From the NCBI GenBank assembly GCA_028716365.1, contig JAQUPZ010000001.1, positions 839,393 through 903,392 of the forward strand: a stretch of DNA of 64,000 nucleotides. Reading direction: 5' to 3'. Origin of the DNA: Kiritimatiellia bacterium (GTDB taxonomy: Bacteria > Verrucomicrobiota > Kiritimatiellia > UBA8416 > YA12-FULL-48-11). Shown piece after piece: positions 1-64,000 of this stretch. Every line of letters starts with the position of its first letter. Position 1 is the stretch's first letter. The notes under the pieces are model-generated. The model did no database searches. It was not told where the DNA came from and worked only from the letters and a program-made list of their open reading frames with translations. The position numbers and the translations under genes are program-made.

Positions 1-2
1 TG

Positions 3-911
3 CAACTCAATGACACACACGCGGATGCCGACGCTGGTAAGGAGGCATATGAGAAGGCTAACGAAAAAGTCCGTTGGCTCATCGCGGCCGCTGCGTCGGG
101 GCAATATTTCGAGCGGCCAGACTTTGTGATTGGGATTGGCGACCTTATCCATGGAGAGCGCATCGGGAACCTTGGAACCGACCTGCGGCTTTTTTCTGAG
201 ATGCTTAAACCGTTGTGTGTTCCTTTCTATCCGGTTGTTGGCAACCACGAGGTTATACAACAAGAAGGAAACCCGAAGTATGAGCAGGCCTATCGCGAGG
301 TATTTGGAAACGACAGGTTAAATTATACATTCAGACATGGCGGATTGCTCTTCATCGTGCTTAACAACAGCGGGGCGTGTTGCGTTGGACCAGCCATCGT
401 CAAGGCGCGAAACGACTGGCTCCACAACGAATTGGAATTAGCACATGATGTCCCGAAGATTATCCTCTGCCATGTTCCGCTCATTCCTCTGCGTGAGGAA
501 GCGGTGCTGGCCAAGAGCTTCGGGTTTAAAAGTTACATGGATCGCGATGGTGATACGTTAAAAATCGTTGAAGAACACGCCGACTCGGTGATTGCAGTAT
601 TATCGGGTCATTTGCATCTAACAGGCGTCGTACAACGTAATGGAGTATATCATGTTTCCGTCTCAGGTACGGGCAGTTATCCCTGTGATTTTGCCTGTTA
701 CGAGGTGTTTAATGATCGTATTCATGTCCGCGTGCATAGTCTTTCCCGGAAACTCTTAACACCTGGTACCAATATCCATGGCAAACCACGTTACAAAATC
801 GACTATACCGATGCTGATCATCCCACGCACGAATTGTACATCCGTGGTAATCAGGCAGAACGCGACTTCGAAATTCACTTACAGGGAAAAAAACGATTAC
901 CTTCTCTGTAA
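3..911 (+). CDS. Calcineurin-like metallophosphoesterase (5' partial, continues upstream of window)
   Basis: The reading frame is open from the window start. It contains the phosphoesterase motifs (N)DTHAD, GDLIHG, GNHE and GHLH. Confidence 0.7.
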   Translation, partial: QLNDTHADADAGKEAYEKANEKVRWLIAAAASGQYFERPDFVIGIGDLIHGERIGNLGTDLRLFSEMLKPLCVPFYPVVGNHEVIQQEGNPKYEQAYREVFGNDRLNYTFRHGGLLFIVLNNSGACCVGPAIVKARNDWLHNELELAHDVPKIILCHVPLIPLREEAVLAKSFGFKSYMDRDGDTLKIVEEHADSVIAVLSGHLHLTGVVQRNGVYHVSVSGTGSYPCDFACYEVFNDRIHVRVHSLSRKLLTPGTNIHGKPRYKIDYTDADHPTHELYIRGNQAERDFEIHLQGKKRLPSL

Positions 912-949
912 TTGTCAAATCCAGAAGCAGAAAACTATTTGTCTGATGT

Positions 950-3900
950 CTACTGTACTTCTCTGGTGGCTGTCGGACGGCCATTGCCCGGTGTAAGGGC
1001 TATTGATGTTTGAATTGAGTAACCACAGATACAACCCGCGCTGGCCTCGGGCATCAATATCAGGCCACCGGCCGGGATAATATTGATCCAGCAACCGGGA
1101 CGGACCACTCCGGTCAGATCGGTGTATTCACCCGTTTTCAGATCGAACATACGGGCGGAATTGAAACGACTGAATGCGCAGTTGGCCGAAGTTGAGAGAA
1201 CACCACAACTGCCGCTTTTCTGCCACTTCCAGCCGGTAACAGGTTCGCCGGTATGCAGATTACATGCAAAACCTGTGTTGTAAATCACATCACCAACAAT
1301 AGCCGAATGCTGAACTTGTTCTCCATGTGGACCCTGCAGGATATGGTCTGGAACAGGGGTCTGTGTGTTTTGCCATAACTGTTTGCCGGTGGCTGCATCG
1401 AAAGCGGCCAGGTCGTATCGAACCTTTTTAACTTTGTCAAACGGTACATTTTTTGTTCCGGTGATGACCAGTTTTTCCTTGGCGTAACTGAGGAAAATCA
1501 TATTTTGGATGGCCTGCAGTTCGGCTGGTTTCCGCCAGAGAATTTTTCCACTGGATAAACTAAGAGATACCAGATCTGCGCCCTGGCCCAGGAGCATTGG
1601 CAACTTGATTCGTCCGTCGGCGATATTTCTGGTTTCCGGATTGGTACTTTCGACAAAGTAAATGCGGCCGTTACCAATGGCTATTGTGGGGTTAATAATC
1701 ACGCCGCGCTGTGGTGTATATGACCAGAGCTTTTTTTCCGAGTGACGTTTGTAGGCAAACATTGAATCACTGCACACAACAGGCATAAGATCACGCCAGA
1801 TCAGTATTTCTGTGTCGATTGTCTGTTCGCGGAAGGCAGCGCCGGGTTTGGTGATGCTTCCCACAAGCAGGTTGTCAACCATTGCGATATATCCCCATTC
1901 ACCAATACTTCCGTCATCGTTCGCGGGCACGGAGAGAGTCAAACGGTGTTGACCCGTCTGTGCATCGAAGGCGATGCAATCACTGCCAGAAGCGACATAG
2001 AGCTGATCGTCTGCAGCAACCATGTTGCCCGAGTGTTTGAATGCGCCCAATCGAACAGAGTCAGGCACATTACGTTCCCAGAGCAGCGTGCCATTGTAGG
2101 CATCGATGACAACGACATAATTGTCTCCGGAAACAAAAAGCCGGCCGTTTTTATAAAGTGGGCCGACGTTTTTGTCATGCCTGTCCGGCATCCGGCGCGG
2201 GCCCGGCCGGCCAAACCACTGAATGTCAACTTCCCCCTGCGATAGAGCATCGCCGCTACAGGCGGTATTTCCCGGATCGGCGTGAAAATACGACCACTCG
2301 CCCGCACCCGGCAATGGACCGCGGTGTGCAAAACCCACTGTGTTCCCGGCGGTCTTCCCGGTTTTCCAGCCAGGGATCGAATCGAGACCCCAGTCTATCA
2401 GATTTGATACATCAGTTTTCTGAGGTATCATCAGCATGACGGTGCCGTTACATGGCCGTAATACTCTGTAAACTTCGGCAGCCGGAGTTGGTAGTTTTCC
2501 CGTGAACAGGGTTTCTTCCGAAACAATCAGGTTGGCGAAATTTTTCTGGTACGGCAACTTATTAAGGTCACCCTCGTGTATTGAGATACGGGCGCCATAT
2601 AAACCGGCTTCGGCCAGCAGTTTACGGGCAGTTGAAACCTTGGAAGCGTCAGGTTCGATACCGATAATCTGCATTTGAGATTGCCGGGCTATTTCATAAG
2701 CCAGTCGGCCGGTATTCGCTCCCAGCACAAGGCAGTAACCTTTCTTCACGCCGGCAAGTTTCAGAGCCGTTTCGGCTGCCTGAGCGCAAAGTTTTGTCTT
2801 TTCATCCGATGGGTAGGGAGACGGTTTGATAACAACGTCAGGTACGTCAACAACCTGGTCTCTGCGCACTGGCGCCGGATCGGTCTCGAAACAATGGATG
2901 ATTCCCTTATCGGTGCTCACATAAAGGTGATTATCACTGACCGCCAAGCCATAAACCTTGCCTGCAACTGCACCGGTCCAAAGCTGTTTGCCGTCTTCGA
3001 TATTATAAGCAGTGACGCGATCCAATGTGCCGGCGAAAATCGTCTTTCCGGCCAGGATCAATTCGTAACAGTCGGCACATGGGATATCCCATTTTACGTA
3101 ATCTTTACGAAGACCACCCAGGTCGGCAATCCGTTTCTTGTCGTCATTGGTCTTTTCCTTCTTTGCCTGCAAACGGCTCAGTTCGAGGTAGTGTGAGCGA
3201 TCCATTGCATAGAGCCGGTCCTTGGTGAGAATATAATTCATCTGTCCAGAGGTGACTACGCGTAAACCATCAGAGAAAATTATTTTTTCCTGGGATCCCG
3301 GCGTACTGAATTGAATGCCTGCTGATTCACCGGCACCGTGCAATATCATGTCGTCAACGACTACCGCGAAACAACTGCCGGCTTTGCGGTCAACGCCATG
3401 GCCTGGTAGAGGTCCGGCATCCGTGCCATCATCCCGGTTATAGACCTGGGGTACAGTACGGCCGGTTGGCACGAAGAGATACTTGGACGAAGCCAGCATG
3501 TAACCCTGTGATGAAATCTTGATCTTCTGTTTCCAAAGTTCTTTCCCATTTACAGCATCAACTGCACAAAGATAATTATCCTGAGTGGGAAATAAACCGG
3601 CACAGAAGTAGACGACGCCGCCATCAACGACGACACCACAGCGGACAGGCCAGAGTGAAATCATCCGGCCATTGCCCGGCAGGCGACGGTCTTCCGGACC
3701 ACCGCGGTACTTCCAGATTAACTGGCCGTCATTTGCGTTAAGGCAATAGAGGTAACCATCGTCGGAACCGGCATAGACTTTACCGGCGACCACTGTTGGA
3801 GCCAACCGTACTGGTCCTTCCGTGGTAAACGACCAGCGCTTTTCGCCCGTCGCGGCATCGAGACAGTAGATTGTATCGTCAGTTGAAGAACCATAATAAA

Positions 3901-4207
3901 CCGATCCGCCGGTTATTACTGCGTGAAATGTCCGGTCGTAGGTTGTTGTCGGTCCGAGTCCGTAAATGCGGTGCCAGACATCCTGTGTAGCGGGTAACTC
4001 GGGCCAGGCTGGACTGGGGGCGTGTGTACTGCGGTGTTTCCAGACCTCGATCAAAGGCAGTTTCAGTTCGTCGGTTACGGTACCGCTGCGCCGTTCGTCA
4101 CCTCGATAAGTTGGCCAATCGGCCGGGGCGAGAATTGGCTGCGAAAATGTCAGGATCGTGAGAAAGATTGTTGTAATTAAAAAATGTAATCGGGTGTGAG
4201 TAGCCAT
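950..4207 (-). CDS. Secreted PQQ-repeat (BamB-like) beta-propeller protein with an embedded SAM-methyltransferase-like domain
   Basis: It has an N-terminal signal peptide. PQQ-type repeats (e.g. GxVYxGSxDGxLYCLdaxtGxxxW) occur in both the N- and C-terminal halves. The middle region (approx nt 2400-2850) has a degenerate MTase motif I (CLVLGANTGRLA...IIGIEPD). Confidence 0.6.
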   Translation of the reverse strand: MATHTRLHFLITTIFLTILTFSQPILAPADWPTYRGDERRSGTVTDELKLPLIEVWKHRSTHAPSPAWPELPATQDVWHRIYGLGPTTTYDRTFHAVITGGSVYYGSSTDDTIYCLDAATGEKRWSFTTEGPVRLAPTVVAGKVYAGSDDGYLYCLNANDGQLIWKYRGGPEDRRLPGNGRMISLWPVRCGVVVDGGVVYFCAGLFPTQDNYLCAVDAVNGKELWKQKIKISSQGYMLASSKYLFVPTGRTVPQVYNRDDGTDAGPLPGHGVDRKAGSCFAVVVDDMILHGAGESAGIQFSTPGSQEKIIFSDGLRVVTSGQMNYILTKDRLYAMDRSHYLELSRLQAKKEKTNDDKKRIADLGGLRKDYVKWDIPCADCYELILAGKTIFAGTLDRVTAYNIEDGKQLWTGAVAGKVYGLAVSDNHLYVSTDKGIIHCFETDPAPVRRDQVVDVPDVVIKPSPYPSDEKTKLCAQAAETALKLAGVKKGYCLVLGANTGRLAYEIARQSQMQIIGIEPDASKVSTARKLLAEAGLYGARISIHEGDLNKLPYQKNFANLIVSEETLFTGKLPTPAAEVYRVLRPCNGTVMLMIPQKTDVSNLIDWGLDSIPGWKTGKTAGNTVGFAHRGPLPGAGEWSYFHADPGNTACSGDALSQGEVDIQWFGRPGPRRMPDRHDKNVGPLYKNGRLFVSGDNYVVVIDAYNGTLLWERNVPDSVRLGAFKHSGNMVAADDQLYVASGSDCIAFDAQTGQHRLTLSVPANDDGSIGEWGYIAMVDNLLVGSITKPGAAFREQTIDTEILIWRDLMPVVCSDSMFAYKRHSEKKLWSYTPQRGVIINPTIAIGNGRIYFVESTNPETRNIADGRIKLPMLLGQGADLVSLSLSSGKILWRKPAELQAIQNMIFLSYAKEKLVITGTKNVPFDKVKKVRYDLAAFDAATGKQLWQNTQTPVPDHILQGPHGEQVQHSAIVGDVIYNTGFACNLHTGEPVTGWKWQKSGSCGVLSTSANCAFSRFNSARMFDLKTGEYTDLTGVVRPGCWINIIPAGGLILMPEASAGCICGYSIQTSIALTPGNGRPTATREVQ

Positions 4208-4263
4208 TTTTTACTCCTCCTTGTTGTCGATATTCGACTGCCCGGACGAATGATAACCAGTTG

Positions 4264-5130
4264 TCAGTTATTGTCAGGGGTTTCGACGATCTGGGCTGAT
4301 TCGCGAATTTTATCAACTGCGCGGCCAATTTCGTCGTTTTTACGCTGGTCTTGAATATTCTTCCTTATATCTTTCTTAACCTTTTCAAATCCTATTGGCT
4401 GGGCGGGACGTTTTTCATGGACCTTTGCAATGTGATAGCCGAACTCGGTTCGGAACACATCACTTACCTGGCCTGGTTCGAGTGAGAAGACGACCTTGTC
4501 AAAGGATTCCACCATGGCGCCACGCGGGAACCAGCCGAGGTCCCCTCCGTTGTCGTTACAACTTGAATACTGCCTGGCAATCCGGGCGAAGTCTGCATCT
4601 TTGGTTACCTGTTCGCGAATGTTCATCATTTCGGCATGGAACATGCCGAAGTCCTCGTCACGCGACGGTTGGCGGAGAATATGCGAGGCGTGGACCATTT
4701 CGGCTGACTGAAAATCACTCTTATGTTCTTCGTAATATGCAAGGCATTCTTCATCAGTTGGCGCGGGGACGTCCTTGCAGATTTGCTTGAAGTATTTATC
4801 CAGCCTGACGCTGTCTGCGATTCCAGCCTTTATTTTTTTAACTTCGTCTTCAGGCATATTCGCCGCGGTTTCCTCATTGCCGTATTGCTTTATGAGGTTG
4901 GAGAATTCACGGTCGATCTCTGTCTGCGCAATGGTTGGGAATACCTTCCTGGCCTCCTGTGCAAGCAGGATCCGTTCGATTGCATTTTCCCGGGCATCGT
5001 TGGCAATTTGTGTTTCGCGATTCTGCATTTCATCTGGCGACATGTGTTCGCGATAGCGCTGTTGCAGCATCGTCAGTTCCTGATCGATCAATGCTTTTTC
5101 CAGTTTTTCCCCGTTAATAGTAATACTCAT
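4264..5130 (-). CDS. PpiC/parvulin-type peptidyl-prolyl cis-trans isomerase
   Basis: The C-terminal parvulin domain is present (ASHIL...GGDLGWFPRGAMVESFDKVVF...FGYHIAKV). I place the start at the internal ATG at 5130 because the upstream part of the ORF looks non-coding (AT-rich, odd composition). Confidence 0.65.
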   Translation of the reverse strand: MSITINGEKLEKALIDQELTMLQQRYREHMSPDEMQNRETQIANDARENAIERILLAQEARKVFPTIAQTEIDREFSNLIKQYGNEETAANMPEDEVKKIKAGIADSVRLDKYFKQICKDVPAPTDEECLAYYEEHKSDFQSAEMVHASHILRQPSRDEDFGMFHAEMMNIREQVTKDADFARIARQYSSCNDNGGDLGWFPRGAMVESFDKVVFSLEPGQVSDVFRTEFGYHIAKVHEKRPAQPIGFEKVKKDIRKNIQDQRKNDEIGRAVDKIRESAQIVETPDNN

Positions 5131-5315
5131 AGATATCTTTCTTTTATTGTTACAGGTGTGAAATTTGCGCGAAAAACGGTTGCAATACAAGACGAAATAA
5201 AAAATGACATAGTTGTAAACCTTGGTCATGTGAAGTATGTGACAAACTACTTGGCAATTGTTAAGTAACAGTCTATTTTTAACATGAATATCGCAGGAAT
5301 ACTTGGAGATATCCT

Positions 5316-6353
5316 ATGACGGAAAATCAGTGGAAGCAGTTGGTCAGGGTTGTTCAGGGAGAAGCTGTAAAACCATTGCCTGTCGGGTTCATAATTGACA
5401 GCCCGTGGCTGCCTGGCTGGTCGGGTATTTCAATTGTTGATTATTTTGCTTCTGAACAGATGTGGTTTGAAGCCAATCTCAAGGCCGTCAGGCGTTTTCC
5501 CGATGTTATTTTCCTGCCCGGGTTCTGGTCGGAATATGGCATGTGTACAGAGCCATCGGCATTTGGTTCGAAATGTGTATTTCACGAAAATGATCTTCCA
5601 TTTGCCGACAAAATAATCGAAACACCGCAACAGATGACATCACTCAGGAAACCTGATGTGAAGACGGACGGTTTACTTCCTTTTGCCCTGAAGCGGCTCC
5701 AGCACGCCCGAAAGGCAATTGAGAAAGAAGGACATGCAATCAAGTTTGCGGTGGCAAGGGGACCGCTGAATATTGCTTCGTTTTTGATGGGCGCGACTGA
5801 ATTCATGATCGCATTGAAAGAATCGCCGCAGGAAAGTCATGCCATGCTTAATACGATCACTGATTTTCTGTGTGACTGGATAAAGCTTCAAAAGGAAACT
5901 ATTCCATCGATTGAGGGTGTGTTCCTGCTGGATGATCTGGCAGGATTTCTGGGTGAGGAAGATTTCGTTGAATTTGCCACACCTTACCTGAAGAAATCAT
6001 TCAGTGCGGTTGATTCGAAAGTAAGGTTCTTTCATAACGATGCAGGCGGCTTGGTATGTGCGCCGCATCTTGCCGGTATTGGCGTTAACCTTTTTAATTT
6101 CAGTTTCCAGCATGGGATGAAAGAGATGCTTGATAAAACCGGCGGAAAGGTTTGCCTGCTGGGCAACATTCCGCCGCGTGACGTGCTGGCCAGCGGAAAG
6201 CCTGATGATGTGCGCAAGGGAGTCAAGGCGATGTTTGAAGGTGTTTCAGACCCGCGCAGAATCATTGCCTCATGCGGTGGCGGCATGTCGCAGAACACGC
6301 CGACGGAGAACATAGAGACATTTGTTGAAGCTGTCAGATTGTTGTCATTCTAA
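5316..6353 (+). CDS. Uroporphyrinogen-decarboxylase (URO-D)-like family protein
   Basis: The size is 345 aa and a GGAG SD lies upstream. Overall resemblance is to the URO-D/MtaA-like TIM-barrel family (weak, by eye). Confidence 0.4.
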   Translation: MTENQWKQLVRVVQGEAVKPLPVGFIIDSPWLPGWSGISIVDYFASEQMWFEANLKAVRRFPDVIFLPGFWSEYGMCTEPSAFGSKCVFHENDLPFADKIIETPQQMTSLRKPDVKTDGLLPFALKRLQHARKAIEKEGHAIKFAVARGPLNIASFLMGATEFMIALKESPQESHAMLNTITDFLCDWIKLQKETIPSIEGVFLLDDLAGFLGEEDFVEFATPYLKKSFSAVDSKVRFFHNDAGGLVCAPHLAGIGVNLFNFSFQHGMKEMLDKTGGKVCLLGNIPPRDVLASGKPDDVRKGVKAMFEGVSDPRRIIASCGGGMSQNTPTENIETFVEAVRLLSF

Positions 6354-6415
6354 AAGTCTGTCCGGTTGCTTCCTGAGATGACGTGGAAGATGACGACAAG
6401 CAACAATAAGGAGTT

Positions 6416-6706
6416 GTGATGATGAATGTGGATCAAAAGTCTTTGAAAAGAAAGGATAGAAACTTTGTAATAGTTTCTGCGATAGTGCTGATTGGGTTAA
6501 GCATCTGGAGTGAGGTTACACCAAAGATTTATTATCTTTCGAATAGATCGGTGATTATAGGAATAATAATGGCTCTCATATCTCCATTTGTAGTTCTCTG
6601 GTTTCAGAAATTATGGAATACGGTGGTTCCTGATATTACAGGTTGGCGAGCGATTACCTTTGTTGAAGCGCTAGGGCTGATTGCCCTGGCCTTGATTCTG
6701 GTTTAA
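6416..6706 (+). CDS. Small hypothetical membrane protein (2-3 TM)
   Basis: It is a 96-aa ORF with hydrophobic helices and an AGGAG SD upstream, in an AT-rich region. Confidence 0.3.
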   Translation: MMMNVDQKSLKRKDRNFVIVSAIVLIGLSIWSEVTPKIYYLSNRSVIIGIIMALISPFVVLWFQKLWNTVVPDITGWRAITFVEALGLIALALILV

Positions 6707-6966
6707 AGCAGTTAATCCTAATATAATATTTATATCAGACTTGAGTATAAATGACAAAGGCTTAATGTGTTGATATGAAAGGTGGGGTAAGTACAACGGC
6801 ATTATCGCCTATTCTCATTCGAAGATCAGTTACTTTTGCAACGTAACGGTCGATCGTTCATTTCCCATATGTGCCATTTCCGGACAAAAGGTTCAATTAT
6901 TTCTGTTTTATGTTTATCAGTCATAAATTTGTGATAATGTTCATATCCGTTTGGAGAGAGGTGCAT

Positions 6967-9477
6967 ATGAAACTTCGACTTATCCTGCTTGCTATAATAA
7001 TTCAGGTTTTTCCTTTGTATGCAGAACAAGTATTCGATGAGTTTGCAGAGCTGAAGAATGAAATTGTGTCCAGCAAAAACTGGGACAATGGAAGACTGTG
7101 GCGCGAAACCTTGCGGAAAGAAGCATTGATAATGGAAAACGACAGGACTCCCGTGGACATTGTCTGGCGCCGGACACTTGCCCTGTTGGCTGATATCAAA
7201 GCAATGAAGAATGTACCTGACCTTTCAGGTGAAACTGCGGCACTCCAGGCGCTTAAACAGGAGGTGGATGATCTTTACAGACAGAAAGATGTGCCAGAGA
7301 AAACTCAGCTCGCAATTTTCGAGAAAATCACGGCAATCAGGCGAAAGATAGCATTTAAAAACCCCATTCTCGATTTCGACAGGATCATTTTCCTGAAACA
7401 TAACAAGCAGGCAAAAGGTTCTATTCACATGATCGATCAGTACCTTGGTTTTAATGCTGAGAAAAAAGGCGGTGTTTATGTACTGGAGAAAGCTTTCAGT
7501 GATGCTCCGATATTGAAAAGTCTGACGAAAGATTTTCCGGTTGAAAAGGGAAGACTGAAAGGGCGCAGGCTTGAAGACAATGGATCATTTATTTCCCTTG
7601 AACTTGATTATGACGCCAGAACAATACTGTTTGGTTTTACCGAAGCCGAGGAAATTTCCAGGAATCGGGACTACAATACGCAGATGTATACCGAGGAAGA
7701 ATTACTTAAACGCATGCCGGGATACAAGACCTACTACTTCTGTCCTGAAACTACTTATCATGTTTTCAAGGCCAATGTCGATGGTTCGAATCTGCAGCAA
7801 TTGACGGATGGCAAATGGAATGAGTTTGACCCGGTCTTCCTGCCAAACGGCAGAATTGTTTTTGTGTCGGAGCGTGCGGAAGGTGCATGCCGGTGCGGTG
7901 CGAGACCTTTACCGTCTGCCACGCTGTTCTCGATGATGCCTGACGGCAGTGATATCATTCAGCTGAGCTGGCATGATACCAATGAATGGCATCCGAGCGT
8001 GGATAATAACGGCATGATTGTTTATACCCGGTGGGATTACGTGGACCGGGATTCCGATATTGCCCATCACATCTGGCATTGTTTTCCTGACGGCCGCGAT
8101 CCGAGGTCCCTGCATGGTAATTACCCTGAAATCCGTGAATTAAGGCCGTGGATGGAAATGTCCATTCGCGCCATTCCTGATTCGTCAAAATATGTAGCGG
8201 TTACTTCCCAGCATCATGGGCAGGCTTATGGGTCATTAATAATGATTGATTTACGGGAAAAGGATGATCGCAGTACTGCTCAATTGAAGAGAATTACCCC
8301 GGAAGCGCCTTTTGCTGAATCCGAATCTCTGCCCGGTGTTCCTTATAAAAAGGGGAAGAGGACAATAGCCGGCGAACGGTATGGTGCTCCGTGGCCTTTA
8401 AGTGACGATTATTACTTGTGTGTTTATGATCCGAAATGCTCCAAGTACGGGATTTATCTGGTAGACAGTTTTGGGAATCGGGAAATGATTTATTATGACC
8501 CGGCGACTTCATGCCTGGACCCGATACCTCTGAAACCACGAAATCGACCTCCAGCAATTCCAGTCAAGACAATACAGGCCAAGGTTGACCAGCCTGCAGG
8601 TAATGTGGATCTGTCGACGGGGAAGATTGCGGTAATGAATATTTATGAGAGCGAATTTGAATGGCCGAAGGATATAAAAATCAGGGAATTACGTATTGTA
8701 AATATTTTTCCGAAAGACAATTCAATCGCAGATGATCCGAATGTCGGAAAGGCCCGGCAATCGCTTTGTCGCGGGGTACTTGGGACCGTACCCGTTGGAG
8801 AGGATGGTAGTGTATATCTCGAGGTGCCTACAGGAGCAGGTATTTATTTCCAGGCGCTGGATGAAAATGGAATGGCAGTACAAACGATGCGTTCAGACAC
8901 GTATGTGCACCCCGGCGAAACCCTGACCTGTATTGGTTGCCACGAGTCTAAATATAATATCATGAGTAATAAGGAGCGGCAGATTCCCATGGCACTGAAA
9001 CGCCAGCCATCGAAACTTAAATCGGAATGTGAAGGTTCTTATCCATTGACATTTTCCAGATTGGTCCAGCCGGTTCTAAATAAACATTGCGTTACCTGCC
9101 ATGACCAGAAGAAAAAGGCGCCGAATCTTCATGGTGATGTTTTCACTTCTCATGGATGGTCACAGGCGTTTATGTCGCTTCAAAAATATGGCTGGGGAAG
9201 AAGCGGCGGGAATGGGATAATTTTCAGCGAAGGACGGCAGTATTCAATCCCAGGGCAGGACTGTGCAAGAGTTTCAAAGCTCTATGACCTGCTGAAGCGC
9301 GGGCATAACGACGTAAAGCTTTCACCAGAAGAACTGCGACGCATTACCCTGTGGATAGACTGCAACAGCAATTTCTACGGTGCATATCATGATATTGAGA
9401 AACAGGCAAAGGCTGAAATAGTAAAACCAAAATTCGGCGTACCTGACTGGACAGAGTTTGAAAAAATAGTGCGCTAA
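6967..9477 (+). CDS. Secreted PD40/TolB-like beta-propeller di-heme (2x CXXCH) protein, HzsA-like family, paralog 1
   Basis: A signal peptide follows the ATG at 6967, which has a good SD. It carries CIGCH and CVTCH motifs. Motifs shared with the three paralogs include TRWDYVDR, YLVDxFGN, DPIPLKPRNRPP, TVPVGEDGS, YFQALD..MRSDT and WIDCN...Y. Confidence 0.75.
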   Translation: MKLRLILLAIIIQVFPLYAEQVFDEFAELKNEIVSSKNWDNGRLWRETLRKEALIMENDRTPVDIVWRRTLALLADIKAMKNVPDLSGETAALQALKQEVDDLYRQKDVPEKTQLAIFEKITAIRRKIAFKNPILDFDRIIFLKHNKQAKGSIHMIDQYLGFNAEKKGGVYVLEKAFSDAPILKSLTKDFPVEKGRLKGRRLEDNGSFISLELDYDARTILFGFTEAEEISRNRDYNTQMYTEEELLKRMPGYKTYYFCPETTYHVFKANVDGSNLQQLTDGKWNEFDPVFLPNGRIVFVSERAEGACRCGARPLPSATLFSMMPDGSDIIQLSWHDTNEWHPSVDNNGMIVYTRWDYVDRDSDIAHHIWHCFPDGRDPRSLHGNYPEIRELRPWMEMSIRAIPDSSKYVAVTSQHHGQAYGSLIMIDLREKDDRSTAQLKRITPEAPFAESESLPGVPYKKGKRTIAGERYGAPWPLSDDYYLCVYDPKCSKYGIYLVDSFGNREMIYYDPATSCLDPIPLKPRNRPPAIPVKTIQAKVDQPAGNVDLSTGKIAVMNIYESEFEWPKDIKIRELRIVNIFPKDNSIADDPNVGKARQSLCRGVLGTVPVGEDGSVYLEVPTGAGIYFQALDENGMAVQTMRSDTYVHPGETLTCIGCHESKYNIMSNKERQIPMALKRQPSKLKSECEGSYPLTFSRLVQPVLNKHCVTCHDQKKKAPNLHGDVFTSHGWSQAFMSLQKYGWGRSGGNGIIFSEGRQYSIPGQDCARVSKLYDLLKRGHNDVKLSPEELRRITLWIDCNSNFYGAYHDIEKQAKAEIVKPKFGVPDWTEFEKIVR

Positions 9478-9490
9478 TGAAAGGGTAATA

Positions 9491-10492
9491 ATGAAAAAAG
9501 GCATAGGTACCGGTTGTTTCTTCATTTCGACAATATTGGTCTGTTTGAATCTATTAGCTGCCGAATCTACTGAGCAATCCCAGCCAATTCAGACCGGTAA
9601 AGGGCATCATTTTGTATGCACGGATTATTCGCAGGGTAAGGTGTTCATTGTTTCTCCAGAAGGAAAGGCTGAATGGGAATACCCGGCAAAGAGTTGTAAT
9701 GATATCTGGGTACTTCCTAACGGGAACCTGCTTTTCAATACCGGGAATGGTGTACAGGAGGTAACGCGCGACAAGAAAGTGGTGTTTAACTACATCGGTT
9801 CACCGGTCAAGAAGACCATCAAACAGAAGGACGGGACAACAAAGGATGTCGAAAGTCCTTCAGAAATCTACGCCTGCCAGCGTCTTGCCAACGGCAACAC
9901 ATTTGTCGGTGAATGCAATTCCGGTCGTCTTCTTGAAATTGAACCATCGGGAAAGATCGTGAAAGAAATAAGAATGCTTCCCGAGGGGAAGGATGGCGGC
10001 CATGCATATATAAGGAATGCCCGCGTTTTGGCAAATGGCAACTACCTTGTTTCTCATTATGGCGAACAGGTGGTGAAAGAATATGATCCGCAGGGAAAGA
10101 TTGTCAGGGAAATTCCGGCTGTTGGAGGACCGCACAGCGCCATCAGACTGCCGAACGGTAACACGCTTATCGCATGCGGTGACAGAAAAGACGGTTCGAG
10201 GGTATTTGAAGTTGATAAGGAAGGCAAAACCGTCTGGGAAGTCAAGGGTGACGAATTACCAGGGATCAGTCTGAAGTTCATGGCCGGTCTTCAGAGATTA
10301 CCGAATGGAAATACAGTTATGTCCAATTGGCTGGGACACGGACAGTTTGGCAAGTCACCGCACGTCATTGAGGTCACGCCGGACAAGAAAGTTGTCTGGA
10401 CTTTTGCCGATCACAAGACCATGAGGACCGTTTCCAGCTTGCAGATGTTGGATGTCCCCGGCGACGTGACGAAAGGTGAGATAATTCACTGA
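9491..10492 (+). CDS. Secreted six-bladed beta-propeller repeat protein (hypothetical)
   Basis: It has a signal peptide and five repeats of an (V/R)LxNGNxL motif spaced about 50 aa apart. Confidence 0.5.
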   Translation: MKKGIGTGCFFISTILVCLNLLAAESTEQSQPIQTGKGHHFVCTDYSQGKVFIVSPEGKAEWEYPAKSCNDIWVLPNGNLLFNTGNGVQEVTRDKKVVFNYIGSPVKKTIKQKDGTTKDVESPSEIYACQRLANGNTFVGECNSGRLLEIEPSGKIVKEIRMLPEGKDGGHAYIRNARVLANGNYLVSHYGEQVVKEYDPQGKIVREIPAVGGPHSAIRLPNGNTLIACGDRKDGSRVFEVDKEGKTVWEVKGDELPGISLKFMAGLQRLPNGNTVMSNWLGHGQFGKSPHVIEVTPDKKVVWTFADHKTMRTVSSLQMLDVPGDVTKGEIIH

Positions 10493-10521
10493 CCTTTATT
10501 CTTGTATTTCAGGGGGTATAA

Positions 10522-13500
10522 ATGAAGAAGATAATGTTATTGGCGTGTTTGTTTATTACCGCTGGAATTTTGAATGCGAAGGAAGAAGGCCTTGTACTTG
10601 GTAAAAAAGGCGAGATTTACAAGGCTGGACCAAACAGGACCCTTGACCTCAAGGATGAGGTTACGCTTGAAGCCTGGATCAAGGCTGATCCCATGGAGCA
10701 GGGAGGCGGACGTATAATGGACAAATCAGTCCGCGGTACTTCTGAGGGTTACATGCTGGATACATTTCCCGGCAACTCGCTTCGTTTCCTAAATCTAAAC
10801 GGCGCGTGCTGCTTTAAGGCAAATCTTTCTGCCGATAAATGGACTCATGTTGCCGGGGTTTACAGTGCCTCGAAAAAAATAATGAAGCTCTACATGGATG
10901 GCAAGGAAGTTGCCAGTAAAGGTGGGGAATTTCCCACCATGTCGCGCACACTTGTTCCACTCTGTATCGGAGCCAACCCTGAAGGTGGAGATCGTTTCCT
11001 TGGTCGCATCAGGCGTGCGGCAGTTTACGGCAGGGCACTGCCAGCAGAGGAAATCGCAAAACGCGCCGTAGAATCCGTAAAATTAGAAGGCGTAATCGGT
11101 GAATGGATTTTCGATGAAAAACCAGGTGATAAAATTACACCGGTTGCCGGTATGCTTGCGTTGTTGACCGGATCGGCTCCGATGGGAGAATTTACGGGTG
11201 AGGCGAAGCCGCCAAGTGAACCCTGGTGCCTCTGGTATAATCGTCCTGCGGCAAAATGGTGTGAGGCACTTCCTGTCGGTAATGGCAAGCTTGGTGCAAT
11301 GGTATTTGGCGGCGCCATGTCCGAACACATCCAGTTCAATGAAGGCACGATCTGGACCGGTTCACCTCATTCTTATGTTCATGAAGGCGCCGTGAAATTT
11401 CTGCCTGAAATACGCAAACTTCTGCAGGAAAGCAGGGGATTTGAAGCCGAGGCTTTGAAGTTAAAGGCTGAAGCTGCAAAACTGGAAGCCGAGGGCAAAC
11501 AGCAGGAAGCCAGGGAAAAATCCAAACTGGCAAATGAACAGCAGAAACAGGCCCGGGCAAAACAGAAGGAAGCCGAGGACCTTGCCGGCAGGGAATTCAT
11601 GAGCGTTCCACTTCGCCAGAAGGCTTATCAACCCTGCGGCGATCTGTTCATTGACTTTCCTGACCATGCGAAGGTTTCCGATTACAGGCGCATGCTCAAT
11701 CTTGATACTGCTGTTGTCGAAACAACCTATAAAGTTGACGGAGTCACTTTCCGGCGCGAAGTTTTTGCTTCGCATCCCGATAATGCAATCATCGTACGGT
11801 TGACGGCGGACAAACCTGGCAGAATTGAGTGCCTCGCGAGGATGGCCAGCGCGCACAAAGACCATGCGGTTAAAAATGACGGAACAGCAGGTATTACTTT
11901 AACAGGGCGGGTTGAACCGGATGGAGTTTGTTTTGAGGCTCGAGCCCGGCTTGTTGTTGAAGGCGGCAAAGTTACAGCCGGAGAGGATGGAATTGATATT
12001 AACGGGGCGGATGCGGTGACAATCAGGCTGGTTGCCGCTTCGAACGTGAAAAATTTCAGGGATATTTCGACTGATCCAAAATCCAGCTGTGACGAAACTT
12101 TGAAAGTATCCGATGGAAAATCATTTGACCAAATCAAACAGGTACATGTTGCAGACCATCAGTCTCTTTTCCGCCGCGTTTCCCTTGATCTTGGTCGTAC
12201 GGATGCGGTGAATGATCCTACGGACAAACGTGTGATTGAATTTGCCAATCGCAATGATGCGCATCTTGCAGCGCTTGTATTTCAGTATGGTCGTTACCTG
12301 ATGATCGCGTGCGGCAGGTCCGGCAGTCAGCCGGCCACTTTGCAGGGTATCTGGAATGACCTGCTGAGTCCGCCCTGGGACAGTAAAATGACCTGTAATA
12401 TCAATACTGAAATGAACTACTGGCCTGTTGAAGTTGCCAACCTGTCGGAATGTCATACTTCGCTGTTTGATGCGCTGGATGATCTTGTAATATCAGGCCG
12501 CGAAACTGCAAAGGTACATTACAACGCGCGCGGTTGGGTTGTTCATCATAATTTTGACATGTGGCGCGGTTCCGCTCCGATCAATGCATCCAACCACGGA
12601 ATCTGGGTGACGGGTAGTGGCTGGATGGCCACGCATTTGTGGGAACATTTTCTGTTTACCCGTGACATGGATTTCCTGAGAAACAGGGCATATCCGATTC
12701 TGAAAGAAGCGGCATTGTTCTATGCTGATTTTCTTTACGAAGATGAGAAGACAAAGTGGCTTATAAGCGGTCCGTCCAATTCACCTGAACAGGGTGGGCT
12801 TGTCATGGGGCCGACAATGGACCACCAGATAATCCGTTCGCTCTTCGGTCATGTTATCGAAGCGGCGCGTCTTCTTGGTGTGGATGCAGATCTTGCCGCA
12901 AAATTGGAGGACATGCGCAAACGTATTGCGCCAAACCTGGTGGGGAAGCACGGTCAGCTTCAGGAATGGCTTGAAGACAAGGATGATCCGAAAAACCAGC
13001 ACAGACATGTTTCGCACCTGTGGGGTGTGTATCCCGGTTATGATGTCAACTGGCAGACGCCGAAGTTCTTTGATGCGGCAAAACAATCGTTGATTTACCG
13101 CGGTGACCAGGCGACCGGCTGGTCAATGGGATGGAAGATCAATCTCTGGGCGCGGTTCCTTGACGGCGATCATGCTTATATAATTCTACGTAACCTGCTC
13201 GGTCCGCCAGGGCGCGGTGGCGGCGGTTTGTATCCGAACCTGTTCGATGCGCATCCGCCGTTCCAGATTGATGGCAATTTTGGTGCCTGTGCGGGAATAG
13301 CCGAGATGATGGTTCAAAGCCACATGCGGGATGGTGACCAGCATATCGTACATCTTCTTCCTGCTCTGCCCGGTGTTTGGCCCAATGGCTCGGTGAAAGG
13401 TCTGAAGGCGCGCGGCGGATTTGAAGTGGATATCAAATGGAAAGATGGCAAATTGGCAAAAGCCGAAATCAAGTCGCTGCTGGGTAATCCCTGTAAGGTC

Positions 13501-13560
13501 AGGTATGGCGATAAAATCCGCGAGGTTAATATCAAAAAAGGCAAGACCTTCCATTGGTAA
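10522..13560 (+). CDS. Glycoside hydrolase family 95 (alpha-L-fucosidase-like) with N-terminal LamG/concanavalin-like domain
   Basis: It has a signal peptide and GH95 hallmarks ([46 protein letters not shown]). The N-terminal 200 aa look like a LamG domain. Confidence 0.8.
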
Positions 13561-13696
13561 GTATTAATAACCCGGCAATTTATTTTTTCAATTTATGAAT
13601 CTCTAGCAAAATCGTTCTGACATTTTTTGCCGTTGACAGTTGTCATATTGGGGCGTCACAATCCTCCAGCAAAGTCAGATTAGAGGTCTAATTCTA

Positions 13697-15073
13697 ATGA
13701 TGTCCGGGAAAACGATTATTTGTGGATTATTGTTTGTCTGTTTTGCCGCTGAGATTGCTTATGGTCAGCCCAAGGACGATGGTTATCGCGGTATCTGGTA
13801 TTATAATCAGCCATCAAAAGACGAGTATCACTACAAATACAGTGGCGGGTTTGCAACCTATCCACAACAGATGTCACCCTATGCCTATTACGCAAAAGAG
13901 GTTAACAAAACCTTTTTCTGTTATGGCGGACGACCGGGCGGTACAAATGTTCTGCTCCATATGGTCAGTTTTTACGACCATGCCACCGGTCAGGTTCCGC
14001 GTCCGACAATACTGTTGAACAAAAAAACCGACGATGCCCATGATAATCCTACCATCATGCTCGACGACGCCGGTTATGTATGGATTTTTTCCGCATCCCA
14101 CGGTACCGCGCGCCCGTCGTGGATCCACCGCAGTAAAAAGCCTTATTCGGTGGATGAATTTGAACAGATCATTGAAACCAATTTTTCGTATACTCATCCT
14201 TGGTGGATACCCGGGAAAGGTTTTCTTTTTCTCCATACCCGCTACAAGGCCGGCCGGGGACTGTTCTGGATGATCAGTACGGACGGCGTGAAATGGGAAG
14301 AACCGCAAAGCCTTGCGCACATCGAGATGGGCGATTACCAGGTCGCCTGGCGTTGTGGCACACGGCTGGCCAGCGTGTTTGATTATCATCCGAAACCAGT
14401 CGGTCTTAACGAACGTTCGAACATCTACTATGTTGAAACTGCCGATTACGGTAAAACATGGCGTACTGTTGCAGGTGAACTGCTGAAGTTGCCGCTGACC
14501 GAAGCAAAAAACCCGGCGCTGGTTTTGGATTCGCGTTCTGAAAGGAAGGTTGTGTATAACAAGGACGTTAACTTTGACGCTGATGGACGGCCTGTAATTC
14601 TTTACATGACGAGTACGGGATACGAATCAGGTCCGAAGAACGGTCTGCGTTATTGGTACACAATGCGTTGGACCGGCAGAGAATGGGTATGCCGGCCGTT
14701 TACAACGAGTGATCATAACTACGATCACGGCTCACTTTACATCGAACCCGACGGTACGTGGCGGATTATCGCTCCGACTGAACCCGGTCCTCAGCCGTGG
14801 ACCACTGGCGGAGAGATGGTGCTTTGGACCAGCCGCGACCAGGGCACAACATGGATAAAAGTAAAACAACTTACCCGTAACAGCCGCTTTAACCACACCT
14901 ACGCCCGGCGTCCCGTCAATGCTCATCCTGGCTTCTATGCCTTCTGGGCCGACGGTAACACGCTGGGAAAGTCCGATTCCTGTCTCTACTTTACAAACAA
15001 AGACGGTGACCATGTCTGGCGATTACCGACGGTAATGAGCGGCGAGTTTGAAAAGCCGGAAGTGGCCTGGTAG
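13697..15073 (+). CDS. Secreted BNR-repeat sialidase-like beta-propeller protein
   Basis: A signal peptide is present. BNR motifs occur (SRDQGTTW, ADYGKTW, STDGVKW). Confidence 0.55.
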   Translation: MMSGKTIICGLLFVCFAAEIAYGQPKDDGYRGIWYYNQPSKDEYHYKYSGGFATYPQQMSPYAYYAKEVNKTFFCYGGRPGGTNVLLHMVSFYDHATGQVPRPTILLNKKTDDAHDNPTIMLDDAGYVWIFSASHGTARPSWIHRSKKPYSVDEFEQIIETNFSYTHPWWIPGKGFLFLHTRYKAGRGLFWMISTDGVKWEEPQSLAHIEMGDYQVAWRCGTRLASVFDYHPKPVGLNERSNIYYVETADYGKTWRTVAGELLKLPLTEAKNPALVLDSRSERKVVYNKDVNFDADGRPVILYMTSTGYESGPKNGLRYWYTMRWTGREWVCRPFTTSDHNYDHGSLYIEPDGTWRIIAPTEPGPQPWTTGGEMVLWTSRDQGTTWIKVKQLTRNSRFNHTYARRPVNAHPGFYAFWADGNTLGKSDSCLYFTNKDGDHVWRLPTVMSGEFEKPEVAW

Positions 15074-15084
15074 GACTCTTCAAG

Positions 15085-17592
15085 ATGTTGAAGCAAATAG
15101 GGACAATATTATTCGCGATTGTTCTGTGTGCGTTTTCGATTCATGCCGCGGATACAACGAATGCGGCAGCAGTACCGAACTTTGACAGCCTGCGGATGGT
15201 GATTCAGGACCTGGGTTCGACATTTCCCCTTGAGTATGAAGGCGTGACATTGAGTAATGAATTCAAGGGGCTTGAAAGTGAATACCGGCATATTCAGAAT
15301 CAGGCAGATCGAGATGCTTTCGCGCAGAAGTACGAGGCATTTTCACGCAGGGTTTTACTGTCGAACCCGTTGTTAATAAAAAATCCGGTGCTGTTTGTGG
15401 TACGACGCCAGTACAAACCGGACCATCACAATACCGAAACCATGTTCCAGACCGGCGAAATAAATACGAAAAGTTTCCAGGGTGGCGGGGCATTGAAGGT
15501 CATCGATTTTAAAAAAGGCGGTGATGTCAGAACTTTGCTTGCTGTTGAAAAAGGTGTGATTCGCGATCCGGATGTGCATTTTGACGGCAGGAAAATTCTC
15601 TTCTCAATGCGAAAAGATATCGACGATAATTATCACATCTACGAAATAAACTCCGATGGTACTGGTTTGAGACAGATTACATCGGCGAAAGGCGTGTTCG
15701 ATATTGATCCGATTTATCTGCCTGACGAAAGCATTGTTTTCTCTTCATCCCGTGAACCGAAGTTTTGCATGTGTAACAGACATATCATGGGAAATCTATT
15801 CAGGATGGATTCCGATGGTGCCAACATTCACCAGATCAGCAAGAACACGCTGCATGACGGGCATGGCTGGCTGATGTCTGACGGAAGAATCATGTATGAC
15901 AGGTGGGAATACGTCGACAGGAACTTTGGCGATGCGCAGGGATTATGGACCGTGAATCCAGACGGGACACAGCACCTGATTTACTGGAAAAACAATACAG
16001 GCAGTCCGGGTGTGGCGCTTGATGGTCACGATATTCCGGAAACCCAGCAGCTGTTATGTGTTTTTTCGTCATGTCACGATCGTCCATGGGGAGCGCTGGC
16101 TCTGGTTGACAGAAGGCTGGGGTTGGATGGACGTCCGCCGGTTGTGCGTACATGGCCAGCTGATGCCGTTAATCTGATAAATGTCAATGGTAGCTTTGAT
16201 GCTTTTCGAAAAGTTAAATTAAAATTTGAAGATCCGTATCCTCTGAGCAGTAAGTATTTCATATGTTCCCGGATGACTGGAAAAGGCGAAGAGATGGGGC
16301 TTTACCTGGTTGATATTTTCGGCAACGAAATCCTTCTGCATGTTGAGGAACCGGCCTGTTTTGATCCGGTCCCGCTGGCGCCGCGTCACCGCCCGCCGGT
16401 CATTCCTTCGAAAAGGGATTACGAAAACAAGGAAGGCGTCCTTTTTGTACAAAACGTTTATCTCGGCACACACATGGAAGGAGTAAAACCCGATACAGTC
16501 AAGTTTCTCCGTGTAATCGAGTCGGGTGAAAAGAGATCATGGAGCCATCCATGCTGGTTTGGTCAGGGCGCGGAAGCGCCTGGTATGAACTGGCATGATT
16601 TTGGTAACAAGAAAATCCTTGGAACAGTTCCGGTGGAGGATGACGGGTCAGCATGTTTTTCCGTACCCAGCGACAGGTTTATTTTTTTCCAACTGTTGGA
16701 TAAAAATTACATGATGATCCAGTCGATGCGCAGCGGAATGGTTGTACAGTCCGGCGAGAGAACGGGTTGTATCGGATGTCACGATGAACGCCGCAGTGCG
16801 CCGCCACTGGCAAAGGCCGACACATTAAAGGCATTGAAAAGGGAACCAAGCAGATTGGAAGGATGGAACGGACCGCCTCGGTTCTTTAATTACATAACTG
16901 AGGTCCAGCCTGTTTTTGACAAGCATTGCGTCAGTTGCCATGATTTTGATAAGCCGGATGGAAAAGTCCTCAACCTGTCCCGTGACCGTGGAATGATTTT
17001 TAATGTTTCGTACCATGAATTATGGACCAAAAAACAGATCAAGGTTGTGGGTGCTGGTCCGGCGGAAATCCAGCAGGCATATTCCTGGGGATCACATGCA
17101 AGTCGATTAGTGGGAGTACTTGCCAAGGAACATGGAGAAGTGAAGTTAACCAGAGAAGAAAAAGACCGGATTATTACATGGGTTGATCTCAATGCACCGT
17201 ATTATCCGGAATTTGATACAAATTTTCCCAACAATCTTTATGGTCGTGCCCCGCTTAGTGGCCAGCAGGTAAAGCGTTTGTTTGAACTTACAGGTGTAAA
17301 TTGTGATGAAAGAAAACATGCCATGGATGTCTGTTTCGACAGACCAGAGGTCAGCCCCTGTCTTGACAAGTTTTCAGACAGAAATGATCCTGTTTATAAA
17401 GAGGCCCTGGCAATCATTGCGGAAGGAAAGAAAATCCTGACAGAAAATCCTTCCGCAGAAATGGCGAATTTCAAGCCCTGTGAGGATCATCAGAAACGAC
17501 AGGATAAATATACAGTACGTCTGGCAATCGAACAGCGTAACCGCGAAGCAATCCGCACCGGGAAAAAGTTGTACGACAAAGATATCAATTAG
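15085..17592 (+). CDS. Secreted PD40 beta-propeller di-heme (2x CXXCH) protein, HzsA-like family, paralog 2
   Basis: A signal peptide is present. It carries CIGCH and CVSCH. The family motifs are conserved (RWEYVDRNFGD, YLVDIFGNE, DPVPLAPRHRPP, TVPVEDDGSA, FFQLLDKNYMMIQSMRS, WVDLNAPYY). Confidence 0.8.
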   Translation: MLKQIGTILFAIVLCAFSIHAADTTNAAAVPNFDSLRMVIQDLGSTFPLEYEGVTLSNEFKGLESEYRHIQNQADRDAFAQKYEAFSRRVLLSNPLLIKNPVLFVVRRQYKPDHHNTETMFQTGEINTKSFQGGGALKVIDFKKGGDVRTLLAVEKGVIRDPDVHFDGRKILFSMRKDIDDNYHIYEINSDGTGLRQITSAKGVFDIDPIYLPDESIVFSSSREPKFCMCNRHIMGNLFRMDSDGANIHQISKNTLHDGHGWLMSDGRIMYDRWEYVDRNFGDAQGLWTVNPDGTQHLIYWKNNTGSPGVALDGHDIPETQQLLCVFSSCHDRPWGALALVDRRLGLDGRPPVVRTWPADAVNLINVNGSFDAFRKVKLKFEDPYPLSSKYFICSRMTGKGEEMGLYLVDIFGNEILLHVEEPACFDPVPLAPRHRPPVIPSKRDYENKEGVLFVQNVYLGTHMEGVKPDTVKFLRVIESGEKRSWSHPCWFGQGAEAPGMNWHDFGNKKILGTVPVEDDGSACFSVPSDRFIFFQLLDKNYMMIQSMRSGMVVQSGERTGCIGCHDERRSAPPLAKADTLKALKREPSRLEGWNGPPRFFNYITEVQPVFDKHCVSCHDFDKPDGKVLNLSRDRGMIFNVSYHELWTKKQIKVVGAGPAEIQQAYSWGSHASRLVGVLAKEHGEVKLTREEKDRIITWVDLNAPYYPEFDTNFPNNLYGRAPLSGQQVKRLFELTGVNCDERKHAMDVCFDRPEVSPCLDKFSDRNDPVYKEALAIIAEGKKILTENPSAEMANFKPCEDHQKRQDKYTVRLAIEQRNREAIRTGKKLYDKDIN

Positions 17593-17789
17593 CCCTCTTC
17601 TTGGTTCTGGCTAATTATAACGACAAATTGTACTAAACAATTGAGTGTTTTATTTATGCATATTATCCTGGTAATGTCGCTTAATTTCGTTTCACCGCTG
17701 CTTGATACTGGTAGAAACTTAACGTGAGGATGCCTTTGTCATCCTCAAAAAACATTTGTCCGGATAATACTGTTATGCGAGGAGATAAA

Positions 17790-19313
17790 ATGGCAGATAG
17801 CAATCTCTTGTTTCGAAGACAGTTCTTGCTGACGCCTGATGCCTGTTCATCTCTCAGTCATTGGCAGCATATACACGTTGGGATTTTTCATATATATGCA
17901 CACCCTGACGTACAACTTTCTACCGTAACATCAGCAGATACAAATGTAACTCTCTCGCTCGTGGGATACATCATCGATCCCAATTTCCCGGAGCGATCAA
18001 ATACAGATGTATTAAACACGATTGCCAGCCTCGGCGATTCAGTTGAAAATATTAGCGACTATCTGTGTGCCCTTTCCGGTCGTTTTGTTTTAATACTAAC
18101 AACCGCAAAGGAAACATTACTGTTTCATGATCCATGCGGATTGCGAACTGTATACTATACAAAATATGAAGGCAAAGTATTCGTTGGTTCGCAGCCGTAT
18201 ATCTTCAAACAGGTTATGCCTCTAAAGGATGGAGAACTCTTCTCGTCCTTTTTCAGATCATCATACGCAAAGCGTAATATTGAATATTGGATACCCAGCG
18301 GGTGCTCACTTTTTGAGGAAGTACACCATTTAATCCCTAATCACTATCTACGCCTTTCAACGCTTGAACAGATAAGGTATTGGCCTAAAAGGATATTGCT
18401 CCAGAAGCGTGTGGATGAAGTCATAACTGATGCCTCTGATCTTTTAAAGAAACTGATGATTGCTGCAAACAACAGATTTAAGCTCGCTCTACCGGTTACA
18501 GCAGGATGGGACTCAAGAATACTTCTTAGTGCTTCAAAGAGTATTTCCAGGGAAATCTACTTTTATACATTGCAATATCGCAACCTTAATTCCAGGTCAA
18601 GCGACATCAAAATTCCGGCAGAGCTATTACGATCTCTTGGCTTACGTCACAATCTTATAGATTGTCGTAAAACTATTTCTGATGAATTTATCGAAATATA
18701 CCGGCGGAATTCGCCGCTTGCGCACATAGAGGACTGGGGAAAAATAGCATACGGAATGATTGATAAGTATCCACAAGACAGGGTAGCCATTAAAGGGAAC
18801 TGTTCCGAAATTGCGAGGTCTTTTTATTATAAATACGGTTTTCATCGACCGATTATTTCTCCTGATCAGATCGTTGCACTTGTGAATGGCTGGCAGACGA
18901 TACCGTTTGTACGCGATCAGATTTTTACCTGGTATAATCAAGCCATTGAAGTGGCTGCTGAAACAAACATGGATATTCTTGATCTATTCTACTGGGAACA
19001 CCGAATGGGCAGTTGGCAGGCACAGAGTCAGCTTGAATGGGATATAGTCCAAGAGGCATATACTCCATTCAATCACAGAGGACTTCTCGAACTCATGCTT
19101 GGTGTTTCTACGAATTTACGAAGTGCTCCCAATTACAGCTTGTACAAAATGATGTTCAAACTTCTTTGGCCGGAAGTCATGAAACAGCCCATTAACCCTA
19201 CAACAACAATGAACAGGCTGAGGAAAATCTTAAAGCACGGTATTTATGAAATAGCGAGGAGAGTCTACGCATATGCTGTCCGGAAAAACGGAAACAATGG
19301 GAAATGGCAATAA
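17790..19313 (+). CDS. Asparagine-synthetase (AsnB)/lasso-cyclase-like amidotransferase homolog, divergent, no N-terminal Cys nucleophile
   Basis: A GAGGAG SD lies 5 nt upstream. An AsnB glutaminase-domain-like stretch is present (GRFVLIL...LFHDPCGLRTVYY). A degenerate PP-loop (LPVTAGWDSR) replaces the usual SGGLDS. GC is low (about 43%) relative to the neighbouring genes. Confidence 0.5.
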   Translation: MADSNLLFRRQFLLTPDACSSLSHWQHIHVGIFHIYAHPDVQLSTVTSADTNVTLSLVGYIIDPNFPERSNTDVLNTIASLGDSVENISDYLCALSGRFVLILTTAKETLLFHDPCGLRTVYYTKYEGKVFVGSQPYIFKQVMPLKDGELFSSFFRSSYAKRNIEYWIPSGCSLFEEVHHLIPNHYLRLSTLEQIRYWPKRILLQKRVDEVITDASDLLKKLMIAANNRFKLALPVTAGWDSRILLSASKSISREIYFYTLQYRNLNSRSSDIKIPAELLRSLGLRHNLIDCRKTISDEFIEIYRRNSPLAHIEDWGKIAYGMIDKYPQDRVAIKGNCSEIARSFYYKYGFHRPIISPDQIVALVNGWQTIPFVRDQIFTWYNQAIEVAAETNMDILDLFYWEHRMGSWQAQSQLEWDIVQEAYTPFNHRGLLELMLGVSTNLRSAPNYSLYKMMFKLLWPEVMKQPINPTTTMNRLRKILKHGIYEIARRVYAYAVRKNGNNGKWQ

Positions 19314-19440
19314 GAAGGGTTTGTTCAAAAAAAGCATGGAATATAACTTTTCCGGAGATTCTTTCTGCTTTTCTATAATGCTTTGAAGAAGCTCCAATAA
19401 AATCTTGCTGCCAATCGTAACAGTGTTAGCATTTTGATAA

Positions 19441-19508
19441 TTAACCGGGACAAGAGCGCTGGAACCGGTGTTTCAGAATTGCTCCCCAAAAAAGCAATTT
19501 CTTGTAAC
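19441..19508 (+). promoter_or_regulatory. Conserved 68-bp leader element, copy 1 (contains palindrome AATTGCT-N9-AGCAATT at 19476-19498)
   Basis: It is about 94% identical to 22170..22237. It ends 20 nt before the ATG of the 19529 gene. An SD (AGGAG) follows it. Confidence 0.6.
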
Positions 19509-19528
19509 TTAACTTTAGGAGTCGTGAC

Positions 19529-21223
19529 ATGTTTCAGCAGCGATTCATTTGTGTGTGTATGATTTTCACCGTCTTGATTCCCATCGCAGTGTCCGCCGAT
19601 TTGAAAGTGTGGACACTCGCCCAAACGGAGCGTGTTCTCCGTGATACGTTACCGGGCGAGGGACTACCGGTCCATATCGCGGCAGCGAAGAATGAGTGGG
19701 AGAGTTTTCAAATTATCGTCCGTTCGGACAAGCCGGTAGGGGGGATCACCATCGAGGCTGGCAAACTCAGGGGGCCATGGTTTTCACACATTCGGGCAAG
19801 AGATGCCCGCCTCTTCCGACAGCACCAGATGGAACTCACAGTTCCCACGTACAGAAACAGTAGTTTCAAAGAGGGGTGGTATCCCGACGCCCTGATCCCG
19901 TTTTTTCATCCGGTCACCGGCGAGGCCTTGTTGAATGCGCGGCTCAAGGCCGTACCGTTCAACCTGCCCGCCAATGAAACGCATGGTTTCTGGGTAGATA
20001 TTTATGTCCCCAAAAACGCCAAAGCCGGCAAATACAAAGGAACGTATGTACTGCGAAGCTCTGTCAAGACGGTCAAAATTCCGGTCGCGCTGACGGTATG
20101 GGATTTCACGCTGCCGCGTGTGGCAACGATCAAGACCTCTCTTGGCTGGCCTCCGGATAGAATGCGCAGCTATTACAAGCAGCGGGCAAAAGACGGCAAG
20201 GAAGAAGAACCAAAAGACTGGGATGCCATCGAGACACAGTGCGCGGAGATGATGACGCAACACCACATCAATTGCTGGCCGCCCGTCCCCTGGATGACGC
20301 CCAAGGCGCAGTCGGATGGCTCGTTCAAGATTCCTTCAGAGAACATCGAGGCATATAGAAAGTTCGTTGATCAGTATCAGGTCAACGCTCTTCAGACGCC
20401 ACATCCCGGAAGTGTTGTCAAGGACCCGGATGCAGATAAGGAAAAATTACATGCCTGGCTCAAGGCATGGACCGACGCCGCGAAGGAACTGGATCGTACG
20501 AACATTGTCTTTTACACCTATCTCAGGGATGAACCAAACGACGAGGAAGCCTACAAGTATGTCCAGAAATGGGGACGGGCGATCTGCCCCGTGAAGTCGG
20601 CGCTCAAGGTGATGGTTGTTGAGCAGACGTGGACACAGGATGAGAAGTGGGGTGATCTCTATGGCGCCGTTGACATCTGGTGCCCGCTGTTCTCATTATT
20701 CAAGCCGGAAAGCGCGGCAAAACGCCAGGCGCTCGGTGAAACCATTTGGACCTATACTGCCCTCTGCCAGCGTGATCCGACACCCTGGTGGCACATTGAT
20801 TTTCCGCTCCTGAACTATCGCGTGTCGTCTTGGATCGCATGGCGCTATCGAATGCGCGGTATCCTCTACTGGGGTGGCATGTCGTACTGGCGGGGTGTGG
20901 ACGATCCGTGGACTGACCCGAAGACGCTTGATCGTCGCAAAAACGGCAAAGGTCCCAACTACAACGGCGAGGGCAGTCTTCTCTATCCGGCCCGTGCAGT
21001 CGGCTATGAGGGCGTTGCGCCCAGCCTGCGATTGAAGGCCCTGCGCGATTCATTCGAAGATTACGAGTATCTCTCCATCCTGGAGCGTGCCGGTCTGGCC
21101 GATCAAGCACAGGAGATTATCATGCCCCTCGCTGGTTCATGGTTTAAATGGGATAGTGATCCCGCGGCCTATGAAAAGGCACGGGCCAAGCTGGCCGAGA
21201 TGATCGTGAAGGCGAAAAAATGA
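19529..21223 (+). CDS. Secreted hypothetical protein (possibly DUF4091/GH123-like glycoside hydrolase)
   Basis: A signal peptide is present. The gene is high GC (about 58%). The family assignment is only a weak recollection. Confidence 0.45.
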   Translation: MFQQRFICVCMIFTVLIPIAVSADLKVWTLAQTERVLRDTLPGEGLPVHIAAAKNEWESFQIIVRSDKPVGGITIEAGKLRGPWFSHIRARDARLFRQHQMELTVPTYRNSSFKEGWYPDALIPFFHPVTGEALLNARLKAVPFNLPANETHGFWVDIYVPKNAKAGKYKGTYVLRSSVKTVKIPVALTVWDFTLPRVATIKTSLGWPPDRMRSYYKQRAKDGKEEEPKDWDAIETQCAEMMTQHHINCWPPVPWMTPKAQSDGSFKIPSENIEAYRKFVDQYQVNALQTPHPGSVVKDPDADKEKLHAWLKAWTDAAKELDRTNIVFYTYLRDEPNDEEAYKYVQKWGRAICPVKSALKVMVVEQTWTQDEKWGDLYGAVDIWCPLFSLFKPESAAKRQALGETIWTYTALCQRDPTPWWHIDFPLLNYRVSSWIAWRYRMRGILYWGGMSYWRGVDDPWTDPKTLDRRKNGKGPNYNGEGSLLYPARAVGYEGVAPSLRLKALRDSFEDYEYLSILERAGLADQAQEIIMPLAGSWFKWDSDPAAYEKARAKLAEMIVKAKK

Positions 21224-21731
21224 TATTGATCCCTTCTAACCCTGACTAAGAATGTCACGCTGGGAAATAGAATTTTGTCCTGATTTTGCCTAATCACTAT
21301 TTACGACTGATTAGCCCGGATATTTCTCAGAGCGGCCAAAGAAGCCGTAACCAAAGAGAGAAGTGGTGTGCATTTTGCAGGGAAGCCGATAAGCGTCTTT
21401 TGCACGCCGACTTTGTTGCTGCAAGCGGTGCAGATGCATATCTAGCCCCGCTTGCAGACGCCGTGTCGGCATCACAAAATCCACTTACCGTTTCCCTGTC
21501 CCCATGGATCCCCAAAATGCACACCACGGCCTGTCATCCGTATCCGTCGACCGACGGATACGGAACTTAAGAAATTTTCTCAGGAAAAGAAAAAAATACC
21601 GGATAATAGTATGAGTAAGAGATTGGCTCATGCATAAGCGCTTTTGCGACAATCACTTTACCGCACCGTAAAAGTTTCGACTGCGTGCTATTGCACTTTG
21701 CTCAAGATGACCCTTCGTCGCGTCGAAAGGT

Positions 21732-21827
21732 AAATCCTGCCTTCGTCCCGAGTTCCTCAGACCGAGAGGATCAAGTCCGTCGAAGAACGGACACGCCGAA
21801 GCCCTTCGGGCGGATATTGCAGGATTT
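21732..21827. ncRNA. Candidate structured RNA element: 9-bp closing stem (AAATCCTGC/GCAGGATTT) enclosing about 78 nt with three internal hairpins
   Basis: Inverted repeats are visible in the sequence. One hairpin has a UUCG-type loop (GCCC-TTCG-GGC). It lies in a 1-kb non-coding gap. Confidence 0.3.
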
Positions 21828-22169
21828 TGATACTATTACCCGTCAACATTTTCCTGTTTTGAGAAGATTTTCTGCCGCGATAAAGATTGTCTCTTGATTC
21901 CGGATCAATCCGCCGATCGGCGGATTGTGTAAACCGTGTCACGAATTTCTATTCTTCGGTGAAATATTTGATGTCAGATGCCGTTGCAGCACGGCAAAAG
22001 GATCGGCGCTGTATATGCATACGCGCCGCATCCTTTCAACACAGCTGCAACGAGCAGATCACATCACAAGATTTCACCGGAAATTCGTAACACTCTTTAA
22101 CTCTAAACAGCGGCGAAATCTGAAATAACTGCTTGTAGCAAGGCATAACCGTGATAGGATTTCCTTAAC

Positions 22170-22237
22170 TAACCGGGACAAGAGCGCTGGAATCGGTGTT
22201 TCAGAATTGCTCCCCAATAAAGCAATTTCTTATAAAC
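22170..22237 (+). promoter_or_regulatory. Conserved 68-bp leader element, copy 2
   Basis: It is near-identical to 19441..19508 and contains the same AATTGCT-N9-AGCAATT palindrome. It ends 18 nt before the ATG at 22256. Confidence 0.6.
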
Positions 22238-22255
22238 TCAACTGACAATACAATC

Positions 22256-23377
22256 ATGAACCAAATCCTTTGTCTCCGTCATAGTCGTACCCGTTCTGGC
22301 AGCTTTGTGCTGTGGGCGGCCATCGCATTCCTCGTAACAACATTGGCATCGGCTCCGCTTTTCGCGGCAGAGGGGCCGCTGGCGTTTTCCGTCGATAAGA
22401 AGACGCAGAGCTACACGATCTCCGAGCAGGGGAAACCGGTTTTGACCTATCGATTTGGCGAAGTTCCGCTTCCGGCAGGGGTCACGGCGCATCATTTTTC
22501 CAAGGGCAACACACCGTATAACGGTGCCTACTTTACCGACGGAAGCCAATTCGGCGGCGCACGGAGCGACTACATTTATCCGCTCTACGGTTTCAACGGT
22601 GAGACACTCACCGCCGACTACCCCAAAGATCATATGCATCACCGAAGTCTCTGGTGGAGCTGGTGCGAGGTTCGCATGAACGACAAGATCGGCGATATTT
22701 GGGCCGTATGCAAAATCCGCGCCTACCCGGTCGAAATCACCAAAATGGAAGCCAGTGCCGATTCCGCCTTTCTCCAGGCGGTGAACATCTGGAGGTATGA
22801 CGATAATCCGGCTGATATCGTGCAAGAGATCGTGACGATTCGTGCCTTCAAGACCGAAGGGATGCCGGGAGCGAGGAGCCGCGCGGTCGATGTTGATGTC
22901 AGGCTCGAGGCGTTGGTCGACGGCGTGGCCATTACCGGCCGCCAGAAAGTCGACTACGGCGGTTACGGCGGAATGACGGTCCGGATGAATCCGGACGTGA
23001 AAGAGTTTTCGATCCGCGCCGTTCATCCGAACCCGGACAAGTGGCGCGGCGACGATCTGAAGATTGTGGAACGGGTGACCGATCCGGCAAAGTTCGGCAA
23101 TGCCGCCTGGATGGCGCTTTACGGCAAGTACCCGGCCGCCGGGATCGAAACTCCCGGCTTCACGACCGTCATGATGTTTGAGTCAAAGGCTACGCCGCTC
23201 TTCCCCAACAATTTCCGCTATTATGGCTCGACCTGCATTTCATTGGCCTTTCCCGCGAAGACGATTGTCCCGCTCGCAAAGGGCAAGCCGCTCGACTACA
23301 AAACCCGCTTTGTGATTTGCGAGGGGAAAACGACCATTGATCGGGAAAAAGCGCTGTGGCATGCGTATCAGCACTAG
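22256..23377 (+). CDS. Secreted DUF6807 (PmoA-like) family protein
   Basis: A signal peptide is present. The family motif HMHHRSLWWS is present. I place the start at 22256 because the upstream GTG-initiated ORF runs through the conserved leader, which is non-coding in copy 1. Confidence 0.6.
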   Translation: MNQILCLRHSRTRSGSFVLWAAIAFLVTTLASAPLFAAEGPLAFSVDKKTQSYTISEQGKPVLTYRFGEVPLPAGVTAHHFSKGNTPYNGAYFTDGSQFGGARSDYIYPLYGFNGETLTADYPKDHMHHRSLWWSWCEVRMNDKIGDIWAVCKIRAYPVEITKMEASADSAFLQAVNIWRYDDNPADIVQEIVTIRAFKTEGMPGARSRAVDVDVRLEALVDGVAITGRQKVDYGGYGGMTVRMNPDVKEFSIRAVHPNPDKWRGDDLKIVERVTDPAKFGNAAWMALYGKYPAAGIETPGFTTVMMFESKATPLFPNNFRYYGSTCISLAFPAKTIVPLAKGKPLDYKTRFVICEGKTTIDREKALWHAYQH

Positions 23378-23600
23378 TGGTCCGTGGAGTTATCGTGCCG
23401 TCTGGGCGGACTTACGCAACGCGACGTGGATTGGCATTACGTATGCTGAATGGGTCAGCCAGGCAATAGGGTATTGACGCGTGGAGTGTTGATGCAATAG
23501 ATTGCGGACATGGCAACGCAAACATGGTTATGGTTTATGCCAATGTTAAAAATCAATTTCTTATAACATTTAATATGCCATTGGGAGTTTAATCTGTATC

Positions 23601-25136
23601 ATGAACAGGATCTTTTGTACCCGCTATTTTCGAGGTCGATCTGACAGCATCATTTTGTGGATAGCCATAGTATTTCTTGTGACAATATTGGCACCGGCCG
23701 AGCTGTACGCCGGCCGCAACTTGATTCGCCGGGAGAACAAAAAAGCAGGTACGTCGGATTGGCAATTGACATATGTTCGTCTCGACAAGGCAGATCGTAC
23801 TGGTACCCGTTCTCCCGGTATTGAAGGCTACTGCTCGCGACAATCGGTTGCCGCCGGGGAATCGATCGAATTCTTTGTCAGCACTGAGCCGGCGTGCAAC
23901 TTCACCCTGGAGATCTTTCGGATGGGCTACTACGGAGGTTTGGGTGCCCGGCTGATGAAAACGTTGGGGCCTTTGACCGGCAAGACGCAGGCCCTGCCGC
24001 CGGTCGGTCCCCGGCGAATCCGCGAGTGCCGCTGGGAGTCCAGCGCCAAGTTGCTGATCCCGGCCGATTGGCCAAGCGGCGTCTACTTGGGTCGGCTGTC
24101 CCGAGTGCCAAATCCCGACGGTACGATGCCCTGGCAGAGCTACGTGGTGTTCATTGTTAAGGATGACCGTCCAGCCGACATTCTCTTACAGTGTCCCGAC
24201 AACACTTGGCAAGCCTACAACCGTTGGCCCGACGAATATTCGCTGTACATCGACCCGGGGAACAAATTTGCCTGGTGTAACACCAACGTCGATGTCAGCT
24301 TCAACCGGCCCTACGGCAAATACGTGCAGATTTACGAGAACCCGCAGTCCGTCGGTTCAGGCGAATTCCTGTGCTTTGAGTTTCCATTGTGTTATTGGCT
24401 GGAACAAAACGGATATGATGTCAGTTATTGCTCCAACAGCGACATGCTCACACCGGACCGCGCAGCAAAGTGCAAGGCCTTTATCAGCGTGGGACACGAC
24501 GAATACTGGGATCTGCGCCAGTATGAGAGCGTACTGAAGATTTCGCGCAGCGGTACCTGCGTGTTGTTCCTGTCGGGTAACTCCATTTGCTATGTGACGC
24601 CGTTCCGCCCGGGGCCCGATGGTTGTCCCAATCGGATTATTTCCCGCAAAGGCCCATATCAGGGGCTGACCATGGGTGCGGAACCGCCAACGAACAAGTT
24701 TGAATACGTGGGACCGGATGAAGGTCTATTGCTCGGTGCCCGCAATATCCTGCCTGTTAACGGCGGAGGCGACTGGGTCTGTACCAAACCGGAACACTGG
24801 ATATTTGCCGGCACGGGGATGAAAAAAGGCGACAGGATTCGCGGACTGGTAGGCTGGGAATTCCATGGCGATCCCCCGCCAATCAAGGGCTTGGAGGTGG
24901 TGGCCGAGGGCATTGCTTTGCACGGTGGTACGCGTCCCGTTCCATACCAGGCCACGATCTACCCCACTGAGAAAGGTGGTTTTGTTTTCAACGCCTCGAC
25001 CATCTTCTGGTCCACGGGCTTGAGTACTCCGCCAGGGCACATGCCACTGTGGAGCCATAACACGCGGCCCAACGGTCCAGACCCGCGAGTACAGCAGATC
25101 ACACACAACCTGCTGCGGCGTGCCATTAAGCGGTAG
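23601..25136 (+). CDS. Secreted hypothetical protein, possibly N,N-dimethylformamidase large-subunit-like (DmfA2-type) domain
   Basis: Its N-terminal 40 aa are homologous to the N-terminus of the 22256 protein. A TWQAYN motif is present. The family call is weak. Confidence 0.4.
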   Translation: MNRIFCTRYFRGRSDSIILWIAIVFLVTILAPAELYAGRNLIRRENKKAGTSDWQLTYVRLDKADRTGTRSPGIEGYCSRQSVAAGESIEFFVSTEPACNFTLEIFRMGYYGGLGARLMKTLGPLTGKTQALPPVGPRRIRECRWESSAKLLIPADWPSGVYLGRLSRVPNPDGTMPWQSYVVFIVKDDRPADILLQCPDNTWQAYNRWPDEYSLYIDPGNKFAWCNTNVDVSFNRPYGKYVQIYENPQSVGSGEFLCFEFPLCYWLEQNGYDVSYCSNSDMLTPDRAAKCKAFISVGHDEYWDLRQYESVLKISRSGTCVLFLSGNSICYVTPFRPGPDGCPNRIISRKGPYQGLTMGAEPPTNKFEYVGPDEGLLLGARNILPVNGGGDWVCTKPEHWIFAGTGMKKGDRIRGLVGWEFHGDPPPIKGLEVVAEGIALHGGTRPVPYQATIYPTEKGGFVFNASTIFWSTGLSTPPGHMPLWSHNTRPNGPDPRVQQITHNLLRRAIKR

Positions 25137-25191
25137 CCCACCTGGTTAAGAAGTTTGATATTTCCGAAACTACAGGAAGGATAAACTCAAA

Positions 25192-28149
25192 ATGAAAACA
25201 AACAGGATTAAGAAAGAAAAATGCTTTTTTCCCGTCAGGGCACTTATTACAGCCATGATAATCATTTTGCCACTGTTGTTCCTTCCGAAGGATGTTTCCG
25301 CCATGGCGGCGAAGATGAAGTCAGCTGGGAACGTAATTATCGAATGCGACACCTTTTCCTATGAATTTACGGCCAAGGGCAGGAACGTCCGTTTTGTCGA
25401 CAAGGCTTCCGGAAAAAATTATCTCAAAAGCGGGGATTCGTACTGCGCGTATGCGAAAAAGGATGGAAAAACTTTTTATCCGTCCACCGTTTCCCTCCGT
25501 GACGGCGTCCTCGCGATTCAATTTGCGGGAACAGGCCTTTCGTCTGAGGTTAAAGTGCTGAAACAGAAGGAACGGGTTCTTTACGAAGTTCAAAAAGTCA
25601 CTGGAGACCCGGAGTCACTGACATTTCTGAATATTCCTCTTAACCTTGAAGGAATGCCCTGGGAACCATTTGCGGCCTGTTCGCTCAAGCTGAACCTGTT
25701 TACGCATGTGCACCAGCTTCCCGCTCTGCAAACCGAACTTTGGGCTACTTGCTACAAAAGATTCGGACTAAACGGGGCAAAGGCGGCATTTATCGGGGTT
25801 CCTCAAAAGCAAATTCTTCCGGTCATACGCGACGTCCTGACGAAAGCCGCCCCGGCTATCCCGTTCGGCGACCAGGGTGGCGCCTGGGCTCTTTCCTCAA
25901 AGGAAGGGTATGGCTCCTACCTCATGAATTTCGGAAGCCTGACTGAGGAAACCGTCGACCAATGGATCGAAAACTGCAAACGTGTCGGATTCAATCAGGT
26001 CGACAACCACGGCGGCAGTTCGTCGTTCTTTCTGTTCGGTAGTTTTGAAATGGATAAGAAAAAATTTCCGGAAGGATGGAAGTCGTTCAAGAAGATTGTG
26101 GATAAACTCCACGCGGCAGGCATCTCTTCAATCCTGCACACCTATGCGTGCTATATCGGGCCGTCGTCGAAATACGTAACACCCATTCCACATGCCGGGC
26201 TGGATACTGTCACGACGTTTACGCTTGCCGGACCGCTTTCCGAAACGGCAAACGAGGTTGTGGTCCGCGAATCGACGGCTAACCGCTCTCTGGACGTCGG
26301 ATACAGGGTTACAAACAACCGGACATTGAGGATAGGTGATGAAATCATCAAATACGAAGGGGTCACGTCCGAAGCACCGTTTAAATTCACCGGCTGCAAG
26401 CGCGGATTCCATGGGACGAAAGTCTCGGAACATAAAGCCGGTGTGAAAGCCTCTGTTCTCAAAACGTTCTGGGGCGGCCTGTACGTCCCGAACCCGGATT
26501 CCCCTCTCTTCGACGAAATTGCGAAAAACACTGCCGATGTCATTAACGAATGCGGATTTGACGGAATATATCTCGATGCCATTGAAGGTATACGTGACAT
26601 GTGGGGAGAAGAAAATTACTGGTATTACGGCGACCGTTTCGTTTTTGAAATCGCAAAGCATCTCAAGAAACCGATAGGAATGGAATATGCAGGAATGATG
26701 CACGGCTGGTGGTTTTACCGCTCACGATACCAGGCTTGGGATTCCGCGGCCCGCGGTTACAAGCGGTTTATTGATATTCATATCGCCGCCATGAAAGCCA
26801 ATTCAGAATATCAGCACGGATGCTGGAGCGGAAACCTGCCGCTGATCGAAAAATATGCTCCCCTGGAAAATTATCCGCTTTTTCTTCCCCTCCAGTTCGG
26901 ATGGTGGTCCTTCCATACCTGGCAAGGTCCAAAAACGGAACCGACCTATTATGACGATATGGAGTACGTCTGCTGCAAAATGATCGGTAATAACGCCGGA
27001 TTGTCCCTGAACCGCGATATCGGTGAGTCAACGCTCCGGGCCCATCCCGTCTACCGGGACTTCCTTGCAATGATCAAGCAGTATGAGGAACTGCGGCACC
27101 AGAATTACTTCGACGAATCCGTACGCGCCAAATTGCGGCAGGTCGGGAAAGAGTTTACCCTCTTCCGTGAAGCGGGTGGCAAATGGAATTTCAAGCCGAT
27201 TTTCTACAGGAAACACAAGGTCTGCGGCCTGGCCCATCCGTCTGCGCAATGGAACGTCGAAAATGAATTTGCGGACCAACCGGTCAAATTGCGCCTTGAA
27301 TCCCTGGTTTCCGTTGCCCGGGATTCGGATCAGGTTCTCCTTCTCGATTCAAAAGACACAGAAGAGTTTCGTCTGGTCAAAGCGGCGGATGGGGTTACCT
27401 GTTCCGTAAAACCGGATAAACTCACAGTACCTGCCACGGGTGAAACTGCTGTCGAATTGACCGGACGAAGTACCGGAGCATCCCCCCGAGAGGGCTCCTG
27501 GGTCTCCATGGGTAAAACGTTTGAACCGTCCCTCAACTTGGGAAACAAACAGGCAATCGGCGTCTGGATTTGTGGTGACGGTAGCGGTGCGCTCCTTAAT
27601 TTCCGTGTCTCGACACGCCTCCCGCACTGGGGAATGAGCAACCATTACGTCCTGCTGGATTTTACCGGTTGGAAATACTTCGAACTCGTGGAATCGGAAT
27701 CGACGCGGAGCAGCGATTATATCTGGCCGAAATCCGGTGGCTATTTCGTATACGATCATTACCGCGGAAAGGCAACCTACGGAAGTATCAGTTCCTTTGA
27801 ACTCTGGTTCAACAACCTTCCGGCGAATAAAACCGTCAACTGCAAACTCGGTCCGGTCCGGGCGCTGAACATCGCCATGAAGAAAATCGAAAATCCGACC
27901 GTTACAATCAATGGTTCGAAACTCACTTTCCCGGTTACGATGGAATCCGGCATGTACCTGGAACTGAAATCGAAGGACAACTGCAAGCTTTACGACAAGG
28001 ACGGCAAAGTTGTTTGCGAAGTCGTACCGAAGGGAGAAATTCCCACCCTGAAGAGCGGCGGGAACAATGTTTTGTTCCATTGCGAAAACCCCGGTAAAGA
28101 GGACCCCAGGGTACAGGTCACCCTTATCGGTGAGGGTAAACCCCTGTAG
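25192..28149 (+). CDS. Large secreted hypothetical protein (985 aa), possible glycan-active TIM-barrel enzyme
   Basis: A signal peptide is present. I see no diagnostic family motif. A GFDGIYLDAIEG stretch suggests a hydrolase-like barrel. Confidence 0.4.
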   Translation: MKTNRIKKEKCFFPVRALITAMIIILPLLFLPKDVSAMAAKMKSAGNVIIECDTFSYEFTAKGRNVRFVDKASGKNYLKSGDSYCAYAKKDGKTFYPSTVSLRDGVLAIQFAGTGLSSEVKVLKQKERVLYEVQKVTGDPESLTFLNIPLNLEGMPWEPFAACSLKLNLFTHVHQLPALQTELWATCYKRFGLNGAKAAFIGVPQKQILPVIRDVLTKAAPAIPFGDQGGAWALSSKEGYGSYLMNFGSLTEETVDQWIENCKRVGFNQVDNHGGSSSFFLFGSFEMDKKKFPEGWKSFKKIVDKLHAAGISSILHTYACYIGPSSKYVTPIPHAGLDTVTTFTLAGPLSETANEVVVRESTANRSLDVGYRVTNNRTLRIGDEIIKYEGVTSEAPFKFTGCKRGFHGTKVSEHKAGVKASVLKTFWGGLYVPNPDSPLFDEIAKNTADVINECGFDGIYLDAIEGIRDMWGEENYWYYGDRFVFEIAKHLKKPIGMEYAGMMHGWWFYRSRYQAWDSAARGYKRFIDIHIAAMKANSEYQHGCWSGNLPLIEKYAPLENYPLFLPLQFGWWSFHTWQGPKTEPTYYDDMEYVCCKMIGNNAGLSLNRDIGESTLRAHPVYRDFLAMIKQYEELRHQNYFDESVRAKLRQVGKEFTLFREAGGKWNFKPIFYRKHKVCGLAHPSAQWNVENEFADQPVKLRLESLVSVARDSDQVLLLDSKDTEEFRLVKAADGVTCSVKPDKLTVPATGETAVELTGRSTGASPREGSWVSMGKTFEPSLNLGNKQAIGVWICGDGSGALLNFRVSTRLPHWGMSNHYVLLDFTGWKYFELVESESTRSSDYIWPKSGGYFVYDHYRGKATYGSISSFELWFNNLPANKTVNCKLGPVRALNIAMKKIENPTVTINGSKLTFPVTMESGMYLELKSKDNCKLYDKDGKVVCEVVPKGEIPTLKSGGNNVLFHCENPGKEDPRVQVTLIGEGKPL

Positions 28150-28167
28150 TTGTAAAAATAATAGATG

Positions 28168-30249
28168 TTATTTGTTATTAACCGTAATGCCCGGGAAGTC
28201 GTCGGTACGGAATGGGTATGCCGGTAAACCTTCCTTGTTGTAAAGGTTACACGTGGGGTTGGCTGTCCAGGCATAACGTACTGCCACAGGTTTCTGAACT
28301 TTGTCTGATGAGACAACCACTATATTACCATCTATTTTTGCATCTGCCCATTCCCATTTGTGGTCTTCGCCGCAGATTGTAAAGCCCTGGAGCTGACTAT
28401 TGGGACTGTATTTGATCAGCGGCAGTTCTTTCGGTTCAGCGCTCTTTGGTTTGAAGGTTGCCGGAAGTTCCTGTGCAACGAGCCCATTTGCATGACTGAA
28501 CTTTATGATGATTTTCCCACCATCGATTTTCATAGATTCATAAACCGGTCCATAATATTCCAGGTTCTTTTCGCCGTGAATGTTGGCGAAAGCTATGAGA
28601 GCCAGGCGTCTTCCTACTTCCTGTTTGTCCCTCGGATGAATGTCTGCAGCTTCACCAATATCTATCAGGTTGGCCTGTCCGGTGTTTGGAAGAGCGAGGG
28701 CCATTGTTTGTGCTTCGCGGAGTTCAGCCCAGTTATTATCTTCAGGAACATCCACTTTGTTCATGAAGTTAGCCAATTGGCAGAAATAAAAAGGAAAATC
28801 ACCCAAGCCCCATCGTGTACGCCAGTCTGTGATCATGACCTGGAAAAGTTTCCTGTATTGGTATGCACGGCCGGCATTACTTTCGCCCTGGTACCAGAGT
28901 GCGCCGGTGAATGCATAAGGTATTATTGGATTGATCATGCCATTAAAAAGACCGGCCGCGGTATGTGGAAGGTCTCTTTTGGGCGGTGGGATAGGTCTCT
29001 GGTCAGCACCCTGGGGCAGGGGCTGGAATTCAGTTTCAGCTTTGCAGAGCCATTCACCATCCAAAGGAAGAGATTCATTTTGATTAAATGCAAGGCGGAT
29101 TGCCTTGGGATCACCCGAAATACCACAGTAACCGTTGGATGCATGAATGCGTACTGTTACCGTTGCTTTTCCCGGTTGAACAATTTTGTTGGGAACAGGG
29201 AAAAAGAACTGGTTACGACCGGGTTCTGTGTTGACATCGACTGCCCCGACTTTGGTTCCGTTGAAATAAGCAGTTACAAAGTCGCTGATTCTTGGAAATT
29301 CCACTATCAATCTGCGGCCTTTCCAGTCTGCGGGAATTTCGACCTCTTTACGCAACCATATTATTCCTCCACTTTTGAAACCTGCTTTTACGATCAGGCC
29401 GGGTACAGTCATTTTCTTCCAGTCAGCTGTGTTTGCAGATACATCTGCAAATGCATTACTTAAACCGGCCGTACATGTGTCTTTCCTCCCGTATTTCTCT
29501 TCCCATGCAGTCAAGTCAGTCTTGAACTTTGCAAAATTCTGCGGGTAACTGATGAAATCAGAAATCTGTTTCTCCATGGGCTCCTTGAGTTCTGCAACGG
29601 CCATCAACGCCTCCTTGCTTGTCCATGCTTCGGCTGGTGTGCCACCCCAGGAAGTATTGAGGAAAGCAACAGGGATTTTCAGTTTCTTCTGGATTTCGCG
29701 TGCAAAGAAATAACCAACAGCCGTGAAACCACCTGTTGTGTTTGTATTGGCAGCATCCCATTTGCCCTTGCAATCGGCTTCTGGCTCCAGCGAAGGCCGA
29801 CGATCAACGGCAAACTGGCGGATCAGAGGATTTGGCGATTTCCCAATTTCTTCCCTGGCATCCTTGCATCCATTGACAGTCATCGCCATGTTTGACTGCC
29901 CGGAACAGATCCAGATATCACCGATAAGAATATTTTTAATTTCCAATTTTTGATTTCCGATTGAAGAAGTAATGGTCATAACCTGCGGCTCGGATGAGGC
30001 TTTCATGGCATCGAGTCTGACCATCCACTTTCCGTCACTTCCGGCTTTTGTGGTTTTCTTCTGGCCGGCAAATTCCACCGTAACTGCAGCATCGGCATCA
30101 GTCCATCCCCAGACAGGAACCGATTTGTCGCGCTGGAGGATCATGTCGTCCTTGAAAATACCAGGCATTTTCAGTTCGGCGAAAAGTACGGCGGGTAACA
30201 TTGTTACGGCAATGCAAATAACGAACCACAGATTCTTCCTGATCCTCAT
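28168..30249 (-). CDS. Sialate O-acetylesterase family (SASA, SGNH-like) carbohydrate esterase
   Basis: A signal peptide is present. The GQSNM catalytic motif (ICSGQSNMA) is present. The size is about 690 aa. Confidence 0.75.
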   Translation of the reverse strand: MRIRKNLWFVICIAVTMLPAVLFAELKMPGIFKDDMILQRDKSVPVWGWTDADAAVTVEFAGQKKTTKAGSDGKWMVRLDAMKASSEPQVMTITSSIGNQKLEIKNILIGDIWICSGQSNMAMTVNGCKDAREEIGKSPNPLIRQFAVDRRPSLEPEADCKGKWDAANTNTTGGFTAVGYFFAREIQKKLKIPVAFLNTSWGGTPAEAWTSKEALMAVAELKEPMEKQISDFISYPQNFAKFKTDLTAWEEKYGRKDTCTAGLSNAFADVSANTADWKKMTVPGLIVKAGFKSGGIIWLRKEVEIPADWKGRRLIVEFPRISDFVTAYFNGTKVGAVDVNTEPGRNQFFFPVPNKIVQPGKATVTVRIHASNGYCGISGDPKAIRLAFNQNESLPLDGEWLCKAETEFQPLPQGADQRPIPPPKRDLPHTAAGLFNGMINPIIPYAFTGALWYQGESNAGRAYQYRKLFQVMITDWRTRWGLGDFPFYFCQLANFMNKVDVPEDNNWAELREAQTMALALPNTGQANLIDIGEAADIHPRDKQEVGRRLALIAFANIHGEKNLEYYGPVYESMKIDGGKIIIKFSHANGLVAQELPATFKPKSAEPKELPLIKYSPNSQLQGFTICGEDHKWEWADAKIDGNIVVVSSDKVQKPVAVRYAWTANPTCNLYNKEGLPAYPFRTDDFPGITVNNK

Positions 30250-30488
30250 GAAGTGAATCCTTTCTTAGGTGTTGAAAAACATGAATCAGAACAATACGAA
30301 TTGTATCGTATTTTGTCATCACAAAACTGGTTTGTTCCCAGGTTCAACACGGTCTGGCTGATGAGAGAAGGGACTCCATTTCCACGTTGCATTCTCGATC
30401 TGATTCGATATTATCTGCCACAGAATAACCGGTATTTGTACGTCCTGTTAAATAAACCCAAAGAGAAAGCGGGGAGGAAGAATTCAAA

Positions 30489-31475
30489 ATGAAGAGACAT
30501 GTTCCATCGTCATTCCGGAAAAAAATGATAGCAGCAGTTTTCGGGCTTTTATTGTTATTGGTGTTTGCAGTACGGGAAGCTGGCGCTGAGGTCAAGGTTA
30601 CCGAGACGGGTGACAAGGTAAAAGTTGAAATCAACGGCAAACTGTTTACAGAATATAATTATAAAGAAGTACAGCGTCCTTTCTTTTATCCGCTTATAGG
30701 ACCGACCGATTGTAACGTAACCAGAAATTTCCCCATGAAGGAAGTTCCAGATGAAGAAAGGGACCATCCGCATCACAAATCACTCTGGTTTACCCATGGT
30801 AATGTCAGCGGGACAAATTTCTGGGCCGACAGCACAGGAAAAGTGATTCATGGGAAAGTAGTTCATGACAAGTTCCTCGAGATATCGTCTGGTAAAGACG
30901 TTGGTGTTATTAAAAGCCAGAACAATTGGGTGGCACCTGACGGGAAAATCGTGTGTTCCGATACCCGAACTCACAGGTTTTATAACAGGGCTGGATGTTG
31001 TGTCATGGATTTCGAGGTAACTATTCATGCTTCCAATGGTGAAATAGTGTTTCACGACACCAAGGAGGGCTCGATGGCGATACGCATGGCACCAACCATG
31101 GCAGTGAAAGGTAAGGTAGCCAAGGGGCATATTGTTAACAGCCTTGGTGATCGCGATGCTGCGGCCTGGGGTAAAAAGGCGGAATGGTGTGATTATTACG
31201 GTCCGCTGGAAGGACAGGTTGTTGGTGTGGCGATGTTTGATCATCCTTCCAATCCGCGGCATCCCACGTGGTGGCATGTGCGTGACTACGGTCTGTTTGC
31301 TGCGAATCCATTCGGTCAGCATGATTTTGAAAAGAAACCTGCCGGTGTCGGCAATCTGAAAATAGCCGCCGGTGAAAACGTGACCTTCCGTTATCGTGTT
31401 TATATTCATAAGGGTGACGAAAAGGCAGGCCAGGTAGACGCGCAATACCGTGAGTACATTAAAGAAGTGAAATAG
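30489..31475 (+). CDS. Secreted DUF6807 (PmoA-like) family protein, second paralog
   Basis: A signal peptide is present. The motif HPHHKSLWFTHG matches HHRSLWW in the 22256 protein. Confidence 0.6.
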   Translation: MKRHVPSSFRKKMIAAVFGLLLLLVFAVREAGAEVKVTETGDKVKVEINGKLFTEYNYKEVQRPFFYPLIGPTDCNVTRNFPMKEVPDEERDHPHHKSLWFTHGNVSGTNFWADSTGKVIHGKVVHDKFLEISSGKDVGVIKSQNNWVAPDGKIVCSDTRTHRFYNRAGCCVMDFEVTIHASNGEIVFHDTKEGSMAIRMAPTMAVKGKVAKGHIVNSLGDRDAAAWGKKAEWCDYYGPLEGQVVGVAMFDHPSNPRHPTWWHVRDYGLFAANPFGQHDFEKKPAGVGNLKIAAGENVTFRYRVYIHKGDEKAGQVDAQYREYIKEVK

Positions 31476-31544
31476 TATTAAATTCTGCCTGTTACGGTGT
31501 TTAACGATTGTCCTAATTGTAAAGAACCTCACTCTTCCTGGGAG

Positions 31545-33317
31545 ATGATAGTGATCAGAAAATTCATCTGGGATGTGGTATTAGTGTTTGTAATTTCCAT
31601 TCCTTATACTTTGGTCGCCGCTGACAATGTAACGGTGAAATGGGCAAAAGGTAAACAACCTGCGACAGAAGCTTTTCCGGAAATGCGCAAATTGTGGGAC
31701 CGGGAGCCGCCGGCGCCTTCAAAACCGGCAGATGAAAGAACAGAAAAACTGTTCCGGGTAGCTGAAAAAAACGGACGTAGCGCTGCAGAAGGACTTTACC
31801 GGTGTCGAAAATATGTAGATGGGTGGATAATATATGCCGATCCGGAAACTGGTCTCATTCCTCGAGGTCTTGGAAAAGGTAAATGGCTGCATGGTGTCAA
31901 CACATCTGATGTATGGAACGGGCGGGATGCGGGTGCAGACAATTATGCCTTTATGGTTCTTACCTGTGCCATTACTGACCGCACGATGTTTGAGGGACGG
32001 ATGCTTGATATCCTCAAGGCGGAAATCAAGTATTGCAGTCGTGTTGACCGGCTGGGTGACAATTATTGCTTCTCAACCCGGAAGTTTGTTACGGACCAGC
32101 CGATTCTTGATGAAATCATATTCGATAATGCCGAATATGTTAAGGACGGATTGATTCCTCTGACTGAGTGGCTGGGTAAAAGTCCCTGGTCTGACCGGGC
32201 GGTGGCCCTTATCGAGGACATCTGGAAAAATGCATCTGTTGACACGCCTTTCGGAAAGATTCCCACACTGAACTTTGAGGTCAACGGTGACCTTCTTCAG
32301 GCGTGTTCGCGATTCTACTGGTTCACTGGTGAAAGAAAATTCCTGGACTGGGCCATTCGCCTGGGTGATTACTATTTGCTTGGCGATCATCATCCGACCC
32401 GTAACATGAAGGAACTCCGTTTGCGTGACCACGGTTGTGAAGTGATCAACGGCCTGACCGAACTCTATGCGGCATTGAAGCACGCACAGCCTGAGAAAGC
32501 GGAGACATACCGGAAGCCAATTCACGACATGTTTGACAGGATTCTTGCCGTTGGTCGTAATGAACACGGTATGCTTTATAACTCTTTCAATCCCCAGACT
32601 GGTGAACACGGCAAGGGAATTTGTGATACCTGGGGCTATAACTACGATGGGTTCTATACTGTGTATCTCCTGGACAAGACCGAAACATATCGCGATGCAG
32701 TACGGCAGGCGATGGGTAATCTTCAGGCTCATTACACAAACTATTTATGGGAAGGTCAGAGTTCGGACGGTTATGCTGATTCAGTTGAAAGCGGGATCAA
32801 CCTTTATAACCGCGAACCAATTGCTTCTACGGCTGGCTGGATAGATAGCGAAATCAGAGTAATGTGGGCCAAGCAGCATGACGATGGGGTCATTGAAGGC
32901 TGGCATGGTGATGGTAATTTTGCCCGTACGACGGTCATGTACGTATTATGGAAAACGCAGGGAATTCGTGTTGAACCATGGCGTCCGGATGTAAGGATTG
33001 GAACGGTACGTGAAGGTGATACTCTGTTCATAAGTCTTGCTGTTGACCAGCCGTGGTCTGGTAAAGTTGTTTTTGACCAGCCGCGCCATAAGGTTAATCT
33101 GCACATGCCTATTGATTATCCACGAATCAACCAGTTTCCCGAATGGTTTACTGTTGAGGATAGTACCCGTTACGAGGTGAAAAACCTTGCCGATAGCAAA
33201 CCTGAAGAACATGATGGGAAGGAAATGTCCTCAGGTATTCCGGTAACAGTTCCGGCTAACACAGAGTTGAGGTTAACAGTAAAGAAGAAATTGAAAGACG
33301 GTTTGGGAAATACCTGA
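31545..33317 (+). CDS. Secreted hypothetical protein, possibly (alpha/alpha)6-barrel glycoside hydrolase/lyase-like
   Basis: A signal peptide follows the ATG at 31545. The fold guess is weak. Confidence 0.35.
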   Translation: MIVIRKFIWDVVLVFVISIPYTLVAADNVTVKWAKGKQPATEAFPEMRKLWDREPPAPSKPADERTEKLFRVAEKNGRSAAEGLYRCRKYVDGWIIYADPETGLIPRGLGKGKWLHGVNTSDVWNGRDAGADNYAFMVLTCAITDRTMFEGRMLDILKAEIKYCSRVDRLGDNYCFSTRKFVTDQPILDEIIFDNAEYVKDGLIPLTEWLGKSPWSDRAVALIEDIWKNASVDTPFGKIPTLNFEVNGDLLQACSRFYWFTGERKFLDWAIRLGDYYLLGDHHPTRNMKELRLRDHGCEVINGLTELYAALKHAQPEKAETYRKPIHDMFDRILAVGRNEHGMLYNSFNPQTGEHGKGICDTWGYNYDGFYTVYLLDKTETYRDAVRQAMGNLQAHYTNYLWEGQSSDGYADSVESGINLYNREPIASTAGWIDSEIRVMWAKQHDDGVIEGWHGDGNFARTTVMYVLWKTQGIRVEPWRPDVRIGTVREGDTLFISLAVDQPWSGKVVFDQPRHKVNLHMPIDYPRINQFPEWFTVEDSTRYEVKNLADSKPEEHDGKEMSSGIPVTVPANTELRLTVKKKLKDGLGNT

Positions 33318-33345
33318 ATGATTATTTGAGAAAGGATAATTTAAG

Positions 33346-33981
33346 ATGAATACAGTTCTTGAGAAAATCGGAGTAATGAAACTGGTTCCTGCCGTGATAC
33401 TTCAAAAGGCGGAAGATGCATCACCTCTGGCGGATGCGCTGGTAAAGGGCGGCTTGCCCTGCGCAGAAATAACTTTTCGTACAGCGGCTGCAGCCGAAGC
33501 GATAAACATCATGGCAAAGCGCGGTGATTTGCTGGTCGGTGCCGGAACGGTACTGAGTGTTGATCAGGTTAAACAGGCGGTGGACAACGGTGCGACATAT
33601 ATTGTTGCGCCGGGTTTTAGCGAAAAAGTTGTTGGTTACTGCGTTTCGGAAAACATTACAATAATTCCCGGGGTATCGACAGCGACAGAAATTACATCAG
33701 CTCTTGAAGCAGGACTCGATGTGGTGAAGTTCTTTCCCGCAGATGCGTGTGGAGGATTGAAAGCGCTGAAGGCGTTAAGCGGGCCATTCCCTATGATGAA
33801 ATTTATTCCCACAGGCGGAATAGATTCGGTAAATATGATTGAGTATTTGAAGTTTCCAAAAGTAATGGCATGTGGTGGTTCGTGGATGGTCAAGTCCGAT
33901 CTGATAAAGGAAAAGAAATTTGACGAAATCCAGCGGATCACCCATCAGGCCGTAACGATTGCCGGGACAATAAAGCATTAA
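33346..33981 (+). CDS. eda: 2-dehydro-3-deoxyphosphogluconate (KDPG) aldolase
   Basis: Eda-family conservation is clear (VPVIL...GLPCAEITFRT...GAGTVL...YIVAPG...IPGVSTATEI...VKFFPA). A good SD lies upstream. Confidence 0.8.
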   Translation: MNTVLEKIGVMKLVPAVILQKAEDASPLADALVKGGLPCAEITFRTAAAAEAINIMAKRGDLLVGAGTVLSVDQVKQAVDNGATYIVAPGFSEKVVGYCVSENITIIPGVSTATEITSALEAGLDVVKFFPADACGGLKALKALSGPFPMMKFIPTGGIDSVNMIEYLKFPKVMACGGSWMVKSDLIKEKKFDEIQRITHQAVTIAGTIKH

Positions 33982-34010
33982 TGATAAATGCAGGACGGCG
34001 GGACATACAA

Positions 34011-35324
34011 ATGATAGAGAAAAAGACATGTATAGTGGTAATTTTCTTTGCACTACTGATTGTCGTACCGTCAGTACGTGCGGATTGGCCTGAAATTCGC
34101 GGCCCTTTTGGGGATGGACATGTTTCGGCGCCGGGTAACACAAAACCAATTGGTCTTCCGCTTCGCTGGGGTGAAAATGAGAACGTTAAATGGAAGACGG
34201 AGATTCCTCACCGCGGCTGGTCCACACCTGTTGTGCTTGGTAACCAGATATGGCTGACAACGGCCACGACAAATGGCAATGATTTCTTTGCGATCTGCGT
34301 CGATGCCGATACCGGAAAGATCGTCTTCAATCAAAAGTTGTTTCACTGCGACAATCCGGAACCGCTTGCTAATAATGTGAATTGTTATGCAGCGCCGTCG
34401 CCGGCGATTGAACAGGGGCGGGTTTATGTACATTTTGGCAGTTATGGTACGGCCTGTCTTGACACATCCAATGCCGGGATTATCTGGCAGCGTAATGATC
34501 TTCCGTGTCGTCATTATCGCGGACCCGGTTCATCGATAATTCTTTTTGAAGACCTTCTGATGCTTACGATGGATGGCGTCGATGTTCAATACATTGTTGC
34601 GCTTGACAAGAAGACCGGTAAAACAGTCTGGAAAACTGATCGCACGGCCATCTGGAATGACCTGGGCCCTGACGGTAAACCTTTTAGAGAGGGCGATTGC
34701 CGCAAGGCCTACAGTATCCCGCTGATTGTGAATGTTGGCGGAAAATACCAGATGTTCACGCCCAGTGCGAAGGCCATGTATGCGTATGAACCAAAGACCG
34801 GTGTGGAATTGTGGAAGGTACGGCATATTTGTTATTCTTCCGTGGCGCGGCCACTTTTCAGTAAAGGACTTGTTATGATGGCTACAGGCATGCCGAAGTT
34901 GGAAATGCTGGCCATCAAGGTTGATGGACAGGGAGATGTGACCGATTCGCATGTGGTCTGGAGGATTGGCAAGGCTGTCGGGCGGATACCGTCACCGATA
35001 CTCGTTGATGATCTGCTTTATTTGATCAGCGATGATGGCACTGTCACATGTCTTGAGGTTGCGACAGGACAACAAGTCTGGCAGGAACGTATCCGCAGTA
35101 ATTATTACTCTTCGCCAATTTATGGTGATGGACGTATTTATTTTTTCAGTAATCTGGGTAAGACAACAGTACTCAAGGCGGGGCGAACTTACGGGGTTTT
35201 GGCAACGAACACGCTTGAAAACGGTTTCATGGCATCGCCGGCGGTATTGGGCAAGTCGCTTATCTTGAGAACCAAGACACATCTCTATCGTATCGAGGAA
35301 TCTGCAACTTCATCAGGTAAATAA
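34011..35324 (+). CDS. Secreted PQQ-repeat (BamB-like) beta-propeller protein
   Basis: A signal peptide follows the ATG at 34011. PQQ-type repeats are present. Confidence 0.6.
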   Translation: MIEKKTCIVVIFFALLIVVPSVRADWPEIRGPFGDGHVSAPGNTKPIGLPLRWGENENVKWKTEIPHRGWSTPVVLGNQIWLTTATTNGNDFFAICVDADTGKIVFNQKLFHCDNPEPLANNVNCYAAPSPAIEQGRVYVHFGSYGTACLDTSNAGIIWQRNDLPCRHYRGPGSSIILFEDLLMLTMDGVDVQYIVALDKKTGKTVWKTDRTAIWNDLGPDGKPFREGDCRKAYSIPLIVNVGGKYQMFTPSAKAMYAYEPKTGVELWKVRHICYSSVARPLFSKGLVMMATGMPKLEMLAIKVDGQGDVTDSHVVWRIGKAVGRIPSPILVDDLLYLISDDGTVTCLEVATGQQVWQERIRSNYYSSPIYGDGRIYFFSNLGKTTVLKAGRTYGVLATNTLENGFMASPAVLGKSLILRTKTHLYRIEESATSSGK

Positions 35325-35437
35325 CAGACTTTTCTGCTTATTGAGATGTCTATTGACTTTTTGTCTGAAATTTCTGCAAATACCCGGAATCAATTCATAA
35401 TTTTCAGAAAACATCAATTAATGGAAGGAAGAAAAAA

Positions 35438-36172
35438 ATGAAGTTCAACCGTGGTCTGGTCAGTATTGTTGCGTCTATTGGTCTTCTGCATGGTATTTGC
35501 GTTGCACAGACAAATTCGCTCGCCACAACGTCGGTGGGCAAGGAAAATGAAGCGTGGTGGAAAAAAAGACATGAGGCCAAGGTTGAACTGGCGAAGCAGG
35601 GCAATGTGGATCTTCTTTGGATAGGTGATTCAATAACTCACGGATTTGAAGGCGGTGGCAAGGCCATGTGGGAAAAGTATTACGCACCGCGCCATGCACT
35701 GAATATTGGCTTCAGTGCCGACAGAACGGAACATGTACTGTGGCGGCTGGATAATGGCGAAATAGATGGGATTTCTCCGAAGCTGGCCATCATAATGCTT
35801 GGCACAAACAATACCGGTCACCGCAAGGACAAACCCGAGGAAATAGCGGAAGGCATAAAACTTATTTGTGAAAAACTGCGGACAAAACTGCCGAACATGA
35901 AGGTCCTTGTTCTCGGAATCTTTCCCCGCGGCGAAAAATCGACTGATTTTGGCAGGATGAATAATGATGAGGCGAATAAACTGATTGCCAAACTGGTGGA
36001 CGACAAGAATATTTTCTTCCTGAATATCAATGACAAGTTTCTTGGACCTGATGGTGTTCTTTCAAAGGAAATCATGCCGGATTTCCTGCATCCCAATCCC
36101 AAGGGTTACCAGATTTGGGCAGAAACGATTGAACCTACCGTAGCGAAGCTGATGGGTGAAGAGAAGAAATAG
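35438..36172 (+). CDS. SGNH/GDSL hydrolase (esterase/acetylesterase)
   Basis: A signal peptide is present. The GDSIT block I ([11 protein letters not shown]) and block III (GTNN) are present. Confidence 0.75.
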
Positions 36173-36389
36173 CTGTTTCACTCAAGAACAAACAGTATTT
36201 CAGTTACGAAAAAGGCCAAAGTTTGCGGGACCGTGACTTTGTGGGCCGTTTTCATTCGTTTTTTTCCGCATATTCTAGTGTCATAATCCGTTTTAAATAC
36301 AATATCTTATTAGAGTTCCATGCCCGGTTATAGAACCGACTAAAACCGGGTTTCCACTTGAAACAACAGAAAGGCAGGTATGTAAAACC

Positions 36390-37817
36390 ATGTATCGGAA
36401 AACAAGAATTAATCGTCGCAGTTTTATCAAGGGACTTTGTGCCGCTGGTGGCTGTGCCCTGGTATCTCCGCTTATCCTGCCGTCACGCGGTTTTAGTGCC
36501 GATGTTGTATCTCCGGGCAACAAGCTCAATATTGCCGTTATTGGTGCAGGTATACGCAGTCGTACCGCGCTCATCCCTGAAGTTCTGCGACAGGGCGATA
36601 ACATCACGGTCCTCTGTGATGTGGATGTGGCCCAGATCGACTTGATGAGGAAACACATCTCCCAAAAAGTTGAAAATGTTGGTGCGGCATCAATGGCGAA
36701 AGTGAAAATATATGATGACTATCGTAAACTGCTGGAATCGGAAAAATCGCTTGATGCAGTTATTATTGCCCCAGGTGCCCGATGGCATGCGCCGCTTTCG
36801 GCGGTGTTTATGAAAGCCGGGAAACATGTCTATTGCGAAAAACCGCTTGTACACAAATTGACCGAGGCACGCGAGCTGGAGGAGCTGGCTCGTACAAGTA
36901 AGGTTGTCACACAGACTGGTACGCAGGGTGGAAGTACAAAAACATTCCGTCGCTCCCTGGAAATAATACAGGCTGGAGTACTGGGCCAGGTCCGCGAGGT
37001 TCATATGTGGTGTTGCATGTTTCCCATGTACCCGCCGAGCCATGATCGGCCTGCAGGAGAGGACCCGGTACCTGAAGGCTTTAACTGGGATTTCTGGCTG
37101 GGGCCTGCGCCGTACCGCCCGTTCAAGAAAGATGTCTATCATCCCGGCAGTCTAAAATACCTGCCATGGCTTGAATTCAGTGACGGCATGCTGGCCGGCT
37201 TTGGTTCACACACGTTCTACCTGCCTATCCGGGCTTTGAATCTCGACGCTCCGGTCCGTGTTGAAGCGGATAACAATGAGCCGATCAGGGAAACCTATAC
37301 TTCCGCCGGCAGGTTCCGGTTTGATTTTGCTGCACGTGGCAAGCTGGATCCTGTGACGCTCTGGTGGACAGACGGTAACAGATATCCGCCTGAAGAAGTT
37401 ACCGCGAGCCTGAAAATCCTTTACCGTCAAGTTCCGAAAGTGGGTTGTCTATTTCTCGGCGAGAAAGGTGAAATGTATACCGGCGGCTGGGGTGGCGAAG
37501 GCTTGCTGAAAATGAAAGGCAATGATAAATGGCGCGGCGTGCTCGATCACGAGGCGGGCAAGCCTGTGCCGCAGACCCTGCCTCGAGTGGAAGGCGATAA
37601 CCACATGCGGGAATGGCTGCAGGCATGTAAGGGAGGGGCACCAACATTCAGCAGTATCGAAGTTGGTGCGAAATGCACTGAAGTTTTTATGCCCGGTATC
37701 CTGTCGCTAAGGCTTGCCAAGCCCATCGAATGGGACGGTGTGAATCTGAAGGCCAAAAATGCGCCTGAAGCTGATCAGCTGATTCAGAAGAATTACAGGA
37801 TGAAGTGGCTGAGCTAA
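36390..37817 (+). CDS. Tat-exported Gfo/Idh/MocA family oxidoreductase
   Basis: A twin-arginine motif (RRSFIKG) is present. A Rossmann motif (IAVIGAGIRSR) and the Gfo/Idh/MocA C-terminal domain are present. Confidence 0.8.
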   Translation: MYRKTRINRRSFIKGLCAAGGCALVSPLILPSRGFSADVVSPGNKLNIAVIGAGIRSRTALIPEVLRQGDNITVLCDVDVAQIDLMRKHISQKVENVGAASMAKVKIYDDYRKLLESEKSLDAVIIAPGARWHAPLSAVFMKAGKHVYCEKPLVHKLTEARELEELARTSKVVTQTGTQGGSTKTFRRSLEIIQAGVLGQVREVHMWCCMFPMYPPSHDRPAGEDPVPEGFNWDFWLGPAPYRPFKKDVYHPGSLKYLPWLEFSDGMLAGFGSHTFYLPIRALNLDAPVRVEADNNEPIRETYTSAGRFRFDFAARGKLDPVTLWWTDGNRYPPEEVTASLKILYRQVPKVGCLFLGEKGEMYTGGWGGEGLLKMKGNDKWRGVLDHEAGKPVPQTLPRVEGDNHMREWLQACKGGAPTFSSIEVGAKCTEVFMPGILSLRLAKPIEWDGVNLKAKNAPEADQLIQKNYRMKWLS

Positions 37818-37880
37818 TGGCGTCAGGTTTGTCGTGTTGCTGGAGTGAATGACAGAATAATATAACGATTCAGGAGTTGA

Positions 37881-39998
37881 ATGATGATTAAGATGTTCAA
37901 TATCAAGCATATGATGGTCCTGTGTGTGGTGGTGTTTCTTGTTTTCCCTGTCTTGAGTCCGTCAGAGGCGATGGCTAAAGACAAGAAAGTTGTTCTGCTG
38001 GCTGGTGTAAAAAGCCATAAGCCCGGAGAACATGAATATGAGAAGACCATGATGCTGTTCATGCATTGCCTGGATACCGCACCGAATGTTAAGAGAGTGA
38101 GTACGGAAGTCCATGTCAACGGCTGGCCGCAGGATGAGAAAATACTGGATGATGCTGATACGATTGTCATTTTCTGTGATGGTGGCAGTAAGGGGCTCCA
38201 GCATCCACTTCTAAAGGATGGCCACATGGCAGTTCTGGAGAAGCAGATGAAACGGGGTTGCGGCCTCGTTGTCATACATTGGGCTTTGAATCTACCGTCA
38301 AAGATTGGCAACGAAACATTTCTTCGATGGATTGGCGGGTTTAAAGACTACGAGAATCCGCCGCGCCCGATCGGTGAACAACTGAAAGTTCAGGACTGGT
38401 CCAAACAGGCGAAACATCCGATCTGCCGCGGCTTGAAACCATTCGAGATGCCAAAGGACGAGTATAAAACCCCTGAACGTTTTCTGTCGGATCAGCCGGG
38501 ATTTATCCCGATCCTGCCGTTCCCCGGTGAACCTGGTTCACCTCTTTGGGCCTGGGCCTGGGAACGTGAGGACGGCGGTCGCGGATTTGGTTTCATAGGT
38601 GGACACCTCCATGAGATATGGAACATCGAAGACCTGCGGAAGACCATGCTTAATGCTATTCTATGGACAGCCAAAGCAGCGGTTCCTGATGATGGTGTAA
38701 TATCGATGCTTCCAGTAGTTGCCAAAACTCCTCCAGAACCTGTTTTTATTCCAATAAAGATCGATGGCCCCATGAACAATCCGGCTATCGGGAGTTACTG
38801 GTACGGCCCGTTTAATGAATCTTGCTCCCTGGTGGATGTCAACGGTGATGGCGAAGTTGATATTACCTGTGGTGTCAATTGGTATGAAGCACCTAAATGG
38901 AAAAAGCATGCCTGTTATTTTGAGGGCGCAGAACAACGTAACTTTCTATATGGTCATTGCGATGAAACAGCCATGGACGTAAACAGGGACGGATTGGTCG
39001 ATGTGGTCAATTCGGGATACCAGCCGGGTATAGCCGGTGTGTTGTGGCACGAAAACCCCGGCAAAGGTGGCGGCAAGTGGAAGGTACACCGTGTTCATGC
39101 CTCGCCATTCATGGAAGGTGTGGTTCAGGTCGATATCAATGGTGACGGCCAAAAAGATTTATTGATGAATCATTTCCGCAGATACGGTGGGGCGGAAGGC
39201 GAAGGATCTGTTGCTCACATGGAGGCAATTGGCTGGTTGGAATCAATCGACAAGGAACCATGGCTTGTCACTCATGTCATTGCACCTGAATCGGAAGACC
39301 ACGGCATTGGTGCGGGTGATATTAGTGGTGATGGTCGCGTGGATGTAGTTACCAAGCACGGTTGGTACGAGGCGCCGTCCAATCCCTCTTCAGGCAACTG
39401 GCAGTTTCATAAGGACTTCGAACTGCCGTTCAGGGCCTCGTTACCCATGGTGGTTATTGACGTTAATGGTGACAAGTTGAATGACATTATTGTCGGCAAT
39501 GGTCACGGGTACGGTTTGTTCTGGCTGGAGCAGCGTGTTGATTCTCAGGGGAAACGTGAATTCCTGCAGCATGCGATAGAGGAACATTATGGCAATTTTC
39601 ATACCGTTACATTGGCCGATCTGAACGGCGACGGCAAGCTGGACCTGGTTGCCGGCAAGAGGCTGCTTGGTCACGATGGCCGTGATGGCGGCGAGTGGGA
39701 TCCACTGTTTCTTTTCTGGTACGATATTCAGGGGGGTAAATTTGAACGGCACCTGATTTCGTTCAATAATCTCCAGTATTATCCTGGTCTTGAGAATTTT
39801 AACGAGCCTCCACAATATGCGCCCGGGACGGGTATGAGGATCACCGTTGGTGATGTCACTGGTGACGGCAAACCCGACATTGTTGTGGCCGGTCGTGGCG
39901 GATTGTATGCCTTCATCAATCGCGGTATGACGCCTAAAACGAAATCCGAAAATCCCAAGGTTCCGCTGATCGGCGATAAAATTCCGGACCTGAAGTGA
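37881..39998 (+). CDS. Secreted ThuA-like (class I GATase-like) domain fused to FG-GAP/VCBS-repeat beta-propeller
   Basis: A signal peptide is present. The N-terminus has ThuA-like blocks (KKVVLLAG...DADTIVIFCDGG). The C-terminus has six or more D(V/I/L)NGDGxxD repeats. Confidence 0.65.
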   Translation: MMIKMFNIKHMMVLCVVVFLVFPVLSPSEAMAKDKKVVLLAGVKSHKPGEHEYEKTMMLFMHCLDTAPNVKRVSTEVHVNGWPQDEKILDDADTIVIFCDGGSKGLQHPLLKDGHMAVLEKQMKRGCGLVVIHWALNLPSKIGNETFLRWIGGFKDYENPPRPIGEQLKVQDWSKQAKHPICRGLKPFEMPKDEYKTPERFLSDQPGFIPILPFPGEPGSPLWAWAWEREDGGRGFGFIGGHLHEIWNIEDLRKTMLNAILWTAKAAVPDDGVISMLPVVAKTPPEPVFIPIKIDGPMNNPAIGSYWYGPFNESCSLVDVNGDGEVDITCGVNWYEAPKWKKHACYFEGAEQRNFLYGHCDETAMDVNRDGLVDVVNSGYQPGIAGVLWHENPGKGGGKWKVHRVHASPFMEGVVQVDINGDGQKDLLMNHFRRYGGAEGEGSVAHMEAIGWLESIDKEPWLVTHVIAPESEDHGIGAGDISGDGRVDVVTKHGWYEAPSNPSSGNWQFHKDFELPFRASLPMVVIDVNGDKLNDIIVGNGHGYGLFWLEQRVDSQGKREFLQHAIEEHYGNFHTVTLADLNGDGKLDLVAGKRLLGHDGRDGGEWDPLFLFWYDIQGGKFERHLISFNNLQYYPGLENFNEPPQYAPGTGMRITVGDVTGDGKPDIVVAGRGGLYAFINRGMTPKTKSENPKVPLIGDKIPDLK

Positions 39999-40028
39999 GC
40001 ATTTACAACTATAGGAGAAAAAACTGCA

Positions 40029-40808
40029 ATGAGACCCGTAAATATGATCCGGTACTTTCTAACCGTACTGATTGTTGTGGTCCTCGTGTCGATTGACTTG
40101 GGGATATCTGCTCCGGCTTTATCCGGTAAAGCTAAAATACTGGTTCTTACCGGTAACGAGTATCCCGGGCATAAATGGCGTGAAACTGCTCCATTAATTG
40201 CTAAGTTTCTTGCGACTGATTCACGGCTGACGGCTGAGGTCAATAATGACCCGCAGTTTCTTGCTTCTCCACAGTTACACGAGTATGACGCAATCGTACT
40301 CAACTATCTTAACTGGAAGTGCCCTGATCCCGGTGAAAAGGCCCGCGCGAACTTAAAGAAATTTGTAGAAGGTGGAAAAGGGCTTGTGATTGTGCATAAT
40401 GCGTGTGCTGCTTTCGGGGAATGGCCAGAGTTCAAGGAAATTGCCGGTCGCGCATGGAACCCGAATCGTGTACACGGCCATGATCCTAATGGATCGTTTC
40501 AGGTCGAAATTACAAATGTAGATCATCCGATCACGAAGGGAATGAAGTCATTTGTGACAACGGATGAACTGTACACCTGCCTTTTGACCAATGGTCCTCC
40601 GGTCGAGGTTCTGGCCAAGGCCATGTCGAAAGTCGAAAAGAAGGATCATCCGATGGTCATTGTAAATCATTACGGGAAAGGGCGCGTGTTTCTCTGCGTT
40701 TTGGGGCATGACGTGGCGGCTCTCAGCGTTGAAGCTGTACAGGAACTTTATCGACGCGGGACTGCCTGGACTGCTAGATTGTCGCCTGATAATGGAGAGG
40801 TATATTGA
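40029..40808 (+). CDS. Secreted ThuA family protein
   Basis: A signal peptide is present. ThuA-like blocks are present (KILVLTGNEYPGHKW, YDAIVLNY, GKGLVIVHNA). Confidence 0.65.
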   Translation: MRPVNMIRYFLTVLIVVVLVSIDLGISAPALSGKAKILVLTGNEYPGHKWRETAPLIAKFLATDSRLTAEVNNDPQFLASPQLHEYDAIVLNYLNWKCPDPGEKARANLKKFVEGGKGLVIVHNACAAFGEWPEFKEIAGRAWNPNRVHGHDPNGSFQVEITNVDHPITKGMKSFVTTDELYTCLLTNGPPVEVLAKAMSKVEKKDHPMVIVNHYGKGRVFLCVLGHDVAALSVEAVQELYRRGTAWTARLSPDNGEVY

Positions 40809-41364
40809 GGTGGAAGAGAAAGAACTCATAATCAAGTCCCAGCAGGGCGATATTGATGCCTTTTCCGGACTGGTCAAACTGTATCAGGGAAATATTCGCG
40901 CGTGTCTTGCTGTACGCCTTACTAATACCTTTGAAGCTGACGATCTGGCCCAGGAGACGTTCATTGTGGCTTTCCGTAAGATAAATGACTTTGATTCTAC
41001 CCGTCCATTTGGCCCATGGCTGAGATCGATAGCGTTCAACCTGCTCCGCAATTTCTGGCACAAGCATAAAGCGGAACCCGTTGGCCATTCAGAGGAACTT
41101 GCCCTGCTGGTGGACGAGCACATTGCCCTGAATTATTCGGAGCGGAATGAACTGAATGCACTTAATACCCTGCGTGAATGCATGAAGAAACTCGACGAGT
41201 CGATGCGCAGGCTCGTTGAATTGCGTTACCATGAGAATCTCCCGCTGGCTGATCTTATGAAGAAGCTGAATATAAATCATTCCACTCTGACCATGCGCCT
41301 TCACCGTGTAAGGTTTTCGCTGAAGCAGTGCGTGGAGACCAATCTCGAAGGTGTTTCTTCATGA
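40792..41364 (+). CDS. ECF-type RNA polymerase sigma-70 factor
   Basis: Sigma region 2 (DDLAQETFIVAF) and region 4 (LRYHENLPLADLMKKLN) are present. The gene overlaps the next gene by ATGA. Confidence 0.8.
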   Translation: MERYIEVEEKELIIKSQQGDIDAFSGLVKLYQGNIRACLAVRLTNTFEADDLAQETFIVAFRKINDFDSTRPFGPWLRSIAFNLLRNFWHKHKAEPVGHSEELALLVDEHIALNYSERNELNALNTLRECMKKLDESMRRLVELRYHENLPLADLMKKLNINHSTLTMRLHRVRFSLKQCVETNLEGVSS

Positions 41365-42956
41365 ATGAAAATCACGAAAAAATGATAGCTGAATTCATGA
41401 GCGGTGAAGGCTCCGGCAGGGAACTGCTTGAGCTGTGCCGTAAGGACAAGGCCCTTCTGAATGAGCTGGCTGAACTGACCGTGATGGAAAGACTGTTATC
41501 TCACCAGGCACAGGATTCGAGTTCCGAGCTTTTTGCCGCGGAAGTCAGAGCTATCCTGTCGCGCGGGGAAGAATCTGATTCTTTCGTGTTCGGGGTTCGG
41601 GACAGGCTTGCAAAAGAAAACCAAACGTTACCGGTAAGCAGGCTTTTCTGGTTGCCAAATATGTTGAAGCTGGCCGCGGCTGCGCTGATTGTTTTTTCAA
41701 TGTCCTATTGGATATATGTAAACCGCCCTGTTGCAGTCCTGGCAAATTCTGCTGCTGCCGACTGGACCGACAAAACCATAGGAATTGAGCAGGTATTCAA
41801 GCGCGGCATAGTTGATCTCAAAGCGGGTTGTGCGGAACTTAAGTTCCGGAATAATGTGATAGTTCTCCTCGAAGGGCCAGCCAGGCTCAGGATCAAATCG
41901 GCCGATCACGTGGTTTTGTATCAAGGCAACCTTGTGGCTGACGTACCGAAAAATGCAATCGGGTTTCGGGTGGACACGCCCACTTCCGAGGTGATTGATC
42001 TTGGCACAGTGTTTGGAGTTTCGGTTGACCAGAAGGGTGTTTCAGAGATTCATGTGATCAAGGGTAAAGTCAAGGCCAGGAAGAATGGAAATCAGTCCTT
42101 TGTTGATTTGACGGAGAACGAAGCCCGGTCTTTCAGCAGGGATGAGAATTTGGCCAGGATTATTGAGAGCAATATGGACAAGTTTCTAAGGGTGTTACCC
42201 GGTAAATCCGGGCGTAATCCGGCATATCTGCACTGGTCTTTCGATGAAGGACAGGGAACAGAGGCCGGTGAGAACCATGTCGGAAACAATACAACAAACT
42301 ATCCGGCACGTCTTAAGTCGCTCAAGGAAGATGGTGAAATTCCTGAATGGAACAATGGTCAGTTCGGCAACGCGCTTTATTTCAATGGAAGTACTGCATA
42401 TGCGGTCACCGATTATCCCGGCATAGGTGCAAATCATCCGCGAACGGTGGCGTTTTGGGTTAAAGTTCCCAAGCCTGATTCAATGACGCCTGTCTACGGA
42501 TTGGTAAGCTGGGGATCCATGGCGGATATTGGAAGCGCGTGGCAAATCTCCATCAATCCGACTGAAAAGGAAGGACCTCTGGGACGGTTAAGAATGGGTA
42601 CAAAACAAGCACAGGCAATCGGTACTACAGATCTTCGCGATAATCGCTGGCACCATATTGCCGTCGTGATGTATGGCGGAGAAACGGCTGATGTTTCAAC
42701 CCATATTTTGCTGTACATTGATGGCAAACTTGAAAAAACTTCCAGGAAATCCATTCACCGTATTTTTACGGATATCGAGAGCGGACTTGCGGTAACTGTC
42801 ATGTTCGGACGGGATATGGGGCATCCTCTTGATGACAGTAAGTTTTCGTATAACCTGTTCAAGGGCTGGCTGGATGAAGTCTATATTTTTGAAGCGGCTC
42901 TTTCACGTGAGCAGGTGGAATCGCTCATGAAAAATAACAGGGTGCCATCGGGGTGA
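41361..42956 (+). CDS. FecR-type anti-sigma factor with C-terminal LamG/concanavalin-like domain
   Basis: The start ATG overlaps the sigma stop (ATGA). It has an N-terminal anti-sigma region, one TM helix, a FecR domain (GFRVDTPTSEVIDLGTVFGVSVD) and a C-terminal LamG-like domain. Confidence 0.75.
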   Translation: MNENHEKMIAEFMSGEGSGRELLELCRKDKALLNELAELTVMERLLSHQAQDSSSELFAAEVRAILSRGEESDSFVFGVRDRLAKENQTLPVSRLFWLPNMLKLAAAALIVFSMSYWIYVNRPVAVLANSAAADWTDKTIGIEQVFKRGIVDLKAGCAELKFRNNVIVLLEGPARLRIKSADHVVLYQGNLVADVPKNAIGFRVDTPTSEVIDLGTVFGVSVDQKGVSEIHVIKGKVKARKNGNQSFVDLTENEARSFSRDENLARIIESNMDKFLRVLPGKSGRNPAYLHWSFDEGQGTEAGENHVGNNTTNYPARLKSLKEDGEIPEWNNGQFGNALYFNGSTAYAVTDYPGIGANHPRTVAFWVKVPKPDSMTPVYGLVSWGSMADIGSAWQISINPTEKEGPLGRLRMGTKQAQAIGTTDLRDNRWHHIAVVMYGGETADVSTHILLYIDGKLEKTSRKSIHRIFTDIESGLAVTVMFGRDMGHPLDDSKFSYNLFKGWLDEVYIFEAALSREQVESLMKNNRVPSG

Positions 42957-43048
42957 TTAGGAAGATACGCTGTTGACAGCGCACACTACAGAAGAAGATT
43001 ATCTGTAGAGTCGGCTGTCCACAGCCGAGAAAAAAGAGGGATAATACA

Positions 43049-45418
43049 ATGAAGAAATGTAGAACATTGCTGTTTATGATGGTTCTGGTTTGTTTGTCTG
43101 TTTATGGCGCTGATAAAAAAGATAGTAAAATTCAAATCAGCGGGATTTATCCGCACCTTGCGGCGTTCAGTACCAATGGAGAAGTCGGGATTGGCGCAGT
43201 TGTTCCGTGGGCCGGCAAATTGTGGACAATGACATATCCGCCGCATCATCCTGAAGGCGGCAGTGACAAACTGTATGAAATCGATGGTAATCTGAACATG
43301 ACCATCCGGCGCGAAAGCGTTGGCGGTACCCATGCCGGAAGGATGATACACAAGGAAAGTAACCAGCTGATAATGGGTCCGTATTTTATTGATGCATCAG
43401 GCAAGGTCCGCGCTGCTAATATTCATAAACTGCGCGGACGATTGACGGCCGTGGCGCGGCATCTGACCGATCCGGCCAACAAGGTGTATATCTATGACAT
43501 GGAAGGTGCAGTTTATGAGGTTGACGTCCACAGTCTTGCACCAAAGAAACTTTTTGACAGACCTGTACCCGGCTGGCATGGCAAGGGGGGATATACAGGA
43601 CAGGGCCGGCTGGTTATCGCCAATAACGGTGAAAGCCCTGCGGATAAAAAGAAATATACATACCTTGTCGGTGATGAAGCCAAGGAGCCGGAAGAAGCGG
43701 GAATACTGGCAGAGTGGGAAGGAAAGGATTGGAGGATAGTCGAAAGGCGCCAGTTCACGGATGTGACAGGGCCGGGTGGTATCTACGGTTCACCTGATGA
43801 CAAGAGTCCATTATGGAGTATCGGATGGGACAAACGTTCCGTCATCCTGAAACTGCTTGATGGCGGTAAATGGTCAACATTCCGCCTTCCGAAGGCGAGT
43901 CACAGCTATGATCCGAAACATGGCTGGTACACCGAATGGCCGCGTATTCGGGGAGCGGCAACAGGAAGATTGATGATGGACATGCATGGCATGTTTTATA
44001 ACTTTCCAGGCGGATTCTGTTCGTCACAAACAGGCGGGATAAGTCCCATTGCAAGTCATCTCCGTTATATCCCGGATTTCTGCGACTGGAACGGGAAGCT
44101 TGTTCTTGCCTCGGACGATACGTCGATCATGCAGAACCCGATGGCGGGAAAGTCGCAATCCAACCTGTGGTTTGGCCGTTTCGATGATCTGCCAACATTC
44201 GGTCCGCGATCGGGCTGGGGTGGTCCCTGGGTTGGCGATAATGTGAAGGCCGGGCAGGTATCCGATCCTTTCCTTATTAAAGGGTTCCATAATCGTGTGA
44301 TACATATTGCACATACAAGTGATGGCGAAGTTGAGTTCACATTTGAGAATGATAAAGCCGGTGACGGCAAGTGGCTGGAATATCAAAAAATCTCAGTACC
44401 GGCGCGTGGTTACCGGATGCATATTTTCATGAAAGATTTTGATGCCAGCTGGATCCGCGTGAAAGCAGACAAGGATTGTAAAGCCACGGTTTATTTTCAT
44501 TATTCTTCACCGCGTGACACATCCAAAGATGACGAACCGATATTTGAATCTCTCGCGACAATAAATGATTCTTCAGTTGGCTGTGCGGGAATTATTCGTC
44601 CATCCAAGGCCAATAATAATCTTGAGTTTGTTGTATCGACGAAAGGAGAGGATGCCGGCGGTTATGAAGTGAACGAGAAGATGGAAATGATCCCCGGCGG
44701 GGAAAGGGTAATTGCCGCGGTGAAAGAGGTTGCCCAGATCAAGAAAGAACTCGAGGTTGATGATGCATCAGGTATCATGACTCTGAAAGACAAGCGGTAT
44801 CGCATCCCGGTCAGTGATCCAAAATATGGCAAGCCTTTTGAGTTTGGATTGTCACGTTGTATACGGGAGTGTGTTTCCGAACGCTATCTGTTCAATGCCT
44901 GCGGCACTTTTTATGAAATGCCGCGTGACAGTGGATTGCCGTTGATCAAACCTGTTGCGACTCATAACCGGCAGATCATGGATTTCTGTACATGGCGCGG
45001 GCTTATGGTTTTAAGTGGAACAAAAGCCGGTGCCAAGGCGGATGGCCATTATTTTGGTTCTGCCGATGGCAAGGCCGGATTATGGTTTGGATCAATTGAT
45101 GATCTCTGGCGGCTGGGTAAACCGGTCGGTAAAGGCGGACCCTGGAAAAATGCCGATGTACAGGCGAACAAACCATCTGATCCCTACCTCATGACCGGCT
45201 ATGACAGGAAGAAGGTGGAGATAACATCCGACAAAGACGCCAATATAACGCTTGAGGTGGATTTCGATCATCAGAGCGGCTGGCACAAATATCTGACTTT
45301 CAAAGTAAAGCCGGGCAAAACGTCCAAACATGAATTTTCGGAAGGGTTTTCGGCACACTGGATACGTGCAGTCTCCGATACCGACTGTAAGGCCACAGTC
45401 TGGTTAGTTTATGAGTAG
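43049..45418 (+). CDS. Secreted hypothetical protein with an internal tandem duplication of a ~150-aa domain
   Basis: A signal peptide is present. Two repeats both end in WIR(V/A)xxDxDCKATV(Y/W). Confidence 0.6.
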   Translation: MKKCRTLLFMMVLVCLSVYGADKKDSKIQISGIYPHLAAFSTNGEVGIGAVVPWAGKLWTMTYPPHHPEGGSDKLYEIDGNLNMTIRRESVGGTHAGRMIHKESNQLIMGPYFIDASGKVRAANIHKLRGRLTAVARHLTDPANKVYIYDMEGAVYEVDVHSLAPKKLFDRPVPGWHGKGGYTGQGRLVIANNGESPADKKKYTYLVGDEAKEPEEAGILAEWEGKDWRIVERRQFTDVTGPGGIYGSPDDKSPLWSIGWDKRSVILKLLDGGKWSTFRLPKASHSYDPKHGWYTEWPRIRGAATGRLMMDMHGMFYNFPGGFCSSQTGGISPIASHLRYIPDFCDWNGKLVLASDDTSIMQNPMAGKSQSNLWFGRFDDLPTFGPRSGWGGPWVGDNVKAGQVSDPFLIKGFHNRVIHIAHTSDGEVEFTFENDKAGDGKWLEYQKISVPARGYRMHIFMKDFDASWIRVKADKDCKATVYFHYSSPRDTSKDDEPIFESLATINDSSVGCAGIIRPSKANNNLEFVVSTKGEDAGGYEVNEKMEMIPGGERVIAAVKEVAQIKKELEVDDASGIMTLKDKRYRIPVSDPKYGKPFEFGLSRCIRECVSERYLFNACGTFYEMPRDSGLPLIKPVATHNRQIMDFCTWRGLMVLSGTKAGAKADGHYFGSADGKAGLWFGSIDDLWRLGKPVGKGGPWKNADVQANKPSDPYLMTGYDRKKVEITSDKDANITLEVDFDHQSGWHKYLTFKVKPGKTSKHEFSEGFSAHWIRAVSDTDCKATVWLVYE

Positions 45419-45432
45419 GAAGGAGAAACAGT

Positions 45433-46005
45433 ATGAGTAAATTTGTTGCTGGTATGGTTTGGGTGGTTTTCCTTTGCCTTTCCTGTGCCTGGGCAGGTGA
45501 CAATACCGAAATGAAAATTCAGAATCTTGTTGCCGTGTCCGGAAAAGTCTATGTCAGTGGTGTTGGTAATTTTAAAGCTGGAATGAAGCAGTATATTGAT
45601 AGGGACTACATCTTTGACTACATACCGGCTTTTCTTCAGGGTGCCACTCATATTCTAACTGCCGGCAATGACAAGTTCATTGACGAAGAAAAACCATGTT
45701 TAAGCTTCGAAGTAAATATTCCTGTCTCCGTTTACATTGTTTATGGCGACAAACTGCGTGTTATTCCCTCATGGCTGAAGGAATTTGAGGATACGCGATG
45801 GAAAGTAACGCGAAAAGACTCCAATGCCACTACTTTGAAGGGTATTTTTACGCTTTTCCGGAAAGATTTTTCTGCTGGAAAAATTACTCTGAATGGGAAC
45901 CTGTCGAAGGCAATGGCAAATGACCCGGAATTCAAGAAGATGAAGGGTGGTACCTTTTGCATGTATACTGTTGTCGTTGTCCCTAAAAGCAGCCGTCAGG
46001 AGTAG
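45433..46005 (+). CDS. Small secreted hypothetical protein
   Basis: A signal peptide is present (cleavage after AWA). A good SD (GGAGGAG-like) lies upstream. Confidence 0.5.
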   Translation: MSKFVAGMVWVVFLCLSCAWAGDNTEMKIQNLVAVSGKVYVSGVGNFKAGMKQYIDRDYIFDYIPAFLQGATHILTAGNDKFIDEEKPCLSFEVNIPVSVYIVYGDKLRVIPSWLKEFEDTRWKVTRKDSNATTLKGIFTLFRKDFSAGKITLNGNLSKAMANDPEFKKMKGGTFCMYTVVVVPKSSRQE

Positions 46006-46077
46006 TGTGGTTTAGTTGCTGAAGTTTTGTTCATCATGATTGATATACAGTTTCGAAATGAGTAAAGAGGAGAAAAA

Positions 46078-47928
46078 ATGAACCGAAGAGATTTTCTTAA
46101 AAGTGTTGGTTTGGCTGTTGTTGCACTTCCTCAGATTGGCATTTCTGCGTCAGGATCAACATCAGTTCTGATAGAAGCTGAAAGTTTTCAGGATCCGGGC
46201 GGGTGGGGGCTGGATCAGCAGTTCATGGACCAGATGGGTTCTCCTTATTTATTGGCTCATGGACTTGGAAATCCCGTCAAGGATGCTGTGACGACGGTCA
46301 AATTTCCTGAAACTGGTGAATACAAGGTATGGGTGCGGACAAAAGACTGGGTAGGCCAGTGGAAAACACCTGACACACCAGAAGTTTTAAAAGCAAAAGG
46401 TACCCCGGGCGAATTCCAGATAATTGTTAATGGCAAAACGCTTCCTGCAATATTTGGTAATGAAGGTGCGGAATGGCACTGGCAGGATGGCGGAAAAATT
46501 ACAATCAGCGGGAAAAAAGCGTCACTGGCATTACATGACCTTACGGGTTTTGATGGCCGGTGTGAAGCAATACTGTTTACGACGGACGAAAAACTTGTAC
46601 CGCCGAATACCGGAAAGGAGATGGCGGAGTTTCGCAGGCAGCTTCTTGGCCTGCCTGGCAAACCTCAGAATGCGGGAAAGTTTGATCTTGTCGTTGTAGG
46701 TGGCGGAATTGCGGGAACCTGTGCGGCGCTTTCCGCAGCAAGACTCGGCCTGACTGTCGCGCTTATCCAGGATCGTCCCGTTCTCGGAGGCAATAACAGT
46801 TCTGAAGTTCGCGTCTGGTTGAGCGGTGAGGTCAATAAAGAGCCGTATCCAAGGATTGGTGACATTGTAAAAGAACTTGACCAGAAAAGAAGGGGACATC
46901 CCGGCACGGGGGATATGTACGAGGATGAAAAGAAACTTTCGCTTGTTAAATCAGAAAAGAAAATAAAACTGTTTATTGATTTCAGGGCAAATGAGGTCCA
47001 GGTGGATTCCGGCGGAATCAAGACCGTGGTTGCACAGAACACGCGGACCGGCCGCAAAATGAGTTTTAAAGGGAAATTTTTTGCGGACTGTACGGGCGAT
47101 GCGATAATAGGTGTCCTTGCCGGTGCTGATCATGAGACCAGGATGAAGGATCACATGGGGCCAAGCAACTTATGGAATGCAAAAGACACAGGCAGTCCTG
47201 TGACTTTCCCGCGATGTCCCTGGGCGCTGGACCTGAGTACGAAACCTTTCCCGGGTCGCGGTCAAGGTTCGGCCCAGTGGTCAAAAAAAGGTGTTGATAG
47301 TCTGGGTCGATGGTTCTGGGAAACGGGATTCGACTGGGACCCTATTAAGGACAGGGAAAAAATGCGTGACTGGAACATGCGGGCGATGTTCGGGGCCTGG
47401 GATGCGTTGAAGAATGTTGATAAACTCTATCCGAACCATGTTCTCGAATGGTCGGCATACATTTCCGGTCCGCGTGAGTCACGCCAGATTCTTGGTGATG
47501 TTATTCTGAACAGGGAAGACCTTGTCAACAGCAGGAAATGGGATGATGGTTGTTTTCCATGTACCTGGAGCATTGATCTTCACACGCCGCATCTTGCATA
47601 CCAGAAAGGGTTTGAAGGGAATGAATTCATCTCACAGTGTACCGGTGATAAGTTCCCGCGTCCCTACTGGGCACCGTACCGGTGTCTTTACAGCCGCAAT
47701 ATCCCAAATCTTTTCATGGCAGGTCGCGATATCAGCGTGACACATGACGCTCTCGGTGTTGTCCGTGTAATGCGTACCTGCGGCGCAATGGGTGAAATTG
47801 TCGGCATGGCTGCTTCACTGTGCAAAAAACACAGCGCAACACCTCGTGATGTTTACCAGAAATACCTGGAAGAATTGAAACAACTCATGGCAAAAGGGAC
47901 GGGTAAGGTGGAACCTGCGAAACCATAA
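46078..47928 (+). CDS. Tat-exported FAD-dependent oxidoreductase (PF12831-like) with N-terminal beta-sandwich domain
   Basis: A twin-arginine motif (RRDFLKS) is present. The FAD motif DLVVVGGGIAGTCAALSAARLG is present. Confidence 0.7.
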   Translation: MNRRDFLKSVGLAVVALPQIGISASGSTSVLIEAESFQDPGGWGLDQQFMDQMGSPYLLAHGLGNPVKDAVTTVKFPETGEYKVWVRTKDWVGQWKTPDTPEVLKAKGTPGEFQIIVNGKTLPAIFGNEGAEWHWQDGGKITISGKKASLALHDLTGFDGRCEAILFTTDEKLVPPNTGKEMAEFRRQLLGLPGKPQNAGKFDLVVVGGGIAGTCAALSAARLGLTVALIQDRPVLGGNNSSEVRVWLSGEVNKEPYPRIGDIVKELDQKRRGHPGTGDMYEDEKKLSLVKSEKKIKLFIDFRANEVQVDSGGIKTVVAQNTRTGRKMSFKGKFFADCTGDAIIGVLAGADHETRMKDHMGPSNLWNAKDTGSPVTFPRCPWALDLSTKPFPGRGQGSAQWSKKGVDSLGRWFWETGFDWDPIKDREKMRDWNMRAMFGAWDALKNVDKLYPNHVLEWSAYISGPRESRQILGDVILNREDLVNSRKWDDGCFPCTWSIDLHTPHLAYQKGFEGNEFISQCTGDKFPRPYWAPYRCLYSRNIPNLFMAGRDISVTHDALGVVRVMRTCGAMGEIVGMAASLCKKHSATPRDVYQKYLEELKQLMAKGTGKVEPAKP

Positions 47929-48029
47929 GCCGGTAAATTGGGCAAAGAACAGAACTGATTACGAGTTGTATTTTTCGAAATAGATGCCAGTCTATGTAAA
48001 AAAGTGCATTCTTTCACCGAGGTGATATT

Positions 48030-50609
48030 ATGCTGGCATTCAGAATGAGTATTTTGATTTTCTGCTTTTTCTTTCCCGTTCTGCGTTTGTGTGCCGCTAT
48101 TCAAGGTCTGCCGGCAAAACCCTGGGACGATCTCCCGACAGACCGGCCTAGAACGCAACAGATTGTTGTTACCACCAGTCCAAAACAATACGAGATTGTG
48201 ATGGACTCAACCGTGGACGGAGTCATGACCAGGATGCCCGTCGGATATTCCGCCTTCCATCAGGGCTGGCAGCCAAACCGTTTCGTCCGGCTTGAAAACA
48301 TAGGTGACACCGATGTCATCAACCCCTGGCTCACAATCAATGGCAAACGCAAGTGGCGCTCTCTTCAGGAACTGACCAGGGAAGCCACAGGCAGTTATCA
48401 AACGGATGCGGACAAGGCGCGTGCTGTCTATGAATTTACACGTCAGCACCGTTTCCATGCATGTACTTGGGATAGAGAAGTTGACGATGCTGTTAAGGTC
48501 TTCAACGTTTACGGCTACACGCTTTGCGGTGATGATGCTCAGGTGATCGCAGACCTGTGGAAAGCAGCAGGTCTTCAAACGCGCCGCGGCTACCCGGTTG
48601 GACATTGTGTCTCTGAAGTGTTTTATGACGGTGATTTCCATTTGATGGATGGAGATGAACACGGTATCTACCTGAAACGGGATAACCAGACTGTAGCGTC
48701 CGAAGCGGAAGTGGTGCATGACCACGATTTGATGAAGCGGACACACACTTACGGCATACTGTCCGGCGACAGTCCGCAGACAGATGAATTTTCTGCATCG
48801 CTTTTCGGATACGAGGGGAAACGCGAAGGTTCAAATGGCGGTTATACCAGGCATGTCATGGCTTTCACGCTGCGGCCGGGCGAATCTATTGAGTGGAGGT
48901 GGGACCACATCGGCAAGCAGTATAGCGCGGGTACGGTAACGGCGGATGGTAAATGGCATAAGGATGGGGAAGGAGACTTGGCCATCTGGGGTGATATCTT
49001 CTATTCCAAAATGCGCAATGGCAGGACGGTCTATCAACCGGATCTGACAAAAGATATTGCCCGGCGCGGTATGATGGATGCTGTTGGCCTTGCGGTGCCG
49101 GGCTTGACCGGTCTGACTCCTGTAACAGCCGGTAAAGTGGCATCCGCCACCTGGCAGGTTGCCACAGCGTATGTGACCGTTGGCGGCAAAGTCACTACCC
49201 GGTTCAAACGGGCAGGCATCGCGGACAAGATTTCTGTAAGTCTCTCCCGTGACGGAAAAGACTGGCAAACTGTTTGGGAAGCGAAGGACCAGACGGGAGT
49301 GTTTCCTGTCGAGCTTGTCCTGGATGATCGTCTTTCTCCGCGTGCGAAGCCGCAATACGCCTATCGCGTCCGGATTGATATGACTGCAGCCGTGAATCCC
49401 GCTGATGTTGTCCTGGAAAAAATATTATTCGAGACGGATTTGCAGATGGCGGCACTGGGTCTGCCGGAATTGGAGGTTGGAAAGAACAGCGTTGAATACA
49501 CAGACGAAACACCGGGCCTCCGAAAAGTCAGCATTACGCATAACTGGCTCGAACGTACTGCATGGCAGCCGCCGGCGGCGCCGGTTCCAGAATTACCTGC
49601 TGACGGTGCCACTGTCGACGGTACACAGGTATCCCTGCGCTGGCAGCCGGCAGGGCATCCTGCAGGGACGGCAATTTCCGATTACCGCGTACAGGTCAGC
49701 GCATTTGCCGACATGCGCTGGGTACTCTCGCCCAACTTCGACAAGATCGTATCGAAAACTGCTTCCAAAGAAAAAACCGGGTGGGCTGTGCCTTTCATTG
49801 GATTATTGAACCCTGCTGTTCCCTACTACTGGCGGGTTTGTGCAAAAGATGCCAATGGTGTGTGGGGTCCGTGGAGCAAGGTGTCAAGTTTCTTGTGTGA
49901 TGCGCCGGGTGTTCCGATTCTTGTCAGGGCAATAGCGGACCAGGTTGGTCACACTGTTACATTGACATGGGAGCCGAGTCCCGGGGGTACAACCCCAGTC
50001 GAATATAGGGTTTATGCCAGTGATGAAAAAGGATTCTCCATCAGTGATGTTGAATACAAAGTGCGTATGGGCCGGGGATTTTGCAGGGACATGGCCGAAT
50101 ACAAGGCCAGGGAAAAGGTGAATGAATATATTGCGACTCCCGCAAATTTCCTTGCCGCAACGAAAGAACGGACAATGATTGTCGCGGGACCGGACCTGAC
50201 TGTACAAAATGCAAACAAGTGTTTCTACCGTGTGGTTGCCGTTGATAAGAGCGGATTACGCAGTGGCGCTTCCGAATATGCCGAGGCGCCTCATCCTTTT
50301 ATCTACACAAAGCCGGTCACCCGTCTTGTCAAGGGTCAGGCGTTCGATTACCAACCCCGCGTCTTGCGCTCCATTGGAGACTTGCGATGCAAGGATGGAT
50401 ACAATGCCGCTTTCTGGAACCGTGAGATATTGACATTCTCTCTCGCCAGGGCGCCAGTCTGGATGACAGTGGACTCACAGACTGGACATATTTCCAGTAC
50501 TCCGCCGCAAAATGCCGCGGGCAGTCACGAAGTTGTACTCAAGATCGTCAATGACAAGGGTAGCACCGCTGAGCAATCCTTTGTTCTTGATGTGACTCCA
50601 GCTAGGTGA
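48030..50609 (+). CDS. Secreted transglutaminase-like cysteine-protease-fold protein with C-terminal FN3/Ig-like (He_PIG-type) domains
   Basis: A signal peptide is present. A Cys...His...Asp core is present (GYTLCGDDAQ...GHCVSEVFYDGDFHLMD). The C-terminal repeats are beta-sandwich-like. Confidence 0.6.
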   Translation: MLAFRMSILIFCFFFPVLRLCAAIQGLPAKPWDDLPTDRPRTQQIVVTTSPKQYEIVMDSTVDGVMTRMPVGYSAFHQGWQPNRFVRLENIGDTDVINPWLTINGKRKWRSLQELTREATGSYQTDADKARAVYEFTRQHRFHACTWDREVDDAVKVFNVYGYTLCGDDAQVIADLWKAAGLQTRRGYPVGHCVSEVFYDGDFHLMDGDEHGIYLKRDNQTVASEAEVVHDHDLMKRTHTYGILSGDSPQTDEFSASLFGYEGKREGSNGGYTRHVMAFTLRPGESIEWRWDHIGKQYSAGTVTADGKWHKDGEGDLAIWGDIFYSKMRNGRTVYQPDLTKDIARRGMMDAVGLAVPGLTGLTPVTAGKVASATWQVATAYVTVGGKVTTRFKRAGIADKISVSLSRDGKDWQTVWEAKDQTGVFPVELVLDDRLSPRAKPQYAYRVRIDMTAAVNPADVVLEKILFETDLQMAALGLPELEVGKNSVEYTDETPGLRKVSITHNWLERTAWQPPAAPVPELPADGATVDGTQVSLRWQPAGHPAGTAISDYRVQVSAFADMRWVLSPNFDKIVSKTASKEKTGWAVPFIGLLNPAVPYYWRVCAKDANGVWGPWSKVSSFLCDAPGVPILVRAIADQVGHTVTLTWEPSPGGTTPVEYRVYASDEKGFSISDVEYKVRMGRGFCRDMAEYKAREKVNEYIATPANFLAATKERTMIVAGPDLTVQNANKCFYRVVAVDKSGLRSGASEYAEAPHPFIYTKPVTRLVKGQAFDYQPRVLRSIGDLRCKDGYNAAFWNREILTFSLARAPVWMTVDSQTGHISSTPPQNAAGSHEVVLKIVNDKGSTAEQSFVLDVTPAR

Positions 50610-50779
50610 GAAAGTTTTATTGACGGAATGCAGGTCTTGATTCCCTCGAACCTACCGTAAAGACCGGGATATGGAAAAGGTATAGAATCTTTTCTGAAAG
50701 TATCGTTGGACTGACGGTCATTTTCACCGTTTCGAGTCCGCCGAGGACGAAGAATACGGTGCAAAAACTTGTTTGAAAA

Positions 50780-51220
50780 TCAGTTGTTTTTCTTTGATGC
50801 CATAACTTTATATATTCCAGCGATGGATATGAGAAGTCCGGCGATGCATGTTCCGTAGAACGCTGGAGATCCCGGTTCAATGGGCCACTGGCCGCCAACT
50901 TGACCTGCGCGATTGATGTATGGTTGCCCTCCTGACGAACCGAAGAAAACGCCACCAACTGCAAAACACGCAAGAACAACTCCGATAACAATCATGACGA
51001 TACCGAAAGACTTACCAGGATTCTGATTCTTCTTTGGGTCAACTCCTAGCCACATCATCAATTCCTTTATTTCTTCTGATTTCCAACTTATAGATAACCC
51101 GCACGCATCCCAGAGGGCAGTGTCGGATTCATCTATGATGCAGTCTATTTTAGACGGGTTCCTATTTATGGCAAGCATCAAACAGGGTGAATTTGACGGC
51201 TTTGATAAGAATGAGATCAA
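50780..51220 (-). CDS. Small hypothetical membrane protein (start uncertain, TTG/ATG)
   Basis: Two hydrophobic helices lie in the C-terminal half. It sits in a lower-GC 0.8-kb gap. The true start may be the internal Met (MMWLG...). Confidence 0.3.
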   Translation of the reverse strand: MISFLSKPSNSPCLMLAINRNPSKIDCIIDESDTALWDACGLSISWKSEEIKELMMWLGVDPKKNQNPGKSFGIVMIVIGVVLACFAVGGVFFGSSGGQPYINRAGQVGGQWPIEPGSPAFYGTCIAGLLISIAGIYKVMASKKNN

Positions 51221-51399
51221 CTTCCTTTTTACGTTGAAGATTTGGTAGGGCGGCGAGTCCCTTCGCCGCCGTCCGGAAAGAAGATGGCGCTCAACGGAGT
51301 GAACGCCCTACCTTTAGAAGATAGAGAAATCTGGCATTTCGCAGACATTCTGTCTTATATTGCCAATCTAAATAGCGTCATTGAATAGGAGATTTAAAC

Positions 51400-52269
51400 A
51401 TGAATTTAATTAAAAGGCAGTTATCCATAACCAACCAAACCATAATCCTGTTCCTGTTGATTCTCAGTCTCACGTTTTCCAATACAGCGCAGGCGTTCAA
51501 GGTGTATGTGTTTACCGATATGGAAGGATGCAGTGGGATCACAGGCAGTGAACAGATCGGCGGGACGCGTAAGGATGAGGGAAAGAAATTCATGGCTGAG
51601 GACATGAATGCTTGTATCGCCGGATGTTTTGCGGCTGGTGCTACAGAGGTTGTGGTTCGGGACGGACATGGGGGCGGTACGAATGTAAATGCGAAGTTGA
51701 TTGATTCGCGCGCCAAGCTGGTCCAGGGCCCTACGCCGGGTGTGCGATTCAAGGATTTTGATGGGGCTGATGCACTTATCCTGCTGGGATATCATGCAAT
51801 GGCATTGACACCAGGAGGGGTCCTTGCACACTCCTATTCTTCGGCATCAATCCAGGGGATGTGGTTGAATGGACGAGAAGTGGGAGAGATCGGTGTGGAT
51901 GCGGCGATTGCGGCGGAACATAAAGTCCCAGTGGTGATGGTTTCGGGCGATGACAAGGTGTGTGCGGAGGCGAAGGCGTGGATTCCGGGTGTGATTACCT
52001 GTGAGGTGAAGAAAGGGACAGGTCCCCAGAGTGCGGATATTGTGCCGGTGGAAGAAGCTCATCGTCTGATTAAGCAGAAAACCGAAGAGGCACTTGCCAG
52101 GCGCAAGGACATAAAGATGATTAAAGTGAAGTATCCGGCAACGCTGCGGTGGGATTATCTTCCCAAGGGATCATTGCGTACGCATAATCCGGCATTCAAG
52201 CCGGTTGATAATCCGCGACGGGTTGAAAAGTCTGGCGACTCGGTCGAAAAGTTGCTTTTAGGGAAGTGA
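51400..52269 (+). CDS. M55 family D-aminopeptidase (DppA-like)
   Basis: A signal peptide is present. An M55 N-terminal block is present (KVYVFTDMEGCSGITG). The size is about 290 aa. Confidence 0.6.
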   Translation: MNLIKRQLSITNQTIILFLLILSLTFSNTAQAFKVYVFTDMEGCSGITGSEQIGGTRKDEGKKFMAEDMNACIAGCFAAGATEVVVRDGHGGGTNVNAKLIDSRAKLVQGPTPGVRFKDFDGADALILLGYHAMALTPGGVLAHSYSSASIQGMWLNGREVGEIGVDAAIAAEHKVPVVMVSGDDKVCAEAKAWIPGVITCEVKKGTGPQSADIVPVEEAHRLIKQKTEEALARRKDIKMIKVKYPATLRWDYLPKGSLRTHNPAFKPVDNPRRVEKSGDSVEKLLLGK

Positions 52270-52329
52270 AGTTTTCAAACCTAAAAGCGTCGCGAATTGG
52301 TCAAAACAGATCACGTGTGAACTTACCCC

Positions 52330-52510
52330 GTCTCCTTCGTTACTGAAGTCCTCGGATACCGAGAGTATCCCTTGGACTTCAGATGCCTTGGAGCCATGAC
52401 AAGTTGACGCGTTCCTGTTTTAGTCCGACGTCCGTCGGCTGACGGACGATGGGCAACACCAATTCGCGCCACGTTTACCCCGCCATGCCGAACGCATGGC
52501 GGAATAAGAG
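52330..52510. terminator. Cluster of GC-rich perfect stem-loops in convergent intergenic region
   Basis: Three stem-loops are visible: GAAGTCC...GGACTTC (52346-52380), CGTCCGTC-ggct-GACGGACG (52429-52448) and CCGCCATGC-cgaac-GCATGGCGG (52480-52502). No clean U-run follows any of them. Confidence 0.4.
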
Positions 52511-52565
52511 TAGGAGTACATAGCTGTTTATTCTCCTGACGAAAGCGAGTTTGTATTCTATTGTT

Positions 52566-55295
52566 TCAGTGTTTCATTGAGACCAGATCGCGGCGTGGAT
52601 TTTCCCAGGCCTTATTGACAGCGGTTTCGATGAGTTGAAGAATGCTTTTATAGTCTGAATCATCCTGGTTTTTGTAAACCGATTGTCCACATTTGTCCGT
52701 ACCACCCATATTTTTAGCAAGAGGTGCTTTTAGAAACAGGCTTTTTGCAGGGTTGTAAATATCGATCCAGTCCAGGCGCGAGATTTCAGAGGGTTTGTGG
52801 CATGTAACACAGCGCTTTTCATGTACAGCAGCGATCTGTTTTGCCAGTTCCATGTCGGCGGCAAGATCGTAAGCTGGTTGTTTGGGCCTCTTGTTAACAA
52901 AATGGTCATGATATGGCGCATTGGAATCTATCCACATTGTCAGTCGCAACCTGTCTTCAGCACTTAGCTTTACACGTTTGGCATGGGGTTCTTTGTTGAG
53001 CACATCAATGAGTTTGCTTTTATGTGAGCCATAGGCCAGCGGCGGCGTAACGGTTGCATCCTGCTTGCGTGCTGGTGAACACGAGACAAGGTCGTTGGCC
53101 ATGATGGTTGCATAGGCGCGGTTGTAGCCGTAGCCCGGTACTGCCAGGTCAAAGGATGTCAGGCCGCCGCAGAAATTCAAACCACCGGCTGGTTTCAATC
53201 CGCCATGACACCGCACGCAGTGCCAGTCGAGTACCGGCTGGACATCGCGCAGGAAATTGACTGTCCGGTCGCCCCATGGCGGAGGAATTAGATCAGATGG
53301 GGGTCGTTGCGCAGCAAGCGGAACAGGAGCGAGGCGCGGTACGATATTACGCGTTTCGTGGCAGCCGGCGCAGGAACGGCGTTCACCGGGTTGGAAGCTG
53401 ATGAAACTGCGCATACGGCGGAGTTCCATATGGTTCTGATCGAGCAATTGAAAATATACTGCCGTGTCCATCGGCACGCGGAAGTGCGCGCTGCCGTCGC
53501 GTTCGACAGGCACATCGCCGAGAATACGCACGGGTGTCCAGTTATCGAGAATACGCTTTTCACCGCTCGGTTTCTGACAGTTGTGGTCTTCGACATATCG
53601 CTGGCCACCGTGCTGGTTGTCGTATGGCCAGCCAACCGGCTCGGCGATGCGGAGATAGCGAATACGTTCCGGGGCTATGCCGTTACAGCCAAAACTCGCG
53701 TCACTGACAACACACGTTGCGTATGGTACATTCAAGTCCACGAGTTCAGGCAGTACGGGTGGACGCGGCCGGGCACGCAGAGGGATCGGTATAAAACACG
53801 AAATGTCCGGATCACGATAGAGCAGTTCCTTCGTGCCGAAAACATCAATGAGATACAGTGCATAACCTTTTGGATCAACTTCGCTCGCCAGTCCTGTCTT
53901 GCCGGTGCCATAACTGTAGGAAACAAGAAAAGTTTTTGCTGAGAGCGGCCACGGATACATGTAAAAGCCGCCCCGGTCGAACGCGCCACCTTCCTGCACT
54001 GGTACGCCGTCCATGCCGCCTTCGGGTGGTTTTACGCCGGGAGTAACGATGCCGATACCGCGTGGTTCGTTAATGCCGGGCGCGGTGTCAATGATTACCA
54101 CCGGCCCGGCAGCAAGTGTGTGGTGTCCGGTGGCGATGGCGACGAGTTTACGAATACTGGGAATTGAACGGACCTCTTCCAGTGCCCACGGGTTGGTAAA
54201 ATGCTGTTTGAATATCGCATCTGCGCCGGTACCGTCGGGCCGGATAAACCACAGCGACTGGATAAACGCGAAACTGCGTTCGTGATATTCCCAGCGAGTG
54301 TAGCCGATGGTACCATCATCAAGCGTGTGCGGCAGGTAGTCACCGTCTTTGTTGACACTGAGCCTACGGATACCACTGCCATCGGGTCGCATGACATAAA
54401 GATTACAACTGGTTTCATCCTTGTCGTATTCATTGCACTGGAGCGACGTACCACAACGTTCAGAGACGAATACGATGTCACCGTTGGGCGCATAGGTCGG
54501 GTCGAGATCACTCCACTCTCCGCTGGTAATCTGTCGTAGCCGGCTGCCATCCGTGCCAACCTCGAAGATGTGAATGGGCTCTTCCGAGCGCCGCAAGTCA
54601 TAATTTGTCCGGCGATCAAGCCAGCCTTCCGGTGGTTCATTACTTTTTGCCTTTGCGTAACCAAATACTATGCGACTGCCATCCCACCAGAGATCCATGC
54701 CGTGGACATGTCCCGGTCCCAATGTGCCCTTAAGAATATTTTTAGTTTGTGGCTTATTTTCCGGTCCAGTCATGGAGAGAATGCACAAATCTCCTCCGGG
54801 CCGGGAAACCCATGGCATGTGGTTCAGGCAGACATCAGGATAAGTCTGCTGCCCGAAACGTTTCACGAACAGGAGGCGATCGAAATTTAGCAATGGATTT
54901 CGGAAGGCAAGCCGGCGAAACGTCCAGCGGACATTAAGATAAAGCGCCTTCTGTGCATCGATAGAAGCAGTATTAGAAGATTGTGATGCTGCAACGCTGA
55001 ACTCTTGATCGTTAAACTCCTGTTCAAACGAAGTTGTATCAATACCCTGCTTTTTGAGATCAGCTGCCAGTAAACGTCCCCGTTCGATAAAATAATGAAT
55101 AGGTTTTTCGAATTCCGATTTCTGCTGTGCCACTCCAGTGGTATTGGTTTGTATTGAAGTAATTGGATCCCAGGCTTTGGCTTGCTTCAACCAGTCGTCT
55201 TCTATCTGGTCACGCATTGATGTTGCTGCCTGATTGATCCCGGCGGCGAACAGCATGCTGATGAGGAACAAGACATTTACTTTACATTTATTCAT
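52566..55295 (-). CDS. Secreted PD40 beta-propeller multi-heme (3x CXXCH) protein, HzsA-like family, paralog 3
   Basis: A signal peptide is present. CAGCH, CVRCH and CVTCH are present. Family motifs are conserved (TRWEYHERS, YLIDVFGTKELLY, IPIPLRARPRPP, DVPVERDGSAHF, YFQLLDQNHMELRRMRS, WIDSNAPYH). Confidence 0.8.
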   Translation of the reverse strand: MNKCKVNVLFLISMLFAAGINQAATSMRDQIEDDWLKQAKAWDPITSIQTNTTGVAQQKSEFEKPIHYFIERGRLLAADLKKQGIDTTSFEQEFNDQEFSVAASQSSNTASIDAQKALYLNVRWTFRRLAFRNPLLNFDRLLFVKRFGQQTYPDVCLNHMPWVSRPGGDLCILSMTGPENKPQTKNILKGTLGPGHVHGMDLWWDGSRIVFGYAKAKSNEPPEGWLDRRTNYDLRRSEEPIHIFEVGTDGSRLRQITSGEWSDLDPTYAPNGDIVFVSERCGTSLQCNEYDKDETSCNLYVMRPDGSGIRRLSVNKDGDYLPHTLDDGTIGYTRWEYHERSFAFIQSLWFIRPDGTGADAIFKQHFTNPWALEEVRSIPSIRKLVAIATGHHTLAAGPVVIIDTAPGINEPRGIGIVTPGVKPPEGGMDGVPVQEGGAFDRGGFYMYPWPLSAKTFLVSYSYGTGKTGLASEVDPKGYALYLIDVFGTKELLYRDPDISCFIPIPLRARPRPPVLPELVDLNVPYATCVVSDASFGCNGIAPERIRYLRIAEPVGWPYDNQHGGQRYVEDHNCQKPSGEKRILDNWTPVRILGDVPVERDGSAHFRVPMDTAVYFQLLDQNHMELRRMRSFISFQPGERRSCAGCHETRNIVPRLAPVPLAAQRPPSDLIPPPWGDRTVNFLRDVQPVLDWHCVRCHGGLKPAGGLNFCGGLTSFDLAVPGYGYNRAYATIMANDLVSCSPARKQDATVTPPLAYGSHKSKLIDVLNKEPHAKRVKLSAEDRLRLTMWIDSNAPYHDHFVNKRPKQPAYDLAADMELAKQIAAVHEKRCVTCHKPSEISRLDWIDIYNPAKSLFLKAPLAKNMGGTDKCGQSVYKNQDDSDYKSILQLIETAVNKAWENPRRDLVSMKH

Positions 55296-55304
55296 GTCAA
55301 ACTT

Positions 55305-58300
55305 TTAGTCTTCTTCCACAATTATACGGAATCCAACGTTGTAAACCCGTTGAAACTGACGGTAAGGCAGGCGGAAGCTTGAGGTACATCGGAATGGCCG
55401 GTCATACCATGAACCGCCGCGGACAACGCGTTCGGTGCCGGCAGGAACATCTTCAACCTGGTTCCGTCCATCATCATCTTTATATGGATAAGGTTTGTAA
55501 GTAGATCTGGTCCATTCCCAGGCGTTGCCATGCATATCGTGAAGACCCCATGGATTTGGTTTATATTTGCCGACTAATTCTGTCACAAAACCTCCGTCAT
55601 TAAACCTGGTGTCATGTGGTATCCAGTCATCATATTTGCCTGGATTTTTATATGCGGCAGCCTTCCAGTCCTGTGTATATGGATTACCCGCGAAATAGGA
55701 CAACATCTTATCGCCGAGATTGGCGAACAGCGAAAAATCGGTGTTGATATCACCGTACCAGAATTGGGAGGACGTACCCGCGCGACAGGCCCATTCCCAT
55801 TGTGCTTCTGTTGGTAGAGTTACTTTCTTGCCTGTTTTCCGGGAAAGCCATTTACAAAAAGCCATAGCTTCTTCCCATGATATGCGTATTGCAGGTTGAT
55901 CCGGCTGGTCCTGATCATAACCGGTGATCCCGAACTGATAGCCATGCCGGTCTTCATTCCGGCTTTCGTGTTTTGGATTGAACTGCAGGTACATGGCATT
56001 TGAGATCTCAACTTTGCTCATCCAAAATCCCTTCTTGATTTTTACCAGCGTTGCGGGACTCTCGTCAAAATGACCGGCAGTACTGCCCATAATAAATTCA
56101 CCTGCAGGTATCCACACGAGATTTGCAAAGGCCGGGTTTTCATTTAGAAGGTAAACAGTTCTACCTGGATTTTTTTCCGTCTTTTTGCACCAGACTTCTT
56201 TCCTGTCCACATCAAACAGGGAAACCGTAACGCCGGCCAGGCGTTCCATGGCGCAATCTGTTCGATTCCATATGACTAAACGTTCAATGGTTGTAACAGC
56301 GCCGAGGTCAACTTCCCACCATTCGTTTTCTCCATTGCCGGTATGGGCTAGGGAATTTTTCGCATATTCACCATCTGTATTTCCATCAACAGCACGGCTT
56401 GCCGAACAAACCCCGTAAGTGCTGGACTGTGTTGCCTTTTTCCCGACGGCAATGTTCTGTCCGCCGGCAAAAACCTGTACTTCTGCAAAATTCATCCAGC
56501 GGTTGGGGCCGGCAGTTATACGGACATAGCGGCATTGAATCGGGGTTTGTTTTTTGTCTGCCAGTGACAAATTCAGAATTCCGGAAGTACCTGATGGAAC
56601 AGTCTCTTTTTGTTTGGTTACAGCGACTGCCGTATCGAAAGGCCAACCGGAAGCGTTTTCGGTTGTTAACTGTTGCCTGCCCGAGCCGATGCTCGGTGTC
56701 GGCCAGGGATTTTTGATTTCGGATGGCTTGACTGGTGTGGAATCATATTCTGGCGTTTCAGGAATTTCTTCGTAGTTGGGGAAAGGACCCATAGATACGT
56801 ATTTCCTTCGAAACTCCTGTGCACGACCCACCACGGTTTTAACGTGAGGTTGTTTGTCGAACGGAGGGATCTCGCCCCAGGTGCCATAATAGGGAGCATT
56901 CATGTCTGTCCACGCTGTCAACCGTTCCCATGATTCTGCATCGATCTGGACACCATGATGACCTTTTCGAAGAATCTGGCCGAGTTCTGTGGAACTGAAA
57001 TGGAAATCCATGGAAGAAAACATCCGGCGATCACCTTCAATACCGGCCCGGCGTACAAATCGCTGGAGTTCAAAATAAGTTTTGGTGAATTTGCCGCCGC
57101 CGCCCCAGTGTCCGGACTGCTGGGTTTGCCAGTCTGTCAACATTTCGTCGCCTTTAAAGTTTGGTATTGGGTTGCCGTCATTTGTCTTGAGATCTTTAGA
57201 ACCGTGACATCCTGTGCAGTACCTGTTCAAGACGGGTTGAACTTCCCGCATAAAACTGAACCCGCGTGTTGGTCCATACCACGATTTGATTGTGGAAGGT
57301 TTGTTTCTAGCCGCTGACGAAGAATGGGTGATCGGGGCCTCAATTGGTGATTCATGACAGCCAATGCAGGAGACATTTTCGCCCGGCATGGCAGTGAGCC
57401 ATGAACGCATCAACTGAAGGGCCTGGCCTTTTTCGTCAAGCGGCTGAATTGCCAGCGGCGTGTTTGCCGGGATGATGAAATATGCGGAGCCGTCAGGTTC
57501 AACCGGGACTGTTCCGATTATGCGCTTGATGTCCCAGGGACCATCGAAGCCGAGAGTTCCGTAAAGCCCGCCCATTCCGCGGTGAGAGAAATAGTATTCA
57601 TATATTCTGAGTCGTTTGACTGTTCCGCGCGCCACGCCTTCAAGGCCGGGACCGGCATGGATATCGATTATATGAGCAGTAGCGGTGTCAATGGCGAGAT
57701 TGATACGCGGCGGTATGGTGATAGGTTCTGTAGTTTTCTGAACAGCAATCGGTTGTAAAAGGGCGGAACCTTCAATTTCTTTGATGAGCGTCAGGTTGTC
57801 GAAAGTGTCTGCCAGATAGATACCCCAGAGACCATCGGATTGCAGCATTATTGATACGATATGGTATTTCTCGCTTAGCGGAAATGGAGTCAGGAATTGC
57901 GGCCAGACACCATTTACAAGGGTGTCTCTGACCAGCGGTTCTGTGTGTTTACCGTAGCCGGGGATTTCCTGGACTATTCCATCTCCATCACGCTGGCCCT
58001 GTGCCGGATCGAGAATTAACAGTCTACCGGCCCGTGCAACACCATGATGGCCTGATGCTATTCCTATTATATGCCGTGGGTTGCCGGGGAGGGGACGGGC
58101 ATAAAAGAAGGAACCAGGGAAGAATGATCCGCTCCGGGAATAAGCGCGCTGATCGGTTCCATCAGGGTTCATGTGGAAAATCATGCGCGAATTGGCATGG
58201 GCGGCATCCGTGTATTCCCAGCGCTGGTATAGAATGCGACCGTTGGGAAGCACAACAGGACTCCAGTCGTGCTCCTGTTCGAATGTCAACTGGCGGATTG

Positions 58301-59474
58301 TGCCGGAACGCGTATCGAGGCGGTAGAAGTTGGCTATATGTGAACTACCAAAAACACATGGTACGCCAAGAAAAGTGGCGGTGGAACTGAAGAGAATATC
58401 TCCTCCCGGAAGATAACAGCCTTCATAATTATCAACATCATTGTCGATATTTGGCGTGACCTGGCGCAGGTTTTTTCCATCGAGTCCGATCTCAAACACC
58501 TGGTAGCAGCCGTTTGTACCTATTGAAGAAAAGAGAAGCCGGTCGGCATTGAAATGAAGACAAAGGTCACCTGCAAATCCACCATCGCCCGGTTTATAAA
58601 GTGTGGTTAATTTTGCTTCAGGATCCTTCAGGGACATGGACATAATTTCATTGTCGTAACCTTTTTTGGGTAATGAACTATTACCCTGCCAGTTTTGCGG
58701 CAGGCCCGGATGGCCTGAGAGTCCGCGACGGACTAAAATTATTTTATCAAATTCCAGAAGTGGATTAGCGAGCAGGGCAGAACGTACAGCGTTAGCCAGC
58801 TTGTCTGCTTCTGCAAGTGCCTCTGGTTCTGATTCCTTTAATGACTGTAATAGGACATCACGTTTCTGTTTGAATTCATCTAGGCTCTTCAGATGGGGCG
58901 TTGCATTGTATTTATCCGGCCATGTCTTCGCCATGTCGAAAATGGCGCGACCAACTGCCTCGATGTTTATGGATTCGATGCGGCGGATGGTGTCGCTGAA
59001 TTGCATGGATTTCCTGTAAATCTCCCGTACCTGCATCAGTTGGGTTAGGGATGTTGTGGATTCAGCTATTGTTGTTGCTTCCTTTGTTAAGGTTGCGTTG
59101 CAGGCACGGACATAACGCCGGGCCAGTTCACGGAAATCACCCGGTTTCCAGTCGGCGGACCAGACCGTGGTTATCTCGGTTTTGTATAACCGGTCTTTCA
59201 GCATTTCGGGGAAATCACGTTTCAACATGTTGGAAAGCTGTTCGCGTGCATTACGAAGTTGAGTTTGTGCTTTTATATCATCGGCCTTGACTGGAGCCTG
59301 GCTGGCAAGCGCTTCCCGGGCGGCACGCATCGTTTCCAGCCAGGTATCTTTTTTTTCGTACCAGGATGGGTCTTTGGCGAGGGCAGGGGTTGACGTCATC
59401 ATGATAATGGTTATTGCAATGAGAAAAGCCATGATGTCCTTTAATCTCTGGAGAGTAATTCTGCCGTATTTCAT
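55305..59474 (-). CDS. Secreted HzsA-like PD40 beta-propeller di-heme protein (paralog 4) fused to an F5/8 discoidin domain and a C-terminal FGE-sulfatase (SUMF1-like) domain
   Basis: A signal peptide is present. CIGCH and CTGCH are present, with the family motifs. The discoidin-like block is at approx nt 56234-56684. The FGE-like block is at approx 55305-56180 (LPTEAQWEWACRAG, NPWGLHDMHGNAWEWT, RGGSWYDRPFRC, GFRII). The start codon overlaps the IclR stop (ATGA). Confidence 0.75.
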   Translation of the reverse strand: MKYGRITLQRLKDIMAFLIAITIIMMTSTPALAKDPSWYEKKDTWLETMRAAREALASQAPVKADDIKAQTQLRNAREQLSNMLKRDFPEMLKDRLYKTEITTVWSADWKPGDFRELARRYVRACNATLTKEATTIAESTTSLTQLMQVREIYRKSMQFSDTIRRIESINIEAVGRAIFDMAKTWPDKYNATPHLKSLDEFKQKRDVLLQSLKESEPEALAEADKLANAVRSALLANPLLEFDKIILVRRGLSGHPGLPQNWQGNSSLPKKGYDNEIMSMSLKDPEAKLTTLYKPGDGGFAGDLCLHFNADRLLFSSIGTNGCYQVFEIGLDGKNLRQVTPNIDNDVDNYEGCYLPGGDILFSSTATFLGVPCVFGSSHIANFYRLDTRSGTIRQLTFEQEHDWSPVVLPNGRILYQRWEYTDAAHANSRMIFHMNPDGTDQRAYSRSGSFFPGSFFYARPLPGNPRHIIGIASGHHGVARAGRLLILDPAQGQRDGDGIVQEIPGYGKHTEPLVRDTLVNGVWPQFLTPFPLSEKYHIVSIMLQSDGLWGIYLADTFDNLTLIKEIEGSALLQPIAVQKTTEPITIPPRINLAIDTATAHIIDIHAGPGLEGVARGTVKRLRIYEYYFSHRGMGGLYGTLGFDGPWDIKRIIGTVPVEPDGSAYFIIPANTPLAIQPLDEKGQALQLMRSWLTAMPGENVSCIGCHESPIEAPITHSSSAARNKPSTIKSWYGPTRGFSFMREVQPVLNRYCTGCHGSKDLKTNDGNPIPNFKGDEMLTDWQTQQSGHWGGGGKFTKTYFELQRFVRRAGIEGDRRMFSSMDFHFSSTELGQILRKGHHGVQIDAESWERLTAWTDMNAPYYGTWGEIPPFDKQPHVKTVVGRAQEFRRKYVSMGPFPNYEEIPETPEYDSTPVKPSEIKNPWPTPSIGSGRQQLTTENASGWPFDTAVAVTKQKETVPSGTSGILNLSLADKKQTPIQCRYVRITAGPNRWMNFAEVQVFAGGQNIAVGKKATQSSTYGVCSASRAVDGNTDGEYAKNSLAHTGNGENEWWEVDLGAVTTIERLVIWNRTDCAMERLAGVTVSLFDVDRKEVWCKKTEKNPGRTVYLLNENPAFANLVWIPAGEFIMGSTAGHFDESPATLVKIKKGFWMSKVEISNAMYLQFNPKHESRNEDRHGYQFGITGYDQDQPDQPAIRISWEEAMAFCKWLSRKTGKKVTLPTEAQWEWACRAGTSSQFWYGDINTDFSLFANLGDKMLSYFAGNPYTQDWKAAAYKNPGKYDDWIPHDTRFNDGGFVTELVGKYKPNPWGLHDMHGNAWEWTRSTYKPYPYKDDDGRNQVEDVPAGTERVVRGGSWYDRPFRCTSSFRLPYRQFQRVYNVGFRIIVEED

Positions 59475-60313
59475 GATGCCATCTCCATTTTTTCGTTTTG
59501 ACTGTCGTTATGGTTCAACCCGTAGCCTAACCTTCTGGAGATTTCGGCGGTATACTTTTTCATGAGCGTGCCGATGCGGGGAAAAGCGGAGATGGGCATC
59601 CGTTCTGCTGGACCTGTTGTCGTTATGGCCGCGACTGGATACCCCTGGTAATTTAGCACAGGCGTGGCAACACAATGCACTCCGTGCAGCGCTTCGGCAC
59701 GGTCGACAGCGTAACCGTTACAACGTGCCATTGCCAGTTCGTTTATGAAATCTTTACGACAGGTGATTGTCGTGGCGGTCATGCGTTTGAACGAAATTCC
59801 TTTAATAATGTCTTCTCGTTCTTTTGCCGGAAGAAATGCGAAAATAATTTTCGTGGAGGCAGAGGCGTAGATGACGGGTTGACGCGTGCCGGGATCGCAT
59901 ACAAAACGAAATGGATGAAGTCCCTGGACCTGTTCCAGAACGATACCTTCGCCGCGGTCAAAAATACTGATAACGACGGTTTCTGTGATCATGTCCCGGA
60001 GACGGCGCATAACATCCAGGGAGGACTCCATCAAAGTACGGTCCTGGGCAGAGCCGTAAGCGAAGGTGACCATTTTCCTGCTCAGCAGGTAACGAAGGGA
60101 GTCGGTGTCACGTGTTATATATTCGTGTACGCTTAAGGTGTTGAGAATTCGATATACCGTGTTTTTAGGAAAGTGGAGTTCTCGTGCGATTTCGCTGAGG
60201 GTAAGTCCCTGAGGATGAAGGCGAAGATGGTCGAGAATGGTCAGTGTGCGATGAAGTATCGGTACTCCGGTCCCTCCTTTTCCCGCGGGAGATTTCTTTG
60301 TGGCTGGTTTCAT
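59471..60313 (-). CDS. IclR family transcriptional regulator
   Basis: An N-terminal wHTH is present (LTLSEIARELHFPKNTVYRILNTL) with an IclR effector domain. A strong SD (AGGTGG) lies 4 nt before the ATG at 60313. Confidence 0.8.
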   Translation of the reverse strand: MKPATKKSPAGKGGTGVPILHRTLTILDHLRLHPQGLTLSEIARELHFPKNTVYRILNTLSVHEYITRDTDSLRYLLSRKMVTFAYGSAQDRTLMESSLDVMRRLRDMITETVVISIFDRGEGIVLEQVQGLHPFRFVCDPGTRQPVIYASASTKIIFAFLPAKEREDIIKGISFKRMTATTITCRKDFINELAMARCNGYAVDRAEALHGVHCVATPVLNYQGYPVAAITTTGPAERMPISAFPRIGTLMKKYTAEISRRLGYGLNHNDSQNEKMEMAS

Positions 60314-60396
60314 AGGTCCACCTTGTTCCTTAGATGGTCTAATGTTCCTGTATTGGTACGATAATTCTGGTGCCAGGTCAACCAAAATTATTGAAT

Positions 60397-60428
60397 AAAA
60401 AAAGGGCCCTCGATTGAGGGCCCTTGTT
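60397..60428 (-). terminator. Rho-independent terminator of the permease gene
   Basis: The stem is GGGCCCTC-gatt-GAGGGCCC. On the minus strand it is followed by a 7-nt U-run. It lies 23 nt downstream of the minus-strand stop codon at 60446. Confidence 0.7.
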
Positions 60429-60445
60429 ACTGACAGTTTCTGATG

Positions 60446-61795
60446 TCAATGTCCGCCGCGGGTTGGATCCACATGCATGGATTCCGCCTTGCTGAACTTG
60501 GGCCAGAAGTAACCATAGAAGGAAACAAATGCAAAGCAACCCAGCGGTACGATGAATGCACGTGACATGTCGTACAAGTCGCCAACATGCCCCATCAGTT
60601 TAGGGAGAATTGCACCCCCCATGATTGCCATTACAATATAAGATGAAGCTTTCTTTGCTCTTGCACCGAGCCCGTAAATCCCGAGAGCAAAAATCGTCGG
60701 GAACATGATGGACATGAAGAAATAGCTGAGGAATACACAAACTACAGAGATCCATCCAAGCTTCAGGAACACGAGAAGGCAGGCCATGACGTTCATGAGA
60801 CCGTAAAGGCCAAGGACCTTGTGAGCTGAGAATGTTCTAAGAATGGCAGCGCCGGAGAAGCGGCCTATAAGGAAGCATACAAAACCTACAGAGGCCAGCT
60901 TTGCAGCGCCCTGGTCGGTCAGCCTGACGGCTCCTCCTGCTGTGCCTGGTTCAAGCCAGCTTTTCAAAAAACCGGAAGTCCAGGATTCAGGTAATGGAGG
61001 TACCTGTGAAGTCATGTAATTGATGAAGAAACTGAATATACCGGCCTGGGCAGCAACATACAGGAATTGTGCAATTACGGCCAATACGAAGTGAGGATGA
61101 GTCCAGATTGAATGTGAAACGTTCGGAGCAGAATCATCCAGGTGGTAAGTATCCTCTGTTTTGATGTCGGGAACGTTGGCAAAATAAAATATTATTGCCA
61201 GAACAAGCACAACTACGCCTACAGCTGCGTATGGTATCCAAAGTGTTGCAGACCCGGTGCTTTGACCGCTTGAGTCTTTTCCATAGAAGAACGCGGCACC
61301 AGCGATTGGGCCAAAAATCCAGCCGATACCGTTACAGGACTGTGCGAGGTTGATACGAGTTGCCGCGTAACGCTTGTCGCCCAGCACGGTGGTATACGGA
61401 TTGGCGATCGTTTCAAGGAAAGTGAGACCAGCGGCGATGACGCAAACTCCCAACAGGAAGGCCCAGAAGGAAGCGATTTTAGTCGCGGGGATAAACCAGA
61501 ATCCGCCGACGGCCACCATAAGGAGTCCGGCAATAATACCGCCTTTGTAACCCAGTTTGGTTGCCAGCCAGCCTGCTGGAATTGCCATGAGAAAATATCC
61601 AAGATAATGTGCGAACTGTACCCATGCAGATTGGGCAAGTGAAAGCTTAAGTTCCGTCTGGAAATGCTTATCCATCACGTCGATCATACCGTTGCAGAAT
61701 CCCCAGAGGAGGAACAACGAGCTTACAAGGATGAATGTGACCACTACGTTCCTTCCGTCATCCGTTACGAACATGCTCTTTTTTTCTGTACTCAT
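60446..61795 (-). CDS. fucP: MFS sugar:H+ symporter, FucP/glucose-galactose (GGP) family
   Basis: A 12-TM profile is present. A FucP-family N-terminal block is present (LLWGFCNGMIDVMDKHFQ). Confidence 0.7.
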   Translation of the reverse strand: MSTEKKSMFVTDDGRNVVVTFILVSSLFLLWGFCNGMIDVMDKHFQTELKLSLAQSAWVQFAHYLGYFLMAIPAGWLATKLGYKGGIIAGLLMVAVGGFWFIPATKIASFWAFLLGVCVIAAGLTFLETIANPYTTVLGDKRYAATRINLAQSCNGIGWIFGPIAGAAFFYGKDSSGQSTGSATLWIPYAAVGVVVLVLAIIFYFANVPDIKTEDTYHLDDSAPNVSHSIWTHPHFVLAVIAQFLYVAAQAGIFSFFINYMTSQVPPLPESWTSGFLKSWLEPGTAGGAVRLTDQGAAKLASVGFVCFLIGRFSGAAILRTFSAHKVLGLYGLMNVMACLLVFLKLGWISVVCVFLSYFFMSIMFPTIFALGIYGLGARAKKASSYIVMAIMGGAILPKLMGHVGDLYDMSRAFIVPLGCFAFVSFYGYFWPKFSKAESMHVDPTRGGH

Positions 61796-61963
61796 ATTGG
61801 GTTGTACTCCTAATGATTTCGAAACGATTTCTCAGCACTGCTATTTGCTGGATCGCCCTTTCAGTCCAAGCCACACAATTTCGCGTTTTTGTATTATATT
61901 CACTGTGATTGCACAAGCCCCAATTATTGTTTAGGGATTCCGGGCTTTTAAACTATTCAGCTT

Positions 61964-61992
61964 GTTGACGTAAAAGGACAAGTAAAGTATAA
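61964..61992 (+). promoter_or_regulatory. Putative sigma70-like promoter (TTGACG-17-TATAAG)
   Basis: The -35 element is at 61964-61969. The -10 element is at 61987-61992 with a 17-nt spacer. It lies about 58 nt upstream of the ATG at 62051, in a divergent intergenic region. Confidence 0.35.
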
Positions 61993-62050
61993 GCGGGAAA
62001 TCAAGACGGTAAAATGGTGAGAAAAGACGGGATATTCGGGAGGATAAACT

Positions 62051-63043
62051 ATGAAGAAATGGCTGTTAACGTTAGGATTTGGATTATGTATTGCTGTTCC
62101 TGTTATTGCGCAGAAAGTACCTACAGGCAACCCGAAAGATTTCAAGGTCAAGACATGCCTTCATTCAGTAAGTTACATGGGAATCTGGCGCGGTCAGGCA
62201 AAACTTACTGTCGATGAATTCCTTGTTAAAGCCAAGGAACTTGGTTACGACGGTATAATGCTCGTTGCAAAACGTCCGCATGTATCAGTGCTCGATTATG
62301 ACAGCGAAGCCCGGCGAAAATTAAAGGCCAGAATTAATGAATTGGGACTCGAACTTGTTTGCCTTGCAGGGTATTGCGATTTTACAGCGGGTATTGACAA
62401 GGTAGGTGTACCGAATGTTGAAATCCAGGCAGCCTACGTCGGTGAAGTGGCGAAACTTGCAAAAGACCTTGGTACCAGCATGGTACGAATATTTACCGGA
62501 TACGAGCGTCCTGGTATTCCTTACGATAAACAGTATGAGGCAGTACTTGAAGGTTTGAAACTTGCCGGCAAAGAAGCGGCGAAGTATGGCGTTACGCTTG
62601 CCGTACAGAATCACCATGACATTGGCCTGCATCACAATGCCATGTACTGGCTCTTGAAAGAAGTAAACCTGCCGAATGTTATGGCTGCCTGGGATGCATG
62701 GTCTCCAACCCTGGAAGGTTTGAGCGCCGAAGAAATCCGGCAATCTGTCTTCAAGATGAAGCCATATATAGTACATACAACGACAGCCGACTATATACGT
62801 ATCCCACGGTATAAGTATGATAATCATTTGACCAATTATCTCCTCCAGGATGCCGTTTTACGGGCTGTGCCAATGGGGGAAGGTATTGTTGATTACAAAA
62901 ATTTTATCAATGCCCTGAAGGAAATTGGTTACCAGGGTTATATAACCTACGAAATGTGCGAAGTACTTGATGGTGGTGGTTCGGTTGAGAATCTTGACAA
63001 GGCTGCCAGAAAGTTTCTGGAATACGTTCAGCAATTCAAATGA
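62051..63043 (+). CDS. Sugar phosphate isomerase/epimerase (xylose-isomerase-like TIM barrel), with signal peptide
   Basis: A signal peptide is present. An AP-endonuclease-2/xylose-isomerase-like TIM barrel is indicated (GYDGIML...VTLAVQNHHDIGL...TYEMCE). Confidence 0.65.
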   Translation: MKKWLLTLGFGLCIAVPVIAQKVPTGNPKDFKVKTCLHSVSYMGIWRGQAKLTVDEFLVKAKELGYDGIMLVAKRPHVSVLDYDSEARRKLKARINELGLELVCLAGYCDFTAGIDKVGVPNVEIQAAYVGEVAKLAKDLGTSMVRIFTGYERPGIPYDKQYEAVLEGLKLAGKEAAKYGVTLAVQNHHDIGLHHNAMYWLLKEVNLPNVMAAWDAWSPTLEGLSAEEIRQSVFKMKPYIVHTTTADYIRIPRYKYDNHLTNYLLQDAVLRAVPMGEGIVDYKNFINALKEIGYQGYITYEMCEVLDGGGSVENLDKAARKFLEYVQQFK

Positions 63044-63106
63044 TCGGGACATCGTTTAATTAGTGGGTTAATCCCGCTATTTGTACATAAGGAAACGAGG
63101 TGAAAA

Positions 63107-64000
63107 ATGCCTGATTTAAATCGTCGTGATTTTCTGAAGTCCGCTGGTTTTGGTACTGTTGCTTTTGCATTGCCGACATGGTTGAGGGCTGGAGAAACCA
63201 GGAAAAATCTACCAAATATAATTTATATCCTTTGTGATGACCTGGGTTATGGAGATGTGAAATGTCTGAACCCAGACGGTAAGATTGCTACGCCAAACAT
63301 GGACAAGCTTGCCGCGGGTGGAATGATTTTTACAGATGCGCATTCCGGTTCATCAGTTTGTACTCCGACGCGATATGGGGTGATGACCGGACGTTATTGC
63401 TGGCGGACGCGATTGCAAACCCACGTGCTTGGCGGATATTCTTCACGACTGATAACGCCCGGAAGAATGACAGTGGCTTCGCTTCTGAAGCAGAATGGTT
63501 ATGACACGGCCTGTTTCGGTAAATGGCATCTTGGCATGGACTGGGCAAGGACCACTGATGAACCGCTTCCTGATGAAATAAAGAATGCCACCAATGTCGA
63601 CTTCAGCAAGCCGGCTGTTGGTGGTCCGGTGGATTGCGGTTTTGATTATTATTATGGTATTTCCGCTTCACTCGACATGCCGCCTTTTGTTTTCATCGAG
63701 AACAATAAGACGGTGAGTATTCCCACGGAAATAACGAAAGAAGGCGGATACAGGGAAGGTTTGACGGCAAAAGGCTTCAAGGCTGTGGAAGTTCTTCCGA
63801 CTATCACTAGAAAGACTGTTGAGTATATTGACCGGATTTCGAAAAAGGCCAAGGATGGTACTCCTTTCTTTATATATATGCCTCTGAATTCTCCGCATGC
63901 ACCAATAGTTCCTGCCAGTGAATGGCAGGACAAAAGCGGGCTGAACAAATATGGCGATTTTGTGATGCAGACTGACTGGACTGTTGGTGAGGTAATGAAA
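63107..64000 (+). CDS. Tat-exported Cys-type sulfatase (3' partial, runs off window end)
   Basis: A twin-arginine motif (RRDFLKS) is present. The sulfatase signature SVCTPTRYGVMTGRY (C-x-P-x-R FGly motif) is present with LCDDLGYGD. The ORF track does not list it because there is no stop in the window. Confidence 0.85.
   Translation, partial: MPDLNRRDFLKSAGFGTVAFALPTWLRAGETRKNLPNIIYILCDDLGYGDVKCLNPDGKIATPNMDKLAAGGMIFTDAHSGSSVCTPTRYGVMTGRYCWRTRLQTHVLGGYSSRLITPGRMTVASLLKQNGYDTACFGKWHLGMDWARTTDEPLPDEIKNATNVDFSKPAVGGPVDCGFDYYYGISASLDMPPFVFIENNKTVSIPTEITKEGGYREGLTAKGFKAVEVLPTITRKTVEYIDRISKKAKDGTPFFIYMPLNSPHAPIVPASEWQDKSGLNKYGDFVMQTDWTVGEVMK

What the first reader, a model, noticed from the sequence alone, without database searches (positions are those of the whole stretch)
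21224..22169. About 1 kb of non-coding DNA dense with perfect palindromes and a closed multi-hairpin element
The gap between the 19529 gene and the 22256 gene has no convincing ORF. It contains several strong inverted repeats: a 10-bp repeat with a 19-nt spacer (CTGCAAGCGG...CCGCTTGCAG, 21419-21457); a 28-bp palindrome (TCCGTATCCGTCG ac CGACGGATACGGA, 21537-21564); a 22-bp perfect palindrome (CAATCCGCCGATCGGCGGATTG, 21905-21926); and a 96-nt unit closed by a 9-bp stem (21732-21827) enclosing three hairpins, one with a UUCG-type loop. This density is atypical for a plain intergenic spacer. Possible explanations are a structured ncRNA or riboswitch-like leader, a cluster of regulator binding sites, or a decayed mobile element or MITE.
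Basis: seen in the sequence. Interest (0 to 1): 0.55.

Follow-up and report, generated by a model that had tools for sequence, protein, structure and literature searches.

The report
Two dispersed hairpin repeats, tail-to-tail
The 1-kb gap holds two facing copies of a hairpin-forming repeat that also sits next to unrelated genes in related bacteria, so it is lineage-specific repeat DNA, not a riboswitch or a control region for the next gene.

Summary
The gap contains two composite modules. Each is a long imperfect hairpin of 165-170 nt, then a short linker, a short perfect GC-rich hairpin and a CGGAA..AAGA tail.

- **Module A+B** (21309-21572, + strand) folds far better than shuffled sequence (z -10.7).
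- **Module E+D** (22099-21885, - strand) also does (z -8.1). It faces A+B tail-to-tail.

Nothing matches Rfam. A+B has three DNA homologs in a metagenome (75-80% identity) beside unrelated genes. Its stems are kept by 11 compensatory pairs and its apex varies by insertions and deletions. E+D has a 91-100% identical partial copy, fused to an A-type left arm, in a Lentisphaerae MAG. A third module lies at 52282-52509.

Close homologs of both flanking genes sit in other contexts without this DNA. No transposase, recombinase or reverse transcriptase was found among the window proteins scanned. Canonical terminators exist elsewhere in this genome.

Best reading: a new repeat family, seen so far in three PVC-related sources, of the MITE / ERIC / REPIN kind. 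How it spreads and what it does are unresolved. Interest is moderate to low.

The parts
21309..21362 (+). 5' leader of the A-type repeat, unpaired and upstream of the long hairpin
   Evidence: Window 21309-21388 is 82.5% identical to L134 5191-5270, which starts 6 nt after an unrelated gene's stop codon. L133 aligns more weakly. The sister-strain contigs L131, L135 and L136 stop at about 21325.
21363..21527 (+). Long imperfect hairpin A (165 nt, 62 pairs).
   Evidence: z = -10.7 on + and -9.6 on -. Homologs exist in L132, L133 and L134. Covariance model R1 scores 61.9 bits. Eleven pairs changed on both sides, against 4.2+-1.5 in shuffles. The apex varies by insertions and deletions and is absent in L132.
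21528..21536 (+). Conserved 9-nt linker (GGCCTGTCA)
   Evidence: Aligned in all four A-type copies as GGCYTGYCW.
21537..21564 (+). Short perfect hairpin B (13+2+13)
   Evidence: It is 28/28 identical to L132 on the opposite strand (its centre is not symmetric). The stem base TCCGTATCC/GGATACGGA is invariant in the four copies, and the tip varies. R1 scores 31.3 bits.
21561..21572 (+). Tail motif CGGAACTTAAGA. Homology among A-type copies ends here.
   Evidence: The motif CGGAA-N1-5-AAGA occurs 9 times in the window against 3.15 expected. Four of the nine follow GC-rich hairpins in intergenic DNA.
21573..21884 (.). Central spacer with no assigned feature.
   Evidence: z = -1.3. No significant homolog in any fetched locus or collection searched; one weak match to L134 (71% over 77 nt, E 0.005) is not counted. 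No Rfam hit.
21885..21905 (-). Tail of the E-type repeat (on the - strand: GATCCGGAATCAAGAGACAATC)
   Evidence: Window 21885-21929 is 91% identical to L053 2497-2453. The motif CGGAATCAAGA lies at 21892-21902 on the - strand.
21906..21927 (-). Short perfect palindrome D (11+11)
   Evidence: It is 22/22 identical in L053. It shares the core ATCCGYCG-NN-CGRCGGAT with B.
21930..22099 (-). Long imperfect hairpin E (170 nt). Its sense strand is taken as minus by collinearity with A+B and with L053.
   Evidence: z = -8.1 on + and -8.9 on - for 21900-22130. The arm 21937-21987 is 96% identical to L053 2397-2347. The apex is similar to the apex of A in reverse complement (1 of 300 shuffles). The modules are collinear (3 of 1000 shuffles).
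22124..22235 (+). Promoter or leader segment duplicated from upstream of the GH123 gene (copy of 19396-19510). It is not part of the hairpin repeats.
   Evidence: 62 nt at 97% and 98 nt at 88% identity. The motif CAATTTCTTRTAA lies before three consecutive gene starts.
52282..52509 (+). Third module of the same architecture, outside the finding: long hairpin 52282-52477, short hairpin 52480-52502, tail CGGAATAAGA.
   Evidence: z = -7.4. Its 3' foot, AATTCGCGCCACGTTTA, resembles E's AATTCGTGACACGGTTTA. Tail motif. It begins 13 nt after a co-oriented gene, between convergent genes.

Best explanation
The gap is long and structure-rich because it has collected two copies, tail-to-tail, of a dispersed composite hairpin repeat found so far in three PVC-related sources: a Kiritimatiellia MAG, a Lentisphaerae MAG and one metagenome. 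It also carries a duplicated promoter/leader segment.

Each repeat has the layout [short leader] - [long imperfect hairpin, about 110-220 nt, with an apex prone to insertions and deletions] - [about 9-nt linker] - [short perfect GC-rich hairpin] - [CGGAA..AAGA tail].

Shown:
- The A-type and E-type modules are repeat families present beside unrelated genes in other assemblies.
- The arms stay complementary through paired substitutions.
- Copies differ by apex deletions and insertions.
- One copy is a chimera of the two subtypes.
- No transposase, recombinase or reverse transcriptase was found among the 27 window proteins scanned.

Inferred:
- The repeats are non-autonomous elements spread in trans. 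This could be by a transposase that recognises the inverted arms, or by an enzyme that recognises single-stranded hairpins, as for REPIN/RAYT or IS200/IS605 derivatives.
- Once inserted just after a gene, they are co-transcribed and fold into large 3' stem-loops. These could dampen read-through or protect the mRNA 3' end.

Rough likelihoods: dispersed repeat family about 0.9; mobile in trans about 0.55; an RNA-level 3'-end role about 0.3.
For: - **Structure is real.** z = -10.7 and -8.1 for the two modules. They are the top outliers in a 64-kb sliding MFE scan.
- **A-type copies elsewhere.** Translating the open frame across A+B and searching metagenome contigs found three DNA homologs in assembly JAEAMF01 (L132, L133, L134). 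Pairwise identity among the four copies is 75-90%.
- **Unrelated neighbours.** These copies are flanked by a glycosyltransferase and a nucleotidyltransferase, an epimerase and gyrA, and MTTB.
- **Kept complementarity.** 95.8% of cells are paired. 11 pairs changed on both sides against 4.2+-1.5 in shuffles (0 of 500), and at most 1 in slid controls.
- **E-type copy elsewhere.** L053 (Lentisphaerae bacterium RIFOXYA12_FULL_48_11) starts 32 nt after an unrelated co-oriented gene. It carries an A-type left arm (86.5%), fused to the E right arm (96%), a 48-nt insert, palindrome D (22/22) and the tail (91%).
- **Shared architecture.** A+B and the reverse complement of D+E are collinear (3 of 1000 shuffles), with similar apex and 3' foot. 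A third module at 52282-52509 has the same layout and tail.
- **Not locus-specific.** Homologs of both flanking genes lie in other contexts without this DNA.
- **Assemblies break here.** L003 ends at 21450, the apex of A. Three JGI contigs of a 95% sister strain all stop at about 21325, the start of the repeat.
- **Position.** Five of seven modules lie 6-140 nt downstream of a co-oriented gene, and three of seven lie between convergent genes.
Against: - Only five copies outside the gap are known. The copy number in the host genome could not be measured.
- No terminal inverted repeat at the true ends, no target-site duplication and no empty site could be defined.
- No partner transposase was found.
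- The covariance model built from A-type copies does not recognise E or the third module beyond the short hairpin (E-values 0.1-0.5). The superfamily link therefore rests on weak sequence similarity, shared layout and the L053 chimera.
- The L053 copy does not form the long hairpin (z = -2.4).
- The co-orientation count of 5 of 7 is not significant (binomial p about 0.23).
- Paired substitutions are equally expected for an RNA structure, for a single-stranded DNA hairpin, or for subfamilies whose two arms must both match their own transposase.
- Strand asymmetry of G-U pairs is inconsistent between modules.
Confidence: 0.6

Rival explanations
1. A multi-copy structured small-RNA gene family. 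Each module would be an independently transcribed ncRNA: a long hairpin, with the short GC-rich hairpin acting as its terminator.
For: The stems are kept by compensatory changes, and the unpaired bulge and linker are conserved. The 3' end is sharp, just after the short hairpin. Among A-type copies there are more G-U pairs than A-C mismatches on the + strand, 11 against 5 (counted).
Against: - No Rfam match.
- No sigma-70-like promoter on the + strand in 21100-22400, and no conserved promoter-like motif in the leaders.
- The short hairpins lack a U tract, although this genome has canonical hairpin-plus-U terminators.
- The apex can be deleted or replaced (L132, L133, L134).
- The L053 copy has lost the hairpin.
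- Both strands fold about equally well.
Confidence: 0.2
2. Operator sites. Palindromes B and D (ATCCGYCG-NN-CGRCGGAT, centres 366 bp apart) would bind a dimeric regulator and loop the DNA to control the DUF6807 gene or the GH123 gene.
For: The two exact matches to the 18-bp core are the only ones in 64 kb, and both lie in this gap. An IclR regulator and an ECF sigma/anti-sigma pair are encoded in the window.
Against: - In the A-type family only the stem base is invariant. The ATCCGYCG core is lost in L134 and its spacing changes in L133.
- B and D travel with their long hairpins to unrelated loci.
- Perfect 11-13-bp arms are longer than usual operators.
- The 18-mer occurs as scattered single hits across many phyla, roughly as chance predicts.
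- DUF6807 homologs elsewhere lack it.
Confidence: 0.07
3. An invertible DNA switch. A and E would be the inverted repeats of an inverton that flips the 400-bp B-C-D segment upstream of the DUF6807 gene.
For: A and E are in inverted orientation and weakly similar. L053 shows an A-left / E-right junction at a shared CTTTTGC motif, which is what a crossover between the two would produce.
Against: - A and E are only about 45% identical, far below known inverton repeats.
- L053 is a different locus in another genome and lacks the rest of the segment.
- No recombinase among the 27 window proteins scanned.
- Two assemblies of the host strain cover the whole gap in the same orientation, and a third contig agrees as far as it reaches.
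Confidence: 0.03
4. A locus-specific riboswitch or leader for the DUF6807 gene, or a 3' regulatory element specific to the GH123 gene.
For: The gap lies between the two genes. The region is highly structured.
Against: - No Rfam hit.
- The module next to the DUF6807 gene is on the opposite strand and is separated from the start codon by a duplicated promoter-like segment.
- Homologous genes elsewhere have unrelated upstream and downstream DNA.
- The same element sits beside unrelated genes.
Confidence: 0.02

Closest known systems
ERIC / IRU (enterobacterial repetitive intergenic consensus) elements
   Same: Imperfect palindromes of 100 nt or more in intergenic DNA near gene ends, in either orientation. 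Size variants arise by internal insertion or deletion. Hairpin potential is kept. No linked transposase. They occur across related species. (ERIC properties are from general knowledge, not tested here.)
   Different: No sequence similarity: no match in 5,426 E. coli genomes. The modules here are longer and composite, with an extra short hairpin and tail. The host belongs to the PVC group. Copy number is unknown.
MITEs (for example Correia, RUP and Nezha-type foldback MITEs)
   Same: Non-coding and dispersed. The two arms are inverted repeats that fold into a long hairpin. Internal segments vary, as in deletion derivatives. Chimeric copies exist. E and the third module are bracketed by TA...TA.
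   Different: Family homology extends beyond the inverted arms, to the leader on the 5' side and to the linker, short hairpin and tail on the 3' side. The inverted repeats are therefore not terminal. No target-site duplication is defined for A. No cognate IS was found.
REP / REPIN / BIME elements mobilised by RAYT transposases (PMC3733652)
   Same: Short GC-rich stem-loops in intergenic DNA. Inverted pairs form larger hairpins. Mosaic clusters are often tail-to-tail or head-to-head. REPs have been reported in PVC bacteria. Proposed roles include termination and mRNA stabilisation.
   Different: B and D have no unpaired GTAG or CGTC head (sequence inspection). The long-hairpin arms are not themselves REP palindromes. 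Density is low, at 3-4 modules in about 80 kb. No Y1 transposase gene is in the window.
IS200/IS605-derived palindrome-associated elements (PATEs)
   Same: Asymmetric non-coding elements whose ends are marked by hairpins rather than terminal inverted repeats. The 3' boundary is sharp, a few nt after a hairpin.
   Different: No TnpA or TnpB gene nearby. The left and right hairpins of a single unit were not identified. No omega-RNA or related Rfam family matches.
Integron attC sites
   Same: An imperfect palindrome just downstream of a co-oriented ORF. Structure is conserved more than sequence. The apex is of variable length.
   Different: No RYYYAAC / GTTRRRY boxes at the hairpin feet. The two sites in the gap are inverted, not arrayed. 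No integrase. Neighbours include core genes such as gyrA.

Membership tests
Any Rfam 15 RNA family (riboswitch, sRNA, intron, omega-RNA and others) | Covariance-model score at or above the family's gathering threshold | tested here: not met
   No matches in the whole window at gathering scores. In the permissive scan of 21100-22350, five hits scored 16-24 bits against thresholds of 57-110: four miRNA-precursor models and one snoRNA model.
MITE (TIR-type) | Inverted repeats at the very termini of the repeated unit | tested here: not met
   Homology among A-type copies continues about 55 nt upstream of the left arm. It also continues about 45 nt downstream of the right arm, through the linker, B and the tail.
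MITE (TIR-type) | Target-site duplication flanking each copy | tested here: inconclusive
   E and the third module start and end with TA, but A does not. The ends of the unit are not defined, and no empty site is available.
MITE (TIR-type) | Several dispersed copies in unrelated contexts | tested here: met
   L132, L133, L134 and L053 plus three modules in the window.
MITE (TIR-type) | A cognate autonomous IS with matching ends | not testable with these tools
   No transposase among 27 window proteins scanned with Pfam. The rest of the genome could not be read.
REP / REPIN (RAYT-associated) | A 20-40-nt stem-loop with an unpaired GTAG or CGTC head (PMC3733652) | tested here: not met
   The flanks of B (GGCCTGTCA| ... 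|ACTTAAG) and of D (GGATCAAT... / ...ATTGTGTA) carry no such unpaired tag. CGTC occurs only inside B's stem.
REP / REPIN (RAYT-associated) | High copy number, and a RAYT gene flanked by the repeats | not testable with these tools
Only 3-4 modules were seen in about 80 kb. No Y1_Tnp domain in the window.
ERIC / IRU | Sequence match to the ERIC consensus | tested here: not met
   No blastn match in 5,426 complete E. coli genomes.
Integron attC | R'' RYYYAAC and R' GTTRRRY boxes at the outer ends; co-oriented arrays; intI or a CALIN context | tested here: not met
   The hairpin feet are GTGGTG.../...CACCAC for A and TAAACCG.../...CTCTTTA for E. The two sites are inverted. No integrase in the window.
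Intrinsic (Rho-independent) terminator | A GC-rich hairpin followed directly by a U tract | tested here: not met
   No such site on the + strand in 21100-22400. Canonical examples exist elsewhere in the same genome, at 60402-60425 on the - strand and at L137 9787-9830.
Inverton (phase-variable invertible promoter) | Near-identical inverted repeats flanking the segment, a nearby recombinase, and both orientations present in the population | tested here: not met
   A against the reverse complement of E is about 45% identical. No recombinase found. The assemblies that cover the region agree in orientation.

The most novel reading that the evidence does not exclude
These modules would be a previously undescribed class of PVC-lineage mobile element. 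It would spread as a single-stranded hairpin, without terminal inverted repeats or a linked transposase. Subtypes would recombine with each other. Hosts would co-opt it as a bidirectional 3'-end insulator around horizontally acquired genes. In the gap, the two facing copies sit just downstream of a GH123 gene and upstream of a DUF6807 gene, both with foreign GC content.
Probability: 0.15. Interest if true: 0.6.

Novelty: new variant of a known kind. Interest (0 to 1): 0.35.

Why it matters
- Kiritimatiellota and Lentisphaerota are poorly studied, and no repeat families of this type were found for them in Rfam or in the two literature searches run here.
- A defined, structure-conserving repeat gives a marker for strain typing. 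It also explains recurrent assembly breaks in MAGs of this lineage.
- The family is a candidate 3'-end or insulator element.
- For genome scanning, the lesson is that a "riboswitch-like" structured gap can be recognised as repeat DNA once a single homolog at an unrelated locus is found.
- None of this changes a major question in the field.

Tried and rejected
- **Rfam.** Gathering and permissive scans found nothing.
- **Synteny.** Five loci with DUF6807 homologs (81-87% aa) and two with GH123 homologs (76% aa) have different contexts and no similar intergenic DNA. Orthologous covariation analysis was therefore impossible.
- **Genome-wide scan.** The scan was salvaged only because one hit, L053, proved to be a true homolog.
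- **Protein databases.** A 752-aa concatenate of nine of the twelve open frames (42 aa or more) across the gap found no hit at E <= 10. The 99-aa frame against 1.84 billion representatives gave one spurious hit.
- **Viral contigs.** One pseudo-protein search and two DNA-pattern searches found nothing.
- **Plasmids, phages and E. coli genomes.** No match.
- **Covariance model R1.** The model was built from A-type cores. It does not recover E or the third module beyond the short hairpin.
- **Direct A / E / third-module alignments.** Only weak similarity was found.
- **A second inverted copy downstream of the L134 element.** Not supported (z = -1.8).
- **Extra flanking genome.** About 16 kb more (L137, L140) held no further module, only a canonical terminator.
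- **Accession search in papers.** Nothing found.
- **Rejected on features:** retron (no reverse transcriptase), group II intron fragment (no Rfam hit, and B lacks the AGC triad and bulge of domain V), attC, CRISPR, tRNA or tmRNA, and a coding gene (apex indels break the frame, and there are no protein homologs).
Full report
**1. Setting**

The window comes from a Kiritimatiellia MAG. The source names for the two flanking proteins say so. A near-identical 26-kb contig is JAQTVT010000035.1 of GCA_028706615.1.

The gap 21224-22255 lies between two + strand genes. Upstream is a GH123/DUF4091-type glycoside hydrolase gene (19529-21223). Downstream is a DUF6807 (PmoA-like) gene (22256-23377). It is the longest non-coding stretch in the window.

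**2. Checking the observation**

Palindrome D is off by one base, at 21906-21927. Their weight differs from what was reported:

- The 96-nt "closed" unit (21732-21827) folds no better than shuffled sequence. z = -1.3, and 20 of 200 shuffles fold as well.
- The 10-bp repeat at 21419-21457 is the tip of a 165-nt imperfect hairpin, A (21363-21527).
- A second hairpin of 170 nt, E, lies at 21930-22099.

| Stretch | z, + strand | z, - strand |
|---|---|---|
| A with palindrome B | -10.7 | -9.6 |
| Palindrome D with E | -8.1 | -8.9 |

A 200-nt sliding fold of all 64 kb, corrected for GC content, puts these two at the top on both strands. A third hairpin at 52282-52477 follows.

B and D share the 18-bp core ATCCGYCG-NN-CGRCGGAT, which occurs exactly only at these two places in the window.

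No open frame exceeds 99 aa. A concatenate of nine of the twelve open frames of 42 aa or more finds no protein relative.

**3. Anatomy**

The gap holds two modules of the same layout, facing each other tail-to-tail. Each is a long hairpin, a linker of 2-9 nt, a short perfect hairpin and a CGGAA-N-AAGA tail.

- A to B reads on the + strand.
- E to D reads on the - strand.

The orientation assignment rests on three results:

- A+B and the reverse complement of D+E are collinear (3 of 1000 shuffles).
- Their apex sequences are similar: GCGGTGCAGATGCATATCTAGCCCCG against GCGGCGCGTATGCATATACAGCGCCG.
- Their 3' feet are similar.

About 310 nt between the two tails (21573-21884) has no assigned feature.

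The last 110 nt before the DUF6807 start (22124-22235) is a copy of the segment upstream of the GH123 gene (19396-19510).

**4. Not a known RNA and not locus-specific**

Rfam 15 gives nothing at gathering scores. The permissive scan gives only weak hits, all far below threshold and mostly to miRNA-precursor models.

Close DUF6807 homologs (81-87% aa, mostly Planctomycetota) and GH123 homologs (76% aa) sit in entirely different neighbourhoods. Their flanks share no DNA similarity with the gap. A leader, riboswitch or operator tied to either gene is therefore not supported.

**5. The A-type module is a dispersed repeat**

I translated the open frame that happens to span A+B and used it as a query against metagenome contigs. 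This returned three DNA homologs in assembly JAEAMF01:

- L133 740-991: 73% identical by BLAST.
- L134 5191-5499: 81-82% identical by BLAST.
- L132 5985-6118: 85-86% identical by BLAST. Its apex is deleted, and B is 28/28 identical to the reverse strand.

Over the alignment, pairwise identity among the four copies is 75-90%.

Their neighbours are unrelated to one another and to the window. They are a GT4/WecG glycosyltransferase with a nucleotidyltransferase, a sugar epimerase with gyrA, and an MTTB methyltransferase.

What is conserved:

- The 5' foot (GTGGTGTGCATTTTGCRGGGAAGCCG).
- The whole 3' arm, including an unpaired bulge.
- The linker.
- The base of hairpin B.
- The sequence up to ACGGAA, where homology stops.

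The apex differs by large insertions and deletions.

On the four-sequence alignment, 95.8% of cells pair. Eleven pairs changed on both sides, against 4.2+-1.5 in shuffles (0 of 500) and at most 1 when partners are slid. Complementarity of the arms is therefore maintained.

This fits three readings equally: an RNA structure, a single-stranded DNA hairpin, or subfamilies whose two arms must both match one transposase. Both strands fold about equally well, and G-U asymmetry is inconsistent between modules.

**6. The E-type module is also dispersed**

One hit from an otherwise uninformative genome-wide 18-mer scan was a true homolog. It is L053, from Lentisphaerae bacterium RIFOXYA12_FULL_48_11 (48% GC in the strain name, close to the window's 48.8%).

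L053 starts 32 nt after an unrelated 655-aa gene. In order, it carries:

- an A-type left arm (86.5%),
- the right arm of E (96%), joined directly at a shared CTTTTGC..CGGCATC stretch,
- a 48-nt insert,
- palindrome D (22/22),
- the tail (91%).

This has three consequences:

- E+D travels to other loci and genomes.
- The A-type and E-type modules are related enough to recombine.
- The long hairpin can be lost: L053 gives z = -2.4.

The third window module (52282-52509) has an E-like 3' foot and the same tail. A covariance model built from A-type cores recognises only A+B in the window (61.9 and 31.3 bits). It touches D and the third module only through the short hairpin (E-values 0.1-0.5). The superfamily link is therefore supported but not proven.

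**7. Supporting context**

- Short-read assemblies break at these sequences. A Logan contig ends at 21450, the apex of A. Three JGI contigs of a 95%-identical sister strain all stop at about 21325, where the repeat begins.
- Five of seven modules lie 6-140 nt after a co-oriented gene, and three lie between convergent genes. With seven cases this is not significant (p about 0.23).
- The genome has ordinary hairpin-plus-U terminators elsewhere, but none lies between the GH123 and DUF6807 genes. The modules are the only strong structures that a read-through transcript would meet there.
- None of the 27 window proteins scanned with Pfam is a transposase, recombinase, integrase or reverse transcriptase.

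**8. Interpretation**

The best-supported account is that the gap is a small mosaic of lineage-specific, non-coding, hairpin-forming repeats plus a duplicated promoter/leader piece.

I rate "dispersed repeat family" at about 0.9. I rate "non-autonomous element mobilised in trans" at about 0.55, with the mechanism open between arm-binding transposition and hairpin-recognising HUH-type enzymes. I rate "acts as a 3' stem-loop or insulator when co-transcribed" at about 0.3.

Rivals:

| Rival | Confidence |
|---|---|
| Multi-copy sRNA gene family | 0.2 |
| Operator pair | 0.07 |
| Inverton | 0.03 |
| Gene-specific leader | 0.02 |

**9. Comparison with known kinds**

The modules work most like ERIC/IRU elements, foldback MITEs and REP/REPIN/BIME mosaics. 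They fail each family's defining tests:

- no ERIC sequence,
- inverted repeats not terminal,
- no GTAG or CGTC tag (PMC3733652),
- no attC boxes,
- no U tract.

I therefore file them as a new variant of the known kind "dispersed intergenic hairpin repeats".

**10. Limits**

- The host genome beyond about 80 kb could not be read, so copy number, ends and any partner enzyme are unknown.
- The E-type evidence rests on one external locus.
- No expression data exist.

Noticed in passing
window 22124-22235 and 19396-19510; also 23554-23566: The roughly 110 nt upstream of the DUF6807 start is a copy of the segment upstream of the GH123 start (62 nt at 97%, 98 nt at 88%). The motif CAATTTCTTRTAA lies 10-22 nt before the start codons of three consecutive genes. 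This may be a shared promoter or leader placed in front of each gene.
   Followed up: partly
window 19529-25136: A GC island of 55-57% lies between flanks of 41-47%. Its DUF6807 protein is 81-87% identical to proteins whose named relatives are mostly Planctomycetota, although the host is a Kiritimatiellia MAG. This suggests recent horizontal acquisition of these genes.
   Followed up: partly
window 52282-52509: A third long-hairpin module (z = -7.4) with an inner B-like hairpin (52430-52447). A short hairpin (52480-52502) and a CGGAATAAGA tail follow. It lies between convergent genes, 13 nt after the Peptidase_M55 gene.
   Followed up: partly
window 51244-51312: Two abutting GC-rich hairpins are separated by CGGAAAGAAGA. 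On the minus strand this reads as a hairpin plus a pyrimidine-rich tail, which looks like a bidirectional terminator. It lies in the 790-bp gap before the gene at 51400.
   Followed up: no
L012 about 470-660 and L119 about 2440-2600 (Victivallaceae MAG CAZWRV01): A multi-hairpin repeat of about 135 nt carries the same 18-bp palindrome, ATCCGCCGNTCGGCGGAT, about 20 nt upstream of an AGGAG ribosome-binding site. It is present on two contigs of one genome. This is another PVC repeat family that shares the short palindrome.
   Followed up: partly
L006 / L007 about 5790-5880: An 80-nt near-perfect hairpin (GTCATCCTGAGCGTAGCGAAGGATC...) lies upstream of the DUF6807 homolog in two other MAGs (about 60% GC). 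It is a different palindromic repeat in the equivalent position.
   Followed up: no
L131, L135, L136 (JGI 3300040800, 3300033109, 3300031262): Contigs of a 95%-identical sister strain from three metagenomes all begin at window 19607 and end at about 21325. L135 and L136 lack 20177-20284 of the GH123 gene. The sister strain also lacks window 21229-21280.
   Followed up: partly
window 60402-60425 (-) and L137 9787-9830: Canonical intrinsic terminators (a GC-rich stem plus a T run; the L137 one is bidirectional) occur in this genome. The lineage therefore does use ordinary terminators.
   Followed up: no
window 30489-31475; 15085-17592; 52566-59474: A second DUF6807 paralog and several large proteins with an HZS_alpha middle domain lie among sulfatase and CAZyme-type genes. 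The window looks like a polysaccharide-degradation neighbourhood with an ECF sigma / FecR pair (40708-42956) and an IclR regulator (59471-60385).
   Followed up: no

What the first reader, a model, noticed from the sequence alone, without database searches (positions are those of the whole stretch)
22256..23720. Homologous N-terminal signal regions on two unrelated mature proteins
The first 40 aa of the DUF6807 protein (MNQILCLRHSRTRSGSFVLWAAIAFLVTTLASAPLFAAEG) and of the next gene's product (MNRIFCTRYFRGRSDSIILWIAIVFLVTILAPAELYAGRN) are roughly 55% identical. Nucleotide identity over this stretch is about 65%. The mature domains appear unrelated (PmoA-like versus DmfA2-like). The leader plus signal peptide therefore behaves like a shared 5' cassette. 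This could reflect recombination of promoter and signal modules, or a dedicated sorting signal with a conserved Cys at position 6 and an R-rich n-region.
Basis: seen in the sequence. Interest (0 to 1): 0.5.

Follow-up and report, generated by a model that had tools for sequence, protein, structure and literature searches.

The report
Borrowed signal peptide on neighbouring gene
Two adjacent genes for unrelated secreted enzymes share a homologous export signal, because the first gene's own short signal was replaced by one from its neighbour's family; this is a tidy case of gene mosaicism, not a new sorting system.

Summary
Gene A (22256-23377, DUF6807/PmoA-like) and gene B (23601-25136, DMFA2_C) share 22 of their first 37-39 residues (BLASTP E 2e-10; 66.7% nucleotide identity). 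Their mature domains are unrelated (hhalign probability 0.2%).

The long Arg-rich N-terminus is the inherited signal of B's close orthologue clade. More remote B orthologues carry Tat signals.

More than 110 of the 120 closest DUF6807 orthologues have a short 22-24 aa Sec signal. Only A and two orthologues on low-GC contigs carry the long form.

At the DNA level, A resembles B over 22253-22353 and resembles canonical DUF6807 genes from 22349 onward. So A is a chimera with a breakpoint at codons 32-33.

No other protein family carries this N-terminus in the searches I could run. Cys6 is not conserved. No Tat, lipobox or ESPR feature was found. It most likely acts as an ordinary Sec signal.

The '68-bp leader' is a separate module. 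It is a roughly 105-200 nt element found before GH123, gene A and about 10 other genes whose signals are unrelated. It is absent before B.

GH123, A and B form a GC3-rich island in a Kiritimatiellia MAG, probably imported from Planctomycetota.

Interest is low to moderate.

The parts
22256..22354 (+). Codons 1-33 of gene A (MNQILCLRHSRTRSGSFVLWAAIAFLVTTLASA). This is the grafted n- and h-region, homologous to the DMFA2_C-clade signal.
   Evidence: blastn aligns A to B over 22253-22353 at 69%. 20/33 residues are identical to B and 18/33 to P0003. This segment is absent from more than 110 of 120 DUF6807 orthologues.
22349..22354 (+). Chimera junction at codons 32-33 (Ser-Ala). B-like homology ends here and canonical DUF6807 homology begins.
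   Evidence: blastn against the canonical orthologue L018 starts at window 22349 (87.5% over 48 nt), and the B-like match ends at 22353. The MAFFT alignment agrees.
22355..23377 (+). Remainder of gene A: the native DUF6807 c-region (PLFAA|EGPLAFSVD) and the mature DUF6807/PmoA-like domain.
   Evidence: Pfam DUF6807 2e-28. It is 85-87% identical to orthologues, including short-signal ones on 60-64% GC contigs. GC3 is 0.72.
23601..23711 (+). Signal peptide of gene B (37 aa, MNRIFCTRYFRGRSDSIILWIAIVFLVTILAPAELYA). The n-region carries +3 charge, the h-region is 15 aa, and the c-region ends in L-Y-A.
   Evidence: Homologous N-termini occur in all close DMFA2_C orthologues (P0001-3, P0247-P0259). 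Hydropathy and charge were computed.
23712..25136 (+). Mature DMFA2_C (N,N-dimethylformamidase beta-subunit-like, DUF6605) domain of gene B.
   Evidence: Pfam DMFA2_C 1.5e-72. It is 85-90% identical to orthologues on Planctomycetota-type contigs.
22223..22235 (+). 13-mer CAATTTCTTATAA, the 3' end of the leader, ending 20 nt before A's ATG.
   Evidence: Exact matches occur only at 22223 and 23554, with a one-mismatch copy at 19495.
23554..23566 (+). The same 13-mer, ending 34 nt before B's ATG. Apart from ATC directly before the ATG, it is the only upstream block shared by A and B.
   Evidence: nhmmer with the leader profile finds no leader before B.
22132..22235 (+). Leader copy upstream of gene A. 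It is a separate module and not part of the signal homology.
   Evidence: The direct repeat with 19389-19507 is 82% identical. nhmmer E 1.8e-30. It is conserved upstream of the DUF6807 orthologues in L015 and L016.
19403..19507 (+). Leader copy upstream of the GH123-like gene (19529-21223), whose signal peptide (MFQQRFICVCMIFTVLIPIAVSA) is unrelated to that of A and B.
   Evidence: the ORF is listed.

Best explanation
Gene A is a mosaic. A DUF6807 gene that originally carried the family's short Sec signal (about 23 aa, MINHRLGTVALLAFFAPAPLFAA) had its start codon, n-region and most of its h-region replaced. The replacement is the corresponding 32-33 codons of a DMFA2_C-clade gene, of which the neighbour B is the nearest known relative.

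The exchange ran from about 3 nt before the ATG to the Ser-Ala of the c-region. Short sequence matches exist at both ends: ATGAAC at the 5' end and TCGGC at the 3' end.

The event is old. Nucleotide identity is 67% and synonymous sites are close to random. It is shared by A and two orthologues (L015, L016) on low-GC contigs that carry the same leader.

The product is an ordinary, rather long and strongly hydrophobic Sec-type signal peptide: a 16-aa n-region with +3 charge, a 15-aa h-region, and a c-region ending L-F/Y-A.

Both genes, and GH123 upstream, lie in a GC3-rich island of a Kiritimatiellia genome. Their nearest relatives are on 60-65% GC contigs, several labelled Planctomycetota. The remodelling of the 5' end therefore plausibly followed horizontal acquisition.

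Shown directly: the homology, the junction, the distribution among orthologues and the composition.
Inferred: direction of transfer (by parsimony), the mechanism (illegitimate recombination or gene conversion), Sec export with cleavage, and the link to HGT.
For: - The similarity is limited to residues 1-39 and lies far above the signal-versus-signal background.
- The mature domains are unrelated.
- All close B orthologues carry the long N-terminus. Those at about 74% identity and below mostly carry Tat signals, and TIGR01409 hits P0007.
- More than 110 of 120 A orthologues at 73-87% identity have the short signal. The long form occurs only in A, L015 (true start found upstream of the called start) and L016.
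- The DNA breakpoint is defined: the B-like match covers 22253-22353 and the canonical DUF6807 match starts at 22349.
- A's N-terminus is closest to B (20/33), then to its own orthologue L015 (19) and to P0003 (18).
- GC3 is 0.64-0.68 for GH123, A and B against 0.40-0.55 for most other genes (0.59 for the gene after B). Orthologue loci are 60-65% GC, while the window is 48.8%.
- NCBI names the exact proteins as from a Kiritimatiellae bacterium.
Against: - The same-codon fraction at identical residues is only 45% for the A/B signals (chance about 32%). It is 73-74% for A's mature part against L015, L016 and L018. The donor may therefore have been a diverged DMFA2_C-clade gene rather than B itself, or the n=20 sample may mislead.
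- The L016 orthologue is followed by a GDSL-lipase gene, not a DMFA2_C gene, so adjacency is not conserved.
- Differences by codon position (12/10/15) show only weak coding constraint.
- Only 64 kb of the genome could be inspected for further copies.
- SignalP was not available, so export and cleavage are inferred.
Confidence: 0.7

Rival explanations
1. The shared N-terminus is a dedicated, lineage-specific sorting or export signal recognised by a particular machinery, and selection keeps it similar on unrelated cargo.
For: Amino-acid identity (59%) persists although synonymous sites are nearly randomised. The M-N-x-I/L start and the Arg-rich n-region recur in A, L015, L016 and the DMFA2_C clade.
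Against: - The HMM search of 1.84 billion representatives returned only 3 DMFA2_C fragments and one unassignable 41-aa fragment.
- No other ORF start in the window or in the 14 loci then fetched (L001-L014) matches.
- The genome-contig scan found none.
- Cys6 and most other positions vary among orthologues.
- The N-terminus diverges far faster than the mature domain: 30-42% against 85-90% for B and its orthologues.
Confidence: 0.08
2. Ongoing concerted evolution: repeated gene conversion between the adjacent 5' ends keeps A and B similar.
For: B's N-terminus is more similar to A (20/33) and to L015 (15/30) than to those of its own orthologues (4-13/33). The genes are adjacent and co-oriented.
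Against: Nucleotide identity is only 67%, with 11 of 20 conserved residues using different codons. No identical tract longer than about 9 nt exists within the coding part. A recent conversion would leave near-identical DNA.
Confidence: 0.1
3. Both A and B received their N-terminus from a third, native Kiritimatiellia gene.
For: The signal-coding parts have host-like GC3 (0.52 and 0.54) against 0.68-0.72 for the mature parts.
Against: B's orthologues on 63-65% GC contigs (some labelled Planctomycetota) already carry the homologous N-terminus. B therefore inherited it vertically with the gene. No third carrier was found.
Confidence: 0.05
4. Chance or convergent similarity of two hydrophobic signal peptides, or a whole-gene tandem duplication followed by divergence.
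For: Signal peptides share composition, and the genes are tandem.
Against: The score of 108 compares with a maximum of 47 among long-form-free signal pairs and 58 in shuffles. hhalign probability for the mature domains is 0.2%, and they belong to different Pfam families.
Confidence: 0.02

Closest known systems
Mosaic (chimeric) bacterial genes formed by recombination or gene conversion at 5' ends, including exchange of signal-peptide-coding segments between paralogous or neighbouring genes (general knowledge; no specific paper retrieved)
   Same: The two segments of one ORF have different nearest relatives. The breakpoint is sharp and sits at a short shared sequence. The exchanged segment is a functionally autonomous module, a signal peptide.
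   Different: The donor and recipient mature proteins are completely unrelated. The exchange is old and fixed in a small clade. It occurs in genes that appear to have been horizontally acquired by a Kiritimatiellia lineage.
Sec (SPase I) signal peptides
   Same: Tripartite layout: a positively charged n-region (+3), a 15-residue hydrophobic core (Kyte-Doolittle 2.3-3.1) and a short c-region ending in Ala.
   Different: The n-region is unusually long at 16 aa, more than twice that of the canonical DUF6807 signal. Position -3 is Leu rather than Ala. Cleavage has not been verified.
Tat signal peptides (TIGR01409), which are carried by remote DMFA2_C orthologues
   Same: Long, Arg-containing n-region. 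Two close orthologues (P0001, P0003) still contain an RR pair. The overall length is similar.
   Different: A and B lack a twin arginine (they have R-H and R-Y). TIGR01409 does not match A, B or P0003. The h-region is much more hydrophobic than in the Tat orthologue, 2.3-3.1 against 1.5.
'Putative mobile promoters', and the outward-reading promoters at the ends of IS91/ISCR elements. This applies to the leader, not to the signal. It is recalled from knowledge and was not tested against a paper here.
   Same: A homologous non-coding element of about 105-200 nt sits upstream of non-homologous genes in several genomes. One copy lies directly downstream of an IS91-family transposase gene.
   Different: Most copies have no transposase nearby. 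All copies but L017/L028 face DNA that runs into an ORF or the contig end; an ATG-initiated ORF of at least 60 aa starts within 100 nt in 10 of 13. Promoter activity and mobility are untested.

Membership tests
Sec-type (SPase I) signal peptide | Positively charged n-region followed by a hydrophobic h-region of 7-15 residues | tested here: met
   A and B both have a 16-aa n-region with net charge +3. The best 15-aa hydropathy window is residues 17-31, with mean 2.32 for A and 3.14 for B.
Sec-type (SPase I) signal peptide | c-region with small residues at -1 and -3 (AxA rule), and cleavage | tested here: inconclusive
   The candidate sites are LFA|AEG in A and LYA|GRN in B. Position -1 is Ala, but -3 is Leu, which is tolerated but not typical. 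No SignalP was available and there are no experimental data.
Tat signal peptide | Twin-arginine motif (S/T-R-R-x-F-L-K) and a match to TIGR01409 | tested here: not met
   A has L-R-H-S-R and B has T-R-Y-F-R. NCBIfam TIGR01409 hits the remote orthologue P0007 (18.5 bits, cut-off 16.7) but not A, B or P0003.
Lipoprotein (SPase II) signal peptide | Lipobox L-[AS]-[GA]-C at the end of the h-region | tested here: not met
   The only Cys is at position 6, in the n-region. No Cys follows the h-region in A or B (sequence).
ESPR extended signal peptide (PF13018), and type IV pilin-like N_methyl leaders | Match to the Pfam model at the N-terminus | tested here: not met
   The Pfam scan of the full proteins at E <= 0.01 returns only DUF6807 and DMFA2_C.
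A family-defining 'sorting signal' shared by many cargo proteins | The same N-terminal motif on several unrelated protein families in one lineage | tested here: not met
   Only two families carry it. The HMM search of 1.84 billion representatives gave 3 DMFA2_C fragments and one unassignable 41-aa fragment. No further copy exists in the window or in loci L001-L014. The complete genome could not be scanned.
Mosaic gene produced by recombination | Adjacent segments of one ORF have different nearest relatives, with a definable breakpoint | tested here: met
   Window 22253-22353 matches gene B. From 22349 onward the sequence matches canonical DUF6807 genes. Orthologue N-termini are shown.
DUF6807 (PF14100) and DMFA2_C (PF20254) for the mature parts | Pfam model above the gathering threshold | tested here: met
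   100 bits (cut-off 27) and 245.5 bits (cut-off 27), respectively.

The most novel reading that the evidence does not exclude
After cross-phylum acquisition, genes for secreted enzymes in this Kiritimatiellia lineage are 'domesticated' by grafting resident 5' modules. One module is a mobile promoter-leader that plugs them into a host regulon. The other is a long Arg-rich signal that the host's export machinery, or a specific sorting route, prefers. Gene A would carry both grafts. On this reading the retained amino-acid similarity of the A and B signals reflects selection for that route rather than history alone.
Probability: 0.1. Interest if true: 0.55.

Novelty: new member of a known kind. 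Interest (0 to 1): 0.3.

Why it matters
This is a clean, mappable example of a signal peptide behaving as an exchangeable module between unrelated genes, apparently during the settling-in of horizontally acquired glycan-degradation genes.

It has practical consequences:
- Gene callers mis-started one orthologue. P0121 was called 17 codons short.
- Orthologue-based inference of export route would be wrong here. Remote DMFA2_C orthologues carry Tat signals, and DUF6807 orthologues a short Sec signal.

It does not reveal a new secretion or sorting system. The separate leader element is probably the more interesting object for follow-up.

Tried and rejected
- The word-indexed search of 5.8 billion proteins with the two 40-mers found no candidate. 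The query is too short for the index, so this result is uninformative.
With A+B it matched 59 stretches in GTDB representative genomes, none confirmed. The source genome is evidently not among the representatives.
- The HMM of five N-termini against all ORF starts in the window and L001-L014 found only the training genes.
- Tat, lipoprotein and ESPR readings were rejected.
- Whole-gene duplication was rejected by hhalign.
- Rfam found nothing credible in 19200-23800.
- σ54 and ECF-type promoter readings of the leader were considered by eye and did not fit the spacing.
- RNAalifold on 12 leader copies gives two 7-bp hairpins with only one compensatory pair, which is weak evidence.
- Literature searches for Kiritimatiellae with signal peptides and HGT, for conserved signal peptides on unrelated proteins, and for DUF6807 returned nothing relevant.
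- No homologue of the IS91-type transposase was found in the window or in other leader loci.
Full report
**What is there.** Two co-oriented genes lie in tandem. Gene A (22256-23377, 373 aa) matches Pfam DUF6807 (2e-28); NCBI names it a 'PmoA family protein'. Gene B (23601-25136, 511 aa) matches DMFA2_C (1.5e-72). Exact-sequence look-ups place both on contigs of a Kiritimatiellae/Kiritimatiellia MAG: GCA_028706615.1, plus a second assembly with a 1.17-Mb contig.

**Check of the observation.**
- BLASTP of the full proteins aligns only residues 1-39, with 22 identical and E 2e-10.
- tblastn of either 40-mer against the window finds only the partner, at 7e-11.
- The raw Smith-Waterman score is 108. 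Against the N-termini of 240 homologues of the two families, scores for A vs B-family are 84, 63 and 41 for the three closest B orthologues and at most 33 for the rest. B vs A-family scores reach at most 47. Region-preserving shuffles reach at most 58.
- Nucleotide identity over the first 37 codons is 66.7%.
- A profile-profile comparison of 20-sequence alignments of the two families gives probability 0.2%.

**Where the N-terminus comes from.** The 120 best homologues of B fall into two groups.
- Homologues at about 74% identity and below mostly start with a twin-arginine signal (…RRDLLKGALAAS…). JGI annotates some as Tat, and TIGR01409 matches P0007.
- The closest clade comprises P0001-P0003 and the 90% cluster members P0247-P0259. 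It sits on 63-65% GC contigs labelled Thermoguttaceae, Anammoximicrobium and similar. All members carry a roughly 37-aa N-terminus homologous to that of A and B, for example MNRVLCLRRVLARTARLVLVAAVAFLIPWLASAEP.

B therefore inherited its signal with the gene.

In contrast, more than 110 of the 120 closest A homologues (73-87% identical) have a short canonical Sec signal, M(I/M)NHRLGTVALLAFFAPAPLFAA|GPLAFSVD. The long form occurs only in three genes:
- A itself.
- L015. The gene caller had started protein P0121 at an internal Met; reading the DNA gives MNQIFVLRQSQVRSVLLMAIVFSVMTLVSASLFAAEG.
- L016/P0128, with MNKIFLLHHTLVCS….

All three lie on 47-52% GC contigs. Parsimony therefore points to transfer from the DMFA2_C clade into a DUF6807 gene.

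**The junction.** blastn aligns the A 5' region with B over window 22253-22353 (69%). It aligns with the canonical DUF6807 orthologue L018 from 22349 onward (87.5% over the first 48 nt). The multiple alignment shows the same picture. The breakpoint lies in codons 32-33 (Ser-Ala), so A keeps the native DUF6807 c-region (PLFAAEGPLAFSVD). Short matches exist on both sides: ATGAAC around the start codon and TCGGC at the junction. These would suit illegitimate recombination or a short conversion tract, but that mechanism is inferred.

**Age and donor.**
- A's first 33 residues are closest to B (20/33), then to L015 (19) and P0003 (18).
- B is closer to A and L015 than to its own orthologues (4-13/33).
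- Among residues identical in A and B, only 9 of 20 use the same codon. Chance would give 6.5 (P = 0.16).
- By comparison, A's mature part shares 73-74% of codons with L015, L016 and the short-signal L018.

The exchange is therefore not recent, and ongoing gene conversion is unlikely. The donor may have been an already diverged member of the DMFA2_C clade rather than today's B.

Signals evolve much faster than the mature domains. B against P0001 is 30% identical in the signal and 90% in the mature domain. A against L016 is 45% and 85%. That is the usual behaviour of signal peptides and argues against a specifically recognised motif.

**Is it a sorting-signal family?**
- An HMM of five N-termini against all possible ORF starts in the window and in L001-L014 found only the training genes.
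- The same alignment, searched with HMMER against 1.84 billion cluster representatives, gave four hits. Three are fragments of DMFA2_C orthologues and one is a 41-aa fragment that cannot be assigned.
- A back-translated pattern scan of GTDB representative genomes found nothing.
- Cys6 is replaced by V, L, Y, H or S in orthologues.
- No RR motif, lipobox, ESPR or N_methyl match is present.

One caveat applies. Representatives at 50% identity can hide lineage-specific N-termini, and I could not scan the whole source genome.

**How it most likely works.** Both signals have a 16-aa n-region (+3 charge), a 15-aa strongly hydrophobic core (Kyte-Doolittle 2.3 and 3.1, against 1.5 in a Tat orthologue) and a c-region ending L-F/Y-A. 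This is a Sec-type signal peptide, possibly SRP-dependent. Cleavage after residue 37 or 38 is inferred and was not tested.

**Context.**
- GH123 (19529-21223), A and B have GC3 of 0.64-0.68. The next gene has 0.59, and all other genes of the window have 0.40-0.57.
- Their closest relatives lie on 60-65% GC contigs, several labelled Planctomycetota.
- The signal-coding parts have GC3 of 0.52-0.54.

This fits import of the genes into a roughly 49% GC Kiritimatiellia genome followed by remodelling of their 5' ends. The link between the two is an inference.

**The leader is a different module.**
- A 119-nt repeat (19389-19507 and 22117-22235, 82% identical) precedes GH123 and A.
- The same element is conserved before the DUF6807 orthologues in L015 and L016.
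- Exact-pattern scans found one more copy in a 'Lentisphaerae' MAG (L017) and nine in metagenome contigs, one identical to L017.
- Where an ORF could be read downstream (L021, L022, L023, L025, L026), it encodes an unrelated protein with an unrelated Sec or Tat signal, for example MKIMKLSAIMVACVSVVAFVGA or MNRRSFLKTATAAGIALTGPAILAQS.
- An nhmmer profile of the leader finds the two window copies (E about 1e-30) but nothing before B.
- A and B share upstream only the 13-mer CAATTTCTTATAA, which forms the 3' end of the leader, and ATC before the ATG.

So 'leader plus signal' is not one cassette. Only gene A and its two orthologues combine both.

**Verdict.** The feature is real, statistically solid and well explained as a mosaic gene that borrowed a signal peptide. 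It is a new instance of a known kind of event and not a new sorting system.

Noticed in passing
window 19305-19507 and 22117-22235; also L015 1351-1455, L016 203-307, L017 1996-2099(-), and L020-L028: A conserved non-coding element of at least 105 nt (up to about 200 nt in some copies) with core AACyGGGACAAGAGCGCTGrAAyCGGTGTTTCAGAATTGCTCCCCAAwAAAGCAATTTCTTATCAAC. It sits 26-100 nt upstream of non-homologous, mostly secreted-protein genes in several low- to mid-GC contigs. By eye it has a sigma70-like TTGyCA-16 nt-TGnTAGCAT upstream part. It has two 7-bp hairpins with one compensatory change and no Rfam match. It could be a regulon promoter-leader, a cis-regulatory RNA or a 'mobile promoter'.
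   Followed up: partly
L017 1990-3593 (MHBM01000003.1, Lentisphaerae bacterium RIFOXYA12_FULL_48_11); identical in L028: Here the leader lies directly downstream of an IS91-family transposase gene on the same strand (Y2_Tnp 1.7e-27, Zn_Tnp_IS91 5e-16). It abuts a (CAA)n-like tract and a truncated secreted-protein ORF. By eye, L021 keeps homology across the last roughly 15 nt of that transposase gene. This hints that the leader may be, or may have been, the outward-reading end of a rolling-circle IS. No transposase is present in the window or in the other leader loci.
   Followed up: partly
window 19529-25136 (possibly to 28149): GH123-like, DUF6807 and DMFA2_C genes form a GC3-rich island (0.64-0.68, against 0.40-0.55 for most other genes) in a 48.8% GC Kiritimatiellia window. 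The encoded proteins are 80-87% identical to proteins on 60-65% GC Planctomycetota-type contigs. This suggests cross-phylum horizontal transfer.
   Followed up: partly
window 23523-23567 and L017 1779-1824 (-): Gene B's upstream region (ATGGTTATGGTTTATGCCAATGTTAAAAATCAATTTCTTATAAC) is 83% identical over 46 nt to the upstream region of an unrelated truncated gene in L017. This is a second conserved promoter-type block that shares only the ...CAATTTCTTA-AAC end with the leader.
   Followed up: no
window 21224-22116: About 900 bp between the GH123 stop and the leader of gene A contains no ORF longer than 94 aa and no recognised feature. It could be a remnant of a rearrangement or of a lost gene.
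   Followed up: no
DMFA2_C family (P0001-P0120): Within one orthologous family the export signal differs. Tat signals occur in most Planctomycetota and Verrucomicrobiota members. A long non-RR hydrophobic signal occurs in the clade closest to B. Some members, such as P0029 and P0031, are annotated with no signal at all.
   Followed up: partly
L016 1-120: Tandem copies of GGTAAACCATGCCTG(C/T)GGCGTGGT(A/T)AAC lie upstream of the leader. A related sequence (reverse complement of GTGGTAACAGGCATGGTTTGTTCACGC) lies upstream of the leader in L017. Their meaning is unknown.
   Followed up: no

What the first reader, a model, noticed from the sequence alone, without database searches (positions are those of the whole stretch)
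37881..50609. ECF sigma / FecR-LamG anti-sigma pair embedded among ThuA, FG-GAP, FAD-oxidoreductase and transglutaminase-FN3 secreted proteins
A same-strand run of plus-strand genes comprises a ThuA-FG-GAP fusion, a ThuA protein, an ECF sigma overlapping its FecR-type anti-sigma by ATGA, a secreted protein with an internally duplicated domain, a small secreted protein, a Tat FAD-oxidoreductase and a transglutaminase-like/FN3 protein. The anti-sigma carries a periplasmic LamG (glycan-binding-type) domain. This suggests a cell-surface signalling module that senses a carbohydrate ligand and controls the downstream secreted enzymes. The targets of such FecR-LamG systems are largely uncharacterised.
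Basis: inference. Interest (0 to 1): 0.5.

Follow-up and report, generated by a model that had tools for sequence, protein, structure and literature searches.

The report
Glycan-gene switch: ECF sigma with FecR-LamG anti-sigma
A sigma/anti-sigma gene pair in a Kiritimatiellae/Lentisphaerae-like genome is a real membrane signalling switch, of a type whose working has not been tested experimentally. It is repeatedly found next to two secreted enzymes of unknown function in several bacterial phyla, which gives a concrete handle on what those enzymes do.

Summary
The pair is an ECF sigma closest to the PVC-specific family TIGR02989 (just below its cut-off). Its partner is a single-pass FecR-family anti-sigma that ends in a LamG jelly-roll. 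The anti-sigma keeps the FecR Gly-Thr self-cleavage motif (G215-T216). It lacks the FecR C-terminal domain, and no TonB-dependent transducer was found nearby.

Comparative work gave three new results:
- **Promoter.** Relatives share the motif GTGTCA-N15/16-ACAAT: 9 exact hits in 200 kb of related loci against 0.3 expected, all upstream of genes. It precedes the sigma gene and genes for a 789-aa protein (p789), a PF12831 flavoprotein, sulfatases or agarase-type proteins.
- **Conserved partners.** Only p789 and the flavoprotein recur with the pair, in Verrucomicrobiota, Lentimonas and Pontiella. The ThuA and GFO genes are kept only in close relatives. The 190-aa and transglutaminase-like proteins were found in no other locus examined.

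That the LamG domain binds sugar is plausible but unproven. Verdict: a new variant of a known kind, of moderate interest.

The parts
36278..36303 (+). Predicted ECF-dependent promoter: -35 GTGTCA (36278-36283), 15-nt spacer, -10 ACAAT (36299-36303). It lies 87 nt upstream of the GFO start codon.
   Evidence: This is the only exact match in the 64-kb window (0.18 expected). The same motif sits at the orthologous position in L005 (4783-4808). It also lies upstream of sigma, p789, FAD and sulfatase genes in related loci: 9 exact hits in 199.6 kb against 0.29 expected, all intergenic and co-oriented.
36390..37817 (+). GFO/IDH/MocA oxidoreductase with a Tat signal, resembling glycoside 3-dehydrogenases. 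It is the first gene after the predicted promoter.
   Evidence: Pfam GFO_IDH_MocA 56.5 bits. NCBIfam BT_2158_fam 227 bits, far below its equivalog cut-off of 750, and TAT_signal_seq 23.4 bits against a cut-off of 16.7. Conserved with the same order and promoter in L005/L038.
37881..39998 (+). ThuA domain fused to FG-GAP repeats (705 aa).
   Evidence: Pfam. 86% identical orthologue in L005. Absent from the more distant orthologous loci.
40029..40808 (+). ThuA-family protein (259 aa).
   Evidence: Pfam ThuA 123.3 bits. Orthologue in L005 only.
40792..41364 (+). ECF sigma factor. The public call starts at ATG 40792 (190 aa), but GTG 40810 is the likelier start (184 aa).
   Evidence: Sigma70_r2 and Sigma70_ECF are above cut-off; region 4 is weak. 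TIGR02937 scores 68.8 bits against a cut-off of 42.9. The best family is TIGR02989 (Rhodopirellula/Verrucomicrobium), at 119.4 bits against a cut-off of 124.55. Sequence read.
41361..42956 (+). Anti-sigma factor (531 aa). Cytoplasmic helical N-domain (residues 1-90), one TM helix (97-120; DNA 41649-41720), FecR beta domain (125-270; DNA 41733-42170) with G215-T216 (DNA 42003-42008), and a LamG jelly-roll (289-510; DNA 42225-42890).
   Evidence: Pfam FecR 29.7 bits and Laminin_G_3 51.4 bits. AF2 model pLDDT 82.8 with these elements. D213-L-G215-T216 is invariant in 13 orthologues and paralogues and aligns with E. coli FecR G181-T182, the published self-cleavage site (PMC12036975). Fold neighbours: AbnA domain 4, and the Parabacteroides anti-sigma 4m0n.
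42969..43025 (+). Long imperfect hairpin in the 92-nt gap between the anti-sigma gene and p789. It contains a sigma-70-like site (TTGACA-18-GATTAT, 42973-43002) and is not followed by a U-tract.
   Evidence: MFE -28.8 kcal/mol, z = -4.8, and 0 of 200 shuffles fold as well (repeated). The sigma-70-like site is, where the total number of such sites is no more than chance. The role of the hairpin is unknown.
43049..45418 (+). p789: a secreted protein of an unannotated family (beta-propeller plus beta-sandwich, partly duplicated). It is the most consistently conserved neighbour of this sigma/anti-sigma group.
   Evidence: No Pfam, NCBIfam or PDB sequence hit. At least 7959 homologues at 54-65% identity across phyla, and 1582 clusters at 50% identity. 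Model pLDDT 90 with only generic propeller neighbours. Adjacent to the pair in L006-L009, L013, L014, L035, L037 and the metagenome loci.
45433..46005 (+). 190-aa protein with a hydrophobic N-terminus. It was not found in any other species or locus examined.
   Evidence: No family hit. No relative in the metagenome scan or in any fetched locus apart from copies of the same contig.
46078..47928 (+). Tat-exported PF12831 FAD-dependent oxidoreductase with a beta-rich N-terminal domain of about 170 aa. It is the second conserved partner.
   Evidence: Pfam 208 bits. RRDFLK motif. Homologues at 50-54% identity lie next to the pair in L008, L009, L013 and L014, and at 37% in L005 and L012. The gene directly follows p789 in L033 and L034, where no ECF pair is near.
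48030..50609 (+). 859-aa secreted protein: a transglutaminase-like core (below threshold), an fn3/Ig domain and a He_PIG domain. It is not co-conserved with the pair.
   Evidence: Pfam. Sequence. Absent from all related loci.
30269..30295 (+). Possible weak second promoter (GTGTTG-16-ACAAT, two mismatches) upstream of the DUF6807 gene at 30489.
   Evidence: Matches at two mismatches are too frequent to test (59 in the window, 11 of them intergenic), so this is only a lead.

Best explanation
The pair is a trans-membrane switch without an outer-membrane transducer, attached to glycan-degradation genes.

**What the sequence shows**
- The ECF sigma is closest to the PVC-specific family TIGR02989. 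It is translationally coupled to a single-pass FecR-family anti-sigma.
- The periplasmic part of the anti-sigma is a FecR beta domain that keeps the Gly-Thr self-cleavage motif. A LamG jelly-roll follows, in place of the domain that contacts a TonB-dependent transducer in FecR.

**Inferred mechanism**
- At rest, the cytoplasmic N-domain of the anti-sigma holds the sigma.
- As in FecR, the protein is probably pre-cleaved at G215/T216, and the C-terminal fragment (rest of the FecR domain plus LamG) shields the membrane stub.
- A periplasmic signal loosens that fragment. The signal is most likely an oligosaccharide bound by variable loops of the LamG domain.
- The stub is then removed by regulated proteolysis, and the sigma is released.
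- The sigma reads GTGTCA-N15/16-ACAAT promoters.

**In this window**
- The one exact site (36278-36303) would drive GFO, ThuA-FG-GAP, ThuA, sigma and anti-sigma, giving positive autoregulation.
- Read-through across a gap with a hairpin but no terminator would extend this to p789, the 190-aa gene, the PF12831 flavoprotein and the transglutaminase-like gene.

**Across genomes**
- The conserved regulon core is p789 plus the flavoprotein. I infer these to be a two-enzyme module acting on a complex, often sulfated and fucose-rich, glycan.
For: - **Anatomy.**. G215-T216 is invariant and aligns with the FecR G181-T182 cleavage site (paper PMC12036975).
- **Promoter in related loci.** 9 exact motif hits in 199.6 kb of orthologous loci against 0.29 expected. 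All are intergenic and co-oriented, 8-130 nt before a sigma gene or operon, p789, FAD, sulfatase or GFO gene.
- **Promoter in the window and in controls.** One exact hit in the window, at the position orthologous to L005. No hit at one mismatch or fewer in six p789 loci that lack the pair (L027-L030, L033, L034). Hits before sigma and p789 in Lentimonas, and before sigma in Pontiella.
- **Synteny.** The pair lies next to p789 and/or FAD in L006-L009, L012-L014, L035 and L037 with variable gene order. It does so in 9 of 17 close against 2 of 16 distant metagenome loci (Fisher p = 0.026).
- **Bacteroidota parallel.** A Dyadobacter locus places two p789 paralogues and a PF12831 protein under an ECF/FecR/SusC(STN) system.
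- **Neighbouring genes.** The neighbours are CAZymes: GH29, GH95, GH43, GH28, GH2, GH16, sulfatases and esterases.
- **Operon continuity.** No terminator-like site lies in the gaps of the run.
Against: - There is no ECF motif in front of p789, the 190-aa gene, the flavoprotein or the transglutaminase-like gene in the window. Verrucomicrobial p789 genes usually have their own copy.
- The gap between the anti-sigma gene and p789 holds a very stable hairpin and a sigma-70-like site.
- The closest relatives (81-84% identical anti-sigma) have a different gene at that junction.
- The window's p789 belongs to a different subfamily from the ECF-linked ones in Verrucomicrobiota.
- The LamG domain is the most conserved part of the anti-sigma. 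About 45 columns are invariant even between loci with agarase-type and fucosidase/sulfatase-type genes. This is unexpected if it alone sets ligand specificity.
- Nothing here measures transcription, proteolysis or binding.
- A single motif hit in the window is not significant on its own (0.18 expected).
Confidence: 0.62

Rival explanations
1. The regulatory unit ends at the anti-sigma gene. In this genome the sigma controls only the upstream GFO/ThuA block and itself. The p789-to-transglutaminase block was placed next to it by recombination and is transcribed on its own, for example from the sigma-70-like site inside the hairpin.
For: - No ECF motif lies before 43049, 45433, 46078 or 48030.
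- The gap holds a strong hairpin and a TTGACA-18-GATTAT site.
- The closest relatives have a flavoprotein paralogue, not p789, after the anti-sigma.
- The window's p789 is of subfamily A, which elsewhere has AraC, SusCD or no regulator nearby.
- The 190-aa and transglutaminase-like genes are never co-conserved with the pair.
Against: - p789 and/or the flavoprotein lie beside this sigma/anti-sigma group in many independent loci and three p789 subfamilies. Chance juxtaposition in exactly this genome is therefore unlikely.
- All genes are on one strand with gaps of 14-101 nt and no terminator-like site.
- Sigma-70-like sites are no more frequent than chance in the region (23 found, 23.5 expected).
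Confidence: 0.25
2. The LamG domain is not the carbohydrate sensor. It is a conserved docking module for a protein partner, or only for the anti-sigma's own membrane stub. The partner could be a periplasmic or outer-membrane glycan-binding protein, or a protease. Specificity would lie elsewhere.
For: - The LamG region has the densest invariant columns of the whole protein, including many charged or polar residues (R361, Q395, N399, R411, D424, R426, D427, H431, H432, H448, D454, E458, K463, R484, D505, E506).
- These are shared by proteins from loci with quite different CAZymes.
- In FecR, the C-terminal fragment acts through protein contacts with FecA and with the N-terminal fragment (PMC12036975).
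Against: - The best solved structural neighbour is a bona fide carbohydrate-binding domain (AbnA domain 4, 5hon, TM 0.72, 22% identity). The lectin-like domains of trans-sialidases and clostridial toxins also match.
- Variable stretches interrupt the conserved core and could form a specificity pocket (residues 296-330, 371-383, 441-446, 471-499).
- No conserved candidate partner gene was seen next to the pair.
Confidence: 0.3
3. The pair is a general envelope-stress ECF system, and its position among glycan genes has no functional meaning.
For: Most characterised ECF sigmas respond to envelope stress. Generic similarity to SigW and RpoE models is present.
Against: - The family-specific promoter motif sits directly before CAZyme, p789, flavoprotein and sulfatase genes in many genomes.
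- The association with p789/FAD is conserved.
- The SigW and RpoE scores are far below the cut-offs for those families.
Confidence: 0.04

Closest known systems
FecI-FecR-FecA, and Pseudomonas cell-surface signalling (FoxR, PupR type)
   Same: - An ECF sigma translationally coupled to a single-pass anti-sigma with a periplasmic FecR domain (PF04773).
- The Gly-Thr self-cleavage motif is conserved and aligns with FecR G181-T182.
- The likely release route is regulated proteolysis.
- Positive autoregulation is predicted.
   Different: - No FecR_C/STN-binding domain; a LamG jelly-roll takes its place.
- No TonB-dependent transducer in the window or in the orthologous loci.
- No twin-arginine motif before the TM helix.
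- The sigma is closest to the PVC family TIGR02989, not FecI (23% identity to FecI).
- The targets are glycan-related enzymes, not iron uptake.
Bacteroidota PUL regulators: ECF sigma, FecR-type anti-sigma and a SusC-like transducer with an STN domain
   Same: - Both control secreted glycan-degrading enzymes.
- A Dyadobacter PUL of this type contains two p789 paralogues and a PF12831 flavoprotein, the same cargo as here.
- The FecR domain is structurally similar to a Parabacteroides anti-sigma (4m0n).
   Different: - There is no SusC/SusD pair here and no STN partner.
- The anti-sigma carries LamG rather than FecR_C.
- The promoter motif differs from anything I could check for Bacteroidota.
SigV-RsiV (lysozyme receptor anti-sigma), cited as an analogy only
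   Same: The anti-sigma's extracytoplasmic domain itself binds the inducing molecule, and this starts proteolysis (title and abstract of PMC4183432, listed). That is the mechanism proposed here for the LamG domain.
   Different: The domains are unrelated, the organism is Gram-positive, and the ligand is a protein. No homology is claimed.
FecR/LamG 'LamG-like jellyroll fold domain-containing proteins' of Lentimonas, Lentisphaera, Pontiella and marine Gammaproteobacteria
   Same: - Same architecture (PF04773 plus PF13385) at 38-48% identity, with the same sigma partner.
- Same promoter motif in the loci examined.
- The window protein is a member of this family.
   Different: These are database entries with generic names. 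My literature searches found no experimental or comparative description of them.

Membership tests
ECF (group 4) sigma-70 factors | Only regions sigma-2 and sigma-4 are present, and the ECF superfamily model matches above threshold. | tested here: met
   TIGR02937 68.8 bits (cut-off 42.9). Pfam Sigma70_r2 39.8 bits (cut-off 24). Sigma70_ECF 26.4 bits (cut-off 21.1). Region 4 is seen at 19.7-19.9 bits, below cut-off.
ECF (group 4) sigma-70 factors | Co-transcribed cognate anti-sigma. | tested here: met
   4-nt ATGA overlap at 41361-41364. The sigma/anti-sigma adjacency is kept in every orthologous locus. Co-transcription itself was not measured.
ECF (group 4) sigma-70 factors | Autoregulatory promoter specific to the group. 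| tested here: inconclusive
   The conserved GTGTCA-N15/16-ACAAT motif lies upstream of sigma genes or operons. In the window it is 87 nt before the first gene of the run. Dependence on this sigma was not tested.
TIGR02989 (Sig-70_gvs1, Rhodopirellula/Verrucomicrobium ECF subfamily) | Score at or above the curated cut-off. | tested here: not met
   119.4 bits against a cut-off of 124.55. It is the best-scoring family, but just below the cut-off.
FecR-family anti-sigma / sigma regulators | Periplasmic FecR domain (PF04773). | tested here: met
   29.7 bits against a cut-off of 24. The structural neighbour 4m0n is a putative anti-sigma.
FecR-family anti-sigma / sigma regulators | Conserved Gly-Thr self-cleavage site. 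| tested here: met
   G215-T216 is invariant in 13 sequences and at least 90% conserved in 35. It aligns with FecR G181-T182 (cleavage site from PMC12036975). Cleavage itself was not tested.
FecR-family anti-sigma / sigma regulators | Cytoplasmic N-terminal sigma-binding domain followed by a single TM helix. | tested here: inconclusive
   The AF2 model shows helices at residues 3-13, 19-28, 30-49 and 55-67, and a helix at 97-120. pLDDT is only 49-66 for residues 41-100. No family model for the N-domain was matched.
Classical cell-surface signalling (FecIRA type) | C-terminal FecR_C domain (PF16344) that contacts the transducer. | tested here: not met
   There is no PF16344 hit, and the C-terminus is Laminin_G_3. 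The Dyadobacter FecR in L003 does carry FecR_C.
Classical cell-surface signalling (FecIRA type) | Adjacent TonB-dependent transducer with an STN signalling domain. | tested here: not met
   No Plug, TonB_dep_Rec or STN hit was found in any window ORF scanned, nor among the neighbour representatives scanned in related loci. A transducer encoded elsewhere in the genome cannot be excluded.
Classical cell-surface signalling (FecIRA type) | Twin-arginine motif before the TM helix (Tat-dependent insertion, as in FecR). | tested here: not met
   The window sequence before the TM helix is ...LPVSRLFWLPN..., with no RR. Some paralogues do have RR. The FecR feature is taken from PMC12036975.
Bacteroidota-type polysaccharide utilisation locus | SusC/SusD pair. 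| tested here: not met
   None was found in the window.
LamG / Laminin_G_3 (concanavalin-like) domain | Domain model above threshold, with a jelly-roll fold. | tested here: met
   PF13385 51.4 bits against a cut-off of 27.6. The model shows a beta-sandwich at residues 289-510. Foldseek gives AbnA domain 4 at TM 0.72, and PTX3 and the trans-sialidase lectin domain also match.
LamG / Laminin_G_3 (concanavalin-like) domain | Carbohydrate binding. | not testable with these tools
   The evidence is only structural resemblance to carbohydrate-binding domains and genomic context.
ThuA/ThuB-like 3-keto-glycoside-forming pair (GFO plus ThuA genes) | A GFO/IDH/MocA dehydrogenase encoded next to a ThuA-family protein. 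| tested here: met
   Pfam hits and adjacency. BT_2158_fam scores 227 bits, far below its equivalog cut-off of 750, so the enzyme activity is not assigned.

The most novel reading that the evidence does not exclude
This sigma/anti-sigma group may be the dedicated sensor for the substrate or product of a widespread, entirely uncharacterised secreted two-enzyme module. The module consists of p789 (a beta-propeller/beta-sandwich protein; 1582 clusters at 50% identity, with no Pfam, NCBIfam or PDB relative) and a Tat-exported PF12831 flavoprotein. Together they would carry out a new, possibly oxidative, step in the breakdown of recalcitrant sulfated or fucose-rich glycans. The anti-sigma would sense the glycan directly in the periplasm through its LamG domain, using the FecR self-cleavage machinery without any TonB-dependent transducer.
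Probability: 0.3. Interest if true: 0.72.

Novelty: new variant of a known kind. Interest (0 to 1): 0.5.

Why it matters
PVC bacteria (Verrucomicrobiota, Kiritimatiellota, Lentisphaerota, Planctomycetota) are major degraders of recalcitrant algal and host glycans. How they switch on their hundreds of enzymes is largely unknown, because they lack the SusC/SusD and hybrid two-component logic of Bacteroidota.

This locus yields three testable items:
- A defined promoter motif for one family of their ECF sigmas.
- A predicted regulon core.
- A FecR-type anti-sigma that seems to work without an outer-membrane transducer.

It also points to two large, highly conserved enzyme families of unknown activity (p789 and its PF12831 partner). 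They are the conserved cargo of this switch, which makes them priority targets for biochemical study.

The same promoter and anti-sigma type occurs in Lentimonas, Pontiella agarivorans and Gayadomonas joobiniege. From my own knowledge, not checked here, these are cultured polysaccharide degraders, so experiments should be feasible.

Tried and rejected
The GGAAC-N16/17-CGT idea was replaced by an empirical motif read from orthologous upstream regions. The four proposed positions have no match at two mismatches or fewer.
- **Terminator and sigma-70 scans.** Counts are not above chance, and no terminator-like site lies in the intergenic gaps.
- **Terminator after the GDSL gene.** Folding of 36173-36275 is not better than shuffles (z 0.33).
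- **Function of the flavoprotein.** PDB sequence hits cover only the Rossmann dinucleotide-binding motif.
- **The 190-aa protein.** It has no family hit and no relative in metagenome contigs.
- **The transglutaminase-like protein.** Only its Ig-like C-terminal domains hit the PDB.
- **The Dyadobacter 826-aa protein.** It turned out to be a p789 paralogue, not a relative of the transglutaminase-like protein.
- **Literature.** Ten full-text queries, covering searches and in-paper term look-ups, found no description of FecR-LamG anti-sigmas or of PF12831/p789 function. The ECF re-classification paper does not mention this architecture in its main text. From memory only, and unverified here, papers on Kiritimatiellales and Lentimonas note many ECF/anti-sigma pairs next to sulfatase and glycoside hydrolase genes.
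- **RNA genes.** Rfam and tRNA scans found nothing in the window.
- **Failed look-up.** P0109 (Planctomycetes bacterium Pan216) is not on record.


Full report
**Observation**

The window is a contig of MAG GCA_028706615.1. NCBI labels its proteins Kiritimatiellae. The nearest genome hit is 'Lentisphaerae bacterium RIFOXYA12_FULL_48_11'.

- ThuA + FG-GAP (37881-39998).
- ThuA (40029-40808).
- ECF sigma.
- FecR + Laminin_G_3 anti-sigma (41361-42956).
- A 789-aa protein with no family hit (p789, 43049-45418).
- A 190-aa protein with no family hit (45433-46005).
- A Tat-signal PF12831 flavoprotein (46078-47928; RRDFLK motif).
- An 859-aa protein with fn3/Ig and He_PIG domains and a sub-threshold transglutaminase core (48030-50609).

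The ATGA overlap of sigma and anti-sigma is at 41361-41364. The internal duplication in p789 is real (E 2e-14).

Two corrections apply. The sigma starts at ATG 40792 (public call) or, more likely, at GTG 40810, which has a GGAGAGG Shine-Dalgarno 9 nt upstream and fits where homologues begin to align. The run of same-strand genes also continues upstream through a GFO/IDH/MocA oxidoreductase with a Tat signal (36390-37817), a GDSL esterase and further genes.

The rest of the window is rich in glycan-related genes: GH95 + LamG, GH123, a BNR protein, a SASA esterase, DUF6807 proteins and HZS_alpha-domain proteins. It contains no TonB-dependent receptor or SusC/SusD pair.

**Anatomy of the switch**

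The sigma matches the ECF superfamily model above threshold. Its best specific family is TIGR02989, the Rhodopirellula/Verrucomicrobium subfamily, at 119.4 bits against a cut-off of 124.55. It is only 23% identical to E. coli FecI.

An AlphaFold model of the anti-sigma (pLDDT 82.8) shows, in order:
- An N-terminal helical domain.
- One long hydrophobic helix (residues 97-120).
- A beta-rich FecR domain (125-270).
- A jelly-roll (289-510).

In an alignment of 13 orthologues and paralogues, the motif D-L-G-T (G215-T216) is invariant. It aligns with Gly181-Thr182 of E. coli FecR. A 2025 study identifies that bond as the non-enzymatic self-cleavage site that starts the FecR cleavage cascade, which ends with RseP (PMC12036975).

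Foldseek places the FecR part next to a Parabacteroides putative anti-sigma (4m0n). It places the jelly-roll next to domain 4 of the arabinanase AbnA (TM 0.72, 22% identity), the trans-sialidase lectin domains, clostridial toxin HCN domains and pentraxin.

The protein lacks the FecR_C domain and a twin-arginine motif. It therefore shares the FecR core but not the parts that couple FecR to an outer-membrane transducer.

**Related loci and synteny**

A genome scan with the anti-sigma returned 22 loci. I ran tblastn and blastp of the window proteins against them.
- **Closest relative.** L005 (anti-sigma 84% identical) keeps GDSL-GFO-ThuA/FG-GAP-ThuA-sigma-anti-sigma in order. It then continues with a PF12831 + F5/8C paralogue instead of p789.
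- **Verrucomicrobial orthologues.** These have anti-sigma at 45-47% and sigma at 54-56% identity. They lack the ThuA and GFO genes.
- **p789 and flavoprotein neighbours.** Those orthologues sit beside p789 homologues (L006, L007, L008, L009, L013, L014) and/or flavoprotein homologues at 50-54% identity (L008, L009, L013, L014). L012 has a flavoprotein homologue at 37% identity. Gene order varies.
- **Other neighbours.** The loci also carry many sulfatases, BD-FAE esterases, GH29, GH95, GH43 and GH28 genes.
- **Cultured organisms.** Lentimonas (L035) and Pontiella agarivorans (L037) show sigma, anti-sigma and p789 in that order, inside sulfatase- and fucosidase-rich clusters.

A metagenome scan gave 68 non-redundant loci. 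Of the 17 that are at least 8 kb long with an anti-sigma at least 36% identical, 9 carry p789 and/or the flavoprotein. Of the 16 with more distant anti-sigmas, 2 do (Fisher p = 0.026).

The 190-aa protein, the transglutaminase-like protein and the M55 peptidase were found in none of these loci.

**Promoter**

Reading the upstream regions of the orthologous loci revealed a bipartite motif, often preceded by an A-rich stretch: GTGTCA, 15 or 16 nt, ACAAT.
- **Frequency.** The exact pattern occurs 9 times in the 199.6 kb of L005-L016, against 0.29 expected from shuffles (maximum 3 in 300 shuffles).
- **Position.** All nine are intergenic, co-oriented with the next gene and 8-130 nt from it. They precede sigma (L008, L009, L013, L015), p789 (L007, L009), the flavoprotein (L012), a sulfatase (L007) and GFO (L005).
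- **One-mismatch copies.** These precede further flavoprotein, p789 and sulfatase genes. In the Gayadomonas plasmid they precede a GH2 gene and an Agarase_CBM gene.
- **Cultured organisms.** Lentimonas has the motif before both sigma and p789, and Pontiella before sigma.
- **Negative control.** Six p789 loci without the pair have no copy at one mismatch or fewer (L027-L030, L033, L034).

In the window there is exactly one exact copy, at 36278-36303. It lies in the 218-nt gap upstream of the GFO gene, at the position orthologous to the L005 site.

There is no copy with two mismatches or fewer in front of 43049, 45433, 46078 or 48030. A two-mismatch site at 30269-30295, before a DUF6807 gene, is only a lead.

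No terminator-like element lies in the gaps of the run. The 92-nt gap between the anti-sigma gene and p789 folds into an unusually stable hairpin (-28.8 kcal/mol, z -4.8) that includes a sigma-70-like site.

**Mechanism**

The shown steps are:
- The domain anatomy.
- The conserved cleavage motif.
- The conserved promoter motif and where it sits.
- The conserved neighbourhood.

The inferred steps are:
- The sigma reads this motif.
- The window's operon starts at 36278 and autoregulates.
- p789 to 50609 are reached by read-through.
- The anti-sigma is processed like FecR.
- The LamG domain binds an oligosaccharide.

The last inference is the weakest. The LamG domain is the most conserved region of the protein, with about 45 invariant columns even between loci with agarase-type and fucosidase/sulfatase-type cargo. 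This fits a conserved docking surface at least as well as a specificity pocket, although variable loops do exist.

The main rival for this particular window is that the downstream block is a separately transcribed neighbour. Four observations favour it: the missing motif, the hairpin, the different junction in the closest relatives, and the fact that the window's p789 belongs to subfamily A. The ECF-linked verrucomicrobial proteins form subfamily B.

Against that rival, the association of this sigma/anti-sigma group with p789-type and PF12831 genes holds across three p789 subfamilies and many loci.

**The cargo**

p789 has at least 7959 homologues at 54-65% identity in Planctomycetota, Armatimonadota, Bacteroidota and Verrucomicrobiota. 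It forms 1582 clusters at 50% identity. It has no Pfam, NCBIfam or PDB sequence relative.

Its confident model (pLDDT 90) matches only generic propellers.

Elsewhere it sits in several contexts:
- Next to SusC/SusD plus an MFS transporter.
- Next to an AraC regulator.
- Next to heparinase-II/III-like lyases.
- With no obvious regulator nearby.

It is directly followed by one or two PF12831 flavoproteins even where no ECF pair is present (L033, L034).

In Dyadobacter, two p789 paralogues and a PF12831-Golvesin_C protein lie in a PUL under a classical ECF/FecR/SusC(STN) system.

The two proteins therefore look like a conserved enzyme pair of unknown activity that acts on glycans. No activity could be assigned here.

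**Comparison and novelty**

The system works like FecIR-type signalling in its core. It works like Bacteroidota ECF-controlled PULs in its purpose. It fails the defining tests of both:
- No transducer.
- No FecR_C domain.
- No SusC/SusD pair.

It belongs to a family of FecR + LamG proteins that is widespread in PVC bacteria and in marine polysaccharide-degrading Gammaproteobacteria, and that carries only generic database names. I found no description of this family in the searchable literature.

I rate it a new variant of a known kind, with interest 0.5. The regulatory pair itself is not surprising to a specialist. The defined promoter, the transducer-less FecR architecture and the link to two large unknown enzyme families make it directly testable.

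Noticed in passing
window 43049-45418; loci L003, L004, L027-L030, L033-L035, L037: The 789-aa protein belongs to a large, highly conserved family (54-65% identity across phyla) with no annotation at all: 1582 clusters at 50% identity and no Pfam, NCBIfam or PDB relative. There are at least three subfamilies. The fold is a beta-propeller plus beta-sandwich, partly duplicated.
   Followed up: partly
L033 3079-10223; L034 5846-13918; window 43049-47928: p789 is directly followed by one or two PF12831 FAD-dependent oxidoreductases, even in loci that have no ECF pair. This points to a conserved two-enzyme module of unknown activity.
   Followed up: partly
window 42969-43025: An unusually stable hairpin (-28.8 kcal/mol, z about -4.7) lies in the gap between the anti-sigma gene and p789. 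It has no U-tract and encloses a TTGACA-18-GATTAT site. The other gaps of the gene run fold no better than shuffles. Its role is unknown; it could be a processing site, an attenuator or a recombination scar.
   Followed up: partly
L010 (Gayadomonas joobiniege G7 plasmid pG7) 3477-17250: A gammaproteobacterial plasmid carries the same sigma/FecR-LamG pair (anti-sigma 41% identical). Near-exact copies of the motif (at most one mismatch) lie in front of GH2 and Agarase_CBM genes, and a more degenerate copy precedes the GH16 gene; sulfatase genes follow. The family also occurs in Paraglaciecola, Colwellia, Alteromonas and Gilvimarinus, which suggests transfer between PVC bacteria and marine Gammaproteobacteria.
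   Followed up: partly
L003 (Dyadobacter psychrotolerans) 2741-22403: A Bacteroidota PUL runs ECF, FecR(+FecR_C), SusC(STN), SusD, p789 subfamily A, p789 subfamily B, SusC, SusD, PF12831-Golvesin_C, GDSL. This is the same cargo as in the window, but under a classical transducer-dependent system.
   Followed up: partly
L005/L038 11599-13968; L039 2337-3275: In the closest relatives (anti-sigma 81-84% identical), the gene after the anti-sigma is a PF12831 paralogue, not p789. In L005 this paralogue carries a C-terminal F5/8 type C domain. The junction is therefore evolutionarily unstable.
   Followed up: no
window 40792-40812: The public gene call starts the sigma at ATG 40792, overlapping the ThuA stop by 17 nt. 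An in-frame GTG at 40810, with a GGAGAGG Shine-Dalgarno 9 nt upstream, fits the homologues better (184 aa, as in L005).
   Followed up: partly
window 30269-30295: A degenerate copy of the promoter motif (GTGTTG-16-ACAAT) lies upstream of the gene run DUF6807, hypothetical protein, KDPG aldolase, PQQ-propeller protein. If it is real, the regulon would extend to about 30.5 kb.
   Followed up: no
window 6871-9477, 15085-17592, 52566-55295 (-), 55305-59474 (-): Four large proteins carry the HZS_alpha (hydrazine synthase alpha middle) domain. One is fused to F5/8 type C and FGE-sulfatase domains. The same combination appears in L034. An IclR regulator lies beside the minus-strand pair (59471-60385).
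   Followed up: no
window 36390-37817 and 22196-23377, 30489-31475, 62051-63043: The window carries a Tat-exported BT_2158-like GFO oxidoreductase, two ThuA proteins, two DUF6807 proteins and a xylose-isomerase-like TIM barrel. This hints at an oxidative (3-keto-glycoside) route of glycan breakdown in this organism.
   Followed up: no
anti-sigma residues 333-526 (window 42357-42938): The LamG domain holds most of the invariant columns of the family, for example WHHIAVVMYGG and GPLGRLR.GT, even across loci with different CAZyme cargo. That is odd for a domain supposed to set ligand specificity.
   Followed up: partly
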